Source: an uncultured Acidobacteriota bacterium | Lineage (GTDB): Bacteria; Acidobacteriota; Vicinamibacteria; Vicinamibacterales; Fen-181 | Reading direction: 5' to 3' | DNA: 64,000 bases | NCBI GenBank assembly: GCA_963727765.1 | Contig: CAVSGZ010000013.1 | Coordinates: 88,491 to 152,490 of the forward strand | The notes under the pieces: model-generated | What the model was told of the DNA's origin: nothing | What the model saw: the letters and a program-made list of their open reading frames with translations, nothing else | The model's database searches: none | Position numbers and translations under genes: made by a program | Shown: piece by piece, positions 1 to 64,000 of the stretch | How positions within the stretch are numbered: the first letter of the stretch is position 1 | Layout of the letters: each line of letters opens with the position of its first letter

Positions 1-861
1 GGCGTGCCGGGCGAGGCCGTGGACGGCGATGTCAGGGACGAGGCGGCGGTCACGCGCGCGCTTGATGGCTGCGACGGCGTCTGCCACTCGGCGGCGCTCG
101 TCAGTCGGTGGCGGCGGCGGCGCGAGGATTTCGACGACGTCAACGTCGGCGGCCTGCGGCACGTGCTCGACGCCGCGCGGTCGGCCGGAGTTCGGCGCCT
201 GGTGTACACCTCGTCGTTTCTGGCGCTGCCGCCAACTGGCGCGTCGACACCAGGGCGCTGGAACGATTACCAGCGGACCAAGGTGGCGGCCGACGAGTTG
301 GCCGAGGACGCCGTAGCGGCCGGCGCGCCGCTGGTTCGCGTCTACCCCGGCGTGATCTACGGGCCCGGCTCGCTCACCGAAGGCAACCTTGTCGGCACGA
401 TGGTGTCGGACCACCTGCGCGGGAAGCTGCCCGGCCTCGTGGGCGGGGACCGAGTCTGGTCGTACGCCTGGATCGACGACGTGGCGCGTGGGCATGTCGC
501 GGCGATGGAGCGAGGCCGGATCGGTGCGCGATACTGCCTGGGCGGCGAGAACGCTCCGCAGTGGCGCGTCTTCGAAATCGTGCGCGAGTTGACGGGGCGA
601 TCGCTGCCGCGGCGCGTTCCCGTTGCGCTGGCTTCGCTGGTCGGCGCGACCGGCGAGCTGTGGGCGAGCCTCACCGGCCGGCCGCCGTTGCTCACGGCGG
701 GCACGGTGAACATCCTCACGCACGACTGGGCGATCGACAGTTCAGCCGCGGTTGGCGATCTTGGGTATCACATCACGCCGCTCCGCGAGGGGATCGCGCG
801 CCTCGTGGAGCAGCTTAGCGACGGCCGCGGCGGGGCGCGGCTCGGGGAGCAGGGCGCGTGA
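1..861 (+). CDS. NAD-dependent epimerase/dehydratase (extended SDR); 5' end lies upstream of the window
   Basis: Frame-1 ORF is open from base 1 to the stop at 859-861. The translation has SDR hallmarks (CHSAALVS, catalytic YxxxK as YQRTK) but lacks the N-terminal GxxGxxG. The stop overlaps the next gene's start (GTGA at 858-861). Confidence 0.75.
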   Translation, partial: GVPGEAVDGDVRDEAAVTRALDGCDGVCHSAALVSRWRRRREDFDDVNVGGLRHVLDAARSAGVRRLVYTSSFLALPPTGASTPGRWNDYQRTKVAADELAEDAVAAGAPLVRVYPGVIYGPGSLTEGNLVGTMVSDHLRGKLPGLVGGDRVWSYAWIDDVARGHVAAMERGRIGARYCLGGENAPQWRVFEIVRELTGRSLPRRVPVALASLVGATGELWASLTGRPPLLTAGTVNILTHDWAIDSSAAVGDLGYHITPLREGIARLVEQLSDGRGGARLGEQGA

Positions 862-2204
862 CCACGTTCTCGGAGAACCGGCGTCAGACGCTGCACATGG
901 CCATGGCGGCGTTCGCTCTGCTGCTGCGGGTGTTGACCTGGTGGCAGGCGGCCGCGTGCGCCACGGCCGCGTTTCTGTTCAACCTGCTCGTGCTGCCGCG
1001 GATCGCGCGCGCGACGCTCTACCGCTCAGGGGACGCAGCGCGAGGTTATCCGCTCGGCATCCTCTTCTACCCTCTCTCGGTACTCGTCCTCGTCGTGGCC
1101 TTCCCGCGACGCCCGGATATCGTCGCCGCGGCGTGGGGCATCATGGCCTTTGGCGATGGCGCGGCCACGCTGGTCGGCAAACGCATGGGGGGCCGGCCCA
1201 TTCCGTGGAACCCCGACAAGACCGTTGCCGGAACGGCGGCGTTCGTCGTCGCAGGCACACTGGCCGGCGCGGCGCTGGCGGGGTGGACGAGGCCGGCCGT
1301 GTCGCCGATGCCGCCGATGCTGTTCGCGCTGGCAGCCCCGGCGCTGGCAGCGCTCGCCGCCGCCGGCGTCGAGTCGCTCCGCGTGCGGCTCGACGACAAC
1401 ATCTCGGTGCCCATCACGGCCGCCATCGTGATGGGCGGGCTTGCGCTCATCGACGCTTCGTCGTGGGCCGCCGCGCAGGGCGCTCTGCCTACGGCGCTCG
1501 TCTACGCGGCCCTGGTCAATGTGCCCATCGCCACGCTCGGCTGGTGGGCGGGTGCGGTGACGGTGCCGGGCGCGGCGGTGGGCGGCGTCATCGGGATCGC
1601 GGTCTTCGCGGGCGCGGGACCGTCGGGATGGGCACTGCTCTTCCTGTCGTTCCTGGCCGCCACCGTCTCGACCCGCCTCGGCTTCAAGCGAAAGTCGGTG
1701 CTCGGGATCGCAGAGGCTCGCGGGGGGCGGCGCGGGCCCGGCAACGCCGTCGCCAACACGGGGCTGGCCGCCTTCGCGGCGCTGCTGGCTGCGCTCTCGC
1801 CACACCGCGAGGGGGCACTGCTGGCGATGACGGCGGCTCTGGTGGCCGGAGCCAGCGACACCGTCGCCAGCGAGATTGGCAAGGCGTGGGGCGCGCGGAC
1901 CTACCTGTTCCCGCTGTTCACGCGGGTGCGCCCGGGAACGTCTGGCGCGGTATCGCTCGAGGGGACCGGCGCCGGAATCGTCGCCGCCCTCGCGCTCGCG
2001 GCGATAGCGCTCGCGCTCGGTCTCATCAAGGGCAGCGGCCTGTGGATCGTCACGGTCGCGGCGACGGCGGGGTCACTGGTGGAAAGCTCGCTCGGCGCGA
2101 CGCTCGAGGCGTCGGGTACGCTCGACAACGACATGCTCAATTTCATCAACACCGCCGTGTCGGCGGCGTTCGCCGTCGCCACGGCGTGGATGGTGGCCCG
2201 ATGA
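858..2204 (+). CDS. Fusion membrane protein: CTP-dependent polyprenol (dolichol/phytol) kinase-like N-domain plus DUF92/TMEM19 (VTE6-like) C-domain
   Basis: 448-aa polytopic ORF. The N-half carries 'FGDGAATLVGKRMGG...WNPDKTVAGTAAF', typical of the phosphatidate cytidylyltransferase/dolichol kinase family. The C-half carries 'ASDTVASEIGKAWG...PGTSGAVSLEGTGAG', typical of DUF92. An ATGA overlap links it to the next gene. Confidence 0.65.
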   Translation: MTTFSENRRQTLHMAMAAFALLLRVLTWWQAAACATAAFLFNLLVLPRIARATLYRSGDAARGYPLGILFYPLSVLVLVVAFPRRPDIVAAAWGIMAFGDGAATLVGKRMGGRPIPWNPDKTVAGTAAFVVAGTLAGAALAGWTRPAVSPMPPMLFALAAPALAALAAAGVESLRVRLDDNISVPITAAIVMGGLALIDASSWAAAQGALPTALVYAALVNVPIATLGWWAGAVTVPGAAVGGVIGIAVFAGAGPSGWALLFLSFLAATVSTRLGFKRKSVLGIAEARGGRRGPGNAVANTGLAAFAALLAALSPHREGALLAMTAALVAGASDTVASEIGKAWGARTYLFPLFTRVRPGTSGAVSLEGTGAGIVAALALAAIALALGLIKGSGLWIVTVAATAGSLVESSLGATLEASGTLDNDMLNFINTAVSAAFAVATAWMVAR

Positions 2205-3118
2205 CCGGCCGATCCCGATTCGGTCTCTACCTCGAGTTCGCCCGGCCCTTCACGCTGTTCGCCCCGGCGCTCGGGATGGCGTCGGGCGGCGCCACCGCCA
2301 TCGGCGCGGCGCCGCGCGAGTCGTGGAGCTGGTGGCTCGTCATCTACCCGCTGGTCGGCGCGCTCATGGCCGCCACGCTCAATGCCGCGTCGAACGGGCT
2401 GAACCAGATCTACGACCTGGAGATCGATGCGGTGAACAAGCCCAAGCGCCCGCTACCGAGCGGGCGTATGACGCTGCGCGAAGCGTGGGCGTTCACAATC
2501 CTCGCCTTCGCCGCGGCCTGGCTGCTGGCCTGGCTCGTCGCGCCTGGCGGGCGGCACCAGTGCTTCTGGCTCGTCGTGGCGGCCACGCTCATCACAACGC
2601 TCTACTCGGTGCCGCCGTTCCGCACCAAGCGCCTGGGCATCTGGGCCAACCTGACGGTGGCGATCCCGCGCGGGACGCTGCTCAAGGTCGCCGGGTGGTC
2701 ATCGGTCAAGACGGTGATGGGGGTCGAGCCCTGGTTCATCGGCGCGATCTTCGGCCTCTTCCTCCTCGGCGCCACGACAACCAAGGACTTCGCGGACATG
2801 GAGGGCGACGCGCGGGGCGGCTGTCGCACGCTGCCGATCCAGTTCGGCGTCAGGCGGGCGGCGTGGATGATCTCGCCGTCGTTCGTCGTGCCGTTCCTGA
2901 TGATCCCCATCGGCGCGTGGGCCGGGATTCTCACCGGCCACTTCTGGCTGCTCCAGCTGCTCGGCGCGGTGATGACGGTCTACGGCATCTACGTCTGCTA
3001 CCTGATGCTGCGCCGCCCGGAGGACCTGGCCGTCGAGGAGAATCACGTGTCCTGGGCGCACATGTACCGCATGATGTTCGTCGCGCAGGTCGGGTTCGCG
3101 CTGGCCTACCTGCTCTGA
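2201..3118 (+). CDS. UbiA-family aromatic/polyprenyl prenyltransferase
   Basis: Start ATG at 2201 overlaps the upstream stop. Carries the two Asp-rich UbiA motifs 'NQIYDLEIDAVNKPKRPLPSG' and 'KDFADMEGDARGG'. About 8-9 predicted TM helices. Confidence 0.8.
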   Translation: MTGRSRFGLYLEFARPFTLFAPALGMASGGATAIGAAPRESWSWWLVIYPLVGALMAATLNAASNGLNQIYDLEIDAVNKPKRPLPSGRMTLREAWAFTILAFAAAWLLAWLVAPGGRHQCFWLVVAATLITTLYSVPPFRTKRLGIWANLTVAIPRGTLLKVAGWSSVKTVMGVEPWFIGAIFGLFLLGATTTKDFADMEGDARGGCRTLPIQFGVRRAAWMISPSFVVPFLMIPIGAWAGILTGHFWLLQLLGAVMTVYGIYVCYLMLRRPEDLAVEENHVSWAHMYRMMFVAQVGFALAYLL

Positions 3119-3138
3119 GAATCCCCAGGGGCGCAAGG

Positions 3139-4383
3139 ATGACGACCATGAACACTGCGAGCGGCGTCCGCGCGGCATGGCTGGCCTGGACGGGCGCCGT
3201 CGTCGCCTCGGTCGCCCTCATCGCGCTGACCCACTACACGACGCGCGATCCCGACTCGCTCCTGCACGCCGGGATTGCCGCGCGCCTGAGCCAGCAGCCG
3301 ATCGGCCACTGGATCGCGCCGGAGTGGTGGGGCCTCTGGGGAATGCAGGGCCTGTACTGCGAGCACCCGGCCGGCATCTTTCTCGTGCCGGCGGCGCTGG
3401 CGCGGCTCGGTTTTCCCGCCGAACAGGCCGCCTACGCGGTCAACGTTTTCTATCAGGTGGCCAGCCTGGTCCTGGTGATCCTGATCGCCCGTGTGCTGGT
3501 CGAGCCGGTCGAGGCGCGCGCACTCGGGTGGCTGCTGCAGCTGCTGCCCATCGCCTTCGTCTTCCGCATTCGAGCCAATCACGAGTACGCACTGCTGGCG
3601 GGCCTGCTGCTGGCGGTGTACTCCACCGAGCGGGCACGCAGACGGCCGGCATGGACACTGGGCATGATGGCCGGCTTCTGCGTCGTCCTCTTGGTGAAGG
3701 GCGTGTTCGCGCTGGTCGTGCCGGTGACCTGTGCCGTCTGGCTCGTCGCCAGGATCGGACAGCCCGGCGGTCGCCGCTTTAACTGGCCGACGTGGGCGGC
3801 GATCGGGCTGATGCCGGTGGCTGCAGTGCTCGGGGCTTGGGGGTACGAGGCTGCCTATGTGCGGGTCACCGGTCAGTCGTTCCTGACCGTCTATCGAGAG
3901 CGGCAGCTCCCGGCGGGTGCGTTCACGAGCGGGCCGCTCTGGTGGAGGGGGCCGTACACGGTGGTGTGGTACCTCGGACGCATTGTCTGGTACGCGTTTC
4001 CGTGGAGCCTGGCCGCAGGATGGGTTGCGTGGCGCGGCGTGAAGGGCGGGGCGGCGTGCCCGTGGGCCCGGCGCGGGCGCGAGGCCCTCGACCGGATCGC
4101 GTCGGGCACCTGGCAGGGCGCGTGGTTCGCGGTCGCGTCGAGCCTCGTGCTGACCGTCGGCTTCTCGCTGGCCCACCGAAAGGCCGACCGCTACCTGTTC
4201 CCCGTCTACTTCATCCTCGGCGCCGCGGGCGCTGTGACTGCCCTGCGCCGCATTGGCTGGCTGCGGCGGCTGGCCGATCGGCTGGATCGGCCGTGGGTGC
4301 CGGCCGCTTTCTACCTGGTCCTCTTCCTCGCGGCGCTGCTCACGGCGGGCTCGCTGCCGAGCTTCACGTTCTGGAGGTCCTGA
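3139..4383 (+). CDS. GT-C fold (ArnT/PMT, GT39/GT83-like) polytopic glycosyltransferase-like membrane protein
   Basis: ATG at 3139, in frame with the long ORF ending at 4383. Multi-TM protein whose composition resembles lipid-linked-sugar-dependent glycosyltransferases. The family call rests on overall resemblance only. Confidence 0.55.
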   Translation: MTTMNTASGVRAAWLAWTGAVVASVALIALTHYTTRDPDSLLHAGIAARLSQQPIGHWIAPEWWGLWGMQGLYCEHPAGIFLVPAALARLGFPAEQAAYAVNVFYQVASLVLVILIARVLVEPVEARALGWLLQLLPIAFVFRIRANHEYALLAGLLLAVYSTERARRRPAWTLGMMAGFCVVLLVKGVFALVVPVTCAVWLVARIGQPGGRRFNWPTWAAIGLMPVAAVLGAWGYEAAYVRVTGQSFLTVYRERQLPAGAFTSGPLWWRGPYTVVWYLGRIVWYAFPWSLAAGWVAWRGVKGGAACPWARRGREALDRIASGTWQGAWFAVASSLVLTVGFSLAHRKADRYLFPVYFILGAAGAVTALRRIGWLRRLADRLDRPWVPAAFYLVLFLAALLTAGSLPSFTFWRS

Positions 4384-4396
4384 TCTCGGAGGGGTT

Positions 4397-5230
4397 TCAG
4401 GCGGTGTGCAGCAGCGCCCGGATGCGCGCCTCGGTCGGAGGATGTGTGCTGAAGATCGACAGCATGCCGGAGACCGAGAACGGCTTGATGATGAACATGT
4501 GAGCCGTGGCGGGGTTGGCGTCGAGTGGCACCTGCTTCGCCACTGTTTCGATCTTCTTGAGCGCGTCCACCAGGCCATAGGGACTGCCGACCAGTTGCGC
4601 CGCCCCTGCATCGGCCGCGAACTCACGCGACCGCGAGATGGCCGCCTGGATCACCATCGCCGCCAGCGGCGCCAGGATGATCGTCAGCAGGAGGCCGATG
4701 GGGTTGCCGCGATTGTCGTCGTCGCGTCCGCCGCCGAAGAAAGCCGCAAACTGCGCGATGCGCGCGATCATCATGATGGCCGCGCCCATCGTCGCGGCCA
4801 CCGAGCTGATGAGGATGTCGCGGTGCCTCACGTGCGACAGCTCGTGGGCGATCACTCCCTCGAGTTCGTTCTCGTTGAGCACGCGCAGGATCCCCTCGGT
4901 TGCCGCCACGGCAGCGTGCGAAGGATTGCGGCCCGTCGCAAACGCGTTGGGCGAAGGGTCGGGGATGACGTACACCTTCGGCATCGGCAGGCTCGCGCGC
5001 TGCGCGAGGCGCTCGGTCACGCGGTAGAGCACATGGTCGGGACCGACCGGCTGGGCCCGGTACATCGCGAGCACGATCTTGTCGGAGAACCAGTAGGACG
5101 CGAAGTTCATGAGCACCGCGAACCCGAACGCCATCACGAGGCCGTTGGCTCCGCCGAACGACTCACCGATGAGCAGGACCAGCGCGCTCAATAATCCGAG
5201 GAGGAGTGCCGTTTTCATCCCGTTTGCCAT
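4397..5230 (-). CDS. htpX: Zinc metalloprotease HtpX (M48 family)
   Basis: 277-aa ORF with an N-terminal TM pair and the HEXXH motif 'HELSHVRHRD'. The overall sequence is typical of HtpX. Confidence 0.9.
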   Translation of the reverse strand: MANGMKTALLLGLLSALVLLIGESFGGANGLVMAFGFAVLMNFASYWFSDKIVLAMYRAQPVGPDHVLYRVTERLAQRASLPMPKVYVIPDPSPNAFATGRNPSHAAVAATEGILRVLNENELEGVIAHELSHVRHRDILISSVAATMGAAIMMIARIAQFAAFFGGGRDDDNRGNPIGLLLTIILAPLAAMVIQAAISRSREFAADAGAAQLVGSPYGLVDALKKIETVAKQVPLDANPATAHMFIIKPFSVSGMLSIFSTHPPTEARIRALLHTA

Positions 5231-5357
5231 GGTCCCAGTATCCTACAAATCACCGGCTCGGGCACCCTGGCCACGGGGACACGAGGTCGGCTCGCCGGCG
5301 GCCTGGCCCCGCCGGCTCGGACTCGCAAATGGCCGTCGTCTGTCGGATAATGTCTCA

Positions 5358-5921
5358 ATGCGGTGTCAGCACGTCGCCACGATCCTCATCGCTCTCCTGC
5401 TCGCCGCCGCCGCGCAGCCCGCGAGTTCGCAGGAACGACAAAGCACCGCGCCGCCCGCAGCACAGGCCCAGCCGCAGGGCGCCGCCACGCAGCAGCCGTC
5501 GGGGCCACCGGCCCCGGCCGCGCCCGAACAGGCACCGACGGAGGCCACGCTCGGCGTGCCCTTCTATCCTGCGATGGAATTTCTGGGGTCCTTCGACGCG
5601 GGCAGCGGCCAGCGTTACTACCTGTTCGGCGTCAACGCCGCCTTCGACGACGTGGTGGCGTGGTACCGGACGGCGCTGAAGCAGCGCGGCGAGCTGGTGT
5701 TCGACCAGCCCGCCACCCACGAGTTCGACATCGGGAAGTTCCGCGAAGAGACGATGGCCTTCCCGCCGAGCATCACGGTGAAGGATTACGCCTGGGGCGG
5801 GATGGCCGGCTACCCGAACCCGAATCCCAAGGGCGAGCCCGCGCGCTTCCGGACCGTGGTCCAGATCGTGCCCATCCCGTCCGCAGTTCCGCCGGTCAAG
5901 CGCGAGCCCGGGATCGATTGA
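5358..5921 (+). CDS. Hypothetical secreted protein
   Basis: Internal ATG at 5358 gives the signal peptide 'MRCQHVATILIALLLAAAAQPASS'. This is followed by a Pro/Ala/Gln-rich linker and a globular C-domain. No family was recognised. Confidence 0.55.
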   Translation: MRCQHVATILIALLLAAAAQPASSQERQSTAPPAAQAQPQGAATQQPSGPPAPAAPEQAPTEATLGVPFYPAMEFLGSFDAGSGQRYYLFGVNAAFDDVVAWYRTALKQRGELVFDQPATHEFDIGKFREETMAFPPSITVKDYAWGGMAGYPNPNPKGEPARFRTVVQIVPIPSAVPPVKREPGID

Positions 5922-5947
5922 CGCGCTCCGCTCGCCCGCTCACGCTT

Positions 5948-6193
5948 CTACCTGCGCTTGCGCGCCGCCGGCTTGCGCCGGCGGCACGCGCGCGCGGCTT
6001 CCTTCTCGGCTTCCTTGGCCATTTCGGCGACGAGCTGCAGCGAGGTCTGCGCCGAGAAGATGATGCCGATCCAGAACTCGGACGCCTCCGGTTCGCCGGC
6101 GAGCAGGGCCTGCACTTCGTCGAGTGACTCGACCGCGTCGGCCAGCCGCTCCATCGCCAGACCGTGACCTGCGTTAGCTGCTTTCTTCGCCAT
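5948..6193 (-). CDS. Small hypothetical protein with a basic C-terminal tail
   Basis: ORF 5948..6241. The more plausible start is 'MAKKAANAG' at 6193. Composition is helical and acidic with a terminal RRRKPAARKRR. No recognised domain. Confidence 0.35.
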   Translation of the reverse strand: MAKKAANAGHGLAMERLADAVESLDEVQALLAGEPEASEFWIGIIFSAQTSLQLVAEMAKEAEKEAARACRRRKPAARKRR

Positions 6194-6284
6194 CGCGCGC
6201 TCCTTGTGGATAGGTTGAATGTCCGTTCTCACAGGGTACACGCAATGCGTCAGAACAGCCAGATCCCGACCGCTCTTTCCGTCC

Positions 6285-6372
6285 TTCGATCGCTCATCGG
6301 AGGATCCGATTGATACGCGTCAGTTTCGATCACTCATCGAAGTCCCCGATTGACCTGCCCGTCCTCCGATTA
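6285..6372. repeat. About 40-nt tandem repeat x2 plus a partial unit (TTCGATC[GA]CTCATCG[GA]A...CCGATTGA)
   Basis: Units at 6285-6324 and 6325-6364 align directly, with a third CCGATTA copy at 6364-6372. The core ACTCATCGAAG recurs in inverted orientation at 10267-10277. Confidence 0.6.
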
Positions 6373-6413
6373 CATCGTCTGTGATACATTGCCCCGCCGT
6401 GGAGGGTACTGCC

Positions 6414-7580
6414 ATGACATTTCCGCTCATTCGCCGATCGCTCGGCCTGCTGCTTCTCGCGCTCGCGCTGCCCGCCGCCGCGGCGGCCCAGGGCCAGACG
6501 GCCTGGATGGACATCGCCAAGACACCACCCATGGGGTGGAACAGTTGGAACAAATTCGCCTGCAACGTGAGCGAGAGCCTCATCCGCGAGGTCGCCGACG
6601 CGATGGTCTCCTCCGGCATGAAGGACGCCGGCTACCAGTACATCGTCATCGACGACTGCTGGCAGGTTGGCCGCGACAAGAACGGCAACATCGTCCCCGA
6701 CCCGGATCGGTTCAAGGGCGGCATGAAGGCGCTCGCCGACTACGTCCACTCGAAGGGGCTGAAGTTCGGCCTCTACTCGGACGCCGGCGCGAGGACGTGC
6801 GAGGGCCGTCCCGGCAGCAACGGCTTCGAGGTCGAGGACGCGCGCCAGTACGCGGCCTGGGGCGTGGACTACCTCAAGTTCGACTGGTGCAGCAGCGACG
6901 GCGTCGATCCGAAGATCGCCTACCCGACCATGCGCGATGCGCTGAGAGCGACCGGCCGCCCAATCCTGTTCAGCATGTGCGAGTGGGGCACGAGCAAACC
7001 GTGGACCTGGTCGCGCGGCGTGGCGCACATCTGGCGGACGACCGGGGACATCTCGGACCGCTGGAACAGCTTCACGCGTTTGCTCGACCTGCAGGTCGGC
7101 CTCGAGAAATACGCCGGCCCCGGCGGGTGGAACGACCCCGACATGCTGGAGGTCGGCAACGGCGGGATGACCATCCCCGAGTACCGCGCGCACTTCAGCC
7201 TGTGGTGCCTGCTCTCCGCCCCGCTCATCGCGGGCAACGACATCCGCAGCATGACACCCGACATCCGCGACATCCTGACCAACAAGGAGGTCATTGCCGT
7301 CGACCAGGACCCGCTGCAGCAGGGGCGGCGAATCCGCAAGGACGGCGACCTCGAGGTGTGGGTGAAGAACCTCGCCGGCGAGGCCCGCGTGGTCGTCCTG
7401 CTCAACCGGGGCAGAACCGAGGCCCCGATGGCGGTGTCGTGGCAGGAGCTGGGCCTGCCGTTCGATGCCGAGCTGAAGGTGCGCGACCTGTGGGCGAAAA
7501 AGGACCTGGGCGCGGTGAAGGGTACGTTCTCGATGAGCGTGCCGAGCCACGACGTAGTGATGATCAAGGTGGCCAGATAA
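6414..7580 (+). CDS. Alpha-galactosidase, glycoside hydrolase family 27 (secreted)
   Basis: Signal peptide 'MTFPLIRRSLGLLLLALALPAAAAAQ', then the GH27 signature 'PPMGWNSWNKFACNV...YQYIVIDDCWQ...GLKFGLYSDAG...YLKFDWC'. An alternative upstream start exists at 6381. Confidence 0.88.
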   Translation: MTFPLIRRSLGLLLLALALPAAAAAQGQTAWMDIAKTPPMGWNSWNKFACNVSESLIREVADAMVSSGMKDAGYQYIVIDDCWQVGRDKNGNIVPDPDRFKGGMKALADYVHSKGLKFGLYSDAGARTCEGRPGSNGFEVEDARQYAAWGVDYLKFDWCSSDGVDPKIAYPTMRDALRATGRPILFSMCEWGTSKPWTWSRGVAHIWRTTGDISDRWNSFTRLLDLQVGLEKYAGPGGWNDPDMLEVGNGGMTIPEYRAHFSLWCLLSAPLIAGNDIRSMTPDIRDILTNKEVIAVDQDPLQQGRRIRKDGDLEVWVKNLAGEARVVVLLNRGRTEAPMAVSWQELGLPFDAELKVRDLWAKKDLGAVKGTFSMSVPSHDVVMIKVAR

Positions 7581-7602
7581 ACACGTTGTCTCGAGGTGCC
7601 GT

Positions 7603-10219
7603 ATGCGTCGTTTCCTGACTGTCTGCACGATCGTCTGCGCCGCGGGCACGTTGTTCGTCCACGCGCAGCAGCCCGTAGCCAAGGAACCGGCGGCGAAGCC
7701 CGCCGCTCAGGCCAAGGCAGCGCCCGCGAAACCCGCTCCATTCACGCTGTCGATTGACAGCATCATGAGCGGCGCCAAGCTGGTGGGCAACGCGCCCACC
7801 GGCGTGCGCTTCCTTCCCGACTCGTCGAAGATCGTCTTCTCCTGGCAGAAGCCGGGCGAGGACCGCGCCAACACCCACGTCGTCAACCGCGACGGGACCG
7901 GCCTCAAGCAACTCTCGGCCGAGGAAGCGCGCCAGCTTCCGGCCACGCCGACCGGCCGCCTCGACCGCGCGCGGAAGCGCCTGCTGGTCGCCGAAGGCGG
8001 CAACATCGTCATCTACGACGTCACGACCAACGCGCGGCGGCAACTGATGAAGACGGCCGCCATCGAGTCGAATCCGCGATGGGCGCGCGGCGACACGGCG
8101 GTGACCTTCATCCGCGACGGCAACCTGTTCCTGATGACGCTCGACGGCTCGGCGGCGGGGCCCGCCGAAGTGCAGCTCACCGACGTCGCGGCGGCAGCCG
8201 GTGAGGGCGGCCGCCACGGGGGTCGGACGCGGCGCCATCGGCGGAACCGGCCAGCGGGGCGGACAGGTGGCCGGCGCGCGTGGCGGAAGCGACCAGGGCC
8301 AGGCAACCGAGTCGCAGCGCGTGCTTCGGCAGGAGGAGATGGCCCTCATCGAGCACCTCAAGCGGCAGGCTGAGCAGCGTCAACGCGGCGGGGGCGGAGG
8401 AGGGGGTGGACGCGGCGGGCGCGGCGGCTTCGGGATGATGGGCGGCGGCGCGCCGGCCGAACCGATCGCCCGCTTCACGCCCGGGCCGCGGCAGTCGGTC
8501 ACCGACATGCTGCTCTCCTCGGACGAGAAGTACGTCTTCATCGCGGTCACCGAGCGACCGGAGATCCCGGCGCGCAACCAGGACGTTCCGAACTACGTGA
8601 CCGAGTCGGCCTATCCCGAGATGATCAACGGCCGCTCCGACGTCGGCGACTCGCAGTCGCACCGCCTGCTCGCGGTCCTCGATCTCAAGGGCAACAAGAC
8701 ACTATGGGCGGACGCCTCTTCGTTCGCCGGCAGCGAGAAGCCGGCCAAGCAGGGCGAGGCAGCCAAGCCCAGGCTGGTCGACTGGAGCCTGCCCGAATGC
8801 TCCGACGACGGCAGCCGATGCCTCGCGTCGGTGAGGTCGCAGGACTACCACGACCGCTGGCTCGTCACGATCGACCCAGCAACGGGCAAGGCCGCGTCGC
8901 TCGACAACCTCCACGACGACGCCTGGATCCGCGAGGCGGCGGTGTCGACCGGCTCGGGCGGCGGCTTCGGCGGGGGGTTCGGCGGCGGTGCTTTCGGCGG
9001 AGGCGGCATCACGTGGCTTCCCGACAACAGGCGCGTCATTTACCTGGCCGAGCGCGACGGCTGGATGCACGCCTGGACGCTCGACGTGACCGCCGACAAG
9101 CCGGCGCCTAAGGCCCTGACGAGCGGCAAGTGGGAGATCTCGAGCGCGCGGCTGTCCAACGACCGCACGAAGGTGTACTTCACGGCAAGCGAGGTGCACC
9201 CGGGCGAGCACCACTTCTACACCATCCCGGTCGACGGCGGAGCGTTCACCCGCATCACCACGACGACCGGCGGCCACGAGGTCACCGTCTCGCCCGACGA
9301 GAAGACGCTGGTGGACCTGTTCTCCACCATCAACCGGCCGCCCGAGATCTTCGTGCTGCCGTTCGCGGCCGGCGCCAAGGCCACGCAGGTGACGACGACG
9401 CCGACGGCCGAGTACCTGGCGTTCAAGTGGATCGAGCCAAAGGTCATCACCTACAAGGCGCGCGACGGGCAGATGGTCTACGCGCGTCTCTACACGCCGG
9501 AGATGGTCGGCGCCAGACGTGACCCGCGGCACCCGGCGGTGCTGTTCATCCACGGCGCCGGCTACCTGCAGTACGCGCACAAGTACTGGTCGGGGACCTA
9601 CTTCCGCGAGCACATGTTCAACCATCTGCTGGCCTCGCGCGGCTACGTCGTCCTCGCGCCCGACTACCGGGCGAGCGCCGGCTACGGCCGCGACTGGCGC
9701 ACGGGGATCTACCAGCACATGGGCGGCAAGGACCTCGACGACGTCGTCGATGGCGCCAAGTTCCTGGTGGCGACCGAGAAGGTGGACCCGAAGCGGATCG
9801 GGATCTACGGCGGCAGCTACGGCGGCTTCATGACGCTGATGGCGCTATTCACGACGCCGGACGTGTTCGCGGCCGGGGCGGCCCTGCGGCCGGTCACCGA
9901 CTGGGCGCATTACAACGAGAGCTACACGGCGCCCATCCTCGGCCTGCCCCAGACCGACCTCGACGCCTACAAGCGCAGCTCGCCGATCTACTTCGCCGAG
10001 GGGCTCAAGAACCAGCTGCTCATCTGCCACGGGATGGTGGACACCAACGTGTTCTACCAGGACACGGTGAGGCTGATGCAGCGGCTGATCGAGCTGAGGA
10101 AGGAAACCTGGTCGGTGGCGCCCTACCCGGTGGAGGACCACAGCTTCACCGAGGAGACGAGCTGGGCGGACGAATACAAGAGGATCTTCAGGCTGTTCGA
10201 GGGTTACCTGAAGAAGTAG
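7603..10219 (+). pseudogene. S9 family serine peptidase (DPP IV/prolyl oligopeptidase-like), split over two frames as sequenced
   Basis: The signal peptide and propeller N-part lie in frame 1 (7603 to about 8200). The rest, including the alpha/beta-hydrolase part 'IYGGSYGGFMT', lies in frame 2 (to 10219). The frame switch falls somewhere in the Gly/Arg-rich stretch 8190-8290. Confidence 0.75.
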
Positions 10220-10303
10220 TCGGAGGACGGGGAGAGGAATCGGTTCCTTCGACGAGGAGTCGGTTCCTTCGATGAGTGGTCGGACGATGAGATGAGTGGT
10301 CAG
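10220..10303. repeat. 20-nt periodic degenerate tandem repeat (about 4 units, each starting TCGG)
   Basis: TCGGTTCCTTCGA[CT]GAG occurs at 10240 and 10260. GATGAGTGGTC occurs at 10271 and 10291. The array sits in the convergent intergenic region. Confidence 0.6.
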
Positions 10304-10304
10304 G

Positions 10305-10334
10305 GGTCGGGGCGGCGGAAATCACGCCCCGACC
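10305..10334. terminator. GC-rich hairpin between convergent genes (possible bidirectional terminator)
   Basis: GGTCGGGGCG (10305-10314) pairs with CGCCCCGACC (10325-10334) across a 10-nt loop. There is no clear U-tract on either side. Confidence 0.35.
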
Positions 10335-10359
10335 ACCGGCCCGGTTTCGCCTCTGACCG

Positions 10360-10758
10360 CTACTTCTTGACCGGCGGCTTGGCAGGCGCGGCCTTGGCCG
10401 GCTCCTGCTTGGCGATCACCAGCCCCTTGATCTTGTTGTAAGTGGCCTGCGGCACGATCTTCTTGCTCACCAACTCAGTCTTCGCCTTGTAGGGACGACC
10501 GTCGATGATCTTCTGGGAGTAGGCGTCGCCGATCCCGGGCAGCGCGGTCAGCTGCTCCTTGGTCGCCGTGTTGAGGTCGACCAGTTCGGCCTTCGCCGGC
10601 TTGGCGGCCGGAGCCGGAGTCTGCGGGGTGGCAGCTTGGGTGGCTGCCGGCTTCGGCGCGGCCGCGGTCGCCGGTTTCGTGGCCTGGGCGAACGTCGCCG
10701 CCTGGGCCACCATGAGTGCCGCCGCCGCGAACATCAGGACACGCGTCACGAGTTTCAT
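10360..10758 (-). CDS. ComEA-like helix-hairpin-helix DNA-binding protein (secreted)
   Basis: Start '[20 protein letters not shown]' (signal peptide), then an Ala/Pro/Thr/Lys-rich linker and the HhH motif '[31 protein letters not shown]'. Confidence 0.75.
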
Positions 10759-10943
10759 AGTGAGTCCTTCTCGTCGTTCAGGGGCCGACAATTCGGCCGT
10801 TCGAACACCTCTGTATCAAATCACGTGCCAAGAGTGGCCTGGACAGAACCTGCAAGTTGCCGAGCCATTTTGCGTGGTCGGCTCACGGAGGCGCCGCCGC
10901 TCCCGACATGACCGCCACGGTGTGGCGGAACGGGCGGGCGGTC

Positions 10944-12107
10944 CTACGCCAGCCGGCGCAGGATGAAGCACTTCAAGTAGTAGGTTTCCGGAACGCTCAG
11001 CAGCACCGGGTGGTCGCGCCCCTGCATCCGTTTCTCGACGACGGTGGCGTACACCCGGGCGTCGGTAGCGGCCTCGTACACGATCTGGCCGAACGTCGCC
11101 TCGTCCACGTTGTAGGAACAACTGCAGGTGACGAGCGTGCCGCCGGGGTTCAGCAGGCGGAGCGCGCGCAGGTTGATGTCGCGGTAGCCCGAGAGGGCTC
11201 GCGGAACCGAGGCTTTGTTCTTCGCGAACGCCGGCGGGTCGAGCACGATCGTGTCGAACCGCTCCCCCTCCTGCTCCAGCCGGCGCAGTTCGTCGAACGC
11301 GTTCGCCTCGCGCGCCTCGATCTGCCGCAGGCCGTTCTGCGCCGCATTCGCGGCGATGCGGGCCACGGCCTGGGCCGAGCTGTCGATGGCCGTCACCGCG
11401 TCGCAGCGGGGCGCCAACCGCATGGCGAAGCCCCCCTGGTAGCTGAAGCAGTCGAGCAGCCGGCCGCGGGCGTACTCGGCCGCGGCCGCGCGGTTCTCGC
11501 GCTGGTCAAGGAACAGCCCGGTCTTCTGCCCTTTCCACGGGTCGACGTCATACTCGACCGGACCCTCGTGGACCGTGATCGACGCGGGCACGTCTCCGTG
11601 CAGCAGCTCGACGCGGGGCTCGAGCCCTTCGAGCGCCCGCACCTTGACGTCGTTGCGCGCGAGGATGCCCCGCGGCGCGAGCAGGTCGACCAGCAGCCGC
11701 GTCAGCGTCGGCAGCATCCGCTCGGTACCCTGGGACAGCGACTGCAGGACGAGATAGTCGCCGTAGCGGTCGACGATCAGCGAGGGCAGCAGGTCCCCTT
11801 CGGCATGGATCAGGCGGTAGGCGGTGGCGTCGATGGCCAGCCGGGTCCGGTAGCCGATCGCCTGTTCGAGCCGGCGCCGCCAGAACGCCTCGTCGACCGG
11901 CTCGGCGCCGTGCGAAATCAGGCGGAGCGCGATCTGCGAGCGGTCGCTGTAGAGCGCCCGTCCCACGATCCGGCCACGGGCGCCGGTCACGGTGACCGTG
12001 TCGCCCGGTTCGGCGTGCGCCTCGAACACGTCGCTCCGGTAGATCCAGAGGTGGCCGGCCTCGATGCGCTGTTCGGCCCGGCCGGTGATAGTGACCGTCG
12101 GCTGCAT
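10944..12107 (-). CDS. rlmI: Class I SAM-dependent 23S rRNA (cytosine-C5) methyltransferase, RlmI-like
   Basis: 387 aa with a PUA-like N-terminus ('GHLWIYRSDV') and a methyltransferase core ('VLDCFSYQGGFA', 'IVLDPPAFAK', 'LVTCSCS'). Confidence 0.85.
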   Translation of the reverse strand: MQPTVTITGRAEQRIEAGHLWIYRSDVFEAHAEPGDTVTVTGARGRIVGRALYSDRSQIALRLISHGAEPVDEAFWRRRLEQAIGYRTRLAIDATAYRLIHAEGDLLPSLIVDRYGDYLVLQSLSQGTERMLPTLTRLLVDLLAPRGILARNDVKVRALEGLEPRVELLHGDVPASITVHEGPVEYDVDPWKGQKTGLFLDQRENRAAAAEYARGRLLDCFSYQGGFAMRLAPRCDAVTAIDSSAQAVARIAANAAQNGLRQIEAREANAFDELRRLEQEGERFDTIVLDPPAFAKNKASVPRALSGYRDINLRALRLLNPGGTLVTCSCSYNVDEATFGQIVYEAATDARVYATVVEKRMQGRDHPVLLSVPETYYLKCFILRRLA

Positions 12108-12134
12108 CGAGGTAGCTTAGCGTACGAACAGGTT

Positions 12135-12165
12135 GGGATCAGGGGTCAGGGGCCAGGGGTCAGGG
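12135..12165 (+). repeat. G-tract heptamer array (GGGATCA GGGGTCA GGGGCCA GGGGTCA GGG); G-quadruplex-type motif
   Basis: Five G3-4 tracts separated by 3-4 nt loops, read directly from the sequence. The array lies 28-58 nt upstream of the rlmI start. Confidence 0.8.
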
Positions 12166-12200
12166 AAGAACACGCGTGCCGCAGGCTTCCGACCTTCGGT

Positions 12201-12253
12201 CCCCGATCCCCGATCCCCGATCCCCGATCCCTGATCCCCGACCCCGAATCCTG
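12201..12253 (+). repeat. C-tract heptamer tandem array (CCCCGAT x4, then CCCTGAT, CCCCGAC, CCCGAAT)
   Basis: Perfect 7-nt periodicity read directly. It is G-rich on the minus strand and partly complementary to the 12135-12165 array. Confidence 0.85.
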
Positions 12254-12259
12254 TACAAT
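12254..12259 (+). promoter_or_regulatory. Candidate -10 box TACAAT for rpiB (would give a leaderless transcript)
   Basis: TACAAT ends 6 nt before the GTG start at 12266. No SD sequence lies in between. Confidence 0.3.
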
Positions 12260-12265
12260 CGTCAC

Positions 12266-12724
12266 GTGCGCATCGCCATTGGTTCGGACCACGCCGGCTA
12301 TCAACTGAAGGAAGTCATCAAGGCGCGCCTTGTGGCCTCGGGCGCGGAGGTCGACGACCTTGGGACGACGAGCGAGGCCTCGGTGGACTATCCCGACTAC
12401 GCCGCGGCCGTTGCCCGGCGCGTCGCCTCGGGCGCGAGCGATCGCGGAATCCTCGTATGCGGAACCGGTATCGGCATGGCCATCGCCGCCAACAAGGTGA
12501 ACGGCATCCGGGCGGCGCCTGCCGAGAGCCTCGAGGCGGCGCGGCTCAGCCGGGCGCACAACGACGCCAACGTGCTGACGCTCGGCGCGCGGCTCACGCC
12601 CGCCGACCGCGCGCTCGACATCGTGCAGACCTTCCTCGACACACCGTTTGAAGGGGGCCGGCACCAGCGCCGGGTCGACGAGATCCGGGCGCTCGAGGAT
12701 CCGCACGCGGATGTCCCGCGGTAG
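12266..12724 (+). CDS. rpiB: Ribose-5-phosphate isomerase B
   Basis: GTG start, then 'RIAIGSDHAGYQLKE...ILVCGTGIGMAIAANK...NDANVLTLGAR...GGRHQRRV', which is canonical RpiB/LacAB. Confidence 0.9.
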   Translation: MRIAIGSDHAGYQLKEVIKARLVASGAEVDDLGTTSEASVDYPDYAAAVARRVASGASDRGILVCGTGIGMAIAANKVNGIRAAPAESLEAARLSRAHNDANVLTLGARLTPADRALDIVQTFLDTPFEGGRHQRRVDEIRALEDPHADVPR

Positions 12725-14709
12725 ATCCGGCTCGTCGGCCGACAGCCTCTCCGACACCGTGGCCCGCGTGTTCGGGGAGGCAGGCCCGCTCGCGCAGGCG
12801 GTGCCGGAGTTCGAATCGCGTCCCGGGCAGCAGGCCATGGCGGTCGCCGTGGCCGCGGCGATCGAGAACGGCCGGGTCCTGCTGGCCGAGGCTGGAACCG
12901 GGACCGGCAAGACGCTCGCCTACCTCGTCCCCGCCATCCTGAGCGGCCGGCGCGTGCTGGTGTCGACCGGGACCAAGACGCTCCAAGAACAGAATCTTCT
13001 CGAAGGACCTCCCGGTCCTCGAAGCCTCACTCGGCGTTCCCTTCCGCGCCACCTACATGAAGGGGCGGGGCAATTACCTGTGCCTCCACCGCTTCGAGCA
13101 GTTCCGAGACAACCCGATGTCGATGGCCTTCGCCGACCCCGAGGCGATCGACGCGATCGCCGAATGGGCCGCGCGCACCGAGACCGGCGACCGCGCGGAA
13201 CTCGAGGACCTGCCCGAAGACCTCGCCGTCTGGCCCGACCTCTCGGCCACGTCGGAGAATTGCGTCGGGTCGGAGTGCCCGCGCTACCGCGAGTGCTTCA
13301 TCACGAAGATGCGCGAGCGCGCCGCCGAGTCCGACCTGGTCATCGTCAACCATCACCTGCTCTGTGCCGATGCCTCGGTCCGCCAGAACGCCTACGGCGA
13401 AGTCATTCCCGAGTGCCAGGTCGCCGTCATCGACGAAGCGCATCAGCTCGAGGACGTGGCCACGCAGTACTTCGGCCTCGTGGTCAGCACCTACCGGATC
13501 GAGGATCTCGTGCGGGACGTCGAGCGCGTGGTGGCCGGCGGCGCGTGCAAGGGCGACGCGGCGGAGATGCGCCGCGCGAGCGATCACGTCCGCGATCGGG
13601 CGATGCTGTTCTTCACGGCGCTGCGGCAGGTCGGCGAGTCGGCGGCCGCCGGCGCCAGGCGGGCCGCGCCAGGAGGGCTGCCCGAGCGCCAGCGGGTCAC
13701 GGCGGACATGCTGGCCGAGGTTCAGAGCCCCGGCGCGGATCTGGTCGGCGCGCTCGACGGCCTGCAGGGCGTGGCGGCGCTGGTCCCGGAGTCCGGGGAA
13801 GACCTGGCCACGGTCGGCCGCCGCGCCGGCGAGATCCGCGACGAACTGACGTTCCTGCTGAGGGCCGGCGACCCGGACTACGTCTACTACCTCGAGGCGA
13901 GGGGCCGCGGCGTCTTTCTCCGCGCGTCGCCCATCGACGTGTCGACGATCGTGCGCGAACTGCTGCTCGACCGCATGCAGGCCACGGTGCTGACGTCGGC
14001 GACGCTCAGCGTGGCCGGCTCGTTCGAATACGTGCGCGGCCGGCTGGGGGTGCGCGACGCCGACGAGATCACGCTGCCGTCGGAGTTCCGGTACGAGGAG
14101 CAGGCGATCCTCTACCTGCCTCCGGGGATGCCCGATCCCCGGTCGCCGGCGTTCCCGAGCGCGGCAGGGCGGGAGATCCTGGAGATCCTGAGGCGTACCG
14201 AGGGACGGGCGTTCGTGCTGTTCACGAGCTACTCGGTGCTGCGCGAGGTGGAACGTGGTCTCGTCTCCGCCCTCGACTACCCGGTGCTCGTGCAGGGCAG
14301 CGCGCCACGGTCCGTCCTTCTGCGGCAGTTCCGGTCGCTCGGCAACGCCGTGCTGCTGGCCACGTCGAGTTTCTGGCAGGGCGTGGACGTGGTGGGCGAG
14401 GCGCTGAGCTGCGTGATCGTGGACAAGCTGCCGTTCGCCTCGCCTGGCGACCCGGTGACCGCGGCCCGCATCGAGGCCATTGGCGCCCGCGGCGGCAGCG
14501 CTTTCGAAGAATACCAACTCCCGCTGGCCATCCTGACGCTCGAGCAGGGCCTCGGTCGCCTCATCCGCCATCGCCGGGATCGAGGCGTGCTGGCCGTGCT
14601 CGACCCACGGCTCCGGTCGAAGGGCTACGGCGCGAGGTTCCTGGCCGCGCTGCCGCCTGCGCCGGTGGTCTCGAAACTGGACGATATCGCACGCTTCTTC
14701 GCGCGCTGA
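12711..14709 (+). pseudogene. dinG: DinG/Rad3-family ATP-dependent DNA helicase, frameshifted as sequenced
   Basis: The N-part is in frame 3 (Walker A 'AEAGTGTGKTLAYL', 'VSTGTKTLQEQ'). The remainder is in frame 1 ('KDLPVLEASLGVPFRATYMKGRGNYLC', Fe-S Cys cluster, DEAH as 'VIDEAHQL'). Deleting one A at 12993/12994 restores 'EQIFSKDLPVL'. Confidence 0.8.
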
Positions 14710-14830
14710 GGCCGCGGTGCGTGGTGAAACGGGGCTTAGTCAGGCCCACACTTTCGGTGTAGACTATGGGCCGACGGTCCCCCCGCCGCCACCCCGCAAT
14801 ATCTTTATCTCTACAAGACGGAGGATTGCG

Positions 14831-15805
14831 ATGTTTCCCGCACTTACCGGCCGGCGCATCTTGCTCCTGGCCTGTGCCCTGTTCGTGGCGTTCGCCGTGG
14901 CGCCGCCCATCGCCGCCCAGTCTACGGGATTGGTGAAGGGAACCGTGGTGGACATCAAGGGCCAGCCCGTAGAGGGTGCGAAGATCACCATCGAATACAA
15001 GGACGGCGGCGGCCGCGTCTACACGACCAAGACCAACAAGAAGGGCGAGTACACCCAGATCGGCCTGATCCCGGGCAACTACAAGGTCACCGCGGACAAG
15101 GACAAGGTCGGGTCGCAGTCGTTCGACGCCCGCGTGAAGCTCGGCGACCCCACCGAGGTCAAGTTCCAGCTTGGCGCGGGCACATCCGGTCCGAGCAAGG
15201 AAGAGCTGGCCAAGATCGCGGCCGTCAAGAAGCTGTTCGAGGACGGCGTGGCCTCCAGTCGCGCGGGCGATAACGACGCGGCCATCGAGAAGTTCAACGA
15301 GGCCGCGGGCCTGCTGCCGAACTGCCCCGACTGCTACTACAACATCGGCTACGCCCAGGCGCAGAAGAAGGACTACCCGAAGGCCGAAGAGGCGTTCAAG
15401 AAGGCCATCGAGCTCAAGGCCGATTACGTCGAGGCGTACTACGGACTGGCCACCATCTACAACGCCCAGAAGAAGTTCGACGAGGCGCAGGAGGTCAGCC
15501 AGAAGGCGGCGGCGCTGGCAGCGGCGGCCGGTGGCCCGGGCGGTGCCGCCAGCGTGGACGCCCTGTACAACCAGGGTGTCATCGCCTGGAACGCCGGGAA
15601 GGCCGAGGACGCGAAGAAGGCGTTTGAAGAGGCGCTCAAGGCAGACCCGAAGCACGCAAACTCGCACTACCAGCTCGGCATGTGCTTCCTCAACCTGGGC
15701 AAGATGCCCGAGGCGGTCGCCGAGTTCGAGTCGTATCTGGAGTTCGCCCCTGACGGCCAGTATGCCGCCCAGGCGAAGGCCATGGTCGCTCAGCTGAAGA
15801 AGTAG
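14831..15805 (+). CDS. Secreted carboxypeptidase-regulatory-like domain plus TPR repeat protein
   Basis: SD GGAGGA precedes the ATG at 14831. Signal peptide, then the CarboxypepD_reg-like 'GTVVDIKGQPVEGAKITI...NKKGEYTQIGLIPGNYKV', followed by several TPR-like repeats. Confidence 0.75.
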   Translation: MFPALTGRRILLLACALFVAFAVAPPIAAQSTGLVKGTVVDIKGQPVEGAKITIEYKDGGGRVYTTKTNKKGEYTQIGLIPGNYKVTADKDKVGSQSFDARVKLGDPTEVKFQLGAGTSGPSKEELAKIAAVKKLFEDGVASSRAGDNDAAIEKFNEAAGLLPNCPDCYYNIGYAQAQKKDYPKAEEAFKKAIELKADYVEAYYGLATIYNAQKKFDEAQEVSQKAAALAAAAGGPGGAASVDALYNQGVIAWNAGKAEDAKKAFEEALKADPKHANSHYQLGMCFLNLGKMPEAVAEFESYLEFAPDGQYAAQAKAMVAQLKK

Positions 15806-15830
15806 CGGGCGCGATTGACGGTTCACCGAG

Positions 15831-15873
15831 AGGTCGCCGGCTGCCTGTGGGGGCCGGCGGCCTCTTGCTTTTC
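15831..15873 (+). terminator. Rho-independent terminator
   Basis: GAGGTCGCCGGC (15831-15842) pairs with GCCGGCGGCCTC (15854-15865) with one G-U pair. It is followed by TTGCTTTT. Confidence 0.6.
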
Positions 15874-15878
15874 ACCCT

Positions 15879-16583
15879 GTGACGCCTGAAACCGATCTTG
15901 CCGCCCGGCTGTCCGAAATCCGCCACCGGATGGCGCTCGCCGCCCGTCGGGTCGGGCGGCAGCCGGAAGAGGTGCGCCTGGTCGCCGTCTCCAAGACCTA
16001 CGCGGCCGAGATCGTCCGCGCGGCGGCCGCAGCCGGCCAGCTCGACTTCGGCGAGAACCGCGTGCAGGAAGCGCTGCAGAAGATCGGCGAGACCGCCGAC
16101 CTCTCCCTCCGGTGGCATCTCATCGGCCATCTCCAGTCGAACAAGGCGAAGAAGGCGGCCGTGAGCTTCGCCTGCATCCACTCGATCGACAGCATCGACC
16201 TGCTCAAAGCTGTGGACCGGGCCGCCGCCGATGCCGGCCGGAGCCCGGAGGTGCTCGTGCAGGTGGACCTGGCCGGCGAGCCCACCAAGCATGGCGCCGC
16301 GCTGGACGTCGTCCGGAGCGTGGTCGAGCAGGCCTGCCGCGCCCGCGCGGTGCGCCTGGCTGGCCTCATGCTGCTACCGCCGTTTTTCGAGGACCCCGAG
16401 GCGGCGCGCCCGTTCTTTCGACAGATTTGCGACCTGCGCGACGAGCTGTGCCGGGGCGGCGTCCCTTCGAACCTCCTGCGGGAGTTGTCGATGGGGATGA
16501 GCCACGATTTCGAGGTGGCCATCGAGGAAGGTGCTACGATGGTCAGGGTTGGCACGGCCATCTTCGGACCGCGCGAGCGTTGA
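15879..16583 (+). CDS. yggS: YggS-family pyridoxal-phosphate homeostasis protein
   Basis: 234 aa with 'VRLVAVSKT', 'FGENRVQE', 'WHLIGHLQSNK' and 'LSMGMSHDFEVAIEEGATMVRVGTAIFG'. Confidence 0.9.
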   Translation: MTPETDLAARLSEIRHRMALAARRVGRQPEEVRLVAVSKTYAAEIVRAAAAAGQLDFGENRVQEALQKIGETADLSLRWHLIGHLQSNKAKKAAVSFACIHSIDSIDLLKAVDRAAADAGRSPEVLVQVDLAGEPTKHGAALDVVRSVVEQACRARAVRLAGLMLLPPFFEDPEAARPFFRQICDLRDELCRGGVPSNLLRELSMGMSHDFEVAIEEGATMVRVGTAIFGPRER

Positions 16584-16682
16584 GCCCGCTCCTGCAGTTC
16601 GGAGGGGGATCGGCCGAAACAATGAGTGCCGGGCGCATCCCGACGGGTGCGGACACGATCCCGGCGGCAGAGGAGTCAGGTC

Positions 16683-17288
16683 ATGAAGGTCACCCCGCTC
16701 GACCTGCGGCAGGCACAGCTGCGCGTCGCCATGCGCGGCTACGATCGCAACCAAGTGGACGCGCTGCTCAGCGAAGTGGCCGACGACTACGAACAGGCGC
16801 TGCGCGAGACCGATCGCCTGCACCAGGAGTTGAGCCGCCTCGAGGCCGTGGTGACCGAGCATCGCGAACACGAGCGCAATTTGCGCAACACGCTGCTCAC
16901 CGCCCAGCGCCTCGCCGACGAGATCCGCGAGCACGCCGAACTGGAGAGCCGTCGCGTCATGGAGGAGGCCGAGTCCCGCTCGGAGCTCGTCCTCCAGAAG
17001 GCGCAGGCGCGCGTCGAGGAGGTCCAGCGCGAGATCGACGGCCTCAAGCTGAGACGGCGCGACGTCGAGACGAGCCTGCAGGCGACGATCGCCACGCTGC
17101 GCAACGCCCTGGAGTTCGTGCGCGAACAGGACCTCAAGGAGCGCGAAGACAGGGTGCTGCTCCACCGCCCGCGCCAGGCCCAGGCCGAGCAGGCGCCCCC
17201 CGCCGAATCGCCAGCCCAGGCCGTTGGCGAAACGCCGGCCGGCGTGATCAGGCGGCTGCTGAACCAGACCGGCGAGGAACCGTCATAG
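16683..17288 (+). CDS. divIVA: DivIVA-domain cell-division/coiled-coil protein
   Basis: An SD sequence precedes the ATG at 16683. N-terminus 'MKVTPLDLRQAQLRVAMRGYDRNQVDALL' is followed by a coiled coil. Confidence 0.85.
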   Translation: MKVTPLDLRQAQLRVAMRGYDRNQVDALLSEVADDYEQALRETDRLHQELSRLEAVVTEHREHERNLRNTLLTAQRLADEIREHAELESRRVMEEAESRSELVLQKAQARVEEVQREIDGLKLRRRDVETSLQATIATLRNALEFVREQDLKEREDRVLLHRPRQAQAEQAPPAESPAQAVGETPAGVIRRLLNQTGEEPS

Positions 17289-18532
17289 TCACCGCCGATT
17301 TCATCGTCCGCAACGCGCGCCAGGTCGTCACCTGCGCGGGGCCCGCGCCGCGCCGCGGCGGCGCCCAGGCTGTCGCCACGACCATTCCCGGCGGTGTCGT
17401 CGCCTCCCGCGACGGACGCATCGTCTTCGCGGGGCCCGAGGCGGCGTTCGATACCGCCGTGCAGGCCGCGCCCGGGGCCGTCGTCCTCGACGCCGGGCGG
17501 GGCACCGTCATCCCCGGCTTCGTCGACCCCCACACGCACGTCATCTACGCGGGCGACCGGCGCGAGGAGTTGCGCCGGCGGCTTGCGGGAGCCTCCTACG
17601 CCGAGATCGCCGCTTCGGACGGCGGCATTGTCAGCACGGTGAAGGCCACGCGCGACGCCTCTGAGGACGCACTGGTCGACTCGGGCCTGAAGCGGCTCGG
17701 CGAGATGCTGCACTGCGGCACCACGACCGCGGAGGCCAAGAGCGGCTACGGCCTCGAGACGCAGGCCGAGCTGAAGATGCTCCGCGCCATCCGGCGGCTC
17801 GCCGCCAGCCAGCCGATCGACCTGGTCGCCACATTCCTGGGCGCCCACGAGATTCCCGTCGAGTACCGGGAACGGCGGCAGGCCTATCTGGAACTGGTGA
17901 TCGACGAGATGATTCCCGCCGTGGCCGCGGAGCGCCTCGCCGAGTGGTGCGACGTCTTCTGCGAGACCGGCGTCTACACTCCCGAGGAATCACGGCTGAT
18001 TCTGGAGGCCGGCGACCGGGCCGGACTGCGGCCGCGCATCCACGCCGACGAACTCGCGGCCAGCGGGGGTTCGGATGTGGCGGCGGAGGTCGGAGCCCGT
18101 TCGGCCGATCACCTGCTGTTTGTGACGCCGGAGTCGGCCGACCGGATGGCCGCGGCCGGCGTGGTGGCCACGCTGCTGCCGGCCGCCGCCTTCTACCTGA
18201 AGATCGGGCGCTTCGCCCCGGCGCGCCTGCTCATCGATCGCGGCGTCGCCGTGGCGCTGGCCACCGACCTCAATCCGGGAGGCGGCTTCACGCCGTCGAT
18301 GCCCTTCGTGATGACGCTCGCCTGCTTCGCCATGGGCATGACGCTCGAGGAGGCGCTCGTGGGGGCGACGCTCAACGCCGCTTACGCCATCGATCGGCAC
18401 GCCGACGTCGGCAGCCTCGAGGTCGGCAAGCTGATGGATGCCGTCGTCGTCGACGGTGAGGTGGTTGACCTGATTCGCGTGGGCGCCCCGGCCATCCGTC
18501 ATGTCGTCAAGCGGGGCCGGATCGTAGTTTGA
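17282..18532 (+). CDS. hutI: Imidazolonepropionase (start codon unresolved)
   Basis: 'GFVDPHTHVIYAGDR', 'EAKSGYGL', 'RIHADEL' and 'ALATDLNPG' are typical of HutI. The homologous N-terminus 'VIVTADFIVRNARQ' begins near 17282, but no ATG, GTG or TTG lies in frame there. Confidence 0.8.
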   Translation, partial: VIVTADFIVRNARQVVTCAGPAPRRGGAQAVATTIPGGVVASRDGRIVFAGPEAAFDTAVQAAPGAVVLDAGRGTVIPGFVDPHTHVIYAGDRREELRRRLAGASYAEIAASDGGIVSTVKATRDASEDALVDSGLKRLGEMLHCGTTTAEAKSGYGLETQAELKMLRAIRRLAASQPIDLVATFLGAHEIPVEYRERRQAYLELVIDEMIPAVAAERLAEWCDVFCETGVYTPEESRLILEAGDRAGLRPRIHADELAASGGSDVAAEVGARSADHLLFVTPESADRMAAAGVVATLLPAAAFYLKIGRFAPARLLIDRGVAVALATDLNPGGGFTPSMPFVMTLACFAMGMTLEEALVGATLNAAYAIDRHADVGSLEVGKLMDAVVVDGEVVDLIRVGAPAIRHVVKRGRIVV

Positions 18533-18535
18533 GCC

Positions 18536-18934
18536 CTAAGGTCTCACCCACACCTTGACGTCCGGCGCGAAATCCCAAGGATAGTAATAGCCTGGCAGGA
18601 ACTGCACCTGCTCGGTGTACGTCCCGTAGATGGCCAACTGCGAGGCCGGCTGCATCGCCCCGGATTCCGGGGCCGTCGGTCCGGTCTTGCAGTTGTAGGG
18701 CGCCGCCGAGCCCAGCCTGACGAACAGCTGCGCGGGGTCGATGGGCACGCCGCCGGTGGCCGCCGTGTGCAGGGCCCCGTCGCACAGCTGCGCTTCGCTC
18801 TTCCGATCGCCGAATTGCGCCAGTTCCTGCAGCCCGTCCTCGAAACGGTAGAACGTCCAGTACGCGTTGCCGATTCGGAACGCACCGTGGAGCACGAGGA
18901 GCGCCAGCGCGATCTTGATGAGTGTCTTGACCAT
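18536..18934 (-). CDS. Hypothetical membrane-anchored protein
   Basis: 132 aa with an N-terminal TM helix 'LIKIALALLVLHGAF'. No recognised domain. Confidence 0.5.
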   Translation of the reverse strand: MVKTLIKIALALLVLHGAFRIGNAYWTFYRFEDGLQELAQFGDRKSEAQLCDGALHTAATGGVPIDPAQLFVRLGSAAPYNCKTGPTAPESGAMQPASQLAIYGTYTEQVQFLPGYYYPWDFAPDVKVWVRP

Positions 18935-19024
18935 GGCACACCGTCCGCAACCCGGCAGGGAGGTCGCGGCTGTCGATCGTTCTTTCGGCCGGTCGAGCCC
19001 CCAGGATTAGTCCCGACCCCGGCG

Positions 19025-19779
19025 TCAATGGACGATATTGAACATCCGGTCCCAGCGCGTCCTGGTGAAGAACTGCGTGACGACGGTGAACAGGTCCTTC
19101 ACGATGGCGCCGATCCCGGTCTGCTCGTAGTCCTCGGTCGTCGACTCGTAGGACCAGTAGATGAGCGCCGCCTGTCCCTTGACGTCCTCCTTCGACAGCA
19201 GGCCCCAGTAGCGGCTGTCCTCGGAGTTGTCGCGGTTGTCTCCCATCATGAAGTACTTGCCGGCCGGGATGGTGATCGGGCCGTAGCGCTCGCGCAGGTC
19301 GGAGGAGGTGACCTCCGCGTACGCCGACGGGCTCTGCGGCGGCTCGAGGAAGTGCACGTAGGGCTCGTCGAGCGGTCTGCCGTTGATGTAGACGCGCTTG
19401 TTCCTGACTTCGAGCGTCTCGCCCGGCAGGCCGATGACCCGCTTGATGAAATCGCGCTCCCGGTTGGCCGGGTACTTGAACACGACGACGTCGCCCCGCC
19501 GGATCGGCCGCTCGGGCAGCAGCGCCCGCTCGAACGAGCTCAGCGAGGGCGCGAAGATGAACTTGTTCACCAGCAAGTGGTCGCCGATGAGCAGGTTGTT
19601 CTCCATCGAGCCGGTGGGGATCTTGAACGCCTGGACGACGAACGTCCGGATGAACAGGGCCAGGATGACGGCGATGACAATCGACTCGAAGTACTCGCGG
19701 ACGACCGACTTGCGGAACGGTGCCGGGGGCGGCGCGGCGCGGCCGACGGCTTCGAGGCGGTCGTCTTCTGTTTCTTCAC
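19025..19779 (-). pseudogene. lepB: Signal peptidase I, frameshifted near the N-terminus as sequenced
   Basis: The catalytic body '[21 protein letters not shown]...GDNRDNSEDSRYWG' is in one frame. A GTG start with an SD sequence (19779, '[15 protein letters not shown]') is in another. The frames join at a G5 run (19725-19729). Confidence 0.8.
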
Positions 19780-19792
19780 GGCTGACTCCCGG

Positions 19793-19823
19793 CTCCTGAA
19801 TCCCGATTCCCGAATCCTGAATC

Positions 19824-19826
<3 letters not shown>
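19793..19826. repeat. Heptamer array (ATCCCGA TTCCCGA ATCCTGA ATCCTAC) in the lepA-lepB junction
   Basis: 7-nt periodicity read directly from the sequence. Confidence 0.6.
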
Positions 19827-21631
<1,805 letters not shown>

Positions 21632-21641
21632 CGGGATCCGC

Positions 21642-23138
21642 CTACTTCGCCACTTCCGCCTTGAGCACGACCGGCTCGCCGGCGAACTGCTGCACGACCG
21701 AGAGCACGCCGGTGTAGAGGAAGCCGATCTGGAACAGCATCAGGAACGGCACGGTCGCGTAGATGCCGTTGGCCAGCGCGTAGAACACCGTCCAGGTGAA
21801 GTAGAGGCCCAGCGCCAGCTCGATGAGCGGCTGCACGGCAACCGTCTGGCGGTACTTCTTGGACTGCCACTCGTCGGTGTCGCGCTGCACCACGCCGTAC
21901 TTGGGCGTGCGGGCGAACTCGCTCTTCTTGTCGAGCAGCGCCTCGATGACCGCCTTGGTGTTGTTGACCGAGAGCCCGATGCCGATCGACATCAGGAACG
22001 GCAGGTACTTCAGCCGCGCCTTCCAGGTGAGGGGATATAGCTCCCGCTGCGACACGATGTAGAAGTTGGCCACCGACGCCGTCGCCGCCATGAAGAGCGG
22101 CACGTCGATGAGCAGCATCTCGTACCAGCCCATGTTGTACCGGATCACCATCGACGGGAAGATGAGCAGGCACAGGAGGGTCATGAGCAGGTAGTTGAAG
22201 TTGGCCGTCAGGTGCATGAACGCCTCGGCCTTCACCTCGAACGACGCGTCCGACCGGAGGATGTGCGGCAGCAGCTTCATGCAGGTCTGGATCGACCCCT
22301 TCGCCCAGCGGTGCTGCTGTGACTTGAAGGCGTTCATCTCGACGGGCACCTCGGCCGGCGCCTCGAGGTCGGGCAGGAAGACGAACCGCCAGCCCTTGAG
22401 CTGCGCGCGATAGCTGAGGTCGAGATCCTCGGTGAGCGTGTCGTGCTGCCAGCCGCCGCCGTCGGCGATCGCCTCGGGCCGCCAGATGCCGGCCGTGCCA
22501 TTGAAGTTGAAGAAGCGGCCGGACCGGTTGCGCCCGCCGTGCTCGAGCACGAAGTGGGCGTCGAGCAGGATCGACTGCACCTTGGTCAGCAGCGAGTAAT
22601 CCTGGTTCAGGTGCGTCCAGCGCGCCTGCACCATCGCCACCTTCGGGTCGCCGAAGTGCGGCACGGTCCGCTTCAGGAAGTCGGTCGAGGGGACGAAGTC
22701 GGCGTCGAAGATCGCGACCAAGCGGCCGCGGGCCACCTTGAGGGCGGCGTCGAGCGCGCCGGCCTTGTAGCCGCCACGGTCGTCGCGGTGGATGTACTTG
22801 ATATCGAAACCCTGGGCGCTATAACGCTGCGCCGCCAGCCTGGCGATGTCCTGCGTCTCGTCGGTCGAGTCGTCGAGGATCTGGATTTCGAGCTGCTCTT
22901 TCGGGTAGTCCATCCGGCAGACGGCCTCGACCAGCCGGTCCACCACGTACATTTCGTTGAAGAGCGGCAGCTGCACCGTCACCGGGGGCCAGGCCTCGGG
23001 ATCGACAGGCGTCGCGACTTTGTCCCCCTTGTGCTTCATGTAAAGATACACAAGGTAGTAGCGATGCCAGCCGTACACGGCCAGGATACTCAGGATGAAG
23101 AAGTAGGCCCCGAGAATCAGGGTTTCAGTCGCCGTCAT
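21642..23138 (-). CDS. Family 2 processive beta-glycosyltransferase (CslA/cellulose-synthase-like membrane enzyme)
   Basis: 498 aa with '[10 protein letters not shown]', 'ILDDSTD', 'IFDADF', 'LTEDLDLS' and the 'QQHRW' motif, plus TM helices at both ends. Confidence 0.8.
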
Positions 23139-23230
23139 AGCAGCAGGGTCCCTCAGTCGCCACGAAACGTTCGATTATACCGCCAAGCCTCAGCCGGTCC
23201 AACCGTCTTCACGAGGCACCGGAGCCGCCG

Positions 23231-23989
23231 ATGAATCTGCCGCCCCTCCGCGACCTGCTCGAGCAAGTCTCTCGCGGCACCCTCCAGGCCGCCGATGCCG
23301 AGGGCCGCCTGCTGGAGTACCTTCGGGCGCTGCCGTTCGAAGATCTGGGTTTTGCCCGCGTCGATCACCATCGGGCGCTCAGGCAGGGGTTTCCCGAGGT
23401 CGTCCTTGGTACAGGCAAGACTCCGGCCCACATTGCCGCCATCGCCGCTCGCATCGTCAGCCGGGGCCATTCCCTCCTCGTGACACGAACGGATGAGGTG
23501 GCTTTCGCCGCGCTGAAGGCCGAGGTGCCAGGCGCCGTCTTCCACCCTGACGCCAGGGCTATCACGCTGCAACAAAAGGACATCTCGCCTGGGCACGGCA
23601 TCGTCCTGGTCGCCGCTGCCGGCACGTCGGACCGTCCCGTCGCGGAGGAGGCCGTGGTGACCGCCGAGCTGATGGGCAACCAGGTCGAACGGCTCTACGA
23701 CGTCGGCGTGTCCGGCCTGCACCGCCTCCTGAGCGCGCACGATCGCCTCACTGCGGCGCGCGTGATCGTCGTCGTCGCCGGGATGGAGGGCGCACTGCCC
23801 AGCGTCATTGGCGGGCTCGTCAGCGTTCCGATCATCGCCGTGCCCACGAGCGTTGGCTACGGGGCGAGCTTTGGCGGTGTCGCCGCCCTGCTCGGGATGC
23901 TGAACAGCTGCGCCAGCGGCGTCTCTGTTGTAAATATCGACAACGGGTTCGGCGCAGCGACGATCGCAAGCCTTATCAATCATTTGTAG
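23231..23989 (+). CDS. larB: Nickel-pincer cofactor biosynthesis protein LarB (PurE-like carboxylase/hydrolase)
   Basis: 252 aa with '[12 protein letters not shown]', '[13 protein letters not shown]' and '[32 protein letters not shown]'. Confidence 0.75.
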
Positions 23990-24096
23990 GGATCGCAAGA
24001 TTCCATCCTGTGCTAGCATAAGAGGTTGCCTCTGCCAATGTGGCTGGCAGACCGACGCGTACTTCGGCTTCCCTCAAACCGGCCTCCAACCCCGAT

Positions 24097-26655
24097 ATGC
24101 AGCGAGCTGCGCAGCACGCCCTGGAGTTTGATCGCATCGTCGAGGCCGTGCGCAGTTACGCCGCGACCCCGCTCGGTCGCGAGCGCCTCGCAGGGCTTCG
24201 GCCGCAGCCCGATCCGCGCCGCGTCGCGCAGTCGCTCGGCGCGACGACCGAGGGGACGCGCTACCTCGCCGACGGCGGGCTCTTCCCACTGCAGGCGCCG
24301 GCCGACATCGGCGCGACGCTCGCCGCGCTGGCCGTGGAGGGCCGCCCGCTCGAGCCATTGCGGCTCCTCGGGCTCGCTGATTTCCTCGACTCGCTCGAGC
24401 AGACGCGCACCGCCGTCAAGCGGGCCGCGGGCAGCTACCCGTTCCTCTCGTCGCTCGTGGACGCGGCCGCGTCGTTCAAGGCCGAAGTGGCCGACATCCG
24501 CCACAAGATCGATGCGGGCGGCGAGGTCAACGACCACGCGAGCGGTGAGCTCCGGGCCATCCGCGACCGCCTGAGAAAGCAGCGCGCGCGGCTGAGGACA
24601 ACGCTCGAGTCGTACCTGCGCGGCCGCGACACCTCCCGCTACCTGCAGGACCAGATCGTCACCGACCGCAACGGCCGCTACGTGCTCGTCGTGCGCGCCG
24701 AGCACCGGGCCGCGATTCCCGGCATCATCCACGGCAGCTCGGCGAGCGGCGCCAGCCTGTTTCTCGAGCCGCTCAGCACGGTCGAGATCAACAACGACGT
24801 CGTTGCCCTCGAAGAGCAGGAGGCCGCCGAGGTCCATCGGATCCTCCTCGCGCTGACCGACGCGTTCCGCCGCAGGGCGGTCGATCTCCAGCGGACGCTG
24901 GAAGCCGCCACCGAGCTGGATGTCGTGCAGGCCAAGGCGAGGTTCTCGCAGGTGGTCGGCGGCGTCGAGCCGGTGATGTCGAACGACGGCGGCATCGAAC
25001 TGCGATCGGCCCGGCATCCGCTGCTGATTCGGGCGGTCGCGGAGCGGCTGGCATCGGTCGACGAGGACAAAGGGGCCGCCGAGGGACCTGACGCGGCGCA
25101 GGCTTCGGGAGAGTCCGGGCCGTCGGCGGGACTGGCCGCGCCGCGCTCGGATCCGCGTGCGGCCGAACCGGTCCCGGTCGATATGCTGCTGACGCCGCCG
25201 GCCAGCGTGCTCATCGTCACTGGGCCAAACACCGGCGGCAAGACCGTGGCGCTCAAAACGACCGGATTGCTGGCGCTGATGGCGCAGGCGGGACTGCACG
25301 TCCCGGCCGCGCCCGGATCCCGGCTGCCGGTCTTCCGCAGCGTCTTCGCCGACATCGGCGACGAGCAGTCGATCGCCGCCAGCCTGAGCACCTTCTCGTG
25401 GCACGTCACCAACATCGTCGGCATGGACCGGATGCTGGCGCTGCCAGCGCTGGTGCTGTTCGACGAGCTCGGCTCGGGCACCGACCCTGGCGAGGGGGGC
25501 GCGCTGGCCACGGCCGTGGTCGACCACTTCAAGTCGCGCGGGGCGATGGTCGTCTGCACGAGCCACAGCGACGCGGTCAAGACGTACGCGACGACCACAC
25601 CGGGCGTGACGGTGGCGGCGTTCGGCTTCGATCCCGAGACGTTCGCGCCCAGCTACCGCCTGGTCTACGGGTCCCCGGGCCGGAGCCTGGCGCTCGAGAT
25701 CGCCGGCCGGATCGGCCTCGGCGCCGCGATCCTCGTCAAGGCGCGTCAGAACCTGAGCGAGCGGGATGCGCAGCTGGCCGAGCATCTGGCGAAGATCGAC
25801 CAGAACCTGCACGACCTCGACCACGAGCGGCGGCTCGTCGCCCGCGAGCGCCAGGTGCTCGGCGAGTCGGAGTCGCGCCTGAAGGCGCGTGAAGAGGGGC
25901 TGCGGCAGCGCGAGGAGACCTTGCGCCGCCGGACCGAGGACCGGCTGGACGAGCGGCTCCGCGACGCCAGGCGCGAGATCGATCAAATCGTCGAGGACCT
26001 GAAGAAGAAGGCGGCGGAGATGACGGCGCAGGCCGAGCGGCAGCTCGCCAAGCGCACGCTCGGCGGCCCGACGATCTCGACCGGCGACGCCGGGACGGCG
26101 CGCCTCGAGGCGAGGCTCGCGGTGGAGGCGGCCGCCGCGCGGTTCCACGGCGGGGAGGCTCCGCGCGCCGAGGCGCCGGCGCTGGTCCAGGCGCGCCCGT
26201 CGGTGGGCGACCGCGTCACGGTGGCCGGCCTCGGGCTCGAAGGCACGCTGGCCGCCATCCATGGCGACGATGCGGAGATCGACATGCAGGGGAAGCGGCT
26301 GAGGGCGAGGCTCGCCGATCTTCGACTGGTGTCGAAGGGCGCCCCGGGCACCCCCGCGAGCGCGGGCAAGGTCAACGTGAACCTGCAGCTGCAGCCGCGC
26401 GGGGATGGGGCGACCGTCGACCTCAACGTCATCGGCTGTACCGTCGAAGAGGCGCTGTCTCGGACCGAGCGGTTCCTCGACGAGACACTGCTGACCGACC
26501 AGCGCACGATCCGCGTGATTCACGGATACGGCACGGGACAGCTCCGGCGCGCGATCGCTGAGTACCTGAGGAACCACCCGCTGGTGGCGAGCTACCAGCA
26601 GGCGGCGCCCGAGAAGGGCGGCGGCGGCGTGACGGTGGTGGAGTTGAAGGAGTAG
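24097..26655 (+). CDS. mutS2: Endonuclease MutS2 (MutS domain V ATPase plus C-terminal Smr domain)
   Basis: Walker A 'TGPNTGGKT', 'LFDELGSGTDP', and an Smr domain 'IRVIHGYGTGQLRRAI' at the C-terminus. Confidence 0.9.
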   Translation: MQRAAQHALEFDRIVEAVRSYAATPLGRERLAGLRPQPDPRRVAQSLGATTEGTRYLADGGLFPLQAPADIGATLAALAVEGRPLEPLRLLGLADFLDSLEQTRTAVKRAAGSYPFLSSLVDAAASFKAEVADIRHKIDAGGEVNDHASGELRAIRDRLRKQRARLRTTLESYLRGRDTSRYLQDQIVTDRNGRYVLVVRAEHRAAIPGIIHGSSASGASLFLEPLSTVEINNDVVALEEQEAAEVHRILLALTDAFRRRAVDLQRTLEAATELDVVQAKARFSQVVGGVEPVMSNDGGIELRSARHPLLIRAVAERLASVDEDKGAAEGPDAAQASGESGPSAGLAAPRSDPRAAEPVPVDMLLTPPASVLIVTGPNTGGKTVALKTTGLLALMAQAGLHVPAAPGSRLPVFRSVFADIGDEQSIAASLSTFSWHVTNIVGMDRMLALPALVLFDELGSGTDPGEGGALATAVVDHFKSRGAMVVCTSHSDAVKTYATTTPGVTVAAFGFDPETFAPSYRLVYGSPGRSLALEIAGRIGLGAAILVKARQNLSERDAQLAEHLAKIDQNLHDLDHERRLVARERQVLGESESRLKAREEGLRQREETLRRRTEDRLDERLRDARREIDQIVEDLKKKAAEMTAQAERQLAKRTLGGPTISTGDAGTARLEARLAVEAAAARFHGGEAPRAEAPALVQARPSVGDRVTVAGLGLEGTLAAIHGDDAEIDMQGKRLRARLADLRLVSKGAPGTPASAGKVNVNLQLQPRGDGATVDLNVIGCTVEEALSRTERFLDETLLTDQRTIRVIHGYGTGQLRRAIAEYLRNHPLVASYQQAAPEKGGGGVTVVELKE

Positions 26656-26658
26656 GGA

Positions 26659-28416
26659 TTGGCCCTGTTCCCGCACAGCTTCATCGACGACCTGCGCGCC
26701 CGCGCCGACATCGTCGCGGTCGTGCAGGACTATGTGCCGCTGAAGAAGTCGGGGGCGACGTGGAAGGGGCTGTGCCCGTTTCACGGCGAGAAGACGCCGT
26801 CGTTCCACGTGAACCCGGACAAGGGCTTCTTCTACTGCTTCGGCTGCCAGGCGGGCGGCGACGTCTTCAAGTTCGTCGAGCTGCAGGAGAAGGTTGCGTT
26901 TCCCGACGCGGTGCGGATCGTCGCGCACAAGTTCGGGATGACCGTGCCCGAGCCGACGGGTGCCGACGAGAGCGACAGCGTCGAGCGAGAGACGCTGCTC
27001 AAGATCCACGAGGCCGCCGTCGCCCGGTTCCGGGAACAGTTGGCCTCGCCCTCGGGCGGCGCGGCGCGGCGGCAGATGGCCTCGCGTGGGATCAGCCCGG
27101 AGACGATCGAGCGTCTCGCGCTGGGATTCGCGCTGCCCTCCCGCGACGCGCTGAAGACGGCGCTCGTCAAGCAGGGTTTCGACCTGCCGCTGCTCGTGAA
27201 GAGCGGGCTGGTGGTCGAGCGCGAGGACGGACAGACGGTCGATCGGTTCCGCGGGCGGCTGATGATTCCGATCTGCCGCGACAGCGGGTCGGTGGTGGCC
27301 TTCGGCGGCCGCGCGATGGAGGCCGAGCAGCAGCCGAAGTACCTGAATTCGCCGGAGACGCCGATCTACTCGAAGGGGCGCACGCTCTACGGGCTGCACC
27401 TGACGAAGACGGACATCCGGCGCGTGGGCTACGCGGTGCTGGTCGAGGGGTACTTCGATTTCGCCGTGGCGCTGCAGGCCGGCGTGACGACGGTCGTCGC
27501 CTCGTGCGGCACGGCGCTGACCGTGCAGCAGGCGCACTTGCTGCGGCGCTTCACGTCGAAGGTCGTGCTCAGCTACGACCCCGACGCGGCCGGGCAAGGC
27601 GCGGCGGAGCGGTCGTCGCTGCTGCTCGTGCAGGAAGGATTTCTGGTGAACGTCGCCCTGCTGCCGCCGGGCGACGACCCGGACGGCTTCATCAGGAAGA
27701 ACGGCGTGGCCGCGTACCTGGATCTCGTCAAGGGCTCGCGTCCGTACGTCGAGTACCTGATCGACCGGGCGGCACAGGGGAAGGACTTCGGCAGCGACGA
27801 AGTGCGGCGCGAGTTCCTCAACCGGATGCTGCCCGTCGCGGCGCAGATTCCGGATGCCGCCGGCCGTGACCAGTTCGCCGATCGGCTGGCGCACAAGGCA
27901 CGCGTCACCGAGGACGTGGTTCGCGCCGAGATTCGCAAGGCCGCCGTCGATCGCCGGACCACGCTGACCGCGAGGGAACTGCCGAGCTTCGGTCAGATCC
28001 GGCCGGCCGAGCGCGGTCTCATCTGGGCCGTCTTCCACGACGAGGACGGGGTGCGGGCGGCGCTCGAACGGCTCGGCGGCGAGGATTTCGAGGTGCTGCT
28101 GACGAGGAGAATCCTGGAAGTGGCCCAGGGACTCTACGAAAGCGGCGCTGAAGACGTACCGTCGGCGCTTCTGGCGCGTCTAAACAGTGAAGAGGCTCGC
28201 CTGGTGACCAGCATCGCAGCCGTGGCAGACCGGCCGGTGCCGGCCGACGAGTCGGCGGACGAATTGAGGCTGATGCGCTTCGAGCGGGAGCGCGCCGGCC
28301 TGCAGCGCGAGATCGAGCGCCTTCAGTCGGAAGGCGGACGCGCCGAGCGGCTTGAAGAGTTGGCACAAAGGAAAGTGGAGCTGAGCCGGGACATCGACCG
28401 GCTCAGGACGGCCTGA
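26659..28416 (+). CDS. dnaG: DNA primase
   Basis: TTG start. Zinc-ribbon 'CPFHGEKTPSFHV...FYCFGCQAGGD', the RNA-polymerase core, and the Toprim 'YAVLVEGYFD' and 'LSYDPDAAG'. Confidence 0.9.
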   Translation: MALFPHSFIDDLRARADIVAVVQDYVPLKKSGATWKGLCPFHGEKTPSFHVNPDKGFFYCFGCQAGGDVFKFVELQEKVAFPDAVRIVAHKFGMTVPEPTGADESDSVERETLLKIHEAAVARFREQLASPSGGAARRQMASRGISPETIERLALGFALPSRDALKTALVKQGFDLPLLVKSGLVVEREDGQTVDRFRGRLMIPICRDSGSVVAFGGRAMEAEQQPKYLNSPETPIYSKGRTLYGLHLTKTDIRRVGYAVLVEGYFDFAVALQAGVTTVVASCGTALTVQQAHLLRRFTSKVVLSYDPDAAGQGAAERSSLLLVQEGFLVNVALLPPGDDPDGFIRKNGVAAYLDLVKGSRPYVEYLIDRAAQGKDFGSDEVRREFLNRMLPVAAQIPDAAGRDQFADRLAHKARVTEDVVRAEIRKAAVDRRTTLTARELPSFGQIRPAERGLIWAVFHDEDGVRAALERLGGEDFEVLLTRRILEVAQGLYESGAEDVPSALLARLNSEEARLVTSIAAVADRPVPADESADELRLMRFERERAGLQREIERLQSEGGRAERLEELAQRKVELSRDIDRLRTA

Positions 28417-28462
28417 ACGGCGGGCCGGCCCGTGAACCTCAGGATTTCGAGGAGGACTGCCC

Positions 28463-30145
<1,683 letters not shown>

Positions 30146-30165
30146 GCCGGACCGATCGTGTGTAG

Positions 30166-30190
30166 GCCGGGTCTTCAGACCCGGCGCTTT
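30166..30190 (+). terminator. Hairpin downstream of rpoD (first of two)
   Basis: GCCGGGTC (30166-30173) pairs with GACCCGGC (30178-30185) across the loop TTCA. It is followed by GCTTTGC. Confidence 0.45.
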
Positions 30191-30210
30191 GCATGATGAA
30201 CGGCATGAGA

Positions 30211-30240
30211 GGCGCCGGAGATCTATCCGGCGCCTTCTTC
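30211..30240 (+). terminator. Rho-independent terminator (second hairpin after rpoD)
   Basis: GGCGCCGGA (30211-30219) pairs with TCCGGCGCC (30226-30234) across a 6-nt loop. It is followed by TTCTTC. Confidence 0.55.
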
Positions 30241-30395
30241 GTGTACGCCCGGCCGCCACGGATGTGGTGGCTACTCGGCTCCCGTGCGTCTGGCGCCCAC
30301 GGGCGGCGCGATGCGCTATTCTGCTGGATGGCACACTTCAACAGAAGGATGCTCCGCTCGCTAGGATTTCCCCCAGGAGGGAAAGAGGCACATCG

Positions 30396-30833
30396 ATGTC
30401 ACTCGGCGAGGACCGGAAGGACATGCTCACGCGATTCATCCGCGACGTGTGGAGCGAGGGACACGTCGCAGCGACGGAGAAGTACGTCGCGGCGAGGTAC
30501 ACGATTCATCACGATCCGGGCGACCCGTGGGAAGGCCGCGAACTCGATCTCGCGGGCTACAAGGACCGCGTGGCCATCTCGCGCGCGGCGTTCCCGGATC
30601 AGCGCTTCGACATACAGGAACTGTTCGCCGACGGGAACGCGGTCGTGATGACGTGGCTGTGGGCCGGCACGCACAAGGGCGACATCCCAGGGTTTCCCGC
30701 GACGGGAAAGCCGATCCGGATGTCGGGCGCGACGGTCTACTACTTCGAAGGCAATCGGCTTACCGGGCACTGGCAGATTACCGATCGCCTGGGGGTCTAC
30801 CAGCAATTGCGGCAGGCGTCCGCAGGCGCCTGA
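30396..30833 (+). CDS. SnoaL-like ester cyclase/polyketide-cyclase-fold protein
   Basis: 145 aa. 'FIRDVWSEGHVAATEKYVAARYTIHHDP...GTHKGDIPGFPATGKPIRMSGATVYYFEGNRLTGHWQITD' matches the ester-cyclase (SnoaL_2-like) pattern. Confidence 0.7.
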   Translation: MSLGEDRKDMLTRFIRDVWSEGHVAATEKYVAARYTIHHDPGDPWEGRELDLAGYKDRVAISRAAFPDQRFDIQELFADGNAVVMTWLWAGTHKGDIPGFPATGKPIRMSGATVYYFEGNRLTGHWQITDRLGVYQQLRQASAGA

Positions 30834-30935
30834 CCCCCGCCGAAGCTGGGCGACATCGCGCGAGTGGCGCAGCCGCAGACCGTAAGCCGCGATCCGTACG
30901 CCGCTGAGGGCCTGGAGGCCGGAGCCGAAAGCCGT

Positions 30936-31496
30936 CTATCGGGCCGGCCGAGCCGTGGCTCGGCATGACGGTGAGGCCAGCAACGGCTGGATCTCCCGCT
31001 CAAACACGGACACATCGGTCTCGCCCGCATGGTGGCTGTAGATCCGCCCGTCGCACCCGATGACCAGGGCCACCGGCAGACCGAGAATCCCCCCGTAGCG
31101 CTCGGCGAGCGCGGCGTCGCCGATAGCCACCGGATAGTTCATCCCGAGCTGCTGGTAGAACTCCCGGACGGCTGCCGGGTCATCGTCGAGAGAGATGCCA
31201 ATGACCTGAAGACCCCGGTCGCGGTATCTGTTCTGCAAGTCGACGAAATGCGGGATCTCGGTCCGGCAGGGGGCGCACCAGGTCGCCCAGAAGTCCAGCA
31301 GGACTACCTTGCCGCGAAAGGCGGCGAGGTCGAGCGTCTTCCCGCTCAGTTCGGTCAGCGAAAACTCCGGCGCCAGTTGGCGGGCGACGGTTGCGTCGCC
31401 CGGACGAGGTCCGGCGGCCTTCCGCCAATACGGCCGCGAGAGATATGCGCCGAACGCCAGGGCGACAGCCAGGACAAGGGCAATTCGAGTCTTCAC
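30936..31496 (-). CDS. TlpA-family thiol:disulfide oxidoreductase (thioredoxin fold, membrane-anchored)
   Basis: N-terminal anchor plus 'VVLLDFWATWCAPCRTEIPHF' (WCxxC active site). Confidence 0.85.
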   Translation of the reverse strand: MKTRIALVLAVALAFGAYLSRPYWRKAAGPRPGDATVARQLAPEFSLTELSGKTLDLAAFRGKVVLLDFWATWCAPCRTEIPHFVDLQNRYRDRGLQVIGISLDDDPAAVREFYQQLGMNYPVAIGDAALAERYGGILGLPVALVIGCDGRIYSHHAGETDVSVFEREIQPLLASPSCRATARPAR

Positions 31497-31541
31497 CGTC
31501 CCCCTCTCAAACCGGTTCCGGTCGCCGGAGACTCCGCGAGG

Positions 31542-32006
31542 CTACTGCCCTCTCGTCACCGGGTATCCCTTCTGGACCCAGTCGACGCCGAAGTTGCGAG
31601 GGATGTAGAGCGCCTTCACGTTGGTGAACCCCATGGCCTGAAGCGTGTCGTAGGCGGGATGGACGACGGGGCACTGATGCCACGGACAGCATCCGCAGTA
31701 GATCACGATCGGCTGCGTGCGCGGCAGTTTCTCGACGCGCTGGCGCAGCATCCGAAGGCCGTCCGGGCTCGAGGCTGGGCCGACATACTCAGAGCTGGGG
31801 ATGTGCGCCTGCAGGTACAGAACGTAGAAACCAACCTGGAGGACGAGCGGCTTGGGACCGCTTGGCGCTTTCAGGATGTTGACCAGGTCCGTCGGCTGGA
31901 TCAGTGGCGGTTCAGCGGCCGTCGATGTGGTCGCGGTACAGGAAACCGAAGCCAGGAGAGCGACCACAATGGAACTCAGCAGGGCGCGCGGGCGGATGGA
32001 ATTCAC
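31542..32006 (-). CDS. Rhodanese-like domain lipoprotein/secreted protein
   Basis: GTG at 32006 preceded by a GGAGG SD. Signal 'ALLSSIVVALLASVSC'. Rhodanese-like core with the active-site-like loop 'IVIYCGCCPWHQCP'. Confidence 0.6.
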   Translation of the reverse strand: MNSIRPRALLSSIVVALLASVSCTATTSTAAEPPLIQPTDLVNILKAPSGPKPLVLQVGFYVLYLQAHIPSSEYVGPASSPDGLRMLRQRVEKLPRTQPIVIYCGCCPWHQCPVVHPAYDTLQAMGFTNVKALYIPRNFGVDWVQKGYPVTRGQ

Positions 32007-32057
32007 AGGGCCTCCCCTACCAAGGTTAGCATCCCCGGTCGGCCCCACGATCGTCTC

Positions 32058-32089
32058 ATCTTGCGATCGTGCGATCTTGCGATGTGGCT
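32058..32089. repeat. 8-nt tandem array (ATCTTGCG ATCGTGCG ATCTTGCG ATGTGGCT)
   Basis: Read directly. It lies in the intergenic region between the MFS stop and the rhodanese-like start. Confidence 0.6.
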
Positions 32090-32110
32090 CACGGGCCGCG
32101 GAGCGCGGCC

Positions 32111-32160
32111 CTGAGCCTTGAGCCGTGAGCCCTAAGCCTCCTGGCCTTGAGCCCTCGGCC
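32111..32160. repeat. Heptamer array of TGAGCC-type units (CTGAGCC TTGAGCC GTGAGCC CTAAGCC ... TTGAGCC)
   Basis: Read directly. It overlaps the 3' end of the MFS gene. Similar GTGAGCC units occur at 55801-55828 in reverse complement. Confidence 0.6.
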
Positions 32161-33724
32161 CCGCCTTCTTCTGCCTGGGCCTTCGCATCAACCACACGAG
32201 CGGGATCATCAGCAGGAACAGGACCCCCAGCAGGTGGAACAGGTCGAGGAAGCTCATGACCGACGCCTGCCGGAGCGTCTCGCCGTAGATGACGCCCATC
32301 GCCTGCCGGCTGCTCTCGACACTCTCCCCGCCCAGCATCCGGCCGAGTGACGACGTCGCCTGCTGCACGCCCGGGTTGTAGGCCGTGATCCCCTCCACCA
32401 GCCGCGCCTGGTGGAACTGCGACCGCCGCGCCAATTCGGTGGTGACGAAGGAAATCCCCATGCTCGATCCCATGTTGCGGATCAGGCTGTAGAGGGCCGT
32501 CGCGAAGCCCATCGACTCGAGCGGGATGGGGTCCATGGCAATCGTGGTCAGCGGCGTGAAGACCATCGCCAGGCCGGCTCCCTGGATGATCTGCGGCCAC
32601 AGGAAGTCGGTGCCCCCGGCCGAGAGATCGAGGCTCCCGTAGCCGAAGAACGCCACGCTCGCGAGGACCAGGCCACTCATCAGCAGGATCCGCGGGTCGA
32701 ACCGTCGGCCGAGGAGGATGCCGGTGATCGGCAGGAGCGCCACCGTGCCAATCCCGCGCGGCGAGGTCCACATCCCCGCAGTGACGGCCGGGAAGCCGAG
32801 CAGCTCCTGCATGAACAAGGGCAGCAGCACAAGACTGCCGAAGAGCACGAAGCCCAGCACGCCGCCGATGAACGTCCCGGTCGTAAATGTCGTGTGGCGG
32901 AACAGGTGGAAGTCGACGATGGGCTCGCGGGTCCTGATCTCCCGGATGACGAACGCCGTCAATCCGACGATTGCGGCGACGAGCAGCGTGACGATCATGT
33001 CGGAGGCGAACCAGTCCGCCTCCTGCCCCTTGTCGAGCATGATCTGGAAGGCGCCCATGCCCACGGCGAGCAGGCCGAGCCCCCACGCGTCCACGTGCCT
33101 CGAGACCCGGCGCATGTAGGGCGGGTCGGTGATGAGGTAGTACATCATCACCAGGCTGGCCATGCCGACCGGGAGGTTCACGTAGAACACCCAGCGCCAC
33201 GAGTAGTTGTCGGTCAGCCAGCCGCCGATGGTCGGCCCGAGGATTGGGAGGGCGATCATCCCGAGCCCCCAGAACGCCATCGCCTTGCCCCGCTCCTCCA
33301 CCGGGAACGCCTCGAGGAGCACGGCTTGCGACAGCGGGACCAGGCCGCCGCCGGTGATCCCCTGCACGACCCGGAAGAAGATCAGCCAGCCGAGCGTCGG
33401 GGCGATGCCGCACAGCAGGCTCGACAGCGTGAACCCGGTGACGACGGTCATCAGCAGCCGCTTTCGCCCGAAGTAGCTGGCCAGCCAGCCGCTGATGGGA
33501 AGGATGATGGCCGCGGCCACGATGTAGGAGGTCAGGACCCAGGTGGCCTCGTCGACGGTGGCCGACAGCGAGCCCGCGATGTGGCGCAGGCTGACGTTGA
33601 CGACCGTCGTGTCGAGCATCTCCATCGCCGCGCTCAGCATGACGGCGATCGCCGGCAGCCAGCGTCCGTGCTGGTGCGGGTGGGCGAGATCGTTCAGTGC
33701 AGGGTCTTCCGCCACAGAGGTCAT
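32132..33724 (-). CDS. MFS transporter, DHA2 (EmrB/QacA, 14-TM) family
   Basis: 530 aa with 'MLDTTVVNVSLRHIAGSL' and 'GWLASYFGRKRLL', and 14 hydrophobic segments. Confidence 0.85.
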   Translation of the reverse strand: MTSVAEDPALNDLAHPHQHGRWLPAIAVMLSAAMEMLDTTVVNVSLRHIAGSLSATVDEATWVLTSYIVAAAIILPISGWLASYFGRKRLLMTVVTGFTLSSLLCGIAPTLGWLIFFRVVQGITGGGLVPLSQAVLLEAFPVEERGKAMAFWGLGMIALPILGPTIGGWLTDNYSWRWVFYVNLPVGMASLVMMYYLITDPPYMRRVSRHVDAWGLGLLAVGMGAFQIMLDKGQEADWFASDMIVTLLVAAIVGLTAFVIREIRTREPIVDFHLFRHTTFTTGTFIGGVLGFVLFGSLVLLPLFMQELLGFPAVTAGMWTSPRGIGTVALLPITGILLGRRFDPRILLMSGLVLASVAFFGYGSLDLSAGGTDFLWPQIIQGAGLAMVFTPLTTIAMDPIPLESMGFATALYSLIRNMGSSMGISFVTTELARRSQFHQARLVEGITAYNPGVQQATSSLGRMLGGESVESSRQAMGVIYGETLRQASVMSFLDLFHLLGVLFLLMIPLVWLMRRPRQKKAGPRAQGQEA

Positions 33725-33773
33725 ATTATAGTCAAGGAGTTCCTGGTGTTCGCCGGCGTCGCGAGCGCGTGAG

Positions 33774-34799
33774 GTGAGGATGTCGATCGGAATCGAGGTC
33801 GAGAGGCTGTCGAAAGTCTACACGTCGCCGCCCGCGGCGGCCGCCGCCCGCCCCGGCGGTTTCTCGCCGTGGAGGTTCGCCAGGCGCAACACCTCGTCCT
33901 ACCGGGTGGTGGCCGTCGACGACCTGTCGCTCGAGATCAGGCCCGGCGAGGTCTTCGGCCTGCTCGGGCCGAACGGCGCCGGCAAGTCCACGACGGTTGG
34001 CATCCTGACGACGATGGTCAGGCCGACCGCGGGCGACGCGCGCATCGGGCCGCACAGCGTCACGCGCGAGCGCGTGGCGGTCAAGCGACTGATCGGCGTC
34101 GTCCCCCAGCGGCCCAACGTCGACCGCAGCCTCACGGCGCGGGAGGTGCTGACCTACCACGCCGCCTACTTCAACGTGCCGGCCGCCGAGCGCGAGCGGC
34201 GCGCGACCCACCTGCTCGAGCGGTTCCAGCTCTCGGACCGGGCTCACCAGCTGGTTCACGGCTTCTCGGGGGGGATGCTGCAGCGGCTGTCGATCGCCCG
34301 CGCGATGATGCACGACCCGTCGGTGCTGTTTCTCGACGAGCCGAGCGCCGGCCTCGACCCGCAGACGCGCATCCTGCTCTGGGACATGGTCCGCGACTAC
34401 AACGCGCGCGGGAAGACAATCCTGCTGACCACGCACAACATGGACGAAGCCGACGCGCTGTGCGCGCGGATCGCCATTGTCGATCACGGGCGCGTCATCG
34501 CGCTCGGGTCGCCCGACGAGCTGAAGCGGTCGATCCCCGGCGGCTACGTGCTGCAGCTGCAGTTCGAGGCGATGCCCGAGGCGCTCTCCGATCACCTGCA
34601 GCAGTTGCCGGGCGTCACCGAGTTCAGGAGGTCCGGCGAGTCCGGGGCCGAGGTGTTCGCCGACCGCGGCGGCCCGCTGGTCGCCGAGATCGTCAACGCC
34701 GCCGTGCAGCGCGGCATCGGCGTCCGCGACATCCACATCTCCGAACCGAGCCTCGAGAACCTCTTCCTGCACCACACCGGACGGAGCCTTCGCCAGTGA
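33774..34799 (+). CDS. ABC transporter ATP-binding protein (DrrA/ABC-2 type)
   Basis: Walker A 'GLLGPNGAGKST', signature 'FSGGMLQRLSIA', Walker B 'VLFLDEPSAGLD'. An alternative ATG start lies at 33780. Confidence 0.9.
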   Translation: MRMSIGIEVERLSKVYTSPPAAAAARPGGFSPWRFARRNTSSYRVVAVDDLSLEIRPGEVFGLLGPNGAGKSTTVGILTTMVRPTAGDARIGPHSVTRERVAVKRLIGVVPQRPNVDRSLTAREVLTYHAAYFNVPAAERERRATHLLERFQLSDRAHQLVHGFSGGMLQRLSIARAMMHDPSVLFLDEPSAGLDPQTRILLWDMVRDYNARGKTILLTTHNMDEADALCARIAIVDHGRVIALGSPDELKRSIPGGYVLQLQFEAMPEALSDHLQQLPGVTEFRRSGESGAEVFADRGGPLVAEIVNAAVQRGIGVRDIHISEPSLENLFLHHTGRSLRQ

Positions 34800-35563
34800 A
34801 CCTCCACGCCCTGCTCGCCATGCTCGCGCGCGACGCGCACGTCGCCCGCCGCAATTTCATCCCGCTGCTGCTGCAGACGCTGCTCCAGCCGATCCTGTTC
34901 GTCTTCGTCTTTGGCAAGATACTCACGACGAGCGGATTCATGCGCGCCGACTACCGGCTGTTGCTGCTGCCGGGCATCATCGCCATCAGCATGATGATGT
35001 CGGGGATCCAGGGCGTGGCGATGCCGCTGCTCGCCGAATTCCAGTGGACGAGGGAGATCGAGGACCGGCTGCTCGCCCCGATCGAAATCGAGTGGGTGGC
35101 GATCGGCAAGGTGATCGCCGGGACCATCCAGGCGCTGGTGGCGGGCCTGGTGGTCATCCCGGCCGCCTGGGTGGTGATGGGCGGGCTCGGCCTGAGCGGC
35201 GATCACGTCCTGTTGTTCGCCGTGCTCGCGCTGCTCGTCGCGTGGATGGCCGCGTCGATCGGCCTCGCGCTCGGCTGCACGGTGGGGCAGACGAACATCG
35301 GCCTGATGTTCAGCCTCGTCATCGCGCCGATGATCTTCTTCGGCTGCACCTACTACCCGTGGAAGGCGCTCGACGCGTTCCCGGTGCTCCAGCGTCTGGT
35401 CCTGGTCAACCCGATGGTCTTCGCGAGCGAGGGGCTGCGCGCCGCGCTGGTGCCGGCCTTTCCGCACCTGTCGGCGACGGCGGTGCTGGTGGCGTTGGTC
35501 GGCTTCAACGCGGCGTTCCTCGGAATCGGCATGCGGCAGTTCCGGAGGAAGGCCGTGTCGTGA
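34796..35563 (+). CDS. ABC-2 type transporter permease
   Basis: GTG start overlaps the upstream stop (GTGA). Six-TM ABC-2 permease pattern. Confidence 0.8.
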   Translation: MNLHALLAMLARDAHVARRNFIPLLLQTLLQPILFVFVFGKILTTSGFMRADYRLLLLPGIIAISMMMSGIQGVAMPLLAEFQWTREIEDRLLAPIEIEWVAIGKVIAGTIQALVAGLVVIPAAWVVMGGLGLSGDHVLLFAVLALLVAWMAASIGLALGCTVGQTNIGLMFSLVIAPMIFFGCTYYPWKALDAFPVLQRLVLVNPMVFASEGLRAALVPAFPHLSATAVLVALVGFNAAFLGIGMRQFRRKAVS

Positions 35564-35669
35564 GACCACCGCCGCCCGGCCCGGTTTCTTTTGGCGGCAG
35601 CGGCGGCACGAGGTAGACTGGTCGCTGGCCGGCCCCCGGCCGGTCGGGCGATCGGCGCCGGATCATCTT

Positions 35670-35745
35670 GGGCCCATAGCTCAGCGGTCAGAGCCGCCGG
35701 CTCATAACCGGCCTGTCCCAGGTTCGAATCCTGGTGGGCCCACCA
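35670..35745 (+). tRNA. tRNA with CAT anticodon (elongator tRNA-Met, or tRNA-Ile2 if lysidinylated), CCA encoded
   Basis: A manual cloverleaf fold gives 76 nt: acceptor GGGCCCA/TGGGCCC, D-stem GCTC/GAGC, anticodon stem GCCGG/CCGGC with loop CTCATAA, and T-arm CCAGG-TTCGAAT-CCTGG. The paired 1-72 position argues against an initiator tRNA. Confidence 0.9.
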
Positions 35746-35832
35746 GCACCAGCATGCCAGACACGCCAGACCTCTCGCGCAGTCCGAAACGCCGCACCGA
35801 GCGGCCCGAACATGGGTGCGCCCCTCTACCAA

Positions 35833-35861
35833 GGCTCCGCGTCGCGGGGCCTTTTCTTTTT
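35833..35861 (+). terminator. Rho-independent terminator
   Basis: GGCTCCGCG...CGCGGGGCC hairpin (35833-35851) followed by TTTTCTTTTT. Confidence 0.65.
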
Positions 35862-35876
35862 GAGCACTGATGCCGC

Positions 35877-36621
35877 ATGGACGCTGACCTCGAACGCCTC
35901 ATCCGCCTCCAGCAGATCGATCTCGCCGCCGAAGCGGCTCGCAAACGCATCGCCGACCACCCAACGCTCGTCCAGTCGCTCGACGCCAGGCTGTCCTCGG
36001 CCACCGAGGCGCTCGATGCCGCCAAGGCCAAGGTCGCCGAGAACCAGGCGGGCCGCCGCGCCATCGAGAAGGACCTCGCGACGATCCAGGCGCGACTGAG
36101 CAAGTTCAAGGACCAGCTGATGGAGGTCAAGACCAACAAGGAATACACGGCGATGCTCAAGGAAATCGAGGCCGCGCAGAACGAGGTGCGCCGCCTGGAG
36201 GACCTCATTCTCGAGCGCATGCTGGAGCACGACGACCTGGCGGCCCGGCAGAAGGCCGCCGAGTCGCGGCTCTCCGCCGACAAGGCGGCGGTGGCTGCCG
36301 AGCGCACAACGGTCGAAGCGGAAACGGTCTCGGCTCGAGCGCGAGCTCGAGGAGACGATTTCGGCCCGCGTCCGCGTGGTGGCCGACGTGTCGGCGACCG
36401 TGCTGTCGATTTACGAAACCGTGCGCGAGCGGCGCGGCACGGCGGTCGTGGAGATCAAGGGGGGCTACTGCAGCGCCTGCCACGTCCGGATTCGGCCCCA
36501 GGCTGCCAATGAGCTCAGGCGCAACCAGATGATCTTCCAGTGCGAGAGCTGCAAGCGGATCCTCTACTTCCCGCCCCAGGGCCCGACGCCGGCCGGACAG
36601 GCCGACGGAGTCGATTGCTGA
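35877..36621 (+). pseudogene. Coiled-coil plus C4 zinc-ribbon protein (COG1579-type), frameshifted as sequenced
   Basis: The N-terminal coiled coil is in frame 3 (to about 36330). The continuation 'LERELEETISARVRVVADVS...GGYCSACHVRI...FQCESCKRILY' is in frame 1. This family commonly precedes rnhA. Confidence 0.7.
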
Positions 36622-37022
36622 TGGTGGCCTACATCGACGGCGGGTCCCGCGGCAATCCCGGGCCGGCCGGATTCGGCGTGCGCATCGAGGATGGCCGAGG
36701 CTCGCTCGTCGAGGAGTGGCATGGCGCGCTCGGCGTCGCCACCAACAACGTCGCCGAGTACCGCGGGCTGCTCGCCGCGCTGACCTGGGCCGTCGAGCAC
36801 GGCGTGCAGGCCCTCGAAGTCAGGTCCGACTCCCAGCTTCTGGTCCGGCAGATGCTCGGCCTCTACCGCGTCAAGAACGCGGGACTTCTTCCGTTGTTCA
36901 AGGAAGCGCGCGGGCTGGCCGCCCGCATTCCGCGCGTCCGCTTCACGCACGTCCGGCGCGAGCAGAACACCGAAGCCGACCGCCTCGCCAATGAGGCGAT
37001 GGACGGCCCCGACGACAATTAG
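36621..37022 (+). CDS. rnhA: Ribonuclease HI
   Basis: 'VAYIDGGSRGNPGPAGFG', 'TNNVAEYRGLLAAL', 'VRSDSQLLVRQM' and 'REQNTEADRLAN'. The ATG overlaps the upstream TGA. Confidence 0.9.
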   Translation: MVAYIDGGSRGNPGPAGFGVRIEDGRGSLVEEWHGALGVATNNVAEYRGLLAALTWAVEHGVQALEVRSDSQLLVRQMLGLYRVKNAGLLPLFKEARGLAARIPRVRFTHVRREQNTEADRLANEAMDGPDDN

Positions 37023-37062
37023 CCGCGTCCGGGCTTCAGGCTCTGGCGTCGGGCCTCTCGCC

Positions 37063-38134
37063 TCACGGCTTTCGCGTCACCACGACGTGCAGCGTCACCG
37101 TCCCATCGAGAAACTGCTTCAGGTTCAGCTCCCACATCCCATCCCGGAACGACGCCCCCGGCGCGACGATTGCCGCTTGGGGCGGGTACGGACGGCGAAA
37201 CCCACTCGACGGCTCCGGGAGGAGCACCCCCGCCGCCTCGCCGAGCGCGGCCCGGTAATCCAGTTGCCCATCCCCGCCGACGCCGGACCCGACCCACGAC
37301 AGCTGGCGATGGGCCCGCAGCGCCACCTCGACAAACCCGTCGTCACGGAGGCGGCCCAACACCGTGCCCGTGACCTCCAGGCGGAGGGGGCTGACCGCGA
37401 CGTCGCGTGCGCTCTGCTCCAGGGCCCATTCCATGGCATCGAAGCGGAAGGGGGTTTGCACGCCGGAGTGGGCCGTCAACTGTTGGTGTTCCCACCGGTG
37501 TCCCAGTCGGCCGTTGTACTCGAGCCAGAGGTCGTAGAGCAGGGTGGCCTGGGGTTGCGGGGCCGGGACGGCGTCCACCATCACCTGCAGCACCACGTTG
37601 GCGCAGACCGACGACGTCGGGTCCGGCAGATAGTCCAGGACCTGGTGCTGCCCGACGTCGAGCTGCACGGTGCGGCGGCCGACCGCTTCGTCGGTGACGG
37701 CACCGGCCCGCCATCGTCCTCGTGCCCAGGATACCGCGAGGGTGACACGACCGGCGGACGCCTCGACCACCTCGACCTCGACCCGCCATCGCACCGCCGC
37801 CTGGGTCGGTTCCGCGATACCCACCGCGGCCCTGCACAGGTTGCCGGTCAATTCCGTGCCCGCCGCGAGAAACCAGGTCCGTCGGTCGCCGGGGCCCATG
37901 GCGCTCTGCACCATCGTTTCGGTCGTCCCGGTCGCGCGGTCCGGGGGCGTGCCCAGCAGATTCGAGCCGGACGAGGACGCGGTCCAGCACCGGTGTGCTC
38001 GCCAGGCTTTCTTGGGGAGCGACCAGGTGAGGAGAGGCTGCGGGCCGGACAACGAGACCGACGGCGGCACAGACACCGACCACGGCGCCGCAGAGTCCGA
38101 CGAGGCTCCGACGAGAAATGGTCTGGCGCATCAC
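37063..38134 (-). pseudogene. Hypothetical secreted protein, third gene of the ECF sigma/anti-sigma operon (apparent frameshift after the signal peptide)
   Basis: A signal-peptide-like start 'M(M)RQTISRRSLVGLCGAVVGVCAAVGLVV' (38134/38131) is in one frame. The 337-aa beta-rich body (37063..38076) is in another, with the junction somewhere in 37960-38080. No known domain. Confidence 0.45.
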
Positions 38135-38137
38135 CCT

Positions 38138-38654
38138 CTACTCCGGACGCTGCACGAGACCGGCGGCCGTGTCCTCCCACCGGAGGAACCGCAGCCGGAG
38201 CTCGGATTCTCGGCGGCGCGCCCCGTTCCACACCAGCCGATCGCGGGGGGAGCGCGCTCGGAATGACCTCGGGCAGCGACCACGTGACCTCGACGGGGGC
38301 GGGTTGGAAGGGGACCGGTGGCCGCTCCACGGCGATGACCTCCGCGGGGCCCAGCAGCGTCCGCACGACGTACCCGGTCGTCGCGGACGCGAGGATCAGA
38401 CCTGCCGCCACCGCCGGCAGGACAAAGCGCGCCATGCGGTCGCGTCGATCCCGGCGACCGAGCAGCGTCTCCATCCGCGTGTAGAAGGCCTCGCTTGGTT
38501 CGACACGGTCCTCCCGTGCCAGGACACTGAGCGCGGCGAAGTCGGCCAGCGCGTCGGCCGCGCCCGGGTCGGCCAGTGCCTCGGCCAGCAGGGCGGGATT
38601 GACGCGCTCGCCATCGAACAAGGCGCTCAGCGCCTCGAGATGCTCCGGTCTCAT
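38138..38654 (-). pseudogene. Anti-sigma factor (single-pass membrane protein), probable frameshift in its C-terminal part
   Basis: The ATG at 38654 overlaps the sigma stop (ATGA). It has an N-terminal anti-sigma-like helix region and the TM segment 'FVLPAVAAGLILASATTGYVV'. After the G6 run (38245-38250) the listed frame becomes Arg/Gly-rich junk. A +1 frame instead reads the protein-like 'DRLVWNGARRRESELRLRFLRWEDTAAGLVQRPE*', ending at 38138. Confidence 0.55.
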
Positions 38655-39170
38655 GGGGTGCCGTCCTCTCCATGTCGCTTCAGGGTACTGCGGACCCGTC
38701 CGCCCAGCCACTCGCGGAGTTGGACCCGTACGCGAAAGAGCCGGGCCCGGACTCCGTCCTCGGTCAGTTCACTCAGCGCGGCAATCTCCGCGTAGGTGAG
38801 CCCCACCACCTCGCGCAGCAGGAAGACCTCGCGGTCCGTGGCGTGGAGGCGGTCCAACGCCTCGTGCAGGCTGAACGCCAGCACCTGGGTGGCGTCGCGG
38901 CCGACGGGGCCCACCGACACCTCCACGACGCGCCGCCCCGAGGCCTGGCGTTGTCGGTCGATGAGCAGACGACGGGCGATGCGAAACAGCCAGACCGTCT
39001 CCTGGCCGGCCCCTTGGCGCCGGGTACTGGCCGGCACGCCGACTCGCCCGGTAGAACACCTCCTGGACGAGGTCCTCGGCATCTTCGGGACGCCGGGTGT
39101 GCCGCAGGCAGTACCAGAACAGGGTGCGGTGATAGCGGTCGAATAGATCGGCCAGGAAGTGCTCAGTCAC
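38651..39170 (-). pseudogene. ECF (group IV) sigma-70 factor, copy A; 1-nt insertion relative to copy B
   Basis: GTG start at 39170. It is nucleotide-identical to copy B (42454-42932) except for GGG at 39022-39024 where B has GG at 42785-42786, which splits the ORF. The region 2 ('DLVQEVFYRA') and region 4 ('LTYAEIAALSELTEDGVRARLFRVRVQL') motifs are present. Confidence 0.8.
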
Positions 39171-39183
39171 AGCGTCTACCCAT

Positions 39184-39212
39184 AAGAACGAACCAGAGCG
39201 CGGAAAGTGTCA
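39184..39212 (+). promoter_or_regulatory. Bipartite motif AAGAACG-N12-GAAAGTGTCA (candidate ECF-type promoter toward the Cys-rich gene)
   Basis: Exact motif halves at 39184-39190 and 39203-39212. The same architecture occurs inverted at 39275-39303. It contains GAAC (-35-like) and GTC (-10-like) elements. Confidence 0.45.
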
Positions 39213-39274
39213 AACCCCCGGGAGGGTGGACTGCCAGAGTCCGATTTCGCGTCTGGCCTCGTCTCCGTCAGAGG

Positions 39275-39303
39275 TGACACTTTCGGCCTCCGCCAACGTT
39301 CTT
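39275..39303 (-). promoter_or_regulatory. Bipartite motif AAGAACG-N12-GAAAGTGTCA on the minus strand (candidate autoregulated promoter of the sigma operon)
   Basis: The plus strand reads TGACACTTTC-N12-CGTTCTT, so the same half-sites and spacing point toward the sigma gene. Confidence 0.45.
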
Positions 39304-39366
39304 GCAGTGTACACGGCTCTGCTAGGCGATGCCCGACCTCACGCAGCGGCTCAACTGGAGGATGGC

Positions 39367-39813
39367 ATGGTCGTCAGCATCGCCTTCCGCCTGCAACATG
39401 CCCCCCGAGCGTTTGCCGACTATGCCGGGCCGGCCACGGTGCTCTACTCGCGCTCGCGGCTGACGGTGGCCGTCAACGACTACGTGGGGTGGACCTTCGT
39501 GGTGGCGCCCGACGACAGCCTCCTCGGCGTGGATGACCTGGGGTACGCGCAGGCGGATGTCACCGGGTTGAGCGTCTTCTGGGGCTCGTTGGTGCACGAC
39601 ACGGCCGACGTCGTTTTCGAGCGCCTCGTGCGGGGCTCCTGCGCCGCCGGCGACGGAGACGGGTGCGCCGACTGTGAGTCCGGTGGGCTGGGCGAGTCCC
39701 AATGTACGGCGAGCTGCGCAGGGGGGGACTGCCAGGCCAAGTGCGCATCAGGGTTCCATGCGTGCTGCAAGTGCCCCCTGAGTTGTGCGTGTTGCGCGGA
39801 CATCGGGGGGTAG
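39367..39813 (+). CDS. Hypothetical protein with a Cys-free 89-aa N-domain and a 59-aa C-terminal tail containing 13 Cys (copy A)
   Basis: SD GGAGGA precedes the ATG at 39367. The tail reads 'GSCAAGDGDGCADCESGGLGESQCTASCAGGDCQAKCASGFHACCKCPLSCACCADIGG'. All 4 substitutions against copy B in the tail are third-position synonymous changes. Confidence 0.7.
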   Translation: MVVSIAFRLQHAPRAFADYAGPATVLYSRSRLTVAVNDYVGWTFVVAPDDSLLGVDDLGYAQADVTGLSVFWGSLVHDTADVVFERLVRGSCAAGDGDGCADCESGGLGESQCTASCAGGDCQAKCASGFHACCKCPLSCACCADIGG

Positions 39814-40326
39814 CGTCGTGATTGTCGTCAGGGCCAGAACGCGAAGGTCAGGTCGGCGCGCGAACGCTCTCTGACCTCGCCAACGCGTGAGGAGGATGTC
39901 GCCATGACCTCTGGTGGCCTTGTAGGAGTGGCGCTGCCCGGCCCGAGTAGACGATATAGACAACACGAAAACGTGGCGAAACGCACATCAAGATCGGCCG
40001 CCGTCGCCCGTCCCAGTCGCTGCTCGGCCTTGTCCTGAGATTCTCGTGCGCGTCGATATCGTACCAGCGCCCGGTGTGTGCCAGACGGTGCGTGTCCCGC
40101 TGCGGCCACCCAACGTGGAGGAGTGATGATGTCGTGCAGACCTCCGTGAGACCCGTGGCGTGCAGCCTCTTCACGCTGCTCCATTTGCGCCGCCGGGGAC
40201 GAAGAACCCAACAAAGAAGTGAGCGATGAAGAGCATGATCGGGCCTCTGTCTCTCGTTACTCGCACGGCCAAGTAAACCTGGACACGCGGCCATCGCTGT
40301 CCCGCGTTTCCCAAGGAGGTCGTACC

Positions 40327-41418
40327 ATGATCAGACTGAAGCAGCGACCGCTCAGGCAGAGGATAATCGCCATCGTCGCAGTTCTCGGCATCACGTTCAC
40401 CGGTATGCCCCCACTTCTTGGCGCGGAACGAAAAGGGCGGCTGGACGACCAGGGCGCGCTGACGCAGTTCCTTGAAGTTCTCAATCGACAGGGTGGCTTG
40501 TCAGGGAAGAACATCGCGGACGTGGTCGCGGGCCGGCCGAGAACTCCCGGGCGTGTTGTGACGATGGCCGACATTCAACGATTTCGTGAGAAGCTGCTTT
40601 CGGATCAGGCCAACGCAGATCCGACTGTAGTCCAGCGCGCGAGGCGGGCGCTCATGTGGCTCAGGCTCGCGACGGCGACCACGGCGGCCGACCGGCACGA
40701 TCTGATCCGACAGTTGCCCGTCACGATCACGGTTTCTGCACCGACGGACGGGCGAGCGGGATTTGTGGAGAACTTCGTCGTTCGCGGCAAGACGCGGTTT
40801 CGTCTGTTCATTCCGAATGCTGGCACGCACTCCACAGTCGAGAGGTCATCGGGGCCGTCCGTGCTCGACCAAGATCCGGTATGCTACGACGACTACCAGC
40901 AGGAGAGCCCCTGCGCCACTGAACAAGACCTCGAGGACGCGGCGATGGCGGCTGCCGAACTAGACGCCCAGATCGCTGAGGCTCAGGCGGAGATCGATGC
41001 GCTCGGCCCCGAGGAGGGCGAGCAGGATGGCACGACGCTGAACCACGGACCTTGTACGGCGCCCAGCTGCGCCGAGCAGGCCGGTAACGCGGCCATGGCC
41101 CTGCTTGCCGGGGCCGCAACCGTGGTAACTACAGAAGCATCCATCGTTGGGGCGGCAGTCGGGGGGGTCGTCGTTGCTTCCGGAGCCACGGTCGCTGGCT
41201 GGATGCTGAGCGTCTTTGCGGCCGGATTCGCGGTCGGTTACACTGCAGGGGCGTACATAGCCTGCCGTCAGCTGCTGTCGGGCTTCTTCGATCAGCCGTT
41301 CGATCTTCCCCTCGTGTACCAGTTCACGTCCTGGCCATTCTCGACAGCGTGGCGTGGAATCCACGTCACGCCGGCGCCTGGCGACTCGTCTGGATACGGG
41401 TCGCCGGGCGCACTCTGA
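40327..41418 (+). CDS. Hypothetical secreted protein with a Gly/Ala-rich hydrophobic C-terminal region (copy A)
   Basis: SD AAGGAGG precedes the ATG at 40327. Signal peptide 'MIRLKQRPLRQRIIAIVAVLGITFTG', motif 'CYDDYQQESPCATEQDLED', and the glycine-zipper-like 'GAAVGGVVVASGATVAGWMLSVFAAGFAVGYTAGAY'. It is a paralogue of 43846..44967. Confidence 0.65.
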   Translation: MIRLKQRPLRQRIIAIVAVLGITFTGMPPLLGAERKGRLDDQGALTQFLEVLNRQGGLSGKNIADVVAGRPRTPGRVVTMADIQRFREKLLSDQANADPTVVQRARRALMWLRLATATTAADRHDLIRQLPVTITVSAPTDGRAGFVENFVVRGKTRFRLFIPNAGTHSTVERSSGPSVLDQDPVCYDDYQQESPCATEQDLEDAAMAAAELDAQIAEAQAEIDALGPEEGEQDGTTLNHGPCTAPSCAEQAGNAAMALLAGAATVVTTEASIVGAAVGGVVVASGATVAGWMLSVFAAGFAVGYTAGAYIACRQLLSGFFDQPFDLPLVYQFTSWPFSTAWRGIHVTPAPGDSSGYGSPGAL

Positions 41419-41471
41419 TCGGTGTTTGGAAGTGTCGCTGGCCTCGCATGTCATTGCAGAAGAGGAGCCAT

Positions 41472-41903
41472 ATGTCATTCTCCATTGTCTTGGCGATCGT
41501 TGGCATGTTGGCGGTGCCGACCGGCTACATCGCGTCGCGTTCTGTTCACAGAAGAACGCAACGGCGGTCCGTGCTGATTCCGGGGATGCTCGTGTTGTTG
41601 ACGCTGTGGTTGGCGATCCCCGCTGATGCCGTCGCCTGGCGTCATGTGTTACTGGCCATGGTAGTTGCCCTCGCAGTGTTCAACATTGTGGCGGACCGGC
41701 ATGTGATTAGTTGGCGTCGGCCGGAGCAGGTGCTCTTCGTGGCGGCGGCAGTCGCCTTGGCCGCTTCGTACTACCTGACCGGCGTCTCGTCTGCGATACG
41801 GTTGGCGTTGAGTTGCGCGTCCCTGGTTCTGGCGCTATCGGCTGTTGCCCTCACCATCGCGACGATATATCGAGCAGCCAGGTCGCGACGAGCTTCCGCG
41901 TAG
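41472..41903 (+). CDS. Small polytopic membrane protein (about 5 TM), copy A
   Basis: SD GAGGAG precedes the ATG at 41472. The N-terminus 'MSFSIVL' parallels 'MSFWSIL' in copy B. There are five hydrophobic segments. An alternative ATG lies at 41448. Confidence 0.6.
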   Translation: MSFSIVLAIVGMLAVPTGYIASRSVHRRTQRRSVLIPGMLVLLTLWLAIPADAVAWRHVLLAMVVALAVFNIVADRHVISWRRPEQVLFVAAAVALAASYYLTGVSSAIRLALSCASLVLALSAVALTIATIYRAARSRRASA

Positions 41904-42299
41904 CGGTTGACGATGAATCGTGGGGACGAAAGTCGACAGAGGTCGCAGGCCATGTCGTGTGTCTATCGGAGGATCTGCGGACAGTCGGCGATCTCCGGTG
42001 GTGCCCGCGAGTCGCCTGGGCGGTCCCCTTGGTCGGTGAGGGGTCCGTCCGGCGACGGTCATCGTACGCCAGCACGCCGTGCCCTATTGCCAGTCGAGTC
42101 GACGTCACCTCCCGTTTGTCGGCCCGCCAACGGCTTCAGCGCCGACTGGCGGTCCAGGGGCACGTGACCGGCCAGCTTGTCCTCGCCCCCGTTCTACGCG
42201 GCAACCCTGCGAGGCAGTTCGGGGCAATCGGCGGCGCGATGAAGCGCGAGCCGAGTGCGATGAAGCGCAGTAGAGCGCGATAGAGCGCTATCTTTCCGT

Positions 42300-42356
42300 C
42301 GACTTAGAATCCTGGGTCCCTCACGGGACATGTGGGTTCGACCCCCACCCCCGGCA
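42300..42356 (+). pseudogene. 3' fragment of a type II tRNA (tRNA-Leu, anticodon TAG-like); no 5' half
   Basis: Anticodon loop CTTAGAA (42303-42309), long variable arm GTCCC-TCAC-GGGAC (42316-42329), T-arm GTGGG-TTCGACC-CCCAC (42332-42348), acceptor 3' strand CCCCGGC and discriminator A. The upstream sequence cannot form the anticodon, D or acceptor stems. Confidence 0.65.
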
Positions 42357-42932
42357 CTTCAGGCTCAGGGCCCGAGGCCCGCTCCTCGACATCGCTCGGG
42401 GTGCCATGAGCGAGCGCTCGAGTTCACCGCACGCGGGTCGAAGGGCAGGGGTTCGGACCCGTCCGCCCAGCCACTCGCGGAGTTGGACCCGTACGCGAAA
42501 GAGCCGGGCCCGGACTCCGTCCTCGGTCAGTTCACTCAGCGCGGCAATCTCCGCGTAGGTGAGCCCCACCACCTCGCGCAGCAGGAAGACCTCGCGGTCC
42601 GTGGCGTGGAGGCGGTCCAACGCCTCGTGCAGGCTGAACGCCAGCACCTGGGTGGCGTCGCGGCCGACGGGGCCCACCGACACCTCCACGACGCGCCGCC
42701 CCGAGGCCTGGCGTTGTCGGTCGATGAGCAGACGACGGGCGATGCGAAACAGCCAGACCGTCTCCTGGCCGGCCCCTTGGCGCCGGTACTGGCCGGCACG
42801 CCGACTCGCCCGGTAGAACACCTCCTGGACGAGGTCCTCGGCATCTTCGGGACGCCGGGTGTGCCGCAGGCAGTACCAGAACAGGGTGCGGTGATAGCGG
42901 TCGAATAGATCGGCCAGGAAGTGCTCAGTCAC
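42321..42932 (-). CDS. ECF sigma-70 factor, copy B (intact frame; altered C-terminal extension; no adjacent anti-sigma gene)
   Basis: 203-aa ORF identical to copy A through '...VQLREWLGGRVR'. It then reads through unique sequence and the tRNA fragment before stopping at 42321. Confidence 0.75.
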   Translation of the reverse strand: MTEHFLADLFDRYHRTLFWYCLRHTRRPEDAEDLVQEVFYRASRRAGQYRRQGAGQETVWLFRIARRLLIDRQRQASGRRVVEVSVGPVGRDATQVLAFSLHEALDRLHATDREVFLLREVVGLTYAEIAALSELTEDGVRARLFRVRVQLREWLGGRVRTPALRPACGELERSLMAPRAMSRSGPRALSLKCRGWGSNPHVP

Positions 42933-42945
42933 AGCGTCTACCCAT

Positions 42946-42974
42946 AAGAACGAACCAGAGCGCGGAAAGTGTCA
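42946..42974 (+). promoter_or_regulatory. AAGAACG-N12-GAAAGTGTCA motif, copy B (plus strand)
   Basis: Identical to 39184-39212. Confidence 0.45.
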
Positions 42975-43036
42975 AACCCCCGGGAGGGTGGACTGCCAGG
43001 GTCCGATTTCGCGTCTGGCCTCGTCTCCGTCAGAGG

Positions 43037-43065
43037 TGACACTTTCGGCCTCCGCCAACGTTCTT
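43037..43065 (-). promoter_or_regulatory. AAGAACG-N12-GAAAGTGTCA motif, copy B (minus strand)
   Basis: Identical to 39275-39303. Confidence 0.45.
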
Positions 43066-43157
43066 GCAGTGTACACGGCTCTGCTAGGCGATGCCCGACC
43101 TCACGCAACGGCTCGATTGGAGGATGGCATGGGACGAAACCGACCACCGTCGTCAGC

Positions 43158-43592
43158 GTGGCCTTCCGCCTGCAACATGCCCCCCGAGCGTTTGCCGACT
43201 ATGCCGGGCCGGCCACGGTGCTCTACTCGCGCTCGCGGCTGACGGTGGCCGTCAACGACTACGTGGGGTGGACCTTCGTGGTGGCGCCCGACGACAGCCT
43301 CCTCGGCGTGGATGACCTGGGGTACGCGCAGGCGGATGTCACCGGGTTGAGCGTCTTCTGGGGCTCGTTGGTGCACGACACGGCCGACGTCGTTTTCGAG
43401 CGCCTCGTGCGGGGCTCTTGCGCCGCGGGCGACGGAGACGGGTGCGCCGACTGTGAGTCCGGCGGGCTGGGCGAGTCCCAATGTACGGCGAGTTGCGCAG
43501 GGGGGGACTGCCAGGCCAAGTGCGCATCAGGGTTCCATGCGTGCTGCAAGTGCCCCCTGAGTTGTGCGTGTTGCGCGGACATCGGGGGGTAG
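43158..43592 (+). CDS. Cys-rich-tail protein, copy B (start uncertain because of the 17-nt insertion)
   Basis: Same protein as copy A from 'AFRLQH' onward. The SD-proximal ATG (43128) is now out of frame and opens a 37-codon ORF. The in-frame GTG at 43158 is the nearest candidate start. Confidence 0.55.
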   Translation: MAFRLQHAPRAFADYAGPATVLYSRSRLTVAVNDYVGWTFVVAPDDSLLGVDDLGYAQADVTGLSVFWGSLVHDTADVVFERLVRGSCAAGDGDGCADCESGGLGESQCTASCAGGDCQAKCASGFHACCKCPLSCACCADIGG

Positions 43593-43845
43593 CGTCGCCA
43601 TCGTCGGCGTCGTCCTACCGTCGGGCTTGGGTTAGGCCGTTCGTCACCCGCGGCGACCAGCCAACGTGAAGGAGTCACGATGTCGTGCAGGCCTCCGTGA
43701 GATCCGCGGTATGGAGCCTCTCGACGCTGCTCTATTTGCGCCACCGGGGACGAAGAAGCCAGCAAAGAAGTCGGCGGTGAAGAGCCTGATCGTTGCTGTC
43801 ACGTTATTCACGCGGGCAAGTGAGCATTTCGCCAGGGAGATTACT

Positions 43846-44967
43846 GTGCTACGCAAATTGCCGTGCCGGAATTTGTTGGCAGGTTTGATGACCGCCTCAG
43901 TGTTAGCTGCTTTGATGACCGCGTCAGTCTTCGCCAGGGGAACACCGCGCGCTGCACCAACCCAGACCTCGATTCAGGGCGGCGGTGGCGAGATTCTCGA
44001 GGTGTTCTCAAATGACGGCCGCTCCGTCCGGCGCCTTGAAGCCGCGCAGCTCTCGGCTGTTGTGAGCAAGGCCGCGACAAGAAAAGACGAGACAGGGAGC
44101 CGAGGTTCTCTGCTTGCCTCTCCGGAATTCGTCGCCAGCACGCGAGCTCGTATAAGACAAGTGCTGGCTATGCCGCTGAAGAACAGGAAAGCCGACTTCG
44201 CCTTGACGCTCGCCGTCCTTGATGCAATGTCGGCAGCCTCGGAGGCAGAAGCCCATCAGCTGCTCGCGAGGCTTCCGATTCGAGTCGAGCGCAAGGTCGG
44301 ACCAGCGACGGTAACGACGAGCGTGTACGTCCGGGGCAACATCAAGTTCCAGGCGATGACCCCACTGTCGGCGACAGACAGTGAGGGGACAGTGACGTCC
44401 GTGTCGCCCAATGATGCGAACTCGCCGGGCGCGACTGACGAGGTCAACGTGTACGCTCCGGTCGCGCCTTCCATTTCCCCCCAATCCGACTGCGAGATCA
44501 ACCCGGACGATCCCTGCGCAACGCAGCAGGACATAGATGATGTGTTGGCCGCAGAGGCTGCAATGCAGGTGGACTTAGACTCGGCGGCGGATGACTTCGC
44601 CGCGGATGAAGTCGCCTGCTATGCAGATGGTTGTTGCCAATACCTTCCAACGACGTCGGGCCCAGCCATAAGGACCCAAAGTTGTGGATGGAAGTATCTT
44701 GAAGCCGCAGGTGGTCTCGCGGTGGCAGCGGGTGCCATCACGGGCGCGGTTGCGGTTACAATCTCACCGGACCCGATTTCCAAACTGGCGCTCTTCAGCG
44801 CGTACGCGACCGCCGCAGGTGCAGTTGCCCTGGCCGTAGCGGGAGTTTACGACGCGTGGGCGGGTCATTATAACATTCTCGACGCGCCCGTAAGTTGGAC
44901 GGGTCTTCGCATTGACCGCCCAGAGTTCGTGCTGAAGCCCGTGTTCGTTGGGCCGATCGGGAGGTGA
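43846..44967 (+). CDS. Hypothetical secreted protein with a Gly/Ala-rich hydrophobic C-terminal region (copy B, diverged paralogue)
   Basis: SD AGGGAG precedes the GTG at 43846. Signal peptide 'LRKLPCRNLLAGLMTASVLAALMTASVFA'. Shared motifs with copy A include 'LARLPIRV', 'YVRGNIKF' and 'CEINPDDPCATQQDIDD', plus the hydrophobic 'AAGGLAVAAGAITGAVAV...ATAAGAVALAVAGVY'. Confidence 0.6.
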   Translation: MLRKLPCRNLLAGLMTASVLAALMTASVFARGTPRAAPTQTSIQGGGGEILEVFSNDGRSVRRLEAAQLSAVVSKAATRKDETGSRGSLLASPEFVASTRARIRQVLAMPLKNRKADFALTLAVLDAMSAASEAEAHQLLARLPIRVERKVGPATVTTSVYVRGNIKFQAMTPLSATDSEGTVTSVSPNDANSPGATDEVNVYAPVAPSISPQSDCEINPDDPCATQQDIDDVLAAEAAMQVDLDSAADDFAADEVACYADGCCQYLPTTSGPAIRTQSCGWKYLEAAGGLAVAAGAITGAVAVTISPDPISKLALFSAYATAAGAVALAVAGVYDAWAGHYNILDAPVSWTGLRIDRPEFVLKPVFVGPIGR

Positions 44968-44982
44968 AGATTGGTGAACAAC

Positions 44983-45249
44983 ATGTCGTTCTGGTCTATT
45001 CTGCCATGGGCAGTCCTCACGCTCGGTTTCTTGGTGACCATCCTGGCTTATGCGCGCTTCGAGGAGATCGGCAGGATGGTCGGAGCCGGCGCCGGCCTCA
45101 TCGTCTGCAGCGTGGTGTTTCTGGCCGGAATCAATGGTACGGCGCTGGGCGCCCTGCTGTTCACGGGAGGTGCCGTTCTTGTGGGCCTGTCCGGATACGT
45201 CTTCGGGCGTGAGCGCAGAAGACGGGGCAAGGACGGACCTCTGGCGTAA
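44983..45249 (+). CDS. Small polytopic membrane protein (about 3 TM), copy B
   Basis: The ATG at 44983 gives 'MSFWSIL', parallel to copy A. Alternative TTG (44971) and GTG (44974) starts lie closer to the GGAGG SD. There are three hydrophobic segments and a basic tail. Confidence 0.6.
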   Translation: MSFWSILPWAVLTLGFLVTILAYARFEEIGRMVGAGAGLIVCSVVFLAGINGTALGALLFTGGAVLVGLSGYVFGRERRRRGKDGPLA

Positions 45250-45290
45250 CCGTTTGAAGTACGGGGTGCGAGGCGCACCAGGTCGGGTAG

Positions 45291-45330
45291 GGGCTGGTAG
45301 GACAACCGAGGACTCCTTACCAGCCCTTTC
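45291..45330 (+). terminator. Hairpin with a short T-tract after cassette B
   Basis: GGGCTGGTA (45291-45299) pairs with TACCAGCCC (45318-45326) across an 18-nt loop, followed by TTTC. Confidence 0.35.
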
Positions 45331-45388
45331 AATCTCTGGAGCAATCGGCGACACGATGAAGCGCGTTGGGGCGCCTTGAGCCTTCTGT

Positions 45389-46213
45389 CTACGTCCCGGT
45401 CGCTGCCCCTCTGCTCCTGATCACGGCGGCAATGCGGCCCGTCCCTGGCCCGTCGCGTCGGTACGACGCAAACCATTCGGGGTGGCTGGCGGTGCACAGG
45501 CCGGACTGGTGAATCCTCTCCGGGGGGACGCCGCTCGCCATCAACTGGTCCCGGTTCGCTCTCCACAGGTCGAGACGAATCCGACCAGCGACATCGCGCG
45601 CGAACCAGGCCTCGATCTTGCGCGCGAACCCGGCAGCCCGAAACGCCTCGATCACTTCTTCGCCCACGACGTAGCAGCAGGGACCGATGCTCGGCCCCTG
45701 CGCCACGACCAGGTCTTCGGGGTCCGCGCCGAACTCGCCGGCGAGCGCCGCGACCGCGGCCGGAGCCGCACCCGCCGCCGTGCCCCGCCAGCCTGCATGG
45801 ACGGCCGCGACCGCCCCGCTCCGCCGGTCGGCGACGAGCAGCGGTACGCAGTCGGCCGCCTGCACCACCAGCGCCACCGTGGTGTCGTCGGTCACCAGGA
45901 TGTCGGCCTGCGGCCACGATGACTCAGACTCACCCACGCCGGGGAGGACGCCGGAGTTTTCCCCGTAGACCGCGCGCGGGCCGGCTCGATGCACCACCAC
46001 GCCGCGCCCGTGCACCTGGTTCAGCCTCAGCAGCCGGTTCGTGGAGACACCGATCGCGGTAGCGACGCTGGCCCAATCCGCGCGCTCGCTCTCGCCGCGC
46101 AACCAGAGTTGACGGGTTGTGAAGAAGTGGTCGGCCACCTCGGCAAGCGGCGCCGACTGCAGGGCGGTTCCACAGCCCTGCCTTGTCCAGGCGAATCCAT
46201 CGAGCAGCGTCAT
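45389..46213 (-). CDS. pgeF: PgeF/YfiH-family (DUF152) purine nucleoside phosphorylase / polyphenol-oxidase-like protein
   Basis: Contains 'NQVHG', 'ADCVPLL', 'HAGWRGT', 'IGPCCY' and 'CTASHPEWFASYRRDG'. The ATG at 46213 overlaps the acpS stop (ATGA). Confidence 0.85.
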   Translation of the reverse strand: MTLLDGFAWTRQGCGTALQSAPLAEVADHFFTTRQLWLRGESERADWASVATAIGVSTNRLLRLNQVHGRGVVVHRAGPRAVYGENSGVLPGVGESESSWPQADILVTDDTTVALVVQAADCVPLLVADRRSGAVAAVHAGWRGTAAGAAPAAVAALAGEFGADPEDLVVAQGPSIGPCCYVVGEEVIEAFRAAGFARKIEAWFARDVAGRIRLDLWRANRDQLMASGVPPERIHQSGLCTASHPEWFASYRRDGPGTGRIAAVIRSRGAATGT

Positions 46214-46620
46214 TTGTCGGGCGTATCGGGTGATGCCGGGCGTTCGCCCAACAGGATGACGTGAGCCATCGCCAGCGAATCGGTGTGGGTGATGGTGATG
46301 GCCGAGGTCTTTCCGCCGATGGCCGCGAAGCGCTCGGCCGCCACGCCGTGCAACCGGAGTTGCGGCGGCCCGCCGCGCCGAACCACCTCGATGTCCTTCC
46401 ACACGACGCCCCTGGAGAAGCCCGTGCCCAGAGCCTTCATCGCCGCTTCCTTCACCGCGAACCGTGCGGCGAAGTGCTGGGCCGCGTGCCGGTGGGCTTG
46501 GCAGTACGCGATCTCGCCCGGCGTGAAGATCCTGGCGAGGAAGCGGTCGCCGTGGCGCGCGATCACGTCCGCGACGCGGGGGATCTCCGTCGCGTCGAGC
46601 CCGATGCCGATGATGTCCAT
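46210..46620 (-). CDS. acpS: Holo-[acyl-carrier-protein] synthase
   Basis: 'MDIIGIGLDATEIPRV...FTPGEIAYC...FAVKEAAMKALGTG...ITITHTDSLAMAHVIL'. Confidence 0.9.
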   Translation of the reverse strand: MDIIGIGLDATEIPRVADVIARHGDRFLARIFTPGEIAYCQAHRHAAQHFAARFAVKEAAMKALGTGFSRGVVWKDIEVVRRGGPPQLRLHGVAAERFAAIGGKTSAITITHTDSLAMAHVILLGERPASPDTPDK

Positions 46621-46964
46621 GGGCCGATCGGTACACGGTTCCCCGCCGTTTTCGTCAGCCCCACTCGAAATCGCGCCGGGTCGTGCCGCCGCCTTCTCGC
46701 GGCGTGCGTCGACCCGCCCTCCTCGCGCAACCGAAGTTGGCGTCTGGCCCGCCGCCGCACGAGGACCGGGCGGCGTGGATCTGCGCGTGGCGACAAAGGT
46801 GTGGCGAACCAGTCGCTTAGCGCGCCGGTCCCGGTCGCGCCGGACGGGTATGCCGCTTGCTCTGTTCTCCGGCAGGCCGCCTCGGGCCAGCGGCACCGGC
46901 GAGACCGTGCGACCCCGGTCCCGCGTTCGGGCTGAAGGCAGGGCCGTCAACAGGGAGGCTGCAG

Positions 46965-47267
46965 ATGCTCGTCAAGATCAGCCGCAACGACAGGGGCAAT
47001 CCGCCAGGAAAGCTGGCCGACGCCGAACTGCACTTCAGCGAGGGCGCGCTCGACGGGCTCAAGCTCATCGGGTTCGCCGTCTGGGAGCGGCGCAACGGCA
47101 ATGGCCGCAACGTCACTTTCCCGGCCCGCCAGTACTCGGTGAACGGCGAGCGGCGGAGCTTTTCGCTCCTCAGGCCGCTGGTCGACGCCGGTGCGCAGGA
47201 CCGGCTGCGCGACCTGATCCTCCACGCCTACGACGAACACGAGGAGCAAGCGGCGATCGCGGAGTGA
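46965..47267 (+). CDS. Small hypothetical protein, weakly SpoVG-like
   Basis: SD AGGGAGG precedes the ATG at 46965. 100 aa. 'LADAELHFSEGALDGLKLIGFAVWERRNGNGRNVTFPARQY' has the layout of SpoVG-type proteins, but the similarity is only by eye. Confidence 0.45.
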   Translation: MLVKISRNDRGNPPGKLADAELHFSEGALDGLKLIGFAVWERRNGNGRNVTFPARQYSVNGERRSFSLLRPLVDAGAQDRLRDLILHAYDEHEEQAAIAE

Positions 47268-47372
47268 GCCCGCCGTCGCCCTTCGGGCTATGGCGGGCAA
47301 GGGGTGATCTGCTCTCGCGAGGCCCGGTTCAGGCCGGCGCTGCGCCGCATCAGTTCCTCGCGGAGGCCGCGG

Positions 47373-49091
47373 TTACTCGAGCTGGCCGGAGGCGCGGAAG
47401 GTCTGCTCCTCGCGGAGGCCGCGATCGAATTCCTTGCGGAGGAACCCGGGCCTGACGCCGCCCCCGACGATGTCCCAGGGTAGGACCAGGTCCTGACTGC
47501 GGTCCCTGAAGACGTACCAGTCGGGGTCGATGCCAGCCGCCGCCGCCGCGGCGCGCCACTGCCCGCCGTTGCGCTCGGCTTCTTCGATCACCGGGGCGAC
47601 GCGGCGGTCGCCAAGCGAGAGCAGGGCCTGGTAGAAGGAGTTTCGCTCGGACTTGATGGAGAAGTGGACGTTGTCGAGGCTGGCCACCAACTGGCGCAGG
47701 CGCCGCATCTTGCGTTCGGTGGCTTCCGGCGCCTCGATGGCCATCCACTGGTAAGCCGTTCCCGGCTTGGGGACGAGGGGGTTCACGCTGGCCACAATCC
47801 GGCCGACCGTGCCGCGGCCGCGGGCGTGCCGCAGCATCGTTTCCCGCAGTGAGACGGTCAGGTCCCGGATCGCCACCAGGTCGTCGTCGGTTTCGGTGGG
47901 CAGGCCGATCATGTAGTAGAGCTTCAGGTTCTCGATGCCCGAGGCGAACACGAGCTCGGCCCGGTCCAGGATCTGGGCGTTGGTGACCGTCTTGTTGATC
48001 ACGCGCCGGAGGCGATCCGACCCGGTCTCTGGCGCAATCGTGATCGAGCGCTCGCCGCTCTCGCGCAGGATGCGGACGATCGGTTCAGTGATGTCGTCGA
48101 GCCGGAGCGAGGCGGGGCTGATGTGATAGCCGAGTTCGAACAGCCGATTGAGAATCCGCTCGATCTCCGGGTGGTCACAGAGGGCGATCGACACCAGGCC
48201 CACGCGCGACGCGTGGGGCCGCGCAGCCTCGGCCAGGCGCAGGATGCGGTCCGCGTCGAACGACCGGACGGGCAGGTAGTTGTACCCGGCCCAGCAGAAG
48301 CGGCAGAGGTTGGCGCAACCGCGGACCACCTCCACCAGGAGGCGCGAGCCGAACTCGGTGTCCGGCGAGAACACCGTGGTGGCCGGCGGGTCGGCGAAGT
48401 CCGTGGCGCGGAGGGTCGCCTTCGGCACCGGCGTCAGCAGGCCGGAGCCCGCGACGGGTTCAAATGCCGCGATCCGCCCGTCCGGGTCGTAACGGACGTC
48501 GACGAGCGCCGGTACGTACATCCCAGGCTGTCCAGCGAGGCGCCGTTCGATCGCCGCGTGGCCGCCGCCGCCGACGGCCCCCTCGACGAGTGCCGGCACG
48601 AGCACTTCGCCTTCGCCCGCGCAGACGACATCGACGAACGGGGCGAGCGGCTCGGGATTCAGGAAGCTGGTGGCTCCGCCGAGAACGATGAGCGGGTGGC
48701 GGTCGTCACGGTCCGCCGCGCGGACCGGCAGGCCGGCAAGCCGCAGCATGGTCAGGACGTTGGGATAGTCCCACTCGAACGACACCGAGAAGGCGAGCAC
48801 GTCGAAGTCGGCGACGGCCGTCTGCGACTCGAGGGTGATGATCCGCACGCCTGTTCTGAGCGCCTCGGCCAGCTCTTGTTTGGGCGGCAGGAACACGCGT
48901 TCGCACACGACATCGTCGCGCTCGTTGAAGAGGCGATAGACGGTCTGGAAGCCGAGGTTCGACATGCCAACGAAGTAAGTGTTGGGGAACGCGAGCGCCA
49001 CGCGCAGGCGGTCGGTGTGCGGCTTGCGGATGCAGCCGACTTCGCGGGAGAGGATTTCCCGCGCCCGTTCGCGGTGTTCCCAGGAGCTCAT
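47373..49091 (-). CDS. B12-binding-domain radical SAM protein
   Basis: 572 aa with a cobalamin-binding-like N-domain and the CxxxCxxC motif 'RGCANLCRFCWAG'. Confidence 0.8.
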   Translation of the reverse strand: MSSWEHRERAREILSREVGCIRKPHTDRLRVALAFPNTYFVGMSNLGFQTVYRLFNERDDVVCERVFLPPKQELAEALRTGVRIITLESQTAVADFDVLAFSVSFEWDYPNVLTMLRLAGLPVRAADRDDRHPLIVLGGATSFLNPEPLAPFVDVVCAGEGEVLVPALVEGAVGGGGHAAIERRLAGQPGMYVPALVDVRYDPDGRIAAFEPVAGSGLLTPVPKATLRATDFADPPATTVFSPDTEFGSRLLVEVVRGCANLCRFCWAGYNYLPVRSFDADRILRLAEAARPHASRVGLVSIALCDHPEIERILNRLFELGYHISPASLRLDDITEPIVRILRESGERSITIAPETGSDRLRRVINKTVTNAQILDRAELVFASGIENLKLYYMIGLPTETDDDLVAIRDLTVSLRETMLRHARGRGTVGRIVASVNPLVPKPGTAYQWMAIEAPEATERKMRRLRQLVASLDNVHFSIKSERNSFYQALLSLGDRRVAPVIEEAERNGGQWRAAAAAAGIDPDWYVFRDRSQDLVLPWDIVGGGVRPGFLRKEFDRGLREEQTFRASGQLE

Positions 49092-49254
49092 GGCGTCAGA
49101 TCGGAGAGGCAGCCATGGCAGTCCCGGACGAGGGTCGGGCCGAGCGCCGGCTCGAGTTGAAGCGCCGACGCTCGCGTGTGCCGTGGGTATTTTCAGTCTA
49201 CCACGCGCCGGGCACGCGGCCCGGCGGCGGCCTGGCCTGGAGAGCGACGGCCGG

Positions 49255-50544
49255 CTACCCCTGCTGGCGGCGCAGGAACGCTGGCACGTCGAGCGGCGAC
49301 GCCTCGCCCACGTCGGCCCCTTCCTCGGGGGACGGCTCGGCTGGCGCGCCGTTCACCACCGCGCGGGCCTGCGCGGGCACCGAGATGACCGACCGGCGGC
49401 GGACCGGAATCGAGGGCGTCACCGAACCGGTTTCGGCCGCGGGTACGGTCTGACGGTGCCCGTCGTACCAGGCCTGGTAGCTTTCGATGGCGACTGGCGT
49501 GTCGGTGCTGGGCCGCACGCCCTTGCCCGGCCGCCCGTCGCCGAACCCGGTGGCGATGACCGTGATCTTCACCTTTTCGCCGAGGCTCGGATCGACGACG
49601 GCGCCGAAGATGATGTTGGCGTCCTCGTGGGCGGCCTTGTAGATCGTGTGAGACGCGTCGTTGACCTCGCCGATGCCGAGGCTGCATCCGCCGGTGATGT
49701 TGATGATGACCCCTCGCGCACCGTCCACGCACGCATCCTCGAGCAGCGGGCTCGACACCGCCATCTTCGCGGCCTCGACTGCCCGGTCCTTGCCCTCCGC
49801 GATGCCGGTGCCCATCACGGCGACCCCCATGCCGCTCATGATTGCTTTGATGTCGGCGAAGTCGAGGTTGATGATCCCAGGCACGAGGATGAGGTCGGAG
49901 ATTCCCTGGATGGCCTGGCGCAGCACGTCGTCGGCCGCCGCGAACGCGTCGAGCAGCGACTGGCTCCGATTGACCGCCAGGACCCGCTCGTTCGGGATGG
50001 TGATGACGCTGTCGACCGTCTGGCGCAGCTCGATCAGGCCCTGCTCGGCCTGGCGGTTGCGCCGGCCCCCTTCGAAGATGAACGGCTTGGTCACGACCGC
50101 GATCGTGAGCGCCCCAATCTCGCTGGCGAGGCTGGCCACGACCGGCGCCGCGCCGGTGCCCGTGCCGCCGCCCATCCCCGCCGTCACGAACACCATGTCC
50201 GCGTCGTCGAGCGCCTCGAGCAGCCGCTCGGTGTCCTCGAGCGCGGCAGCCCGGCCGACGGCGGGATCGGCGCCGGCGCCCAGCCCCTTGGTCAGCTTCT
50301 CGCCGAGCTGCACCTTGATCGGCGCGACGCTCTGCTGCAGCGCCTGCACGTCAGTGTTGGCGACGATGAACTCGACGCCGACGAAGCCGGTTCGCACCAT
50401 CCGGTTCACGGCGTTGCTCCCGCCGCCGCCGACGCCAATCACCTTGATCCGCGCGCCGAGCCGCCGCGGGTCCTCGCCGAATTGGATCCGCAGCGATTCG
50501 GTCAACGCGTCGCTGCCGGGGATCAGGTGCTGCACGTTCGCCAT
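49255..50544 (-). CDS. ftsZ: Cell division GTPase FtsZ
   Basis: '[17 protein letters not shown]', the '[11 protein letters not shown]' tubulin signature, and the C-terminal 'DVPAFLRRQ' peptide. Confidence 0.97.
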
Positions 50545-50878
50545 TCACGCCTCCAGGGTTCGTGCCCTCAGATGTCCGTCGTCGGTTCAAGGCCGTGCCG
50601 TCGAAGCCACGCCGTCCGCGGCCGATGCCGCGCCGCGCGTGGATCAGGGTCGTGCCGTTCTGCCGGCCTGCGCCTTCAGCATCTGCGGCCGGACCAGCGC
50701 CAGCCGCGTGCGAAGCGGCATCTGGATCACCGTGCCGCCACGCAGCCATGTCCCGCCTCGCGCGAGCGCTCCGCGGTCCGGTGTCGGCCCCGGCAGGGCC
50801 TGGTCCGGACGAACCGCTCGTGCCGCCTGCGCCGCCGGCGATTCACGATGCAGAGTCATGCGAGTTGCGCTCCATCGC

Positions 50879-52150
50879 TCACTGGATGAACTCCTGCCAC
50901 CACCGCCGGAATTTCAAGCCCAGCGCCGACCACCCTCCGGCGCCCTCGGCCGGGGCGTTGCGCAGCGAGAGCATGTGGGCACGCTGCGCCAGGCCCACGG
51001 CCGTCGCAAAGGCCGGGCTGTTCACGTGGTCCGCCAGCCCGCCGCCGATGCCGGCCGGCGACCCGCGCCGGATCGGCAGGTCGAAGATCTGCTCGGCGAT
51101 CTCGGGCAGGCCGTCGAGAATGGCGCCGCCGCCGGTCAGCACGATGCCCGAGTTGAGCGCCTTCTCATAGCCGGCGTGCCGGATCTCGTCCCACACCAGG
51201 TGGAAGATCTCCTCGGCCCTCGGCTGGAGCACCTCGCTGAGGATCCGCCGCCCCATCACGCGCGGGCGCCGCCCGCCGACGCTCGCCACCTCGATCGTCT
51301 CCTCTTCCTCGACCATCCCGGACAGCGCGCAGCCGCTGCGCCGCTTCAGCTTTTCCGCCTCGGGAATCGGCATCCGCAGGCCCACGGCGATGTCGTTGGT
51401 GAAGTGATCGCCGGCCACCGGGATCACGGCCGTATGCCACAGGCTGCCGCGCTGGAAGATGGCCAGGTCGGTCGTTCCGCCGCCGATGTCGAGCAGGGCC
51501 ACGCCCAGCTCCTTCTCGTCGTCGGTCAGCACGGCGGTGCTGGCGGCGAGCTGCCCGGGAATCGTCCCGGCCACGTGCACCTGGGCCCGGTTCACGCAGG
51601 CCACGATGTTCTGCGTCGCGTTCACGTTTCCCGTGATGATGTGGACGTTCACCTCGAGGCGCGTGCCGGTCATGCCCTCGGGCGCCCGGATCTCGTCCTG
51701 GTCGTCCACGACGAAGTCCTGCGGGTGGACGTGCAGGATCTGGCAGCCGGCCGGGAGCGACACGGCCTTGGCCGCGTCCATGGCGCGGTGGACGTCCTCG
51801 GCCGTGATCTCGCGGTTCTTGCCGGAGAGAGCCACGACGCCGCGGCTGTTGAACCCCTTGACGTGGAGCCCGCAGAGCGCGAGGTGCACGTTGTCGATCT
51901 CGATCCCTGCCGTCAGCTCCGCCTCGACGATCGCCTTCTTGATCGACTCCACGGCGGCCTCGAGATTGACGACGCGACCGCCGCGGATGCCGGTCGACTC
52001 GGCGACCCCCATGCCGACGATGTTCAGCGTGTTCTCTTCTCCTGGCTCGCCGACGATGGCCGTCGTCTTCGACGTGCCTACATCGAGGCCGACCAGGTAC
52101 CGTTCCCTTCGCGCCACGCTCCCTCCGCCGCCAAGCTGCTGGCCCTGCAC
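50879..52150 (-). CDS. ftsA: Cell division protein FtsA
   Basis: Actin-fold motifs 'VGLDVGTSKT', 'LDIGGGTTD' and 'GIVLTGGGA'. The exact start is uncertain. Confidence 0.93.
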   Translation of the reverse strand: MQGQQLGGGGSVARRERYLVGLDVGTSKTTAIVGEPGEENTLNIVGMGVAESTGIRGGRVVNLEAAVESIKKAIVEAELTAGIEIDNVHLALCGLHVKGFNSRGVVALSGKNREITAEDVHRAMDAAKAVSLPAGCQILHVHPQDFVVDDQDEIRAPEGMTGTRLEVNVHIITGNVNATQNIVACVNRAQVHVAGTIPGQLAASTAVLTDDEKELGVALLDIGGGTTDLAIFQRGSLWHTAVIPVAGDHFTNDIAVGLRMPIPEAEKLKRRSGCALSGMVEEEETIEVASVGGRRPRVMGRRILSEVLQPRAEEIFHLVWDEIRHAGYEKALNSGIVLTGGGAILDGLPEIAEQIFDLPIRRGSPAGIGGGLADHVNSPAFATAVGLAQRAHMLSLRNAPAEGAGGWSALGLKFRRWWQEFIQ

Positions 52151-52186
52151 CGTCCTGTCACGACTCCGGCGTCGGCCGGCCGCCGG

Positions 52187-53089
52187 CTACTCCCGTCCCG
52201 ACCGTCCGCCCTTCCTGCCGGCCGATGCGCGCGTCCCACCGACCGCGCGCGCCGCCCCTGCGCCCGCAGGCACCGGCGCAGCCGCCGCCTGCGACCCGAC
52301 GTACACCCGCTCGCCAAACCTGAGATCGACGTAGTCGATCGCCTGCACCTGCGCGTGCAGCGTGGGCGCGAGGTCGACGTACGACTGCAGCCGCTCCAGG
52401 AACCGCTCGTCCCCGAGCCTCACTCGCGCCGTGTCCTGGTCGATGATGACGACGGCGTCGCGCGGGTCCGACACGTCGACCTGCGAGATCCGCCGGGCCA
52501 GATCGGGACGCGTGCGCACGTCCCGGAGCAGCCTCGACGCCAGTTGCGCCCGCCGCTCGTTGGTGTCGGCATCGGTGGCGGCGCCGCGCATCAGACCATC
52601 GACGATCGGCAGGTCGAAGTCGGCGTACCTCGGCCCGTACTCGTCGATCTGATCGCCGTGCTCGTCCACGAGGAACAGGTCCTCCCCCACCCGCCCAATC
52701 GCCATCGGGCGCCGCTCGAGGATGCGCACGACGATCGTCGCCGGGAGCGAGCGGCTGATCGTCGCGTCGGCCACCCACGGAGAGGCCTTGACGCGGCGCC
52801 GGTAGTCCTCGAGCCGCACGCCGAGGATGTTCTGGCCGCGGAGCCCGTCGACCAGCGCAAGCACGTCGCCCTTGGACAAGTGCCGCGTGCCGCTGACCTC
52901 GATCGTGGCCACGCGCAGCATCGGCGCCCGCATCACCGCCACCGCGCACCACGCCGCCAAGCCCGTCGCCGCCGCAGCGGCGGCGACGACCAGCGCAACG
53001 CGCAGCCAGAGCCGCCACGGCGCGTGCCGCCGGCCGGGCTTGACCTGCGCCCGCAGGAACCGACGATCGGCAGGAAGTGTTACCGGCAC
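52187..53089 (-). CDS. ftsQ: Cell division protein FtsQ (POTRA domain)
   Basis: One TM helix, then POTRA 'IEVSGTRHLSKGDVLALV', in the position between murC and ftsA. Confidence 0.85.
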   Translation of the reverse strand: MPVTLPADRRFLRAQVKPGRRHAPWRLWLRVALVVAAAAAATGLAAWCAVAVMRAPMLRVATIEVSGTRHLSKGDVLALVDGLRGQNILGVRLEDYRRRVKASPWVADATISRSLPATIVVRILERRPMAIGRVGEDLFLVDEHGDQIDEYGPRYADFDLPIVDGLMRGAATDADTNERRAQLASRLLRDVRTRPDLARRISQVDVSDPRDAVVIIDQDTARVRLGDERFLERLQSYVDLAPTLHAQVQAIDYVDLRFGERVYVGSQAAAAPVPAGAGAARAVGGTRASAGRKGGRSGRE

Positions 53090-53117
53090 GATGACACGCC
53101 TCTCGGTCCTCTCCCGC

Positions 53118-54512
53118 TCACTGCTGTCCCGCCCTCAGTTCGGCCAGGATGGCCTCCGACGCCGCGCCAATCGAGCCGGCGCCGAGCGTCATCACGATGT
53201 CGCCGGAGGCGGCCAGCCGCGCGATTGCCGCCGGAACGTCCCGGACGTCCCGCACCACGTGCAGCGGCCCGCGGATTCCGCGCCGGATCGCCGCCGCGAG
53301 TGCGTCCAGCGTCACCCCGGGAATCGGGTCCTCGCCCGCCGCGTAGATGTCGGTCAGCACCACGACATCCGCGCCCGACAGCGCCGGGCCGAACAGGTCC
53401 ATCAGCCTCCGCGTCCGCGAGAAACGGTGCGGCTGGAATACGACCACCAGCCGTCCCCCGAAGGCCGCGCGCGCCGCTCCGATCACGGCCGCGATCTCCG
53501 TCGGGTGGTGGCCGTAGTCCTCGATCACCCTGACACCGCGCGCCTCGCCGTGATCCTGGAACCGCCGCTCGGCGCCGCGGAACGCGTCGAGCGCCGCCGC
53601 GATCCGGTCGAACGGCACGCCGAGATCCAGCCCCACGGCGACCGCGGCGAGCGCGTTCTGCAGGTTGTGCCGCCCCGGCACGTGCAGGACGATCGAGCCC
53701 AGCGCGACCGGCTCGCCGCTCCCCGTGTGCACGACGGTGCACCGCCAGTCGAACCCCGATCCGGTGACGTCCACGCCGCGGTAGTGCGCGTCCGCGGCGT
53801 CCAGCCCGTAGGTCGTCACGCGCCGCGTCATCGCCGGCAGCAGCGCGCGAAGGTGCGCGTCGTCGGCGCAGGCCACGATGGTGCCGTAGAACGGCACCTT
53901 GTTCGCGAAGTCGACGAAGGCCTGCTGCAGGTCCTCGAAGTCGCGGTAGCTCTCGAGATGCTCGTGGTCGATGTTCGTCACCACCGCCACCGACGGCGTC
54001 AGCTTCAGGAACGACCGGTCGCTCTCGTCCGCCTCGACCACCATGAACTCGCCGCGGCCCAGCCGGGCGCTGCTGCCGAACGCGCTCAGCCGCCCGCCGA
54101 TGACGGCCGTCGGATCGAGCCCGCCCCGCTCCAGCACGAGGGCGATCATCGACGTCGTGGTCGTCTTGCCGTGCGCCCCGGCCACGGCCACGCTGTACTT
54201 GAGACGCATCAGCTCGGCCAGCATCTCGGCCCGGGGAATCACCGGGATGCGGCGCCTCTTGGCCTCGACGATCTCCGCGTTGGTCGGCCTGACGGCCGAC
54301 GAGTACACCACGACGTCCGCGTCCCCGACGTGCGCGGGATCGTGCCCTTCCTCGATCCGAACGCCCAACGACGCGAGGTGCGCCGTGACCGGGGACGCCG
54401 TCGCGTCCGAGCCGCTCACCACGTACCCGAGGTTGGCGAGCAGTTCGGCGATCCCGCTCATGCCGCTGCCGCCGATGCCCACGAAATGCACTCGCCTGGT
54501 CCGTCCCAGCAC
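53118..54512 (-). CDS. murC: UDP-N-acetylmuramate--L-alanine ligase
   Basis: 'VHFVGIGGSGMSGIAE' and 'VAGAHGKTTTTSM', with Mur ligase middle and C-terminal domains. Confidence 0.95.
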   Translation of the reverse strand: MLGRTRRVHFVGIGGSGMSGIAELLANLGYVVSGSDATASPVTAHLASLGVRIEEGHDPAHVGDADVVVYSSAVRPTNAEIVEAKRRRIPVIPRAEMLAELMRLKYSVAVAGAHGKTTTTSMIALVLERGGLDPTAVIGGRLSAFGSSARLGRGEFMVVEADESDRSFLKLTPSVAVVTNIDHEHLESYRDFEDLQQAFVDFANKVPFYGTIVACADDAHLRALLPAMTRRVTTYGLDAADAHYRGVDVTGSGFDWRCTVVHTGSGEPVALGSIVLHVPGRHNLQNALAAVAVGLDLGVPFDRIAAALDAFRGAERRFQDHGEARGVRVIEDYGHHPTEIAAVIGAARAAFGGRLVVVFQPHRFSRTRRLMDLFGPALSGADVVVLTDIYAAGEDPIPGVTLDALAAAIRRGIRGPLHVVRDVRDVPAAIARLAASGDIVMTLGAGSIGAASEAILAELRAGQQ

Positions 54513-54515
54513 GCG

Positions 54516-55616
54516 TCACTCCGTCGCCGACGCCTGCTGCGAGATGTTCAGCAGCACGCCCATGGCCACGAGGCTCACCAGCATCGACGATCCGCCGGCG
54601 CTGACAAACGGCAGCGGAATTCCCTTCGACGGCAGCAGGCCGATCACCACGCCGAGGTTCACCATCGCCTGGAGGCCGATCATCGTCGTGATGCCGACGG
54701 CCAGCAGGGCGCCGAAGGCGTCCGGCGCGCGGCGCGCCACGCGCAGCCCGCGCCAGATGATGACCGCGAAGCACAGCAGCACCGCCACCGATCCGATCAG
54801 GCCGCGCTCCTCGGCGATGACCGCGAAGATGTAGTCGCTGTGCGCCTCCGGCAGGTAGAACATCTTCTGCACGCCGGCCATGAACCCCTTGCCCCACACG
54901 CCGCCAGTCCCCACCGCGATGAGCGACTGGATGGTCTGGAATCCCTTGCCCAACGGGTCGTCGTACGGGTTGAGGAACGCGGTCCACCGCCGGACGCGGT
55001 AGGGCGACAGCAGCATCACGGCGACGAGCGGCACCGGCATGACGAGCAGCGCCGTGACCACGCGCCGGTACGACAGCCCCGCGACGAACACCATCGCGCA
55101 GACGGTGGCCAGCAGCACGAGGCCGCTCCCGTAGTCGGGCTCGACCACGATGAGCGCGACGAAGACGAGCAGCAGCGAGCCGGCCTGGATCAAGCCGGGA
55201 TCGAGCGCTTCGCGTTCCTCCAGCCTGCGCTCAAGCACCGTGGCGACAAACAGGATGGCCACCAGCTTGGCGAGCTCAGACGGCTGGATGCCGAGGCTGC
55301 CGAAGCCCAGCCACCGGTGGGCGTTGTTGACGGGTCGGCAGAAGAAGACGGCGACCAGCGCGAGAACGGTCATCCCGGCGACCCACAGCAGCGCGGTACG
55401 GTTGCGGAAGCGTCGGTAGTCGATCGTCATGGCCGTGAATAGGAAGACCAGCCCGAGGGCCACCCACATGCCCTGCCGGATGACGAAGTAGCCGGGGTCG
55501 TGGATCTTCTCGCCGGCGGTCACCACCGAGGCGCTGTACACCCAGGCCATGCCGATGACGAGCAGCAGCAGGGTGGTGGTGAACAGCACCGCGTCCGATT
55601 TGAGCTTCCGAGCCAT
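54516..55616 (-). CDS. ftsW: SEDS-family peptidoglycan glycosyltransferase FtsW
   Basis: A 10-TM SEDS pattern with 'QPSELAKL', 'PEAHSDYIFAVIAEE' and 'PLPFVSAGGSS'. Confidence 0.92.
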   Translation of the reverse strand: MARKLKSDAVLFTTTLLLLVIGMAWVYSASVVTAGEKIHDPGYFVIRQGMWVALGLVFLFTAMTIDYRRFRNRTALLWVAGMTVLALVAVFFCRPVNNAHRWLGFGSLGIQPSELAKLVAILFVATVLERRLEEREALDPGLIQAGSLLLVFVALIVVEPDYGSGLVLLATVCAMVFVAGLSYRRVVTALLVMPVPLVAVMLLSPYRVRRWTAFLNPYDDPLGKGFQTIQSLIAVGTGGVWGKGFMAGVQKMFYLPEAHSDYIFAVIAEERGLIGSVAVLLCFAVIIWRGLRVARRAPDAFGALLAVGITTMIGLQAMVNLGVVIGLLPSKGIPLPFVSAGGSSMLVSLVAMGVLLNISQQASATE

Positions 55617-55813
55617 TGCGTCTCGCTCCCGCCCCCGCGTCGGCCGGGCCTACAGCGCGGTCCCGATCGATCCGAAACACCGACTGCGCGGCGTCTGCCC
55701 GTGAGCCGCCAGCAGTCATCAGTCAGCCGGGGTTGAGACACCGACCTCGCAGGCTGGGGCAGCCTGCGTTCCCAGCGGTCAGCTCTCAAACGCGCGGGCC
55801 GACTGACGACTGC

Positions 55814-57199
55814 TCACGGCTCACGGCGTCCGCCGTGCCCCTCCACGAGCTTCAGCACTTCCTGCTTGAAGACCCGTCCACGCTCCGCGTAATCCCGAAA
55901 CATGTCGAAGCTGGAGCACGCCGGCGCCAGCACGACGATGCCATCCGGCGGCGCCGCTCCAAGCGCCGCGCGCACCGCCTCGGCCATCGATCCGGCGTCG
56001 ATCACTGGTACAACGTCCGCCAGCGCCTCGCGCACGATCCCGCCCGCCTCGCCGATCGCGATCACGGCCGATGCACGCGCGCCGATGGCGGGGCGGAGAT
56101 CGCGGAAGTCGCCGCCCTTGTATCGGCCCCCGATGATTGGCACGACGCCGTGCTCGAAGCTCTCGATCGCCCGTCGCGCCGATTCGACGTTGGTGGCCTT
56201 CGAGTCGTTGACGAAGCGGACGCCGTTCACCGTCGCCACCGGCTCCAGTGCGTGCTCGAGCCCCGTGAACCCCGACACCGCGGCGCGGATGGCTTCAGCG
56301 CTCGCGCCGGCCAGCCTGGCAATCGTCGAGGCCGCCAGCACGTCGGAGAGCAGGTGGCGCCCGATCAGCCGAACCTCGCTGACGGGCAGCAGCGGCACCT
56401 CCGCCTCGCCCTTCACGCGCCACACGATCCAACCCTCCGACACCACCGTGCCGTCGGCGAGCGCCCGGTCCAGCGCGAACAGGCGCTTGGGCGCGCGCGC
56501 CCGCCGGGTCGCCAGCCTCATCGCGGGCGCGTCGTCGGCGTTCACGACCACCCAGTCGCCCTCGCCCTGATTCGCGAACACGCGCGCCTTCGCGGCGGCG
56601 TACTCGCGCAGGTTCGCGTGCCGATCGAGATGGTCGGCCGACAGGTTCAGAAGCGCCGCGATCCACGGGTGAAAGGTGACCGTGGTCTCCAGCTGGAAAC
56701 TGCTCACCTCGACCACGTGGATCGTCTCGTCCGTCGACGCGTCGACCTTGGCCGCGAGCGGGGCGCCGATGTTCCCGGCCACGGGGGCGTCGAAGCCGGC
56801 CGCGCTCAGCATGCGGCCCACCAGCGTCGTCGTCGTCGATTTCCCCTTGGTCCCCGTGATCGCCACGATCCGGCCCCTGAGCAGGCGCGAGGCCAGCTCC
56901 AGCTCGCCGATGATCGGCACATTCGCGCGCCGCGCGCGGACGAGCGCCGGCTGCCGCAACCGCACACCCGGACTGAGCACGACGAGGTCCGCCGACGTGA
57001 ACAGCTGCGGATCGTGCGGGCCGAGTGCCGTCGCGACGCCGGCGGCGTGCAGTCGATCGACATCCTCCAGCTCCGGCTTCAGGTCGGCCAGCGTCACCCG
57101 CGCGCCCCGGCGCGCGAGCAGCTCCGCGGCTGCGATGCCGCTGCGCGCGGCACCGACGACCACGACGCGCGAGCCAGTTACCTGAAAGTCGGACATCAC
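55814..57199 (-). CDS. murD: UDP-N-acetylmuramoylalanine--D-glutamate ligase
   Basis: 'VVVVGAARSGIAAA' and 'ITGTKGKSTTTTL', with a Mur ligase C-terminal domain. The start is either GTG at 57199 or ATG at 57196. Confidence 0.95.
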   Translation of the reverse strand: MMSDFQVTGSRVVVVGAARSGIAAAELLARRGARVTLADLKPELEDVDRLHAAGVATALGPHDPQLFTSADLVVLSPGVRLRQPALVRARRANVPIIGELELASRLLRGRIVAITGTKGKSTTTTLVGRMLSAAGFDAPVAGNIGAPLAAKVDASTDETIHVVEVSSFQLETTVTFHPWIAALLNLSADHLDRHANLREYAAAKARVFANQGEGDWVVVNADDAPAMRLATRRARAPKRLFALDRALADGTVVSEGWIVWRVKGEAEVPLLPVSEVRLIGRHLLSDVLAASTIARLAGASAEAIRAAVSGFTGLEHALEPVATVNGVRFVNDSKATNVESARRAIESFEHGVVPIIGGRYKGGDFRDLRPAIGARASAVIAIGEAGGIVREALADVVPVIDAGSMAEAVRAALGAAPPDGIVVLAPACSSFDMFRDYAERGRVFKQEVLKLVEGHGGRREP

Positions 57200-57223
57200 C
57201 CTTACGGTCCCCCTCGGCCCGCG

Positions 57224-58627
57224 CTATGCCGCGAAATCGGCCGTCAGCCGTTCCACGACGCGCTCGGTCCCTATCCCGCGCGATCCCTTCACCAGCACCA
57301 GGTCGCCCGGCTGCACCAGCGTGGCGGCGACCGCGGCGGCTTCGGCGCTCGTGCCGGCGTGCGTCACGGCCGACTCCGCCATGCCCCCGTCGATCGCGGC
57401 CCGTCCCATGCGGCGCGCCGGTTCCCCGCCCACCGTCAGCAGTCGCGTGATTCCCGCAGCCGCCGCGACCCGTCCGCAGGCCTCGTGCAGGGCGACGCCC
57501 TCCGGCCCGAGTTCGAGCATCTCGCCCAGCACCGCCACGCAGCGCGCGAACCGCCGCTCGCCGGCTATGACCGCGAGCGCCCCGCGCAGCGCGCTCGGGT
57601 TCGAGTTGTACGCGTCGTCGATCACGACGACGCCGCGGCCGAGACGGACGACGTCACCCCTGTGGGCCGACGCGCGCAGCCCGCGCGCCCGCTCGGCCAC
57701 CGCGTCGAGCGGAACGCCGAACTCCACCGCCACGGCGATGGCGGCCAGGACATTCCGCAGGTTCGCTTCCCCGAGCAGCGGCACCTCGATCCGCAGCGTC
57801 CCGCCCGCGGTCTCGATTCGCGCGGTCGTGCCGTCGATGCCGAGATCCTCGACGGCCGACGCCCTCACGGCCGCGCCTTCCGACGTGCCGAACGTCACGA
57901 CGCGGCCGGGAAACGTCTGCACGCGCGCCATCACGCGCGCGTCGTCCGCGTTGGCCACCAGCACCGTGTGCCTCGTGGCTCCGTCGAGCACCTCCGCCTT
58001 CGCGTCGGCGATCGCCTCGACCGACGGGAAGAACTCGAGGTGGACCTCGGCCACGTTCGTCCACACCCTCACGTCGGGCTCGGCGATGTCCACGAGCCGC
58101 CGGATTTCCCCGGCGTGGTTCATGCCCAACTCGACCACCGCCACCTCGGTCCGCTCGTCGAGTTCCAGCAGCGACAGCGGCAGGCCGATGTGGTTGTTCC
58201 TGTTGCCCGACGACCGCATCACCCGGTAGCGCAGCCCGAGAAACGCCGCCGTGACGTCCTTCGTTGTCGTCTTGCCCGCGCTGCCGGTGATCGCCACGAC
58301 GCGCGCCCCCGACTGGCGACGCACCCATTGGGCCAGCCGCTGCAGCGCCCTGGTCGTGTCGGGCACCACAACCAGCGCGCGGCCCGAAATCACTCCCGGA
58401 CTGAGCGTCGGCATCGGCTCGCCGATGACGGCGCCCGACGCTCCGGCCGCGAACGCGGCCTCCACGAACTCATGCCCGTCGAACCGATCGCCCCGGATCG
58501 CGATGAACAGATCCCCCGGTCTCAGCGTGCGCGTGTCGATCGAGACGCCCGGCACGACCGCTGCCGCCGACCCGGTCAAGAGCCGTCCGCCAACCGCGCC
58601 GATGAGGTCCCCGACCGTCCACCTCAT
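57224..58627 (-). CDS. murF: UDP-N-acetylmuramoyl-tripeptide--D-alanyl-D-alanine ligase
   Basis: 'ITGSAGKTTTKD', 'ELGMNHAGEI' and 'DDAYNSNP'. The ATG overlaps the murE stop (ATGA). Confidence 0.95.
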   Translation of the reverse strand: MRWTVGDLIGAVGGRLLTGSAAAVVPGVSIDTRTLRPGDLFIAIRGDRFDGHEFVEAAFAAGASGAVIGEPMPTLSPGVISGRALVVVPDTTRALQRLAQWVRRQSGARVVAITGSAGKTTTKDVTAAFLGLRYRVMRSSGNRNNHIGLPLSLLELDERTEVAVVELGMNHAGEIRRLVDIAEPDVRVWTNVAEVHLEFFPSVEAIADAKAEVLDGATRHTVLVANADDARVMARVQTFPGRVVTFGTSEGAAVRASAVEDLGIDGTTARIETAGGTLRIEVPLLGEANLRNVLAAIAVAVEFGVPLDAVAERARGLRASAHRGDVVRLGRGVVVIDDAYNSNPSALRGALAVIAGERRFARCVAVLGEMLELGPEGVALHEACGRVAAAAGITRLLTVGGEPARRMGRAAIDGGMAESAVTHAGTSAEAAAVAATLVQPGDLVLVKGSRGIGTERVVERLTADFAA

Positions 58628-60186
58628 CGCTGCGCGTCGTCTTGCCCGGCGCGTCGGCGCTCGAGCGCCTCCTGCGCCACGGCCACGTCGTCGAACGCGA
58701 TCTCGCGCTCCCCGATCACCTGGTACTGCTCGTGCCCCTTGCCGGCGATCACCACGACGTCGTCGGGCCGCGCCAGGCTGATGGCCCGGTTGATGGCAAG
58801 CTTGCGGTCGACGATCACGAGGTGAGGCGTCGGTGTTGGCGGCGTGTACTTCGGCTGGCCCTCGCGCGACTCGGACGGCCGCGTGCGCTCGGACGGCATC
58901 GCCACGCCGCGTTTGATCTCCTCGATGATCTCCGCCGGATCTTCGCCGCGCGGGTTGTCGGACGTGATGATCACGAGATCGCTGAGCCTGGCGGCGACCG
59001 CTCCCATCAGGGGCCGCTTGGTCCGATCGCGCTCGCCGCCGGCGCCGAAGACAGTGATCAGTCGCGCGGTCGCCAGCGGCCGGGCCGTTTCGAGCAGGTT
59101 CTTCAGCGCGTCGTCGGTGTGGGCGTAGTCGACCACGACCGTGACGTCGTCGCCCGGTCCCGACACGACCTGGAAGCGGCCGGGCACGCGGTCGAGCCCC
59201 GCCAACCCACGCGCGATCGCGGCGGTCGGCAGCCCGCAGGCCACGGCGGCGCCGATCGCGGCCAGCACGTTGTACACGTTCGGTCGGCCGACGAGCGGCG
59301 AACGAACCTCGATCGGCCCGGCTGGCGTGACGGCCTCGCAGGTGAACCCGCGAAGCGAGTAGGTGAGCGCCGAAGGATGGATGTCGGCCTGGCGGTCGAT
59401 GGCGTAGGTCAGCGTCCGACCCGCGAGGCCGGCCAGCGAGGCCCCGCGCGGATCGTCGATGTTGATCACCGCGGTGCCGTCCGGCCCCAGCATCTCGAAT
59501 AGACGGCGCTTGGCGGCGAAGTACGACTCCATGTCGCCGTGGAAGTCGAGGTGGTCGCGGGTGAGGTTCGTGAAGACACCGACGACGAAGCGCGTCTGGT
59601 CGACCCGGCGCTGCGACAGGGCGTGCGAGGAGACCTCCATGGCGCACGCGCCGCATCCGCGCGCGACCATCTCGCGCAGCATCTGCTGGACCTCCACCGA
59701 TTCCGGCGTCGTCCGCGTGGCGGGCCGCTCCTCGCCGCCGATCCGGTACACGATCGTGCCCAGCATGCCGCAGGGGATCCCGGCGGCCTCGAACAGCGCG
59801 TTCACCAGGTAAGACGTCGTCGTCTTGCCGTTGGTGCCGGTGATGCCGACCACCGTGAGGTCCCCGGACGGATGTTGGTAGAACGCCGCGGCGAGCCGCG
59901 CCATGGCCAGCCGAGCGTCCGGCACGACGACCCACGGCGCCGTCACCTCCGGAGGGCGCGGGCGCTCGGCCACCACCGCCAGCGCACCCCGGGCCAGCGC
60001 CTGCACCGCGAACTCGACGCCGTCGTGTCTCTGTCCTTTCAGCGCCACGAACAGCGATCCGGGGGCCACGCGGCGGGAGTCGTAGGCGATCGCCTTCACG
60101 CTGCGCCCTCCGAGCGACGGGTCGGCCGGCGCGTCGAAAGCGGGAGAGGCGTCGCCGAGCGAGGCGAGGAGGTCGGCCAGGGTCAT
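58624..60186 (-). CDS. murE: UDP-N-acetylmuramoyl-L-alanyl-D-glutamate--2,6-diaminopimelate ligase
   Basis: 'GITGTNGKTTTSYL', 'MEVSSHAL' and 'DYAHTDDAL', plus the DNPR motif 'SDNPRGEDP' typical of meso-DAP-adding MurE. Confidence 0.95.
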   Translation of the reverse strand: MTLADLLASLGDASPAFDAPADPSLGGRSVKAIAYDSRRVAPGSLFVALKGQRHDGVEFAVQALARGALAVVAERPRPPEVTAPWVVVPDARLAMARLAAAFYQHPSGDLTVVGITGTNGKTTTSYLVNALFEAAGIPCGMLGTIVYRIGGEERPATRTTPESVEVQQMLREMVARGCGACAMEVSSHALSQRRVDQTRFVVGVFTNLTRDHLDFHGDMESYFAAKRRLFEMLGPDGTAVINIDDPRGASLAGLAGRTLTYAIDRQADIHPSALTYSLRGFTCEAVTPAGPIEVRSPLVGRPNVYNVLAAIGAAVACGLPTAAIARGLAGLDRVPGRFQVVSGPGDDVTVVVDYAHTDDALKNLLETARPLATARLITVFGAGGERDRTKRPLMGAVAARLSDLVIITSDNPRGEDPAEIIEEIKRGVAMPSERTRPSESREGQPKYTPPTPTPHLVIVDRKLAINRAISLARPDDVVVIAGKGHEQYQVIGEREIAFDDVAVAQEALERRRAGQDDAQR

Positions 60187-62210
60187 GGGTGGATCCCCGC
60201 CACCGCACGGCCGAGCGCCAGGCGGCAGCCGCCGCCGGTCTCCAGCGCCGTGCCGGAGAGAGGATCCTGCTCGACCACGACACCCTCGCCGGCCACGCGC
60301 GGCGTGATCCCGAGCCGCGCGAGCAGGCGCAGCGCCTCGCGGCCGCTGAGCCCGCGCAACTCGGGCAGCACGACCTGGCCCGCCACCGATGAGTTCATCG
60401 CTGGCACGATGGCCAGCGGCGCGACCGGGCCCGCCACCTTGATCTCGCTGGCGGCGTCGTGGCGCGCGACCAGCACGGGCGGCGCGGGATCCACGTTCGG
60501 CATGATGCCGAGGTAGCGCAGCGCGGGCTCGGCGATGCGGCGGAAGATCGGCGCCGACACGGTGCCGCCGAACGGCGGGTTGGGTCCCCGCGGCGTGTCG
60601 ATGACGACGAGGATCGTGAGCGCCGGCTGGCGCGAGGGAACGAAGCCGACAAACGACACGTTGTAGTCGTGCTCGAGGTAGTGCCCGTTCAGGTTCTTGT
60701 TCGCCGTGCCGGTCTTTCCCGCCACCGTGAAGTCCGGGAGCGCCGCGAGCTTGCCGGTGCCCTGCGTGACGACGCCTTCCATGATCGCCGTCATTTCCGC
60801 CGCGGTCTCCGGGGACGTGACCCGGCGAATCACCTTGCGGGGCACGGGCACGCGCCCGTCGGCGTCGATCACGGCGCGGACGATCCGCGGCTGCACGAGC
60901 TCGCCGCCGTTGGCCACGGCGCTCGCCGCGGCGGCCATCTGGAGCGGCGTCACGCTCACCTGGTAACCCATCGACACCGACGCCAACGCGCTGTCGGTCC
61001 ACTGCGACGGCTGCCAGACGATCCCGGCACTCTCTCCCGGAAAATCCGGGGACAGCCTCGTCCCGAACCCGAAGCTCCTGACGTAGCGGCCGAGCCGCTC
61101 GGCGCCGAGGCGGAAACCGATCTTGATCGCGCCGACGTTGCTCGACTTCACGATCACATCGGTAAGACTGAGCGTCCCGTATGCGTGCCCCTCGGCTTCT
61201 CGCACAACGCGCTTGGGACCGACCGCAATCGACCCGCCCCCGGTATCGATGAGGTCAGTCGGCCGCATGACCTTCTCTTCGAGCGCGGCCGACGCGGTCA
61301 CGAGCTTGAAGGTCGAACCCGGCTCGTAGACGTCCTGCACGCCGCGGTTGCGCTGCTCGTCGGGCGTCGAGAGGCGGTACGAGTTGGGGTTGAACGTCGG
61401 GTAGCTCGCCAACGCCAGGATCTCGCCCGACGCGGGGTCCATCATCACGACCGCGCCGCCTGCGGCATGGTTCTCGAGGACGCCAGCCTCGAGCTCGCGC
61501 TCGGCGAGATGCTGCAGGAAGGCATCGATCGTCAGCTCCAGCGATGTGCCCGGCACGGGGTCCTGCCCCACCCGGCTGAACGCCTGCGGGCGCTTTCGGC
61601 CGTCGAGTTCGAGCAGCATCTGGCCAGGCGTTCCACGCAGCTTCGCGTCGTAGGTCGCCTCGAGGCCGGCGAGCCCCTTGTTCTCGGCCCCGACGTACCC
61701 GAGGACCGACGCGGCGAGCTCGCGGTTCGGATAGAAGCGCCCCGGCTCCTTCATGAAGTAGATCCCGTCGATCTTCAGCTCGGCCACGCGGCGGGCCGCG
61801 TCCGGATCGACGCGGTGCCTGACGAAGGCGAACGCGCTCTTGCGGCCGAGCGTCCTGACGAGCGCCGCGCGATCGGCCTCGTCGCAGTCGCCAAGGGCGC
61901 CGCAGATTCGAGAGGCCGCCGGCACCGGGTTCTGCACCTTGCCCGGGTTGGCGTACACCGTGTCGACATCGACGCTGTAGGCGAGCACGTGGCCGTGGCG
62001 GTCGAGCAGGTCACCCCGCCGCGCCGGCACTTCGAGGAGCCGGCTCCGCTGGCTCTCCGCGCGCATCTCGAGGTCGTGGCGCTGGTAGATCTGCAGGTTG
62101 ACGAGGCGGGCGAGGATGGCGAGCGCGCAGAGGCCGAACAGCGCGGCGACCACCGCCAGCCGGCGTCCGACGGTGCGTCTCCAACCAAGAGGATCGCGCG
62201 GCTCGACCAT
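60183..62210 (-). CDS. ftsI: Class B penicillin-binding protein (FtsI-type transpeptidase) with a C-terminal PASTA domain
   Basis: N-terminal TM helix and dimerisation domain, then the 'STFK', 'SSN' and 'KTGT' motifs and the C-terminal PASTA-like 'LPELRGLSGREALRLLARLGI'. Confidence 0.92.
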   Translation of the reverse strand: MVEPRDPLGWRRTVGRRLAVVAALFGLCALAILARLVNLQIYQRHDLEMRAESQRSRLLEVPARRGDLLDRHGHVLAYSVDVDTVYANPGKVQNPVPAASRICGALGDCDEADRAALVRTLGRKSAFAFVRHRVDPDAARRVAELKIDGIYFMKEPGRFYPNRELAASVLGYVGAENKGLAGLEATYDAKLRGTPGQMLLELDGRKRPQAFSRVGQDPVPGTSLELTIDAFLQHLAERELEAGVLENHAAGGAVVMMDPASGEILALASYPTFNPNSYRLSTPDEQRNRGVQDVYEPGSTFKLVTASAALEEKVMRPTDLIDTGGGSIAVGPKRVVREAEGHAYGTLSLTDVIVKSSNVGAIKIGFRLGAERLGRYVRSFGFGTRLSPDFPGESAGIVWQPSQWTDSALASVSMGYQVSVTPLQMAAAASAVANGGELVQPRIVRAVIDADGRVPVPRKVIRRVTSPETAAEMTAIMEGVVTQGTGKLAALPDFTVAGKTGTANKNLNGHYLEHDYNVSFVGFVPSRQPALTILVVIDTPRGPNPPFGGTVSAPIFRRIAEPALRYLGIMPNVDPAPPVLVARHDAASEIKVAGPVAPLAIVPAMNSSVAGQVVLPELRGLSGREALRLLARLGITPRVAGEGVVVEQDPLSGTALETGGGCRLALGRAVAGIHP

Positions 62211-62219
62211 GTCCGGTTC

Positions 62220-62621
62220 CTAGCGCAGGGCCACCACCGACGACGGCGGAGCCGGCGGCGGCACGAAGCGCTCAATCACAATGGCGTTGTCCCGTCCTGG
62301 GGCGACGAGATGAAGCTGGTTCGTCGCCAGCCACTCGATGTGGGCCGGCGATTGAAGCGATGCAATCTCCAGGCGCAGGCGACGGCCGATCTCGTCCTCT
62401 TCGGCGAGCGAACGCTTGATCTCCTCCAACCGGTAGCCGTGCGACACGGGCGCCGACCGCTGCCAGCCGTCGAAGAGCGCGGCCGCCAGCACGACCAGCC
62501 CGATCGCCAGCCAGCGCCGGAACTCGACATGCCGCGACCGGTCGACCTCGTGGACGACCTGCTGCGGCAACAGCACGGGGTCCATCTCGAACGCGGTCGT
62601 GGGACGAGCCCTGCCGTGCAT
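62220..62621 (-). CDS. ftsL: FtsL-like cell division protein
   Basis: A small bitopic protein (TM 'WLAIGLVVLAAALF' plus a coiled coil) in the canonical position between rsmH and ftsI. The start may be internal (62585). Confidence 0.75.
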   Translation of the reverse strand: MHGRARPTTAFEMDPVLLPQQVVHEVDRSRHVEFRRWLAIGLVVLAAALFDGWQRSAPVSHGYRLEEIKRSLAEEDEIGRRLRLEIASLQSPAHIEWLATNQLHLVAPGRDNAIVIERFVPPPAPPSSVVALR

Positions 62622-62649
62622 GTCGCTGATCCCTTCCGGAGAACCTGCC

Positions 62650-63537
62650 TCACTCCACCCGCTCGACGGCCCGGAGCTTCGCGCTCCGCGCGCGCGGGTT
62701 GGCCGCCACTTCCTCGTCGCTCGGCTGCGTCGCCCGCCGTCGCAGCAGCCGGAACGACGTCGCCTCGCTGGCGGCGAGACCGCGGAGCGAGTGCTTGACG
62801 ACGCGGTCCTCGAGCGAATGAAACGCCAGCACGACCAGCCGCCCGCCGGGCGCGAGGCGCCGGCAGGCCTGGTCGAGAAACCCGTCGAGCCCCTCCAGCT
62901 CGCCGTTCACCGCGATGCGGAGCGCCTGAAAGGTCCGCGTCGCCGGGTGAATCGGGCTGTATCCCCGGCGCGGCACCGCCTGCCGCACGATCGCGGCCAG
63001 CTGGCCCGTCGTCGACGCCGGACCCGTGCGCCGCGCCTCGACAATCGCACGCGCGATCCGCCGCGAGTACCGCTCCTCGCCGAACCGGTAGATCAGGTTC
63101 GCGAGGTCCTCCTCCGGCAGATCCGCGACCAGGTCGGCGGCGGTCGCGCCAGCCGATTGGTCCATGCGCATGTCGAGCGGCTCGTCCCGCTGAAAACTGA
63201 ACCCGCGCCCCTCGCCGTCGAACTGCAGGGAAGAGACACCGAGATCGACCAGGATGCCGTCGACGCCGCCGATGCCCCGCGCATCGAGCACGCGGTCGAT
63301 CTCGCGGTAGTTCGCCTGCACCAGCTCCACCTGGCTGCTCCACCGAGCCAGGCGCTCACGCGCGATGGAGAGCGCCTCGCCATCGCGGTCGATCCCGATC
63401 AGGCGACCCGCGCCCGCCTCGAGCACGGCCGCCGCGTGGCCGCCAAGGCCGAGCGTGCAATCGACGAACAGCCCTCCGCGCCCTGGAGCAAGGGCCTGCA
63501 CGACCTCGGCCCTCATCACCGGAACATGCTCGGGCAT
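62650..63537 (-). CDS. rsmH: 16S rRNA (cytosine1402-N4)-methyltransferase
   Basis: 'HVPVM', 'DCTLGLGGH', 'DLGVSSLQ' and 'ISFHSLEDR'-like 'LAFHSLEDRVVK'. Confidence 0.95.
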   Translation of the reverse strand: MPEHVPVMRAEVVQALAPGRGGLFVDCTLGLGGHAAAVLEAGAGRLIGIDRDGEALSIARERLARWSSQVELVQANYREIDRVLDARGIGGVDGILVDLGVSSLQFDGEGRGFSFQRDEPLDMRMDQSAGATAADLVADLPEEDLANLIYRFGEERYSRRIARAIVEARRTGPASTTGQLAAIVRQAVPRRGYSPIHPATRTFQALRIAVNGELEGLDGFLDQACRRLAPGGRLVVLAFHSLEDRVVKHSLRGLAASEATSFRLLRRRATQPSDEEVAANPRARSAKLRAVERVE

Positions 63538-63561
63538 GAGCGTCGCCGTCCCGACCCGCGG

Positions 63562-64000
63562 TTACGGACCTGCGGTCTTGGCGGACTGCCGCAACAGCCC
63601 CGCCAGGACGCGACGGTCGGCGTCGGTGAATGGCGCCGCAGCCAGGTCGGCCTTGAGCCGCTCGAGGTTCCAGACCTCGAGATGGTCGAAGCTGCCGACG
63701 ACGGCGACCTCGCCGGCCATGCCGGTCTGATCGCGCAGCCGCTGGTGGATGAGCACCCGACCCTGGTTGTCGATGTCCGCCACCTGGCCGAAGAAGCTGG
63801 TGTGTTTGAAGAAGCGATCCACTTCGGGATCGCGCACCAGCCCCTGGGCGCCGAGTTGTCGCTCGATTTCGGTCCAGACCGACATGGGGTACAGGCAGGC
63901 ACACACCCCGTCGAGGCTGGTCACGAAGAGCTCGCGGCCGTGCTGCTCCTCGATGGAAGCAAGGAAATCGCGCGGGATCTTCAGGCGGCTCTTTTCGTCG
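63562..64000 (-). CDS. mraZ: Transcriptional regulator MraZ; 5' end lies beyond the window
   Basis: The reading frame stays open to base 64000 ('DEKSRLKIPRDFLASIEEQHGRELFVTSLDG...'). A second SpoVT/AbrB-like repeat reads 'DNQGRVLIHQRLRD'. Confidence 0.9.
   Translation of the reverse strand, partial: DEKSRLKIPRDFLASIEEQHGRELFVTSLDGVCACLYPMSVWTEIERQLGAQGLVRDPEVDRFFKHTSFFGQVADIDNQGRVLIHQRLRDQTGMAGEVAVVGSFDHLEVWNLERLKADLAAAPFTDADRRVLAGLLRQSAKTAGP

Follow-up and report, generated by a model that had tools for sequence, protein, structure and literature searches.

Two apparently independent gene modules brought together by a recent partial tandem duplication in an uncultured soil Acidobacteriota genome

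The 8.3 kb between rnhA and pgeF in the genome of an uncultured soil Acidobacteriota bacterium appear, on balance, to consist of two independent and unannotated modules that were juxtaposed by a recent partial tandem duplication, and a mechanism is proposed for each. Module 1 (37063-39813) comprises an ECF sigma factor, an anti-sigma factor, an exported all-beta protein (sec0) and a divergent Cys-rich gene. Module 2 pairs a gene for an exported protein (sec) with one for a small membrane protein (mem). Positions (Table 1) refer to the window, which is the whole 64,000-nt stretch of DNA that was analysed.

Table 1. Features of the rnhA-pgeF interval
Feature	Position	Strand	Remarks
RNase H flank	36540-37022		
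sec0, exported all-beta protein	37063..38134	-	third sigma-operon gene; 355 aa once extra T at 37961 removed
Extra T	37961		frameshifts sec0
RseA-like anti-sigma	38138..38654	-	171 aa once extra T at 38207 removed
Extra T	38207		frameshifts anti-sigma
ECF sigma copy A	38651..39170	-	172 aa once extra G at 39022 removed
Extra G	39022		frameshifts sigma A
Repeat R1, left head copy	38691..39818	.	alignment to R2
Promoter motif facing sigma A	39184..39212	-	exact motif match
Promoter motif facing Cys-rich A	39275..39303	+	exact motif match
Cys-rich A	39367..39813	+	148 aa; N-terminally deleted member of secreted family of 203-211 aa
Leader U_A, conserved	40051..40241	+	upstream of secA
SecA	40327..41418	+	363 aa, exported; N-terminal signal peptide, conserved Cys pairs, C-terminal Gly/Ala-rich hairpin
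MemA	41472..41903	+	143 aa, small membrane protein, 4-5 TM helices
Repeat J_A, short, end of unit	42221..42278	.	resembles 45338-45374; repeat families D5, D8
tRNA-Leu(UAG)-like 3' fragment	42299..42356	+	antisense within sigma B 3' end
ECF sigma copy B	42321..42932	-	203 aa; Pfam Sigma70_r2, Sigma70_r4_2; NCBIfam sigma70-ECF
Repeat R2, right head copy	42454..43597	.	closest of the two to L006 single-copy allele
Promoter motif facing sigma B	42946..42974	-	exact motif match
Promoter motif facing Cys-rich B	43037..43065	+	exact motif match
Cys-rich B	43158..43592	+	144 aa from GTG start
Leader U_B, conserved	43602..43792	+	upstream of secB
SecB	43846..44967	+	373 aa, exported; signal peptide
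MemB	44983..45249	+	88 aa, 3 TM helices, Arg-rich C-terminus
Repeat J_B, short, end of unit	45338..45374	.	
PgeF/Cu-oxidase_4 flank	45389-46213		ACPS also flanks region

The interval and its duplicated head

The original prediction placed eight open reading frames between rnhA and pgeF-acpS; all eight are present, with ends that agree or differ by a few codons, and the flanking genes were recovered as RNase H, PgeF/Cu-oxidase_4 and ACPS. It held the genes to be unannotated and proposed profile-HMM searches as a check, and in Pfam, NCBIfam, PHROGs and PADLOC the sigma factor is indeed the sole named family, with a weak match of the anti-sigma factor to RseA_N (Pfam, E 0.036). Lower GC in the tails was likewise confirmed (0.61-0.63 vs ~0.69 elsewhere, with a weak third-codon-position signal in the tails), and the view of an accessory region with a composition unlike the core genome is supported.

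The two heads were said to be nearly identical, and R1 and R2 agree at 97.6% when gaps are included and at about 99% by substitutions. This 1.13-kb repeat covers the greater part of the ECF sigma gene together with the intergenic region and the Cys-rich gene, and over 38691-39170 sigma A equals sigma B except for a 1-nt indel. A close relative, L006, has one cassette within the same flanks (Zn-ribbon, RNase H ... PgeF, ACPS, FtsZ) and matches the window over 36135-39818 at 98.4% and over 42454-54965 at 99.8%; relative to this allele the window carries an extra unit of 3,763 bp, made up of the head repeat and tail A. Exactly one unit (38695-42456, at 98.8%) makes up L004, which comes from another sample and ends at both repeat borders. 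From these alignments, the close agreement of the heads seems to stem from a recent partial tandem duplication of 3.76 kb, which L006, the closest relative, does not have, and nothing but the head is a recent duplicate.

The repeat stops inside the sigma gene, at 42454, and the last 46 aa of sigma B are therefore a foreign C-terminus of unrelated sequence, with no anti-sigma gene after it; regions 2 and 4 of this sigma factor are intact. The duplication thus seems to have produced a second sigma/Cys-rich head that has no anti-sigma factor. An anti-sigma factor and a further secreted protein (sec0) had been predicted downstream of sigma A only, which holds in that copy B is without an anti-sigma factor and needs the qualification that both genes are frameshifted as read. 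The tRNA-Leu(UAG)-like fragment at the 3' end of sigma B shows, by eye, an anticodon loop, a long variable arm, a T arm and the acceptor 3' strand; it matches positions 27-71 of the Rfam tRNA model weakly (14.2 bits, E 1.4), and ARAGORN found no full tRNA gene at 42299..42356.

The sec-mem pairs

Directly after the sec gene, a mem-type protein of 86-160 aa with 2-5 TM helices is encoded in 10 of 10 loci, and the two partners co-vary. SecA has its closest relative (P0043) in L017, where the product of the gene that follows the secA-type gene is 41% identical to MemA (E 3e-19), and MemB orthologues follow secB-type genes in L003, L006 and L008. Integrases and ICE genes adjoin the pair in L018 and L019, and transposases in L003, L009, L015 and L018; the pair would accordingly be described as a candidate mobile two-gene unit. 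The tails were thought to share only short motifs, and their divergence is confirmed: SecA and SecB are no more than 23% identical over 107 aa (E 2e-5), and MemA and MemB have no similarity.

A profile search with the sec family found 185 representatives, of which 78 score below E 1e-10, and no annotation. Six Cys (three pairs) are conserved in the family, one pair bracketing a hairpin of the form helix-SPEPVSK-helix; in the window secB, Gly replaces a nearly invariant Cys (44863). In SecB, a disordered linker connects an alpha/beta domain to a C-terminal domain of three helices, the last two of which form the Gly/Ala-rich hairpin between conserved Cys. Its AF2 model (pLDDT 78, pTM 0.73) places the three long C-terminal helices above pLDDT 90, and Foldseek found no structural neighbour for it (best E 0.13). 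The sec proteins diverge from end to end and share a conserved N-terminal alpha/beta domain, and domain searches detected no known trafficking or toxin domain in them; the shared domain and the missing toxin domain or fold match are counterpoints to a toxin.

It is possible, at a little under an even chance, that module 2 is a bacteriocin-like pore former with an inner-membrane immunity protein, carried as cargo of integrative elements. The sec protein would be exported by Sec, membrane insertion is predicted for the Gly/Ala-rich helical hairpin at its C-terminus, and the mem protein would confer immunity in the inner membrane to its own sec pore former. The effector/immunity likeness originally proposed is supported in one respect, as each secreted Gly-zipper protein has its own downstream membrane protein, which such a reading would predict. 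No outer-membrane export route for the sec proteins is evident, and there is no export apparatus nearby.

The hairpin, bracketed by a disulfide, could just as well anchor the protein permanently in the membrane. The sec and mem proteins might then form a stable inner-membrane complex rather than a toxin and its immunity protein, with the hairpin anchoring sec, the alpha/beta domain in the periplasm and mem as the partner, in the service of the mobile element or of the envelope (e.g. entry or superinfection exclusion, or envelope maintenance). This is a real possibility, if a doubtful one. The Cys on either side fit a membrane-spanning hairpin with both ends periplasmic, Gly/Ala small-residue motifs in both partners suit helix packing, and the lack of an export apparatus nearby points the same way. 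So does the position of the pair next to integrases in integrative elements, a frequent home of exclusion and cargo genes, and so do the neighbours in L017, which are an RND metal efflux pump, a BON protein, a two-component system and possibly a Spy/CpxP-like protein (read from sequence; no family match). However, the partners co-vary and fall into types (A, B and the L015 type) that are not homologous to one another, as is more usual for specificity pairs such as toxin/immunity, and a search for similarity to known exclusion proteins found none.

The sigma factor module

The sigma, anti-sigma, sec0 and Cys-rich genes are found together in every locus that has any one of them. In L001-3 and L011-14 sec0 is the gene after sigma and anti-sigma, and the Cys-rich gene is divergent from these three in L001, L002, L003 and L011 and lies just downstream of sec0 in L012-14. 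An intact 172-aa sigma factor is present in L005, anti-sigma orthologues of 171 aa in L001-3, and P0012, a protein of 355 aa that comes from a short-read assembly, matches sec0 at 100% identity. The anti-sigma factor contains a single TM helix, and its short tail in the periplasm ends in the conserved motif SELRLRFLRWED.

The sigma and Cys-rich genes are each preceded by the bipartite, ECF-type promoter motif TGACACTTT-N13-CGTTCTT. Exact copies number four in the window against 0.09 expected, all four of them in the sigma/Cys-rich intergenic regions. The divergent pair recurs in L002-L006 and L011; of the two copies in L001, one is exact and the other has 3 mismatches and a spacing of 12 nt, and in L003 an additional copy with 3 mismatches precedes a second Cys-rich paralogue. 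A motif scan did not find the motif upstream of secA or secB, and therefore module 2 is tied to module 1 only by adjacency (in the window lineage and L003).

The Cys-rich family is rare: 5.8 billion proteins contain only 7 clusters of it, and among 185,579 species genomes it occurs in one, which is an Acidobacteriota MAG. The gene has dN/dS of 0.24-0.48, which suggests purifying selection. Cys-rich A retains the full set of 13 invariant Cys within its C-terminal 55 aa. Both window ORFs are shorter than full-length family members by about 58 residues at the N-terminus, signal peptide included, and the protein may therefore be defective in this lineage. For Cys-rich B, an ATG further upstream (43129) would be in frame only with a shorter A-run at 43137-43139, such as is present in L005 and L006.

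We infer that module 1 is an autoregulated ECF sigma unit. The anti-sigma factor would hold sigma at the membrane, sec0 would bind the short conserved periplasmic tail of the anti-sigma factor, and an envelope signal would release sigma, which would then drive stronger transcription of both the Cys-rich gene and its own operon. One might instead take sec0 for a minimal secretin-like outer-membrane channel, through which module 1 would export the Cys-rich protein, and perhaps neighbouring exported proteins, under its own ECF sigma factor. Among the roughly 30 best PDB matches that Foldseek gives for the all-beta AF2 model of sec0 (pLDDT 75), nearly all are secretins, including InvG, GspD, PilQ, BfpB and RcpA (probabilities 0.84-1.0, E 1.6e-4 to 1e-2), and sec0 is always encoded together with the Cys-rich protein. 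A secretin is nonetheless improbable: the TM-scores are 0.19-0.26 at rmsd 17-36 A on a model of pTM 0.46, Pfam Secretin matched none of 12 members even at E 5, hhalign gives E. coli GspD a probability of 0.07%, and a viral structure library returned no named secretin. Nor does sec0 have N-domains or an S-domain, or a pilotin gene nearby.

Linkage of the modules and comparison with known systems

The original prediction described one four-gene layout that occurs twice; head and tail are better regarded as separate modules with different distributions. The set of sigma, anti-sigma, all-beta and Cys-rich genes is found without the tail in L001, L002, L011 and L012-14, and the sec-mem pair without the head in L009 and L015-L019. 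The genes do co-occur in other genomes, as the proposed gene-neighbourhood check revealed, and so the chance juxtaposition that a lack of co-occurrence would have indicated falls away. A single polymorphic effector/immunity cassette, in which the conserved head is a recombination platform that swaps tails, would account for heads that are about 99% identical beside highly diverged tails. It would also suit the tail borders, where the leaders on the left, which the original prediction did not mention, are 79-85% identical over a stretch of 146-190 nt and a roughly 55-nt repeat stands on the right; these could be homology arms. (U_A is about 72% identical to L003, and has no convincing RNA covariation.) RHS/YD-type genes lie downstream of the same head in L002 and L003. 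Such a cassette is nevertheless decidedly unlikely given the separate occurrences of head and tail, the one cassette in the closest relative and the sec genes without a sigma promoter motif in front; the sec proteins, moreover, diverge throughout and do not join a conserved N-terminus to a swapped C-terminal toxin.

Four single-base frameshifts lie within 36.3-39.1 kb, those in sigma A, the anti-sigma gene and the all-beta gene look like assembly errors, and removal of the three extra bases gives proteins of 172, 171 and 355 aa. That the array or its genes are unreal, an assembly artefact or a decayed pseudogene cluster, as these frameshifts, the Cys-rich B start out of frame with its ATG and the single copy in L006 might suggest, is hardly credible, because about 10 substitutions and two indels separate the copies, which have distinct flanks, the independent L004 stops at both repeat borders, the frameshift sites are intact in L004, L005, L006 and P0012 (L006 being frameshifted elsewhere), one of the four falls in a housekeeping Zn-ribbon gene, two are GATC to GATTC changes that fit base-calling error, and dN/dS is well below 1.

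The two modules may be compared with two kinds of known system. Module 1 probably works like rpoE-rseA-rseB: the N-terminus of its anti-sigma factor resembles RseA_N and its sigma factor has regions 2 and 4, whereas sec0 is unrelated to RseB/MucB in sequence and fold. For module 2, there is a likeness to Cdz (PMC5380434) and to CDI ionophores (PMC11630599), in both of which small inner-membrane immunity proteins stand beside membrane-active glycine-zipper toxins; the sec-mem pairs also join a Gly-rich protein, predicted to insert into membranes, to a small membrane protein.

Locus anatomy and recent doubling

The original prediction described the region between the RNase H gene and the PgeF (Cu-oxidase_4) and ACPS genes as one four-gene cassette present twice. 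The open reading frames lie where that prediction had placed them and the feature is real, but it had been partly misread, as it consists of two modules with separate distributions and not of one cassette. Module 1 comprises an ECF sigma factor, an anti-sigma factor, an exported protein (sec0) and a divergent Cys-rich gene, and module 2 is a pair (sec–mem) of an exported protein and a small membrane protein. That the two modules have been joined here, and partly doubled by recent duplication, is well supported.

Repeat searches and alignment found one long direct repeat, the copies of which are 97.6 per cent identical including gaps and differ by about ten substitutions and two indels. It starts within the 3′ end of the sigma gene and stops 5 nt past the stop codon of the Cys-rich gene. 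Past its end copy A carries 232 nt without a counterpart in copy B, and beyond these a leader (U) of 146–190 nt is 79–85 per cent identical between copies, with no similarity farther on. The covariation term for a structured RNA in U was unfavourable and Rfam held no match, and a scan for sigma-70 promoters and terminators returned nothing. The lower GC that had been claimed for the tails holds on measurement (0.61–0.63 in both, in a window of about 69 per cent GC), and both show only weakly the third-position GC signal characteristic of core genes.

Coordinates of features in the window (unless another contig is named)
Feature	Position	Strand	Remark
Direct repeat, copy A / copy B	38691-39818 / 42454-43597		sigma and Cys-rich genes (head)
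Leader U	40051-40241 / 43602-43792		upstream of secA / secB
secA–memA / secB–memB	40327-41903 / 43846-45249		tails
Short end-of-tail repeat, ~55 nt	42221-42278 and 45338-45374		one behind each tail
tRNA-Leu(UAG)-like 3′ fragment	42299-42356	+	between tail A and second head; antisense in sigma B 3′ end
Cys-rich deletion sites	39367-39380 and 43129-43160		versus 10001-10190 of L001-L003
In-frame tandem duplication, 27 nt	43874-43927		secB signal peptide

Comparison with other genomes informs how this arrangement arose. The closest relative (L006) has the same flanking genes and a single cassette, in which sec0, anti-sigma and sigma genes are divergent from Cys-rich, secB and memB genes. A contig from another sample (L004) corresponds to exactly one repeat unit (38695-42456) and ends at both repeat borders, as it would if that sample also had the tandem arrangement. 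Given the single cassette of the one and the single unit of the other, the window holds one extra unit of 3,763 bp, comprising head repeat plus tail A, and the duplication is polymorphic as well as recent. Partial tandem duplication can yield an orphan sigma copy devoid of anti-sigma factor, as at this locus: sigma copy B keeps regions 2 and 4, its last 46 residues are unrelated, and it has no anti-sigma of its own.

Similarity between the window and L006 ends near 36135 (L006 3756), within a Zn-ribbon gene. The substitution density between the two is mosaic (∼3 per cent in 36.2–36.9 kb, ∼0.1 per cent in 37–39.3 kb and 0.16 per cent right of the cassette), which points to recombination between strains. 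The tRNA-Leu-like fragment, with an anticodon loop (CTTAGAA), long variable arm, T arm and acceptor 3′ strand at a weak 14.2 bits, may be the att-site remnant of an integrative element; the window holds no full tRNA-Leu(UAG) gene and its studied region no integrase. A tRNA-Leu(CAA) gene in the related locus L001 (5594-5682, ∼1.3 kb off the far end of the module) was rejected as its counterpart, being a different isoacceptor.

The reading frame changes once each in sigma A, anti-sigma and sec0 of the window, and we read these frameshifts as consensus errors of long-read assembly, not gene decay. Relative to the near-identical L006, the window carries one additional base at each of 36328, 37961, 38207 and 39022, and each of the four breaks a gene. 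With the last three deleted, the proteins read cleanly at 172, 171 and 355 aa, and the first splits a housekeeping CT398/Zn-ribbon gene (35877-36621). The frameshift sites are intact in L004, L005 and L006, and a sec0-like protein from short reads (P0012) is 100 per cent identical to sec0. Two of the four insertions turn GATC into GATTC, which suggests a systematic long-read error at a methylated site. The contigs related to the window come from nanopore MAGs of uncultured Acidobacteriota, and L006 is itself frameshifted at other positions of its own. The length of an A run in Cys-rich copy B also varies by assembly (1, 2 or 3 A).

The sigma factor module

Pfam, NCBIfam, PHROGs and PADLOC scans of all proteins recognised the sigma factor alone, leaving four families (Cys-rich protein, sec0, sec and mem) unannotated in every library searched, and literature searches found no publication describing the gene set. 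The feature is built from unannotated families on known themes, namely signalling by ECF sigma factors and the pairing of a membrane-active protein with its cognate partner in the membrane. Strict gene linkage makes these families testable functional units in Acidobacteriota, a dominant yet poorly studied soil phylum.

The sigma factor matches Sigma70_r2 (1.2e-13), Sigma70_r4_2 (5.8e-13) and TIGR02937 (76.8 bits, cut-off 42.9), and like ECF (group 4) factors it consists of regions 2 and 4 only, in about 170–200 aa. Copy A, but not copy B, has a cognate co-transcribed anti-sigma factor, whose gene overlaps the stop codon of sigma; this single-pass protein of 171 aa is conserved in seven related loci (L001-3, L011-14). 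Its match to RseA_N (PF03872) is weak (E 0.036, 15.1 bits, under the 24-bit cut-off), and its motif LSALFDGE resembles RseA by eye. The intergenic region between the sigma and Cys-rich genes contains two copies of TGACACTTT-N13-CGTTCTT, one towards each transcription unit. This motif has 4 exact matches in the window where 0.09 are expected, and it is conserved between loci with proteins merely ∼50 per cent identical. Both its spacing and the CGT in its downstream element agree with ECF promoters. Motif scans did not find it upstream of the sec genes. In L003 a second, truncated Cys-rich paralogue (110 aa, 10769-11101) directly past the main Cys-rich gene is preceded by a weaker motif copy with 3 mismatches (10709-10737).

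The Cys-rich family is tiny, with 7 clusters among 5.8 billion proteins and one match among 185,579 species genomes. Full-length members (203–211 aa) combine a signal peptide, a beta-rich domain of ∼130 aa and a tail of 55 aa in which 13 Cys are invariant. The window lineage has lost codons 5 to ∼58 (∼54 codons) through a deletion that keeps the frame, and with them the signal peptide; the related contig L005 still has the four initial codons (MGRP), and copy A is short by a further 15 nt. The shortened protein retains every invariant residue, and its dN/dS is not above that of other lineages. The gene is divergent from sigma, anti-sigma and sec0 in L001, L002, L003 and L011, and in L012-14 a family member lies just 3′ of sec0; since the flanking genes differ in every genome, the four module 1 genes travel together. 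The tail was considered as a RiPP precursor or metallothionein, but no radical-SAM or other maturase is conserved beside the gene in L001-3 or L011-14, and the signal peptide and beta-rich domain of full-length members also argue against this. In L002 (10734-20274) and L003 (15182-16746) the Cys-rich gene is followed directly by genes for large RHS/YD-repeat and Flg_new_2/SPM-domain proteins, and the head may often adjoin secreted polymorphic proteins.

The third gene, sec0, has an all-beta AF2 model (pTM 0.46). The top of its Foldseek list is almost exclusively secretins at probabilities of 0.84–1.0, yet with TM-scores of only 0.19–0.26, and RseB structures are not among the top 50. No sequence test places sec0 among the secretins: hhalign with E. 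coli GspD gave a probability of 0.07 per cent, and 12 family members had no match to Secretin (PF00263) even at E 5. Neither did sec0 and 12 relatives match any Pfam or NCBIfam family, MucB_RseB domains included, nor its profile any PDB sequence, and Foldseek against viral structures was uninformative. The secretin resemblance of the predicted fold is therefore offered as a lead only. By analogy, module 1 would most likely work like rpoE-rseA-rseB with the Cys-rich gene as direct target, and SELRLRFLRWED of the periplasmic tail of the anti-sigma factor might dock as a beta-strand onto sec0. Module 1 offers an ECF sigma factor whose promoter motif is defined, together with one clear putative target gene and a periplasmic partner of an unusual kind.

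The sec–mem pairs

A sec profile, built on secA, secB and three relatives, retrieves 185 representatives. SecA and SecB share 23 per cent identity over a central 107 residues (E 2e-5) and diverge over their full length. The architecture of polymorphic toxin systems (Rhs, CDI, LXG and similar), a conserved N-terminal trafficking region with a variable C-terminal toxin, does not fit this divergence, and the 69 family members scanned have no Pfam or other known domain. Six conserved Cys form three presumptive pairs, the last of which flanks a Gly/Ala-rich helix–SPEPVSK–helix hairpin. The AF2 model of SecB (pLDDT 78) consists of a signal helix, an alpha/beta domain, a disordered linker and three long helices, two of them Gly/Ala-rich (280-306 and 313-346, pLDDT ∼90–94) and predicted to form a membrane-spanning hairpin. 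Foldseek found no significant match for this model, its N-terminal domain being only faintly Roadblock/longin-like. Searches of PDB sequences with the Cys-rich, sec and sec0 profiles gave nothing but a weak CP12 match (E 6e-4) to the acidic helix of sec flanked by two Cys pairs (A4 profile 180-252, SecB ∼216-264), which is probably due to composition and Cys spacing.

At 44863 secB encodes Gly (GGT) in a position that is Cys in L006 and almost throughout the family. The replaced Cys is predicted to form a pair with the one that opens the hydrophobic hairpin, and the change is either genuine and inactivating or an incorrect base. Within its signal peptide, SecB has a tandem duplication in the hydrophobic core, the two units (LLAGLMTASV / LAALMTASV) being 85 per cent identical.

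In all 10 loci examined, sec is followed directly by a gene for an 86–160-aa protein with 2–5 TM helices and, in most, an Arg-rich C-terminal tail. MemA and MemB have no detectable similarity, and the partner type tracks the sec type: MemA is 41 per cent identical to its L017 counterpart, and MemB-type partners follow secB-type genes in L003 and L008. Neighbours of the pairs include integrases with ICE genes and several transposases, with integrases adjoining the pairs in L018 and L019. No match was found by tblastn of secA and secB against PLSDB plasmids or of secB against GenBank phages, and a metagenome scan for further sec loci gave two short contigs only. A Cys-rich gene stands upstream of sec–mem only in the window lineage, L003 and L008. 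In L008 (9214-11586) the secB–memB-type pair is preceded by the gene for a 194-aa secreted protein whose tail is likewise rich in Cys. This protein has no homology to the window family, and its gene is a second, independent case of a Cys-rich gene beside sec–mem.

On the model of Cdz (PMC5380434) and CDI ionophores (PMC11630599), module 2 would on the favoured reading encode a membrane-inserting bacteriocin with cognate inner-membrane immunity, at somewhat less than even confidence. Almost the same likelihood attaches to a membrane complex without toxicity. The called genes and Pfam families of L003, L008, L009 and L015-L019 and the window ORFs include no release or delivery route (lysis protein, T1SS, T5SS, T6SS or T7SS) beside the pair. 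Module 2 would represent a new family of membrane-active genes for competition or exclusion on integrative elements, with 185 representatives to study.

A joint reading of both modules is improbable as a whole. It would make sec0 a stripped-down secretin-like outer-membrane pore that releases the Cys-rich protein and reports its own state to the ECF sigma factor via the anti-sigma tail, and sec–mem a new and widespread family of pore-forming bacteriocins, exported by Sec, stapled by disulfides and each matched by an immunity protein, that integrative elements have spread among soil bacteria. If it were true, module 1 would be a previously unknown minimal device for export and signalling.

Relation to known systems

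Module 1 resembles the conserved gene context of rpoE-rseA-rseB (ECF02 type; PMC7826278) in its order of ECF sigma factor, single-pass anti-sigma with an RseA_N-like N-terminus and exported protein, and a sigma-type motif before the sigma operon fits autoregulation. It differs in that the third gene is unrelated to RseB/MucB in sequence or fold, rseC is missing, the periplasmic part of the anti-sigma is only ∼55 aa, and a divergent Cys-rich gene under the same promoter motif belongs to the set, which is limited to a few uncultured Acidobacteriota lineages.

With secretins (GspD/InvG/PilQ/pIV), sec0 shares predicted long beta-hairpin sheets that make them its best Foldseek matches. Unlike them, it has neither a Secretin Pfam match nor profile similarity to GspD, its TM-scores reach at most 0.26, and in only 355 aa it lacks N-domains, an S-domain and partner secretion machinery.

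Pore-forming colicins come with small inner-membrane immunity proteins. Like these colicins (discussed in PMC11630599), sec would be a soluble exported protein in which amphipathic helices pack against a hairpin of hydrophobic, Ala/Gly-rich helices, and it is paired on mobile DNA with an adjacent gene for a 3–4-TM protein. However, sec is without a receptor-binding or translocation domain and without a lysis gene, has three helices where the colicin helical domain has ten, carries a Sec signal peptide and three conserved Cys pairs, and has no sequence or Foldseek similarity to colicins that could be found.

A further comparison is with glycine-zipper toxins that have membrane immunity, such as Cdz of Caulobacter (PMC5380434), CDI ionophores (PMC11630599) and the LXG proteins TelE/EsxX (10.1101/2022.09.07.506920, PMC12744356). 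Sec–mem differs from these in having no T1SS, CdiB/CdiA or T7SS/LXG delivery domain or apparatus, and sec, of putative toxicity, is ∼350 aa with its own N-terminal alpha/beta domain, whereas CdzC/CdzD are 84–86 aa. What it shares with them are Gly/Ala small-residue motifs in membrane-active helices (predicted for sec), a cognate small transmembrane protein encoded next door, many types that do not cross-react (for sec–mem by analogy) and horizontal acquisition of the genes.

Follow-up and report, generated by a model that had tools for sequence, protein, structure and literature searches.

A Duplicated, Signal-Peptide-Less Allele of a Putative Secreted Cys-Rich Protein Family Encoded Divergently from an ECF Sigma Factor Operon

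Introduction

The described systems closest to the locus reported here are the RpoE-RseA-RseB system, the granulin and EGF-like modules, the NHLP/Nif11-type RiPP precursors, the metallothioneins (SmtA/BmtA and MymT) together with Csp, and the CorE-type ECF sigma factors. Granulin and EGF-like modules are disulfide-rich beta-hairpin mini-domains. To our knowledge, the ECF sigma groups of uncultured soil phyla are largely uncharacterised. In the CorE-type sigma factors (ECF238), a Cys-rich C-terminal extension of about 20 aa, carried by the sigma factor itself, senses cytoplasmic metal (PMC7826278).

The subject of this study is a Cys-rich ORF found in a 64-kb stretch of DNA, the whole of which is referred to below as the window. 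The preliminary description of this ORF had offered an NHLP/Nif11-like RiPP precursor and a metallothionein- or Csp-like metal-storage protein as its possible identities. In our analysis, the gene is best read, with a probability of roughly 0.6, as an allele, from a new ECF-controlled secreted family, that was duplicated recently, can no longer be exported, and is probably in decay. The new elements are an unannotated Cys-rich family without a Pfam, NCBIfam, or PDB relative, and its conserved ECF sigma cassette with a readable promoter motif.

Coding Status and Duplication of the Cys-Rich Gene

Copy A of the ORF (39367-39813, + strand) starts with ATG and encodes 148 aa; residues 1-89 are free of Cys, and the last 59 residues contain 13 Cys and one His, exactly as first counted. 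A Shine-Dalgarno sequence, GGAGG, is located at 39357-39361 (+), 5 nt upstream of the ATG, and its position is kept in the full-length homologues. The plus frame was taken as coding because its codon-position GC values are 0.65/0.55/0.87 and its dN/dS against homologues is 0.23-0.34. Judged by these values and by the Cys spacing kept in homologues, ORF 39367-39813 is a genuine coding sequence under constraint, in agreement with the translated, constrained ORF proposed earlier. Longer N-termini starting from upstream GTG codons (39226 in copy A and 42969 in copy B) were rejected: these codons lie upstream of the predicted promoter, their frames differ between the copies, and the extensions align to non-coding DNA in homologues. 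The minus-strand ORFs overlapping the gene were rejected as well. An Rfam scan of the region 36.5-46.5 kb returned one weak chance match alone (mir-718, E = 0.17), a terminator and sigma-70 promoter scan around the ORFs gave nothing useful, and a low-threshold ARAGORN run on a tRNA-like fragment produced junk calls only.

Both copies are carried on a 1.13-kb duplication. Unit A (38691-39818) spans the Cys-rich ORF, the promoters between the genes, and the greater part of the sigma gene, and it ends 5 nt past the stop codon of the ORF; unit B (42454-43597) is 97.6% identical to it. This near-identity stems from a recent 1.1-kb duplication or from gene conversion. The tails of the two copies differ at codons 91, 94, 106, and 116 (TCC/TCT, GCC/GCG, GGT/GGC, and AGC/AGT), and all four differences are synonymous, just as the preliminary description had it; the one further difference is ATC/GTG (I5V). 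These amount to 4.5 synonymous and 1.5 non-synonymous changes, with an omega between copies of about 0.12. Copy B (43129-43592, +) retains the conserved ATG at 43129; a 17-nt junction (43132-43148) places this codon out of frame with the homologous coding part (43149-43592), and the ATG runs into a 37-codon dead end. The sole in-frame start past the predicted transcription start of copy B is a poorly placed GTG at 43158.

Protein Family and Predicted Structure

Searches at E < 1e-3 retrieved homologues comprising seven close members and 80 cluster representatives, mostly of 200-240 aa. The window ORF matched the close members with E values from 1e-45 to 1e-93 and keeps all family-conserved columns. 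In an alignment of 51 relatives, ten of its 13 Cys show no or almost no variation, which means that the Cys pattern did not arise by chance. A further homology search with the 51-sequence profile, run on a preselected set of candidates, brought no new members. The homologue survey proposed earlier thus found the Cys spacing (C-x7-C-x2-C-x9-C-x3-C-x4-C-x3-C-x6-CC-x-C-x3-C-x-CC) conserved, and the Cys-rich tail is the most conserved region of the protein. A hydrophobic, signal-like N-terminal segment was present in 67 of 86 family proteins, most of the others being fragments. Among 75 sequences, C136 was missing from 22, all of which also lacked C117 (absent from 24), while C100 and C143 were missing from 7 and 8 sequences, jointly in 6; C92 is a dispensable odd Cys. 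The loss of Cys in pairs, together with the export signal of the family, favours disulfide pairing. The His column is occupied by Y, H, or F, and the single His is not conserved.

The AlphaFold2 (AF2) model of a full-length member, P0006 (pLDDT 85.9, pTM 0.82), has a signal helix at residues 2-19, strands at 32-42, 48-55, 68-74, 82-91, 94-98, 104-109, and 125-136, and a helix at 143-156. Its Cys domain is predicted to form four short strands in beta-hairpins, with no helical bundle. In full-length members (about 210 aa), the signal peptide is thus followed by a beta domain of seven strands, a single helix, and a C-terminal domain of about 55 aa with a fixed set of 12-13 Cys.

Pfam and NCBIfam scans of the ORF assigned no family, and none of the 51 members matched Pfam at E ≤ 1. 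A PDB profile search gave chance matches only (E ≥ 0.13). Foldseek of the P0006 model against PDB returned none at E < 0.05, with TM values below 0.25; RseB ranked seventh and was not significant. In the cluster look-ups, every named member checked was a "hypothetical protein" from a metagenome or MAG, and a locus search with the close alignment found one GTDB species locus only, in an Acidobacteriota MAG. No description of the Cys-rich family or its cassette turned up in the literature searched. Taken from sequence comparison, the window ORF very probably belongs to an unnamed, sigma-controlled family of exported, disulfide-rich bacterial proteins with its own adjacent ECF sigma. The family product would be exported by Sec, its Cys would be oxidised to about six disulfides, and the resulting knotted beta-hairpin domain would act in the envelope or outside the cell.

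These properties bear directly on both earlier identities. Metallothionein- or Csp-like metal storage was not supported, as no member had a Pfam match and no PDB sequence or fold match was found; the predicted export of the family, the paired Cys loss, and the variable His column also speak against it, and the predicted beta-hairpin Cys domain is unlike a helical bundle.

An NHLP/Nif11-type RiPP precursor, with a long leader, Gly-Gly cleavage, a Cys/Ser/Thr-rich core, and modifying enzymes encoded elsewhere, would account for an ORF that has no signal peptide and carries GG motifs and a Cys/Ser/Thr-rich tail, as seen in the window; a radical-SAM gene is also located 3.8 kb from copy B. However, the ancestral and prevalent family form has a Sec signal peptide, and the supposed leader is predicted (AF2) to be a structured beta domain with pLDDT above 90. 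Leaders of these types are homologous to nitrile hydratase alpha or to Nif11; NCBIfam at E ≤ 1 gave no such leader and none of another leader family, the only match being an irrelevant one to SsaP (E = 0.25), and Pfam gave nothing. The GG survey supported the internal motif as a conserved feature (G106 in 73 and G107 in 70 of 75 sequences) and did not support it as a leader/core site, because it is embedded in the invariant CxxCxxGGxGxxxC framework and is followed by a conserved tail where a variable core would be expected; the GG at the C-terminus is not kept across the family. No genes for LanM, YcaO, SPASM, or C39-ABC proteins were present in the related loci L001, L002, L005, L010, and L011. 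The radical-SAM gene (47373-49091) was rejected as a RiPP maturase, being of the Radical_SAM_N2/B12 type and adjoining ftsZ, and none was called in the homologues' loci. The earlier observation that no modifying enzyme is adjacent therefore holds for both copies and for the homologous loci with called genes, the window likewise has no C39 transporter, and a RiPP origin of this protein is scarcely credible.

Organisation of the ECF Sigma Cassette

The Cys-rich gene faces an operon for an ECF sigma factor, a putative anti-sigma factor, and a protein of about 350 aa (p350) in L001, L002, L005, L010, and L011; in L004, L007, and the P0013 contig, the part of the cassette that fits the contig is present. 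The partners are 30-41% identical in the distant locus L010. On this comparison, four genes form a conserved cassette, in which the Cys-rich gene diverges, as one arm, from the sigma/anti-sigma/p350 operon.

The sigma factor contains regions 2 and 4 only (Sigma70_r2, 1.2e-13; Sigma70_r4_2, 5.8e-13; TIGR02937, 1.4e-21). Its copy A gene (38651-39170, - strand) is frameshifted by an extra G at 39022 that is absent from copy B, L003, and L004. The copy B gene (42321-42932, -) is a 203-aa ORF, family-like over residues 1-161 (42450-42932) and intact through region 4, then continuing into an unrelated tail; no anti-sigma gene follows it. The anti-sigma gene beside copy A (38138-38654, -) overlaps the sigma gene by 4 nt and encodes an RseA_N-like, single-pass protein with one hydrophobic segment, 171 aa long in relatives and 41% identical to its distant L010 counterpart. 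It matches RseA_N weakly, both in the window (E = 0.036) and in L011, and the window copy has lost the conserved C-terminal ELRLRFLRWED motif through a +1 frameshift near 38208. The p350 gene (37063-38131, -) would encode an all-beta envelope protein, and a frameshift near 37960 parts its N-terminal hydrophobic anchor from the beta domain. The AF2 model of p350 (pLDDT 74, pTM 0.47) had 21 Foldseek matches at E < 1e-3, all to secretins and with TM of only about 0.25; p350 had no Secretin match in Pfam at E ≤ 10 and no secretin in the PDB profile search.

An ECF-type promoter was predicted for the Cys-rich gene at 39275-39302 (+; TGACACTTTCGGCCTCCGCCAACGTTCT), which would place the 5' end of the transcript near 39309, with its copy B equivalent at 43037-43064, and an autoregulated promoter for the sigma operon at 39185-39212 (-; TGACACTTTCCGCGCTCTGGTTCGTTCT), with its copy B equivalent at 42947-42974. 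The 64-kb window contains four exact matches to the motif TGACACTTT-N13-CGTTCT, against 0.53 expected, and all of them lie at the two divergent promoter pairs. Motif pairs are present in L002-L005, the second promoter of L001 is a degenerate version, and two distant loci, L007 and L010, retain the -35 element TGACACTTT on either side. With the same promoter motif on both arms of the cassette, the sigma operon is very probably autoregulated and the Cys-rich gene very probably a target of the sigma factor. The suggested tie to the divergent ECF sigma was thus strengthened, one motif being shared by both divergent promoters in five close loci and its -35 element in two distant ones.

In an intact cassette, the anti-sigma factor would hold the sigma factor until an envelope signal, possibly read together with p350, and the freed sigma would transcribe its own operon and the Cys-rich gene. 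A further proposal is that the cassette represents an undescribed, self-contained ECF-controlled export or signalling unit, in which p350 would serve as a secretin-like outer membrane channel (or a sensor) for the disulfide-knotted protein, and signal-less alleles (the window, L011, and the second copy in L005) would be selected variants, e.g., cytoplasmic antagonists, immunity proteins, or regulators of the secreted form; we regard it as a speculative and rather improbable extension.

Deletion of the Export Signal

The DNA alignment with L001 and L002 showed that the promoter, Shine-Dalgarno sequence, and ATG are conserved, after which 172-189 nt are absent in the window copies. In copy A, codons 2-64 of the full-length relatives are gone and the ATG is joined in frame to V65; strands beta1-beta2 as well as the signal peptide are lost with residues 2-64. 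The absence of a signal peptide reported earlier is therefore correct for the window allele and incorrect as a family trait, since it is the derived state produced by this deletion. The deletion also occurs in L003 (ERZ25039512) and L004 (ERZ19048064), which are 98-99% identical to the window and come from different samples and assemblers; their junction is 15 nt long, in frame, and slightly unlike the window junctions. Of the three junction variants seen in the population, two preserve the reading frame. An independent signal-peptide-less allele with all 13 Cys was found in L011 beside an apparently intact sigma/anti-sigma/349-aa operon, and L005 has a second, truncated copy of the Cys-rich gene without a signal peptide.

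If the truncation and the frameshifts were assembly errors, the genome would hold a full-length secreted gene and an intact cassette. This would suit the lesions in the sigma, anti-sigma, and p350 genes, which are single-base insertions in short runs, and the related contig L003 is visibly indel-rich, with many 1-nt indels. It does not suit the large deletion, which is found in both window copies and in L003 and L004, from separate samples and assemblers and with slightly different junctions. Tblastn of the full-length protein against the whole window recovered residues 63/65-211 only and no trace of the N-terminal 62 residues, and other parts of the window hold numerous long ORFs without interruption. 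We consider an artefactual origin very improbable and the 5' deletion highly likely to be real.

Any product of the deleted allele would remain in the cytoplasm, under reducing conditions, and its beta domain would be incomplete. The window protein looked like a RiPP precursor or metallothionein because the deletion had removed its export signal; as a caution, a Cys-rich tail without a signal peptide can mimic either class after such an event.

Fate of the Window Copies

In copy B the ATG is out of frame, and in the window the sigma A, anti-sigma, and p350 genes are each frameshifted and split over two frames. These lesions suggest that the cassette is most likely decaying, and we lean slightly towards the present window copies being non-functional. 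The single-nucleotide frameshifts of the window could be assembly errors. The dN to the L005 outgroup is 0.32 for the coding part of the window gene versus 0.35-0.39 for full-length relatives, i.e., there is no acceleration.

This unaccelerated dN, the omega of about 0.12 between the copies, and the retention of every family-conserved residue would also be expected of a neofunctionalised cytoplasmic protein, whose 13 reduced Cys would make it a thiol-rich buffer for metal or redox, or a sensor, switched on by the copy B ECF sigma. Such a protein could be made from copy A, whose promoter, Shine-Dalgarno sequence, and ATG are intact, as is the copy B sigma through region 4. The junctions of copy A and L003/L004 are in frame, and signal-peptide loss recurs independently in L011; because the L011 allele adjoins an apparently intact operon, cells may tolerate a missing N-terminus, and selection may even favour it. 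On the other hand, two of the seven beta-domain strands are deleted, which on the predicted model makes native folding of the N-terminal domain unlikely, and the ATG of copy B is unusable. The Cys are lost in the paired manner of disulfides, the sole His is not conserved, and no similarity to metallothioneins, Csp, or known redox sensors was detected by Pfam, NCBIfam, PDB, or Foldseek searches. With so few differences between the copies, statistical power is low, and gene conversion may lie behind the pattern. Metal or redox chemistry of the cytoplasm-trapped truncated form is possible, and a new cytoplasmic function appears unlikely next to the preferred reading of a decaying, export-dead allele.

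The single obvious output of the cassette is a 13-Cys protein predicted to be exported and knotted, which makes it a tractable entry point, since all three components (sigma factor, promoter, and product) lend themselves to reconstruction in a heterologous host.

Comparison with Known Systems

As in the RpoE-RseA-RseB system, the cassette sigma (Sigma70_r2 plus r4_2) is followed by a 4-nt-overlapping gene for a protein with an RseA_N-like N-terminus and one transmembrane segment, and the product of the third gene is beta-rich and predicted to be exported. The sigma gene itself is preceded by an ECF-type promoter (-35, 16-nt spacer, CGT-type -10), which implies autoregulation. In contrast, p350 does not match MucB_RseB and is predicted to fold differently, no DegS/RseP context was observed, and the cassette matches RseA_N weakly (E = 0.036). 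The only recognisable local target, the divergent secreted Cys-rich protein, has no counterpart in the RpoE system.

The Cys-rich domain may be likened to granulin and EGF-like modules in its density of Cys (about 12 within some 50 residues), its predicted stack of beta-hairpins, its paired Cys loss, and its predicted Sec export. Its Cys spacing differs, and it has no significant sequence or fold match to PDB. The likeness of the window allele to NHLP/Nif11 precursors (long N-terminal part, GG motifs, Cys/Ser/Thr-rich C-terminus) is superficial, whereas the family has a signal peptide and a conserved "core" and lacks leader homology and processing genes. High Cys density with CC and CxC motifs is shared with SmtA/BmtA, MymT, and Csp. 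Unlike these, the family carries an export signal, is predicted to form beta-hairpins rather than a zinc-finger-like fold or a four-helix bundle, has no Pfam or NCBIfam match, and combines a variable His with Cys co-loss indicative of pairs. Finally, like the CorE-type sigma factors, the cassette has a Cys-rich sequence functionally coupled to an ECF sigma; unlike them, its Cys-rich part is a separate protein predicted to be exported, and its sigma factor is paired with a putative anti-sigma factor of conventional type.

Duplication and Coding Status of the Cysteine-Rich ORF

The cysteine-rich ORF (copy A, 39367-39813, + strand) has GGAGG ahead of its ATG and codes for 148 aa. As the preliminary description had stated, residues 1-89 contain no Cys, and the 59-residue tail carries 13 Cys and one His. 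Comparison of the window with itself revealed a 1.13-kb duplication (38691-39818 vs 42454-43597, 97.6% identity), which ends 5 nt past the stop codon of the ORF and also takes in the intergenic region and most of the divergent ECF sigma gene; the coding part of copy B lies at 43149-43592 (+). The four differences between the tails of the copies are exactly the synonymous changes reported before, and apart from them the coding parts differ only in ATC/GTG (I5V). Because the third-position GC of the ORF is 0.87 and its dN/dS against homologues is 0.23-0.34, the + frame is the coding frame, and the earlier view of a real, constrained ORF is supported.

Family Architecture and Cysteine Framework

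The closest relative found by homology search was a 153-aa protein with 99% identity, followed by six proteins at 58-71% identity, three of which are full-length (203-211 aa), while those of 180, 183, and, in a second instance, 211 aa come from short contigs. When 1.84 billion cluster representatives were searched with a profile, 80 matched at E<1e-3, of which 51 passed E<1e-10; nearly all measure 200-240 aa. No Pfam family was matched by any of the 51 aligned members, no NCBIfam model by the ORF, and no PDB sequence by the family profile. All members named by a source are "hypothetical protein" and originate from metagenomes or MAGs, with one locus derived from an uncultured Acidobacteriota MAG. 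The family is real yet unnamed.

In full-length members, a basic n-region at the start leads into a hydrophobic stretch; a simple hydropathy test detected a hydrophobic N-terminal segment in 67 of 86 members, the exceptions being mostly fragments. The AF2 model of the member P0006, made from the 51-sequence alignment (pLDDT 85.9, pTM 0.82), comprises a signal helix (residues 2-19), seven strands (32-42, 48-55, 68-74, 82-91, 94-98, 104-109, and 125-136), a helix (143-156), and a Cys-rich end with four short strands (175-207). A Foldseek search of this model against the PDB gave nothing significant (best E=0.057, TM <0.25). In another member, P0008, two copies of the family protein are fused in tandem.

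The Cys framework reads C-x7-C-x2-C-x2-GG-x-G-x3-C-x3-C-x4-C-x3-C-x2-G-x2-A-CC-x-C-x3-C-x-CC. Conservation of the Cys spacing, which the preliminary description had proposed to survey, was found, with eight invariant and two nearly invariant Cys in the 51-sequence alignment. Losses were counted in the 75 sequences that include the Cys domain. C117 was absent in 22/22 sequences without C136 (24 lacked C117 in total), and C100 and C143 were lost jointly in six sequences (seven and eight lacked them, respectively), these being counts of sequences and not of independent evolutionary events. The thirteenth, odd cysteine, C92, was lost in 19/75, often without loss of a partner, and the His column varies as Y/H/F. 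Paired Cys loss, the export signal, and the beta-hairpin prediction jointly point to a predicted disulfide-knotted extracytoplasmic domain.

This architecture disagrees with two of the functions suggested initially. The reading as a RiPP precursor does not hold: there is no leader homology, the supposed leader is a folded, exported beta domain, and the supposed core is the conserved part. Of the proposed Gly-Gly sites, G106/G107 are conserved inside the Cys framework, and the C-terminal pair is not conserved across the 75 sequences. Neither a maturase nor a C39 exporter was present nearby in any locus examined. The radical-SAM gene at 47373-49091 (-) was rejected as a linked enzyme; it is of the Radical_SAM_N2/B12-binding type, directly adjoins ftsZ (49255-50544), and appears to belong to a housekeeping setting. 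Gene calls in the homologous loci studied included no radical-SAM gene. Metallothionein- or Csp-like metal storage finds no support in sequence or fold, and the disulfide signature speaks against it.

Sigma Factor Cassette and Shared Promoter

In contigs L001, L002, L005, L010, and L011, the Cys-rich gene faces a minus-strand operon encoding an ECF sigma factor of ~170 aa, a second protein (134-171 aa), the start of which overlaps the sigma stop, and a third of 318-355 aa (lengths of complete genes; that of L010 is cut by the contig end). Together they make up a conserved cassette of four genes. L004 and the contig of P0013 include the sigma gene and the start of the next gene before they end, and L007 shows the divergent sigma. 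The second operon protein possesses an RseA-like N-terminus (LSALFDGE) and one hydrophobic segment, and matches RseA_N with E=0.036 in the window and weakly in L011. Even in the distant L010, the putative anti-sigma and the large protein remain homologous (41% and 30% identity). P0080, which is the most distant member, and the truncated P0039 lie in other contexts and form the exceptions.

Both predicted divergent promoters have the pattern TGACACTTT-N13-CGTTCT. A scan of the window tolerating three mismatches found only four occurrences (0.53 expected by chance); each is an exact match, and each belongs to one of the two promoter pairs. The motif is paired in L002-L005, the second promoter of L001 is a degenerate version, and in the distant L007 and L010 the -35 element TGACACTTT is kept on both sides with a different -10. 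Since the motif is common to both arms, the sigma factor would autoregulate its operon and directly drive the Cys-rich gene. The suspected tie to the divergent ECF sigma was correct, and this link is the most informative part of the finding.

The ~350-aa partner (window 37063-38131 (-); P0087 family) was modeled by AF2 as all-beta (pLDDT 74, pTM 0.47). Its 21 Foldseek matches in the PDB at E<1e-3 were all secretins (InvG, PilQ, GspD, and phage pIV), with TM of only ~0.25; no Pfam Secretin match or sequence-level support for a secretin was obtained, and the likeness is a lead only.

Deletion and Probable Decay of the Window Copies

The sigma-to-ORF region was aligned with L001 and L002 as reference. 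The promoters, SD, and ATG are conserved, and the stretch directly after the ATG is missing in the window. Copy A lacks 189 nt (codons 2-64), with its ATG fused in frame to V65. In L003 and L004, contigs of two other samples sharing 98-99% identity with the window, 174 nt are missing and the 15-nt junction is in frame; in copy B, 172 nt are missing and the 17-nt junction is out of frame. Reading from the copy B ATG would reach a dead end after 37 codons; a GTG 27 nt from the SD offers the only start in frame. When the window was searched with a full-length protein (tblastn), only residues 63/65-211 were found anywhere. According to the P0006 model, the deletion takes away the signal peptide and the first two strands (beta1 and beta2) with the loop after them. 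Four sequences from three assemblies support this large deletion, unlike the single-base lesions.

Those lesions are three single-base insertions that frameshift the sigma, anti-sigma, and 350-aa genes alongside copy A within 2.1 kb: an extra G at 39022 in sigma copy A, absent from copy B, L003, and L004; a +1 insertion at ~38208 in the anti-sigma gene, with loss of the conserved C-terminal motif; and a frameshift at ~37960 that parts the N-terminal anchor of the 350-aa protein from its beta domain. They could be assembly or basecalling errors rather than real decay; two are insertions of A that create GAATC. In sigma copy B, the sequence is undamaged as far as the end of region 4; the tail after it is foreign, and neither an anti-sigma nor a 350-aa gene follows. 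Elsewhere, at 7564-8373 and 8138-10219 (+), the DPPIV_N match of an S9 peptidase ORF begins only at profile position 126 and the overlapping upstream ORF, in another frame, has no match; a housekeeping gene may here carry a frameshift or an assembly indel. Relative to the otherwise nearly identical L003/L004, eight substitutions fall within the 5' UTR of the Cys-rich gene (39290-39355). Three of them are common to copy B, a pattern suggestive of a mutational hot spot by the deletion junction or of gene conversion acting patchily on the two copies.

The window copies are considered non-functional with a probability of about 0.55. Decay is favored by the loss of export and of two of the seven beta-domain strands, a disulfide domain stranded in the cytoplasm, the unusable copy B ATG, and three further lesions of the cassette. 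A cytoplasmic role kept by the truncated protein is less probable, though several observations agree with it. All family-conserved residues are retained, dN to the L005 outgroup is not elevated (0.32 vs 0.35-0.39), 4.5 synonymous against 1.5 non-synonymous changes separate the copies, and the reading frame is kept in two of the three junction variants. L011 (5700-6483) has independently lost the signal peptide and beta1-2 with all 13 Cys kept and an apparently intact operon alongside, and L005 (8769-9101) has, directly after the full-length gene, a 5'-truncated second copy of 110 aa with the C-terminal part only. However, a recent deletion and gene conversion explain these observations equally well. 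On contig L013 (1173-1700), P0039 is likewise N-terminally truncated and has no adjoining sigma gene.

Surroundings of the Duplicated Copies

The region ~39000-45500, with a G+C content of 59-67% vs 68-73% in the flanks, contains both Cys-rich ORFs and two gene pairs downstream of them; it is inserted between the RNase H/tRNA-Met and pgeF-acpS-rSAM-ftsZ regions and may have been acquired as an island. At 42296-42356 (+), some 100 nt to the left of the duplication junction, the 3' portion of a type-II tRNA was recognized by eye. Its CTTAGAA resembles an anticodon loop, the variable arm is long, the T-arm (GTGGG-TTCGACC-CCCAC) is perfect, and the acceptor strand reads CCCCGGCA. The tail of sigma copy B reads through this piece, ARAGORN called no tRNA there, and it may be an integration-site remnant.

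The two old paralogous pairs, one downstream of each Cys-rich ORF (40327-41418 with 41349-41903; 43666-44967 with 44971-45249), encode a 360-430-aa protein and then a small multi-TM protein, and homologues also follow the Cys-rich gene in L005. The large proteins, 23% identical to each other, are hydrophobic in an N-terminal segment, contain conserved Cys pairs, and end in a hydrophobic region rich in Gly and Ala. No Pfam or NCBIfam matches were obtained for the pairs, whose layout resembles that of a membrane-active toxin with its immunity protein. A conserved leader of ~150 nt precedes the 399-aa, 433-aa, and L005 322-aa genes (40096-40241, 43647-43792, and L005 ~9690-9860). The window leaders are 85% identical to each other and each ~72% to that of L005, and both contain an SD and the mini-ORF MSCRPP-stop; Rfam gave no match, and a translational or attenuation function could be assumed.

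Comparison with Known Systems

The partner set of an exported 13-Cys protein, a 350-aa all-beta protein, and a common TGACACTTT promoter is undescribed in Pfam, NCBIfam, and the PDB, as well as in the ECF reclassification paper (PMC7826278) and the literature searched. The window ORF is a damaged member of its family and probably a relic; the family and its cassette are clean, new, and worth an experiment. Cassettes of ECF sigma and anti-sigma factors are themselves of a known kind.
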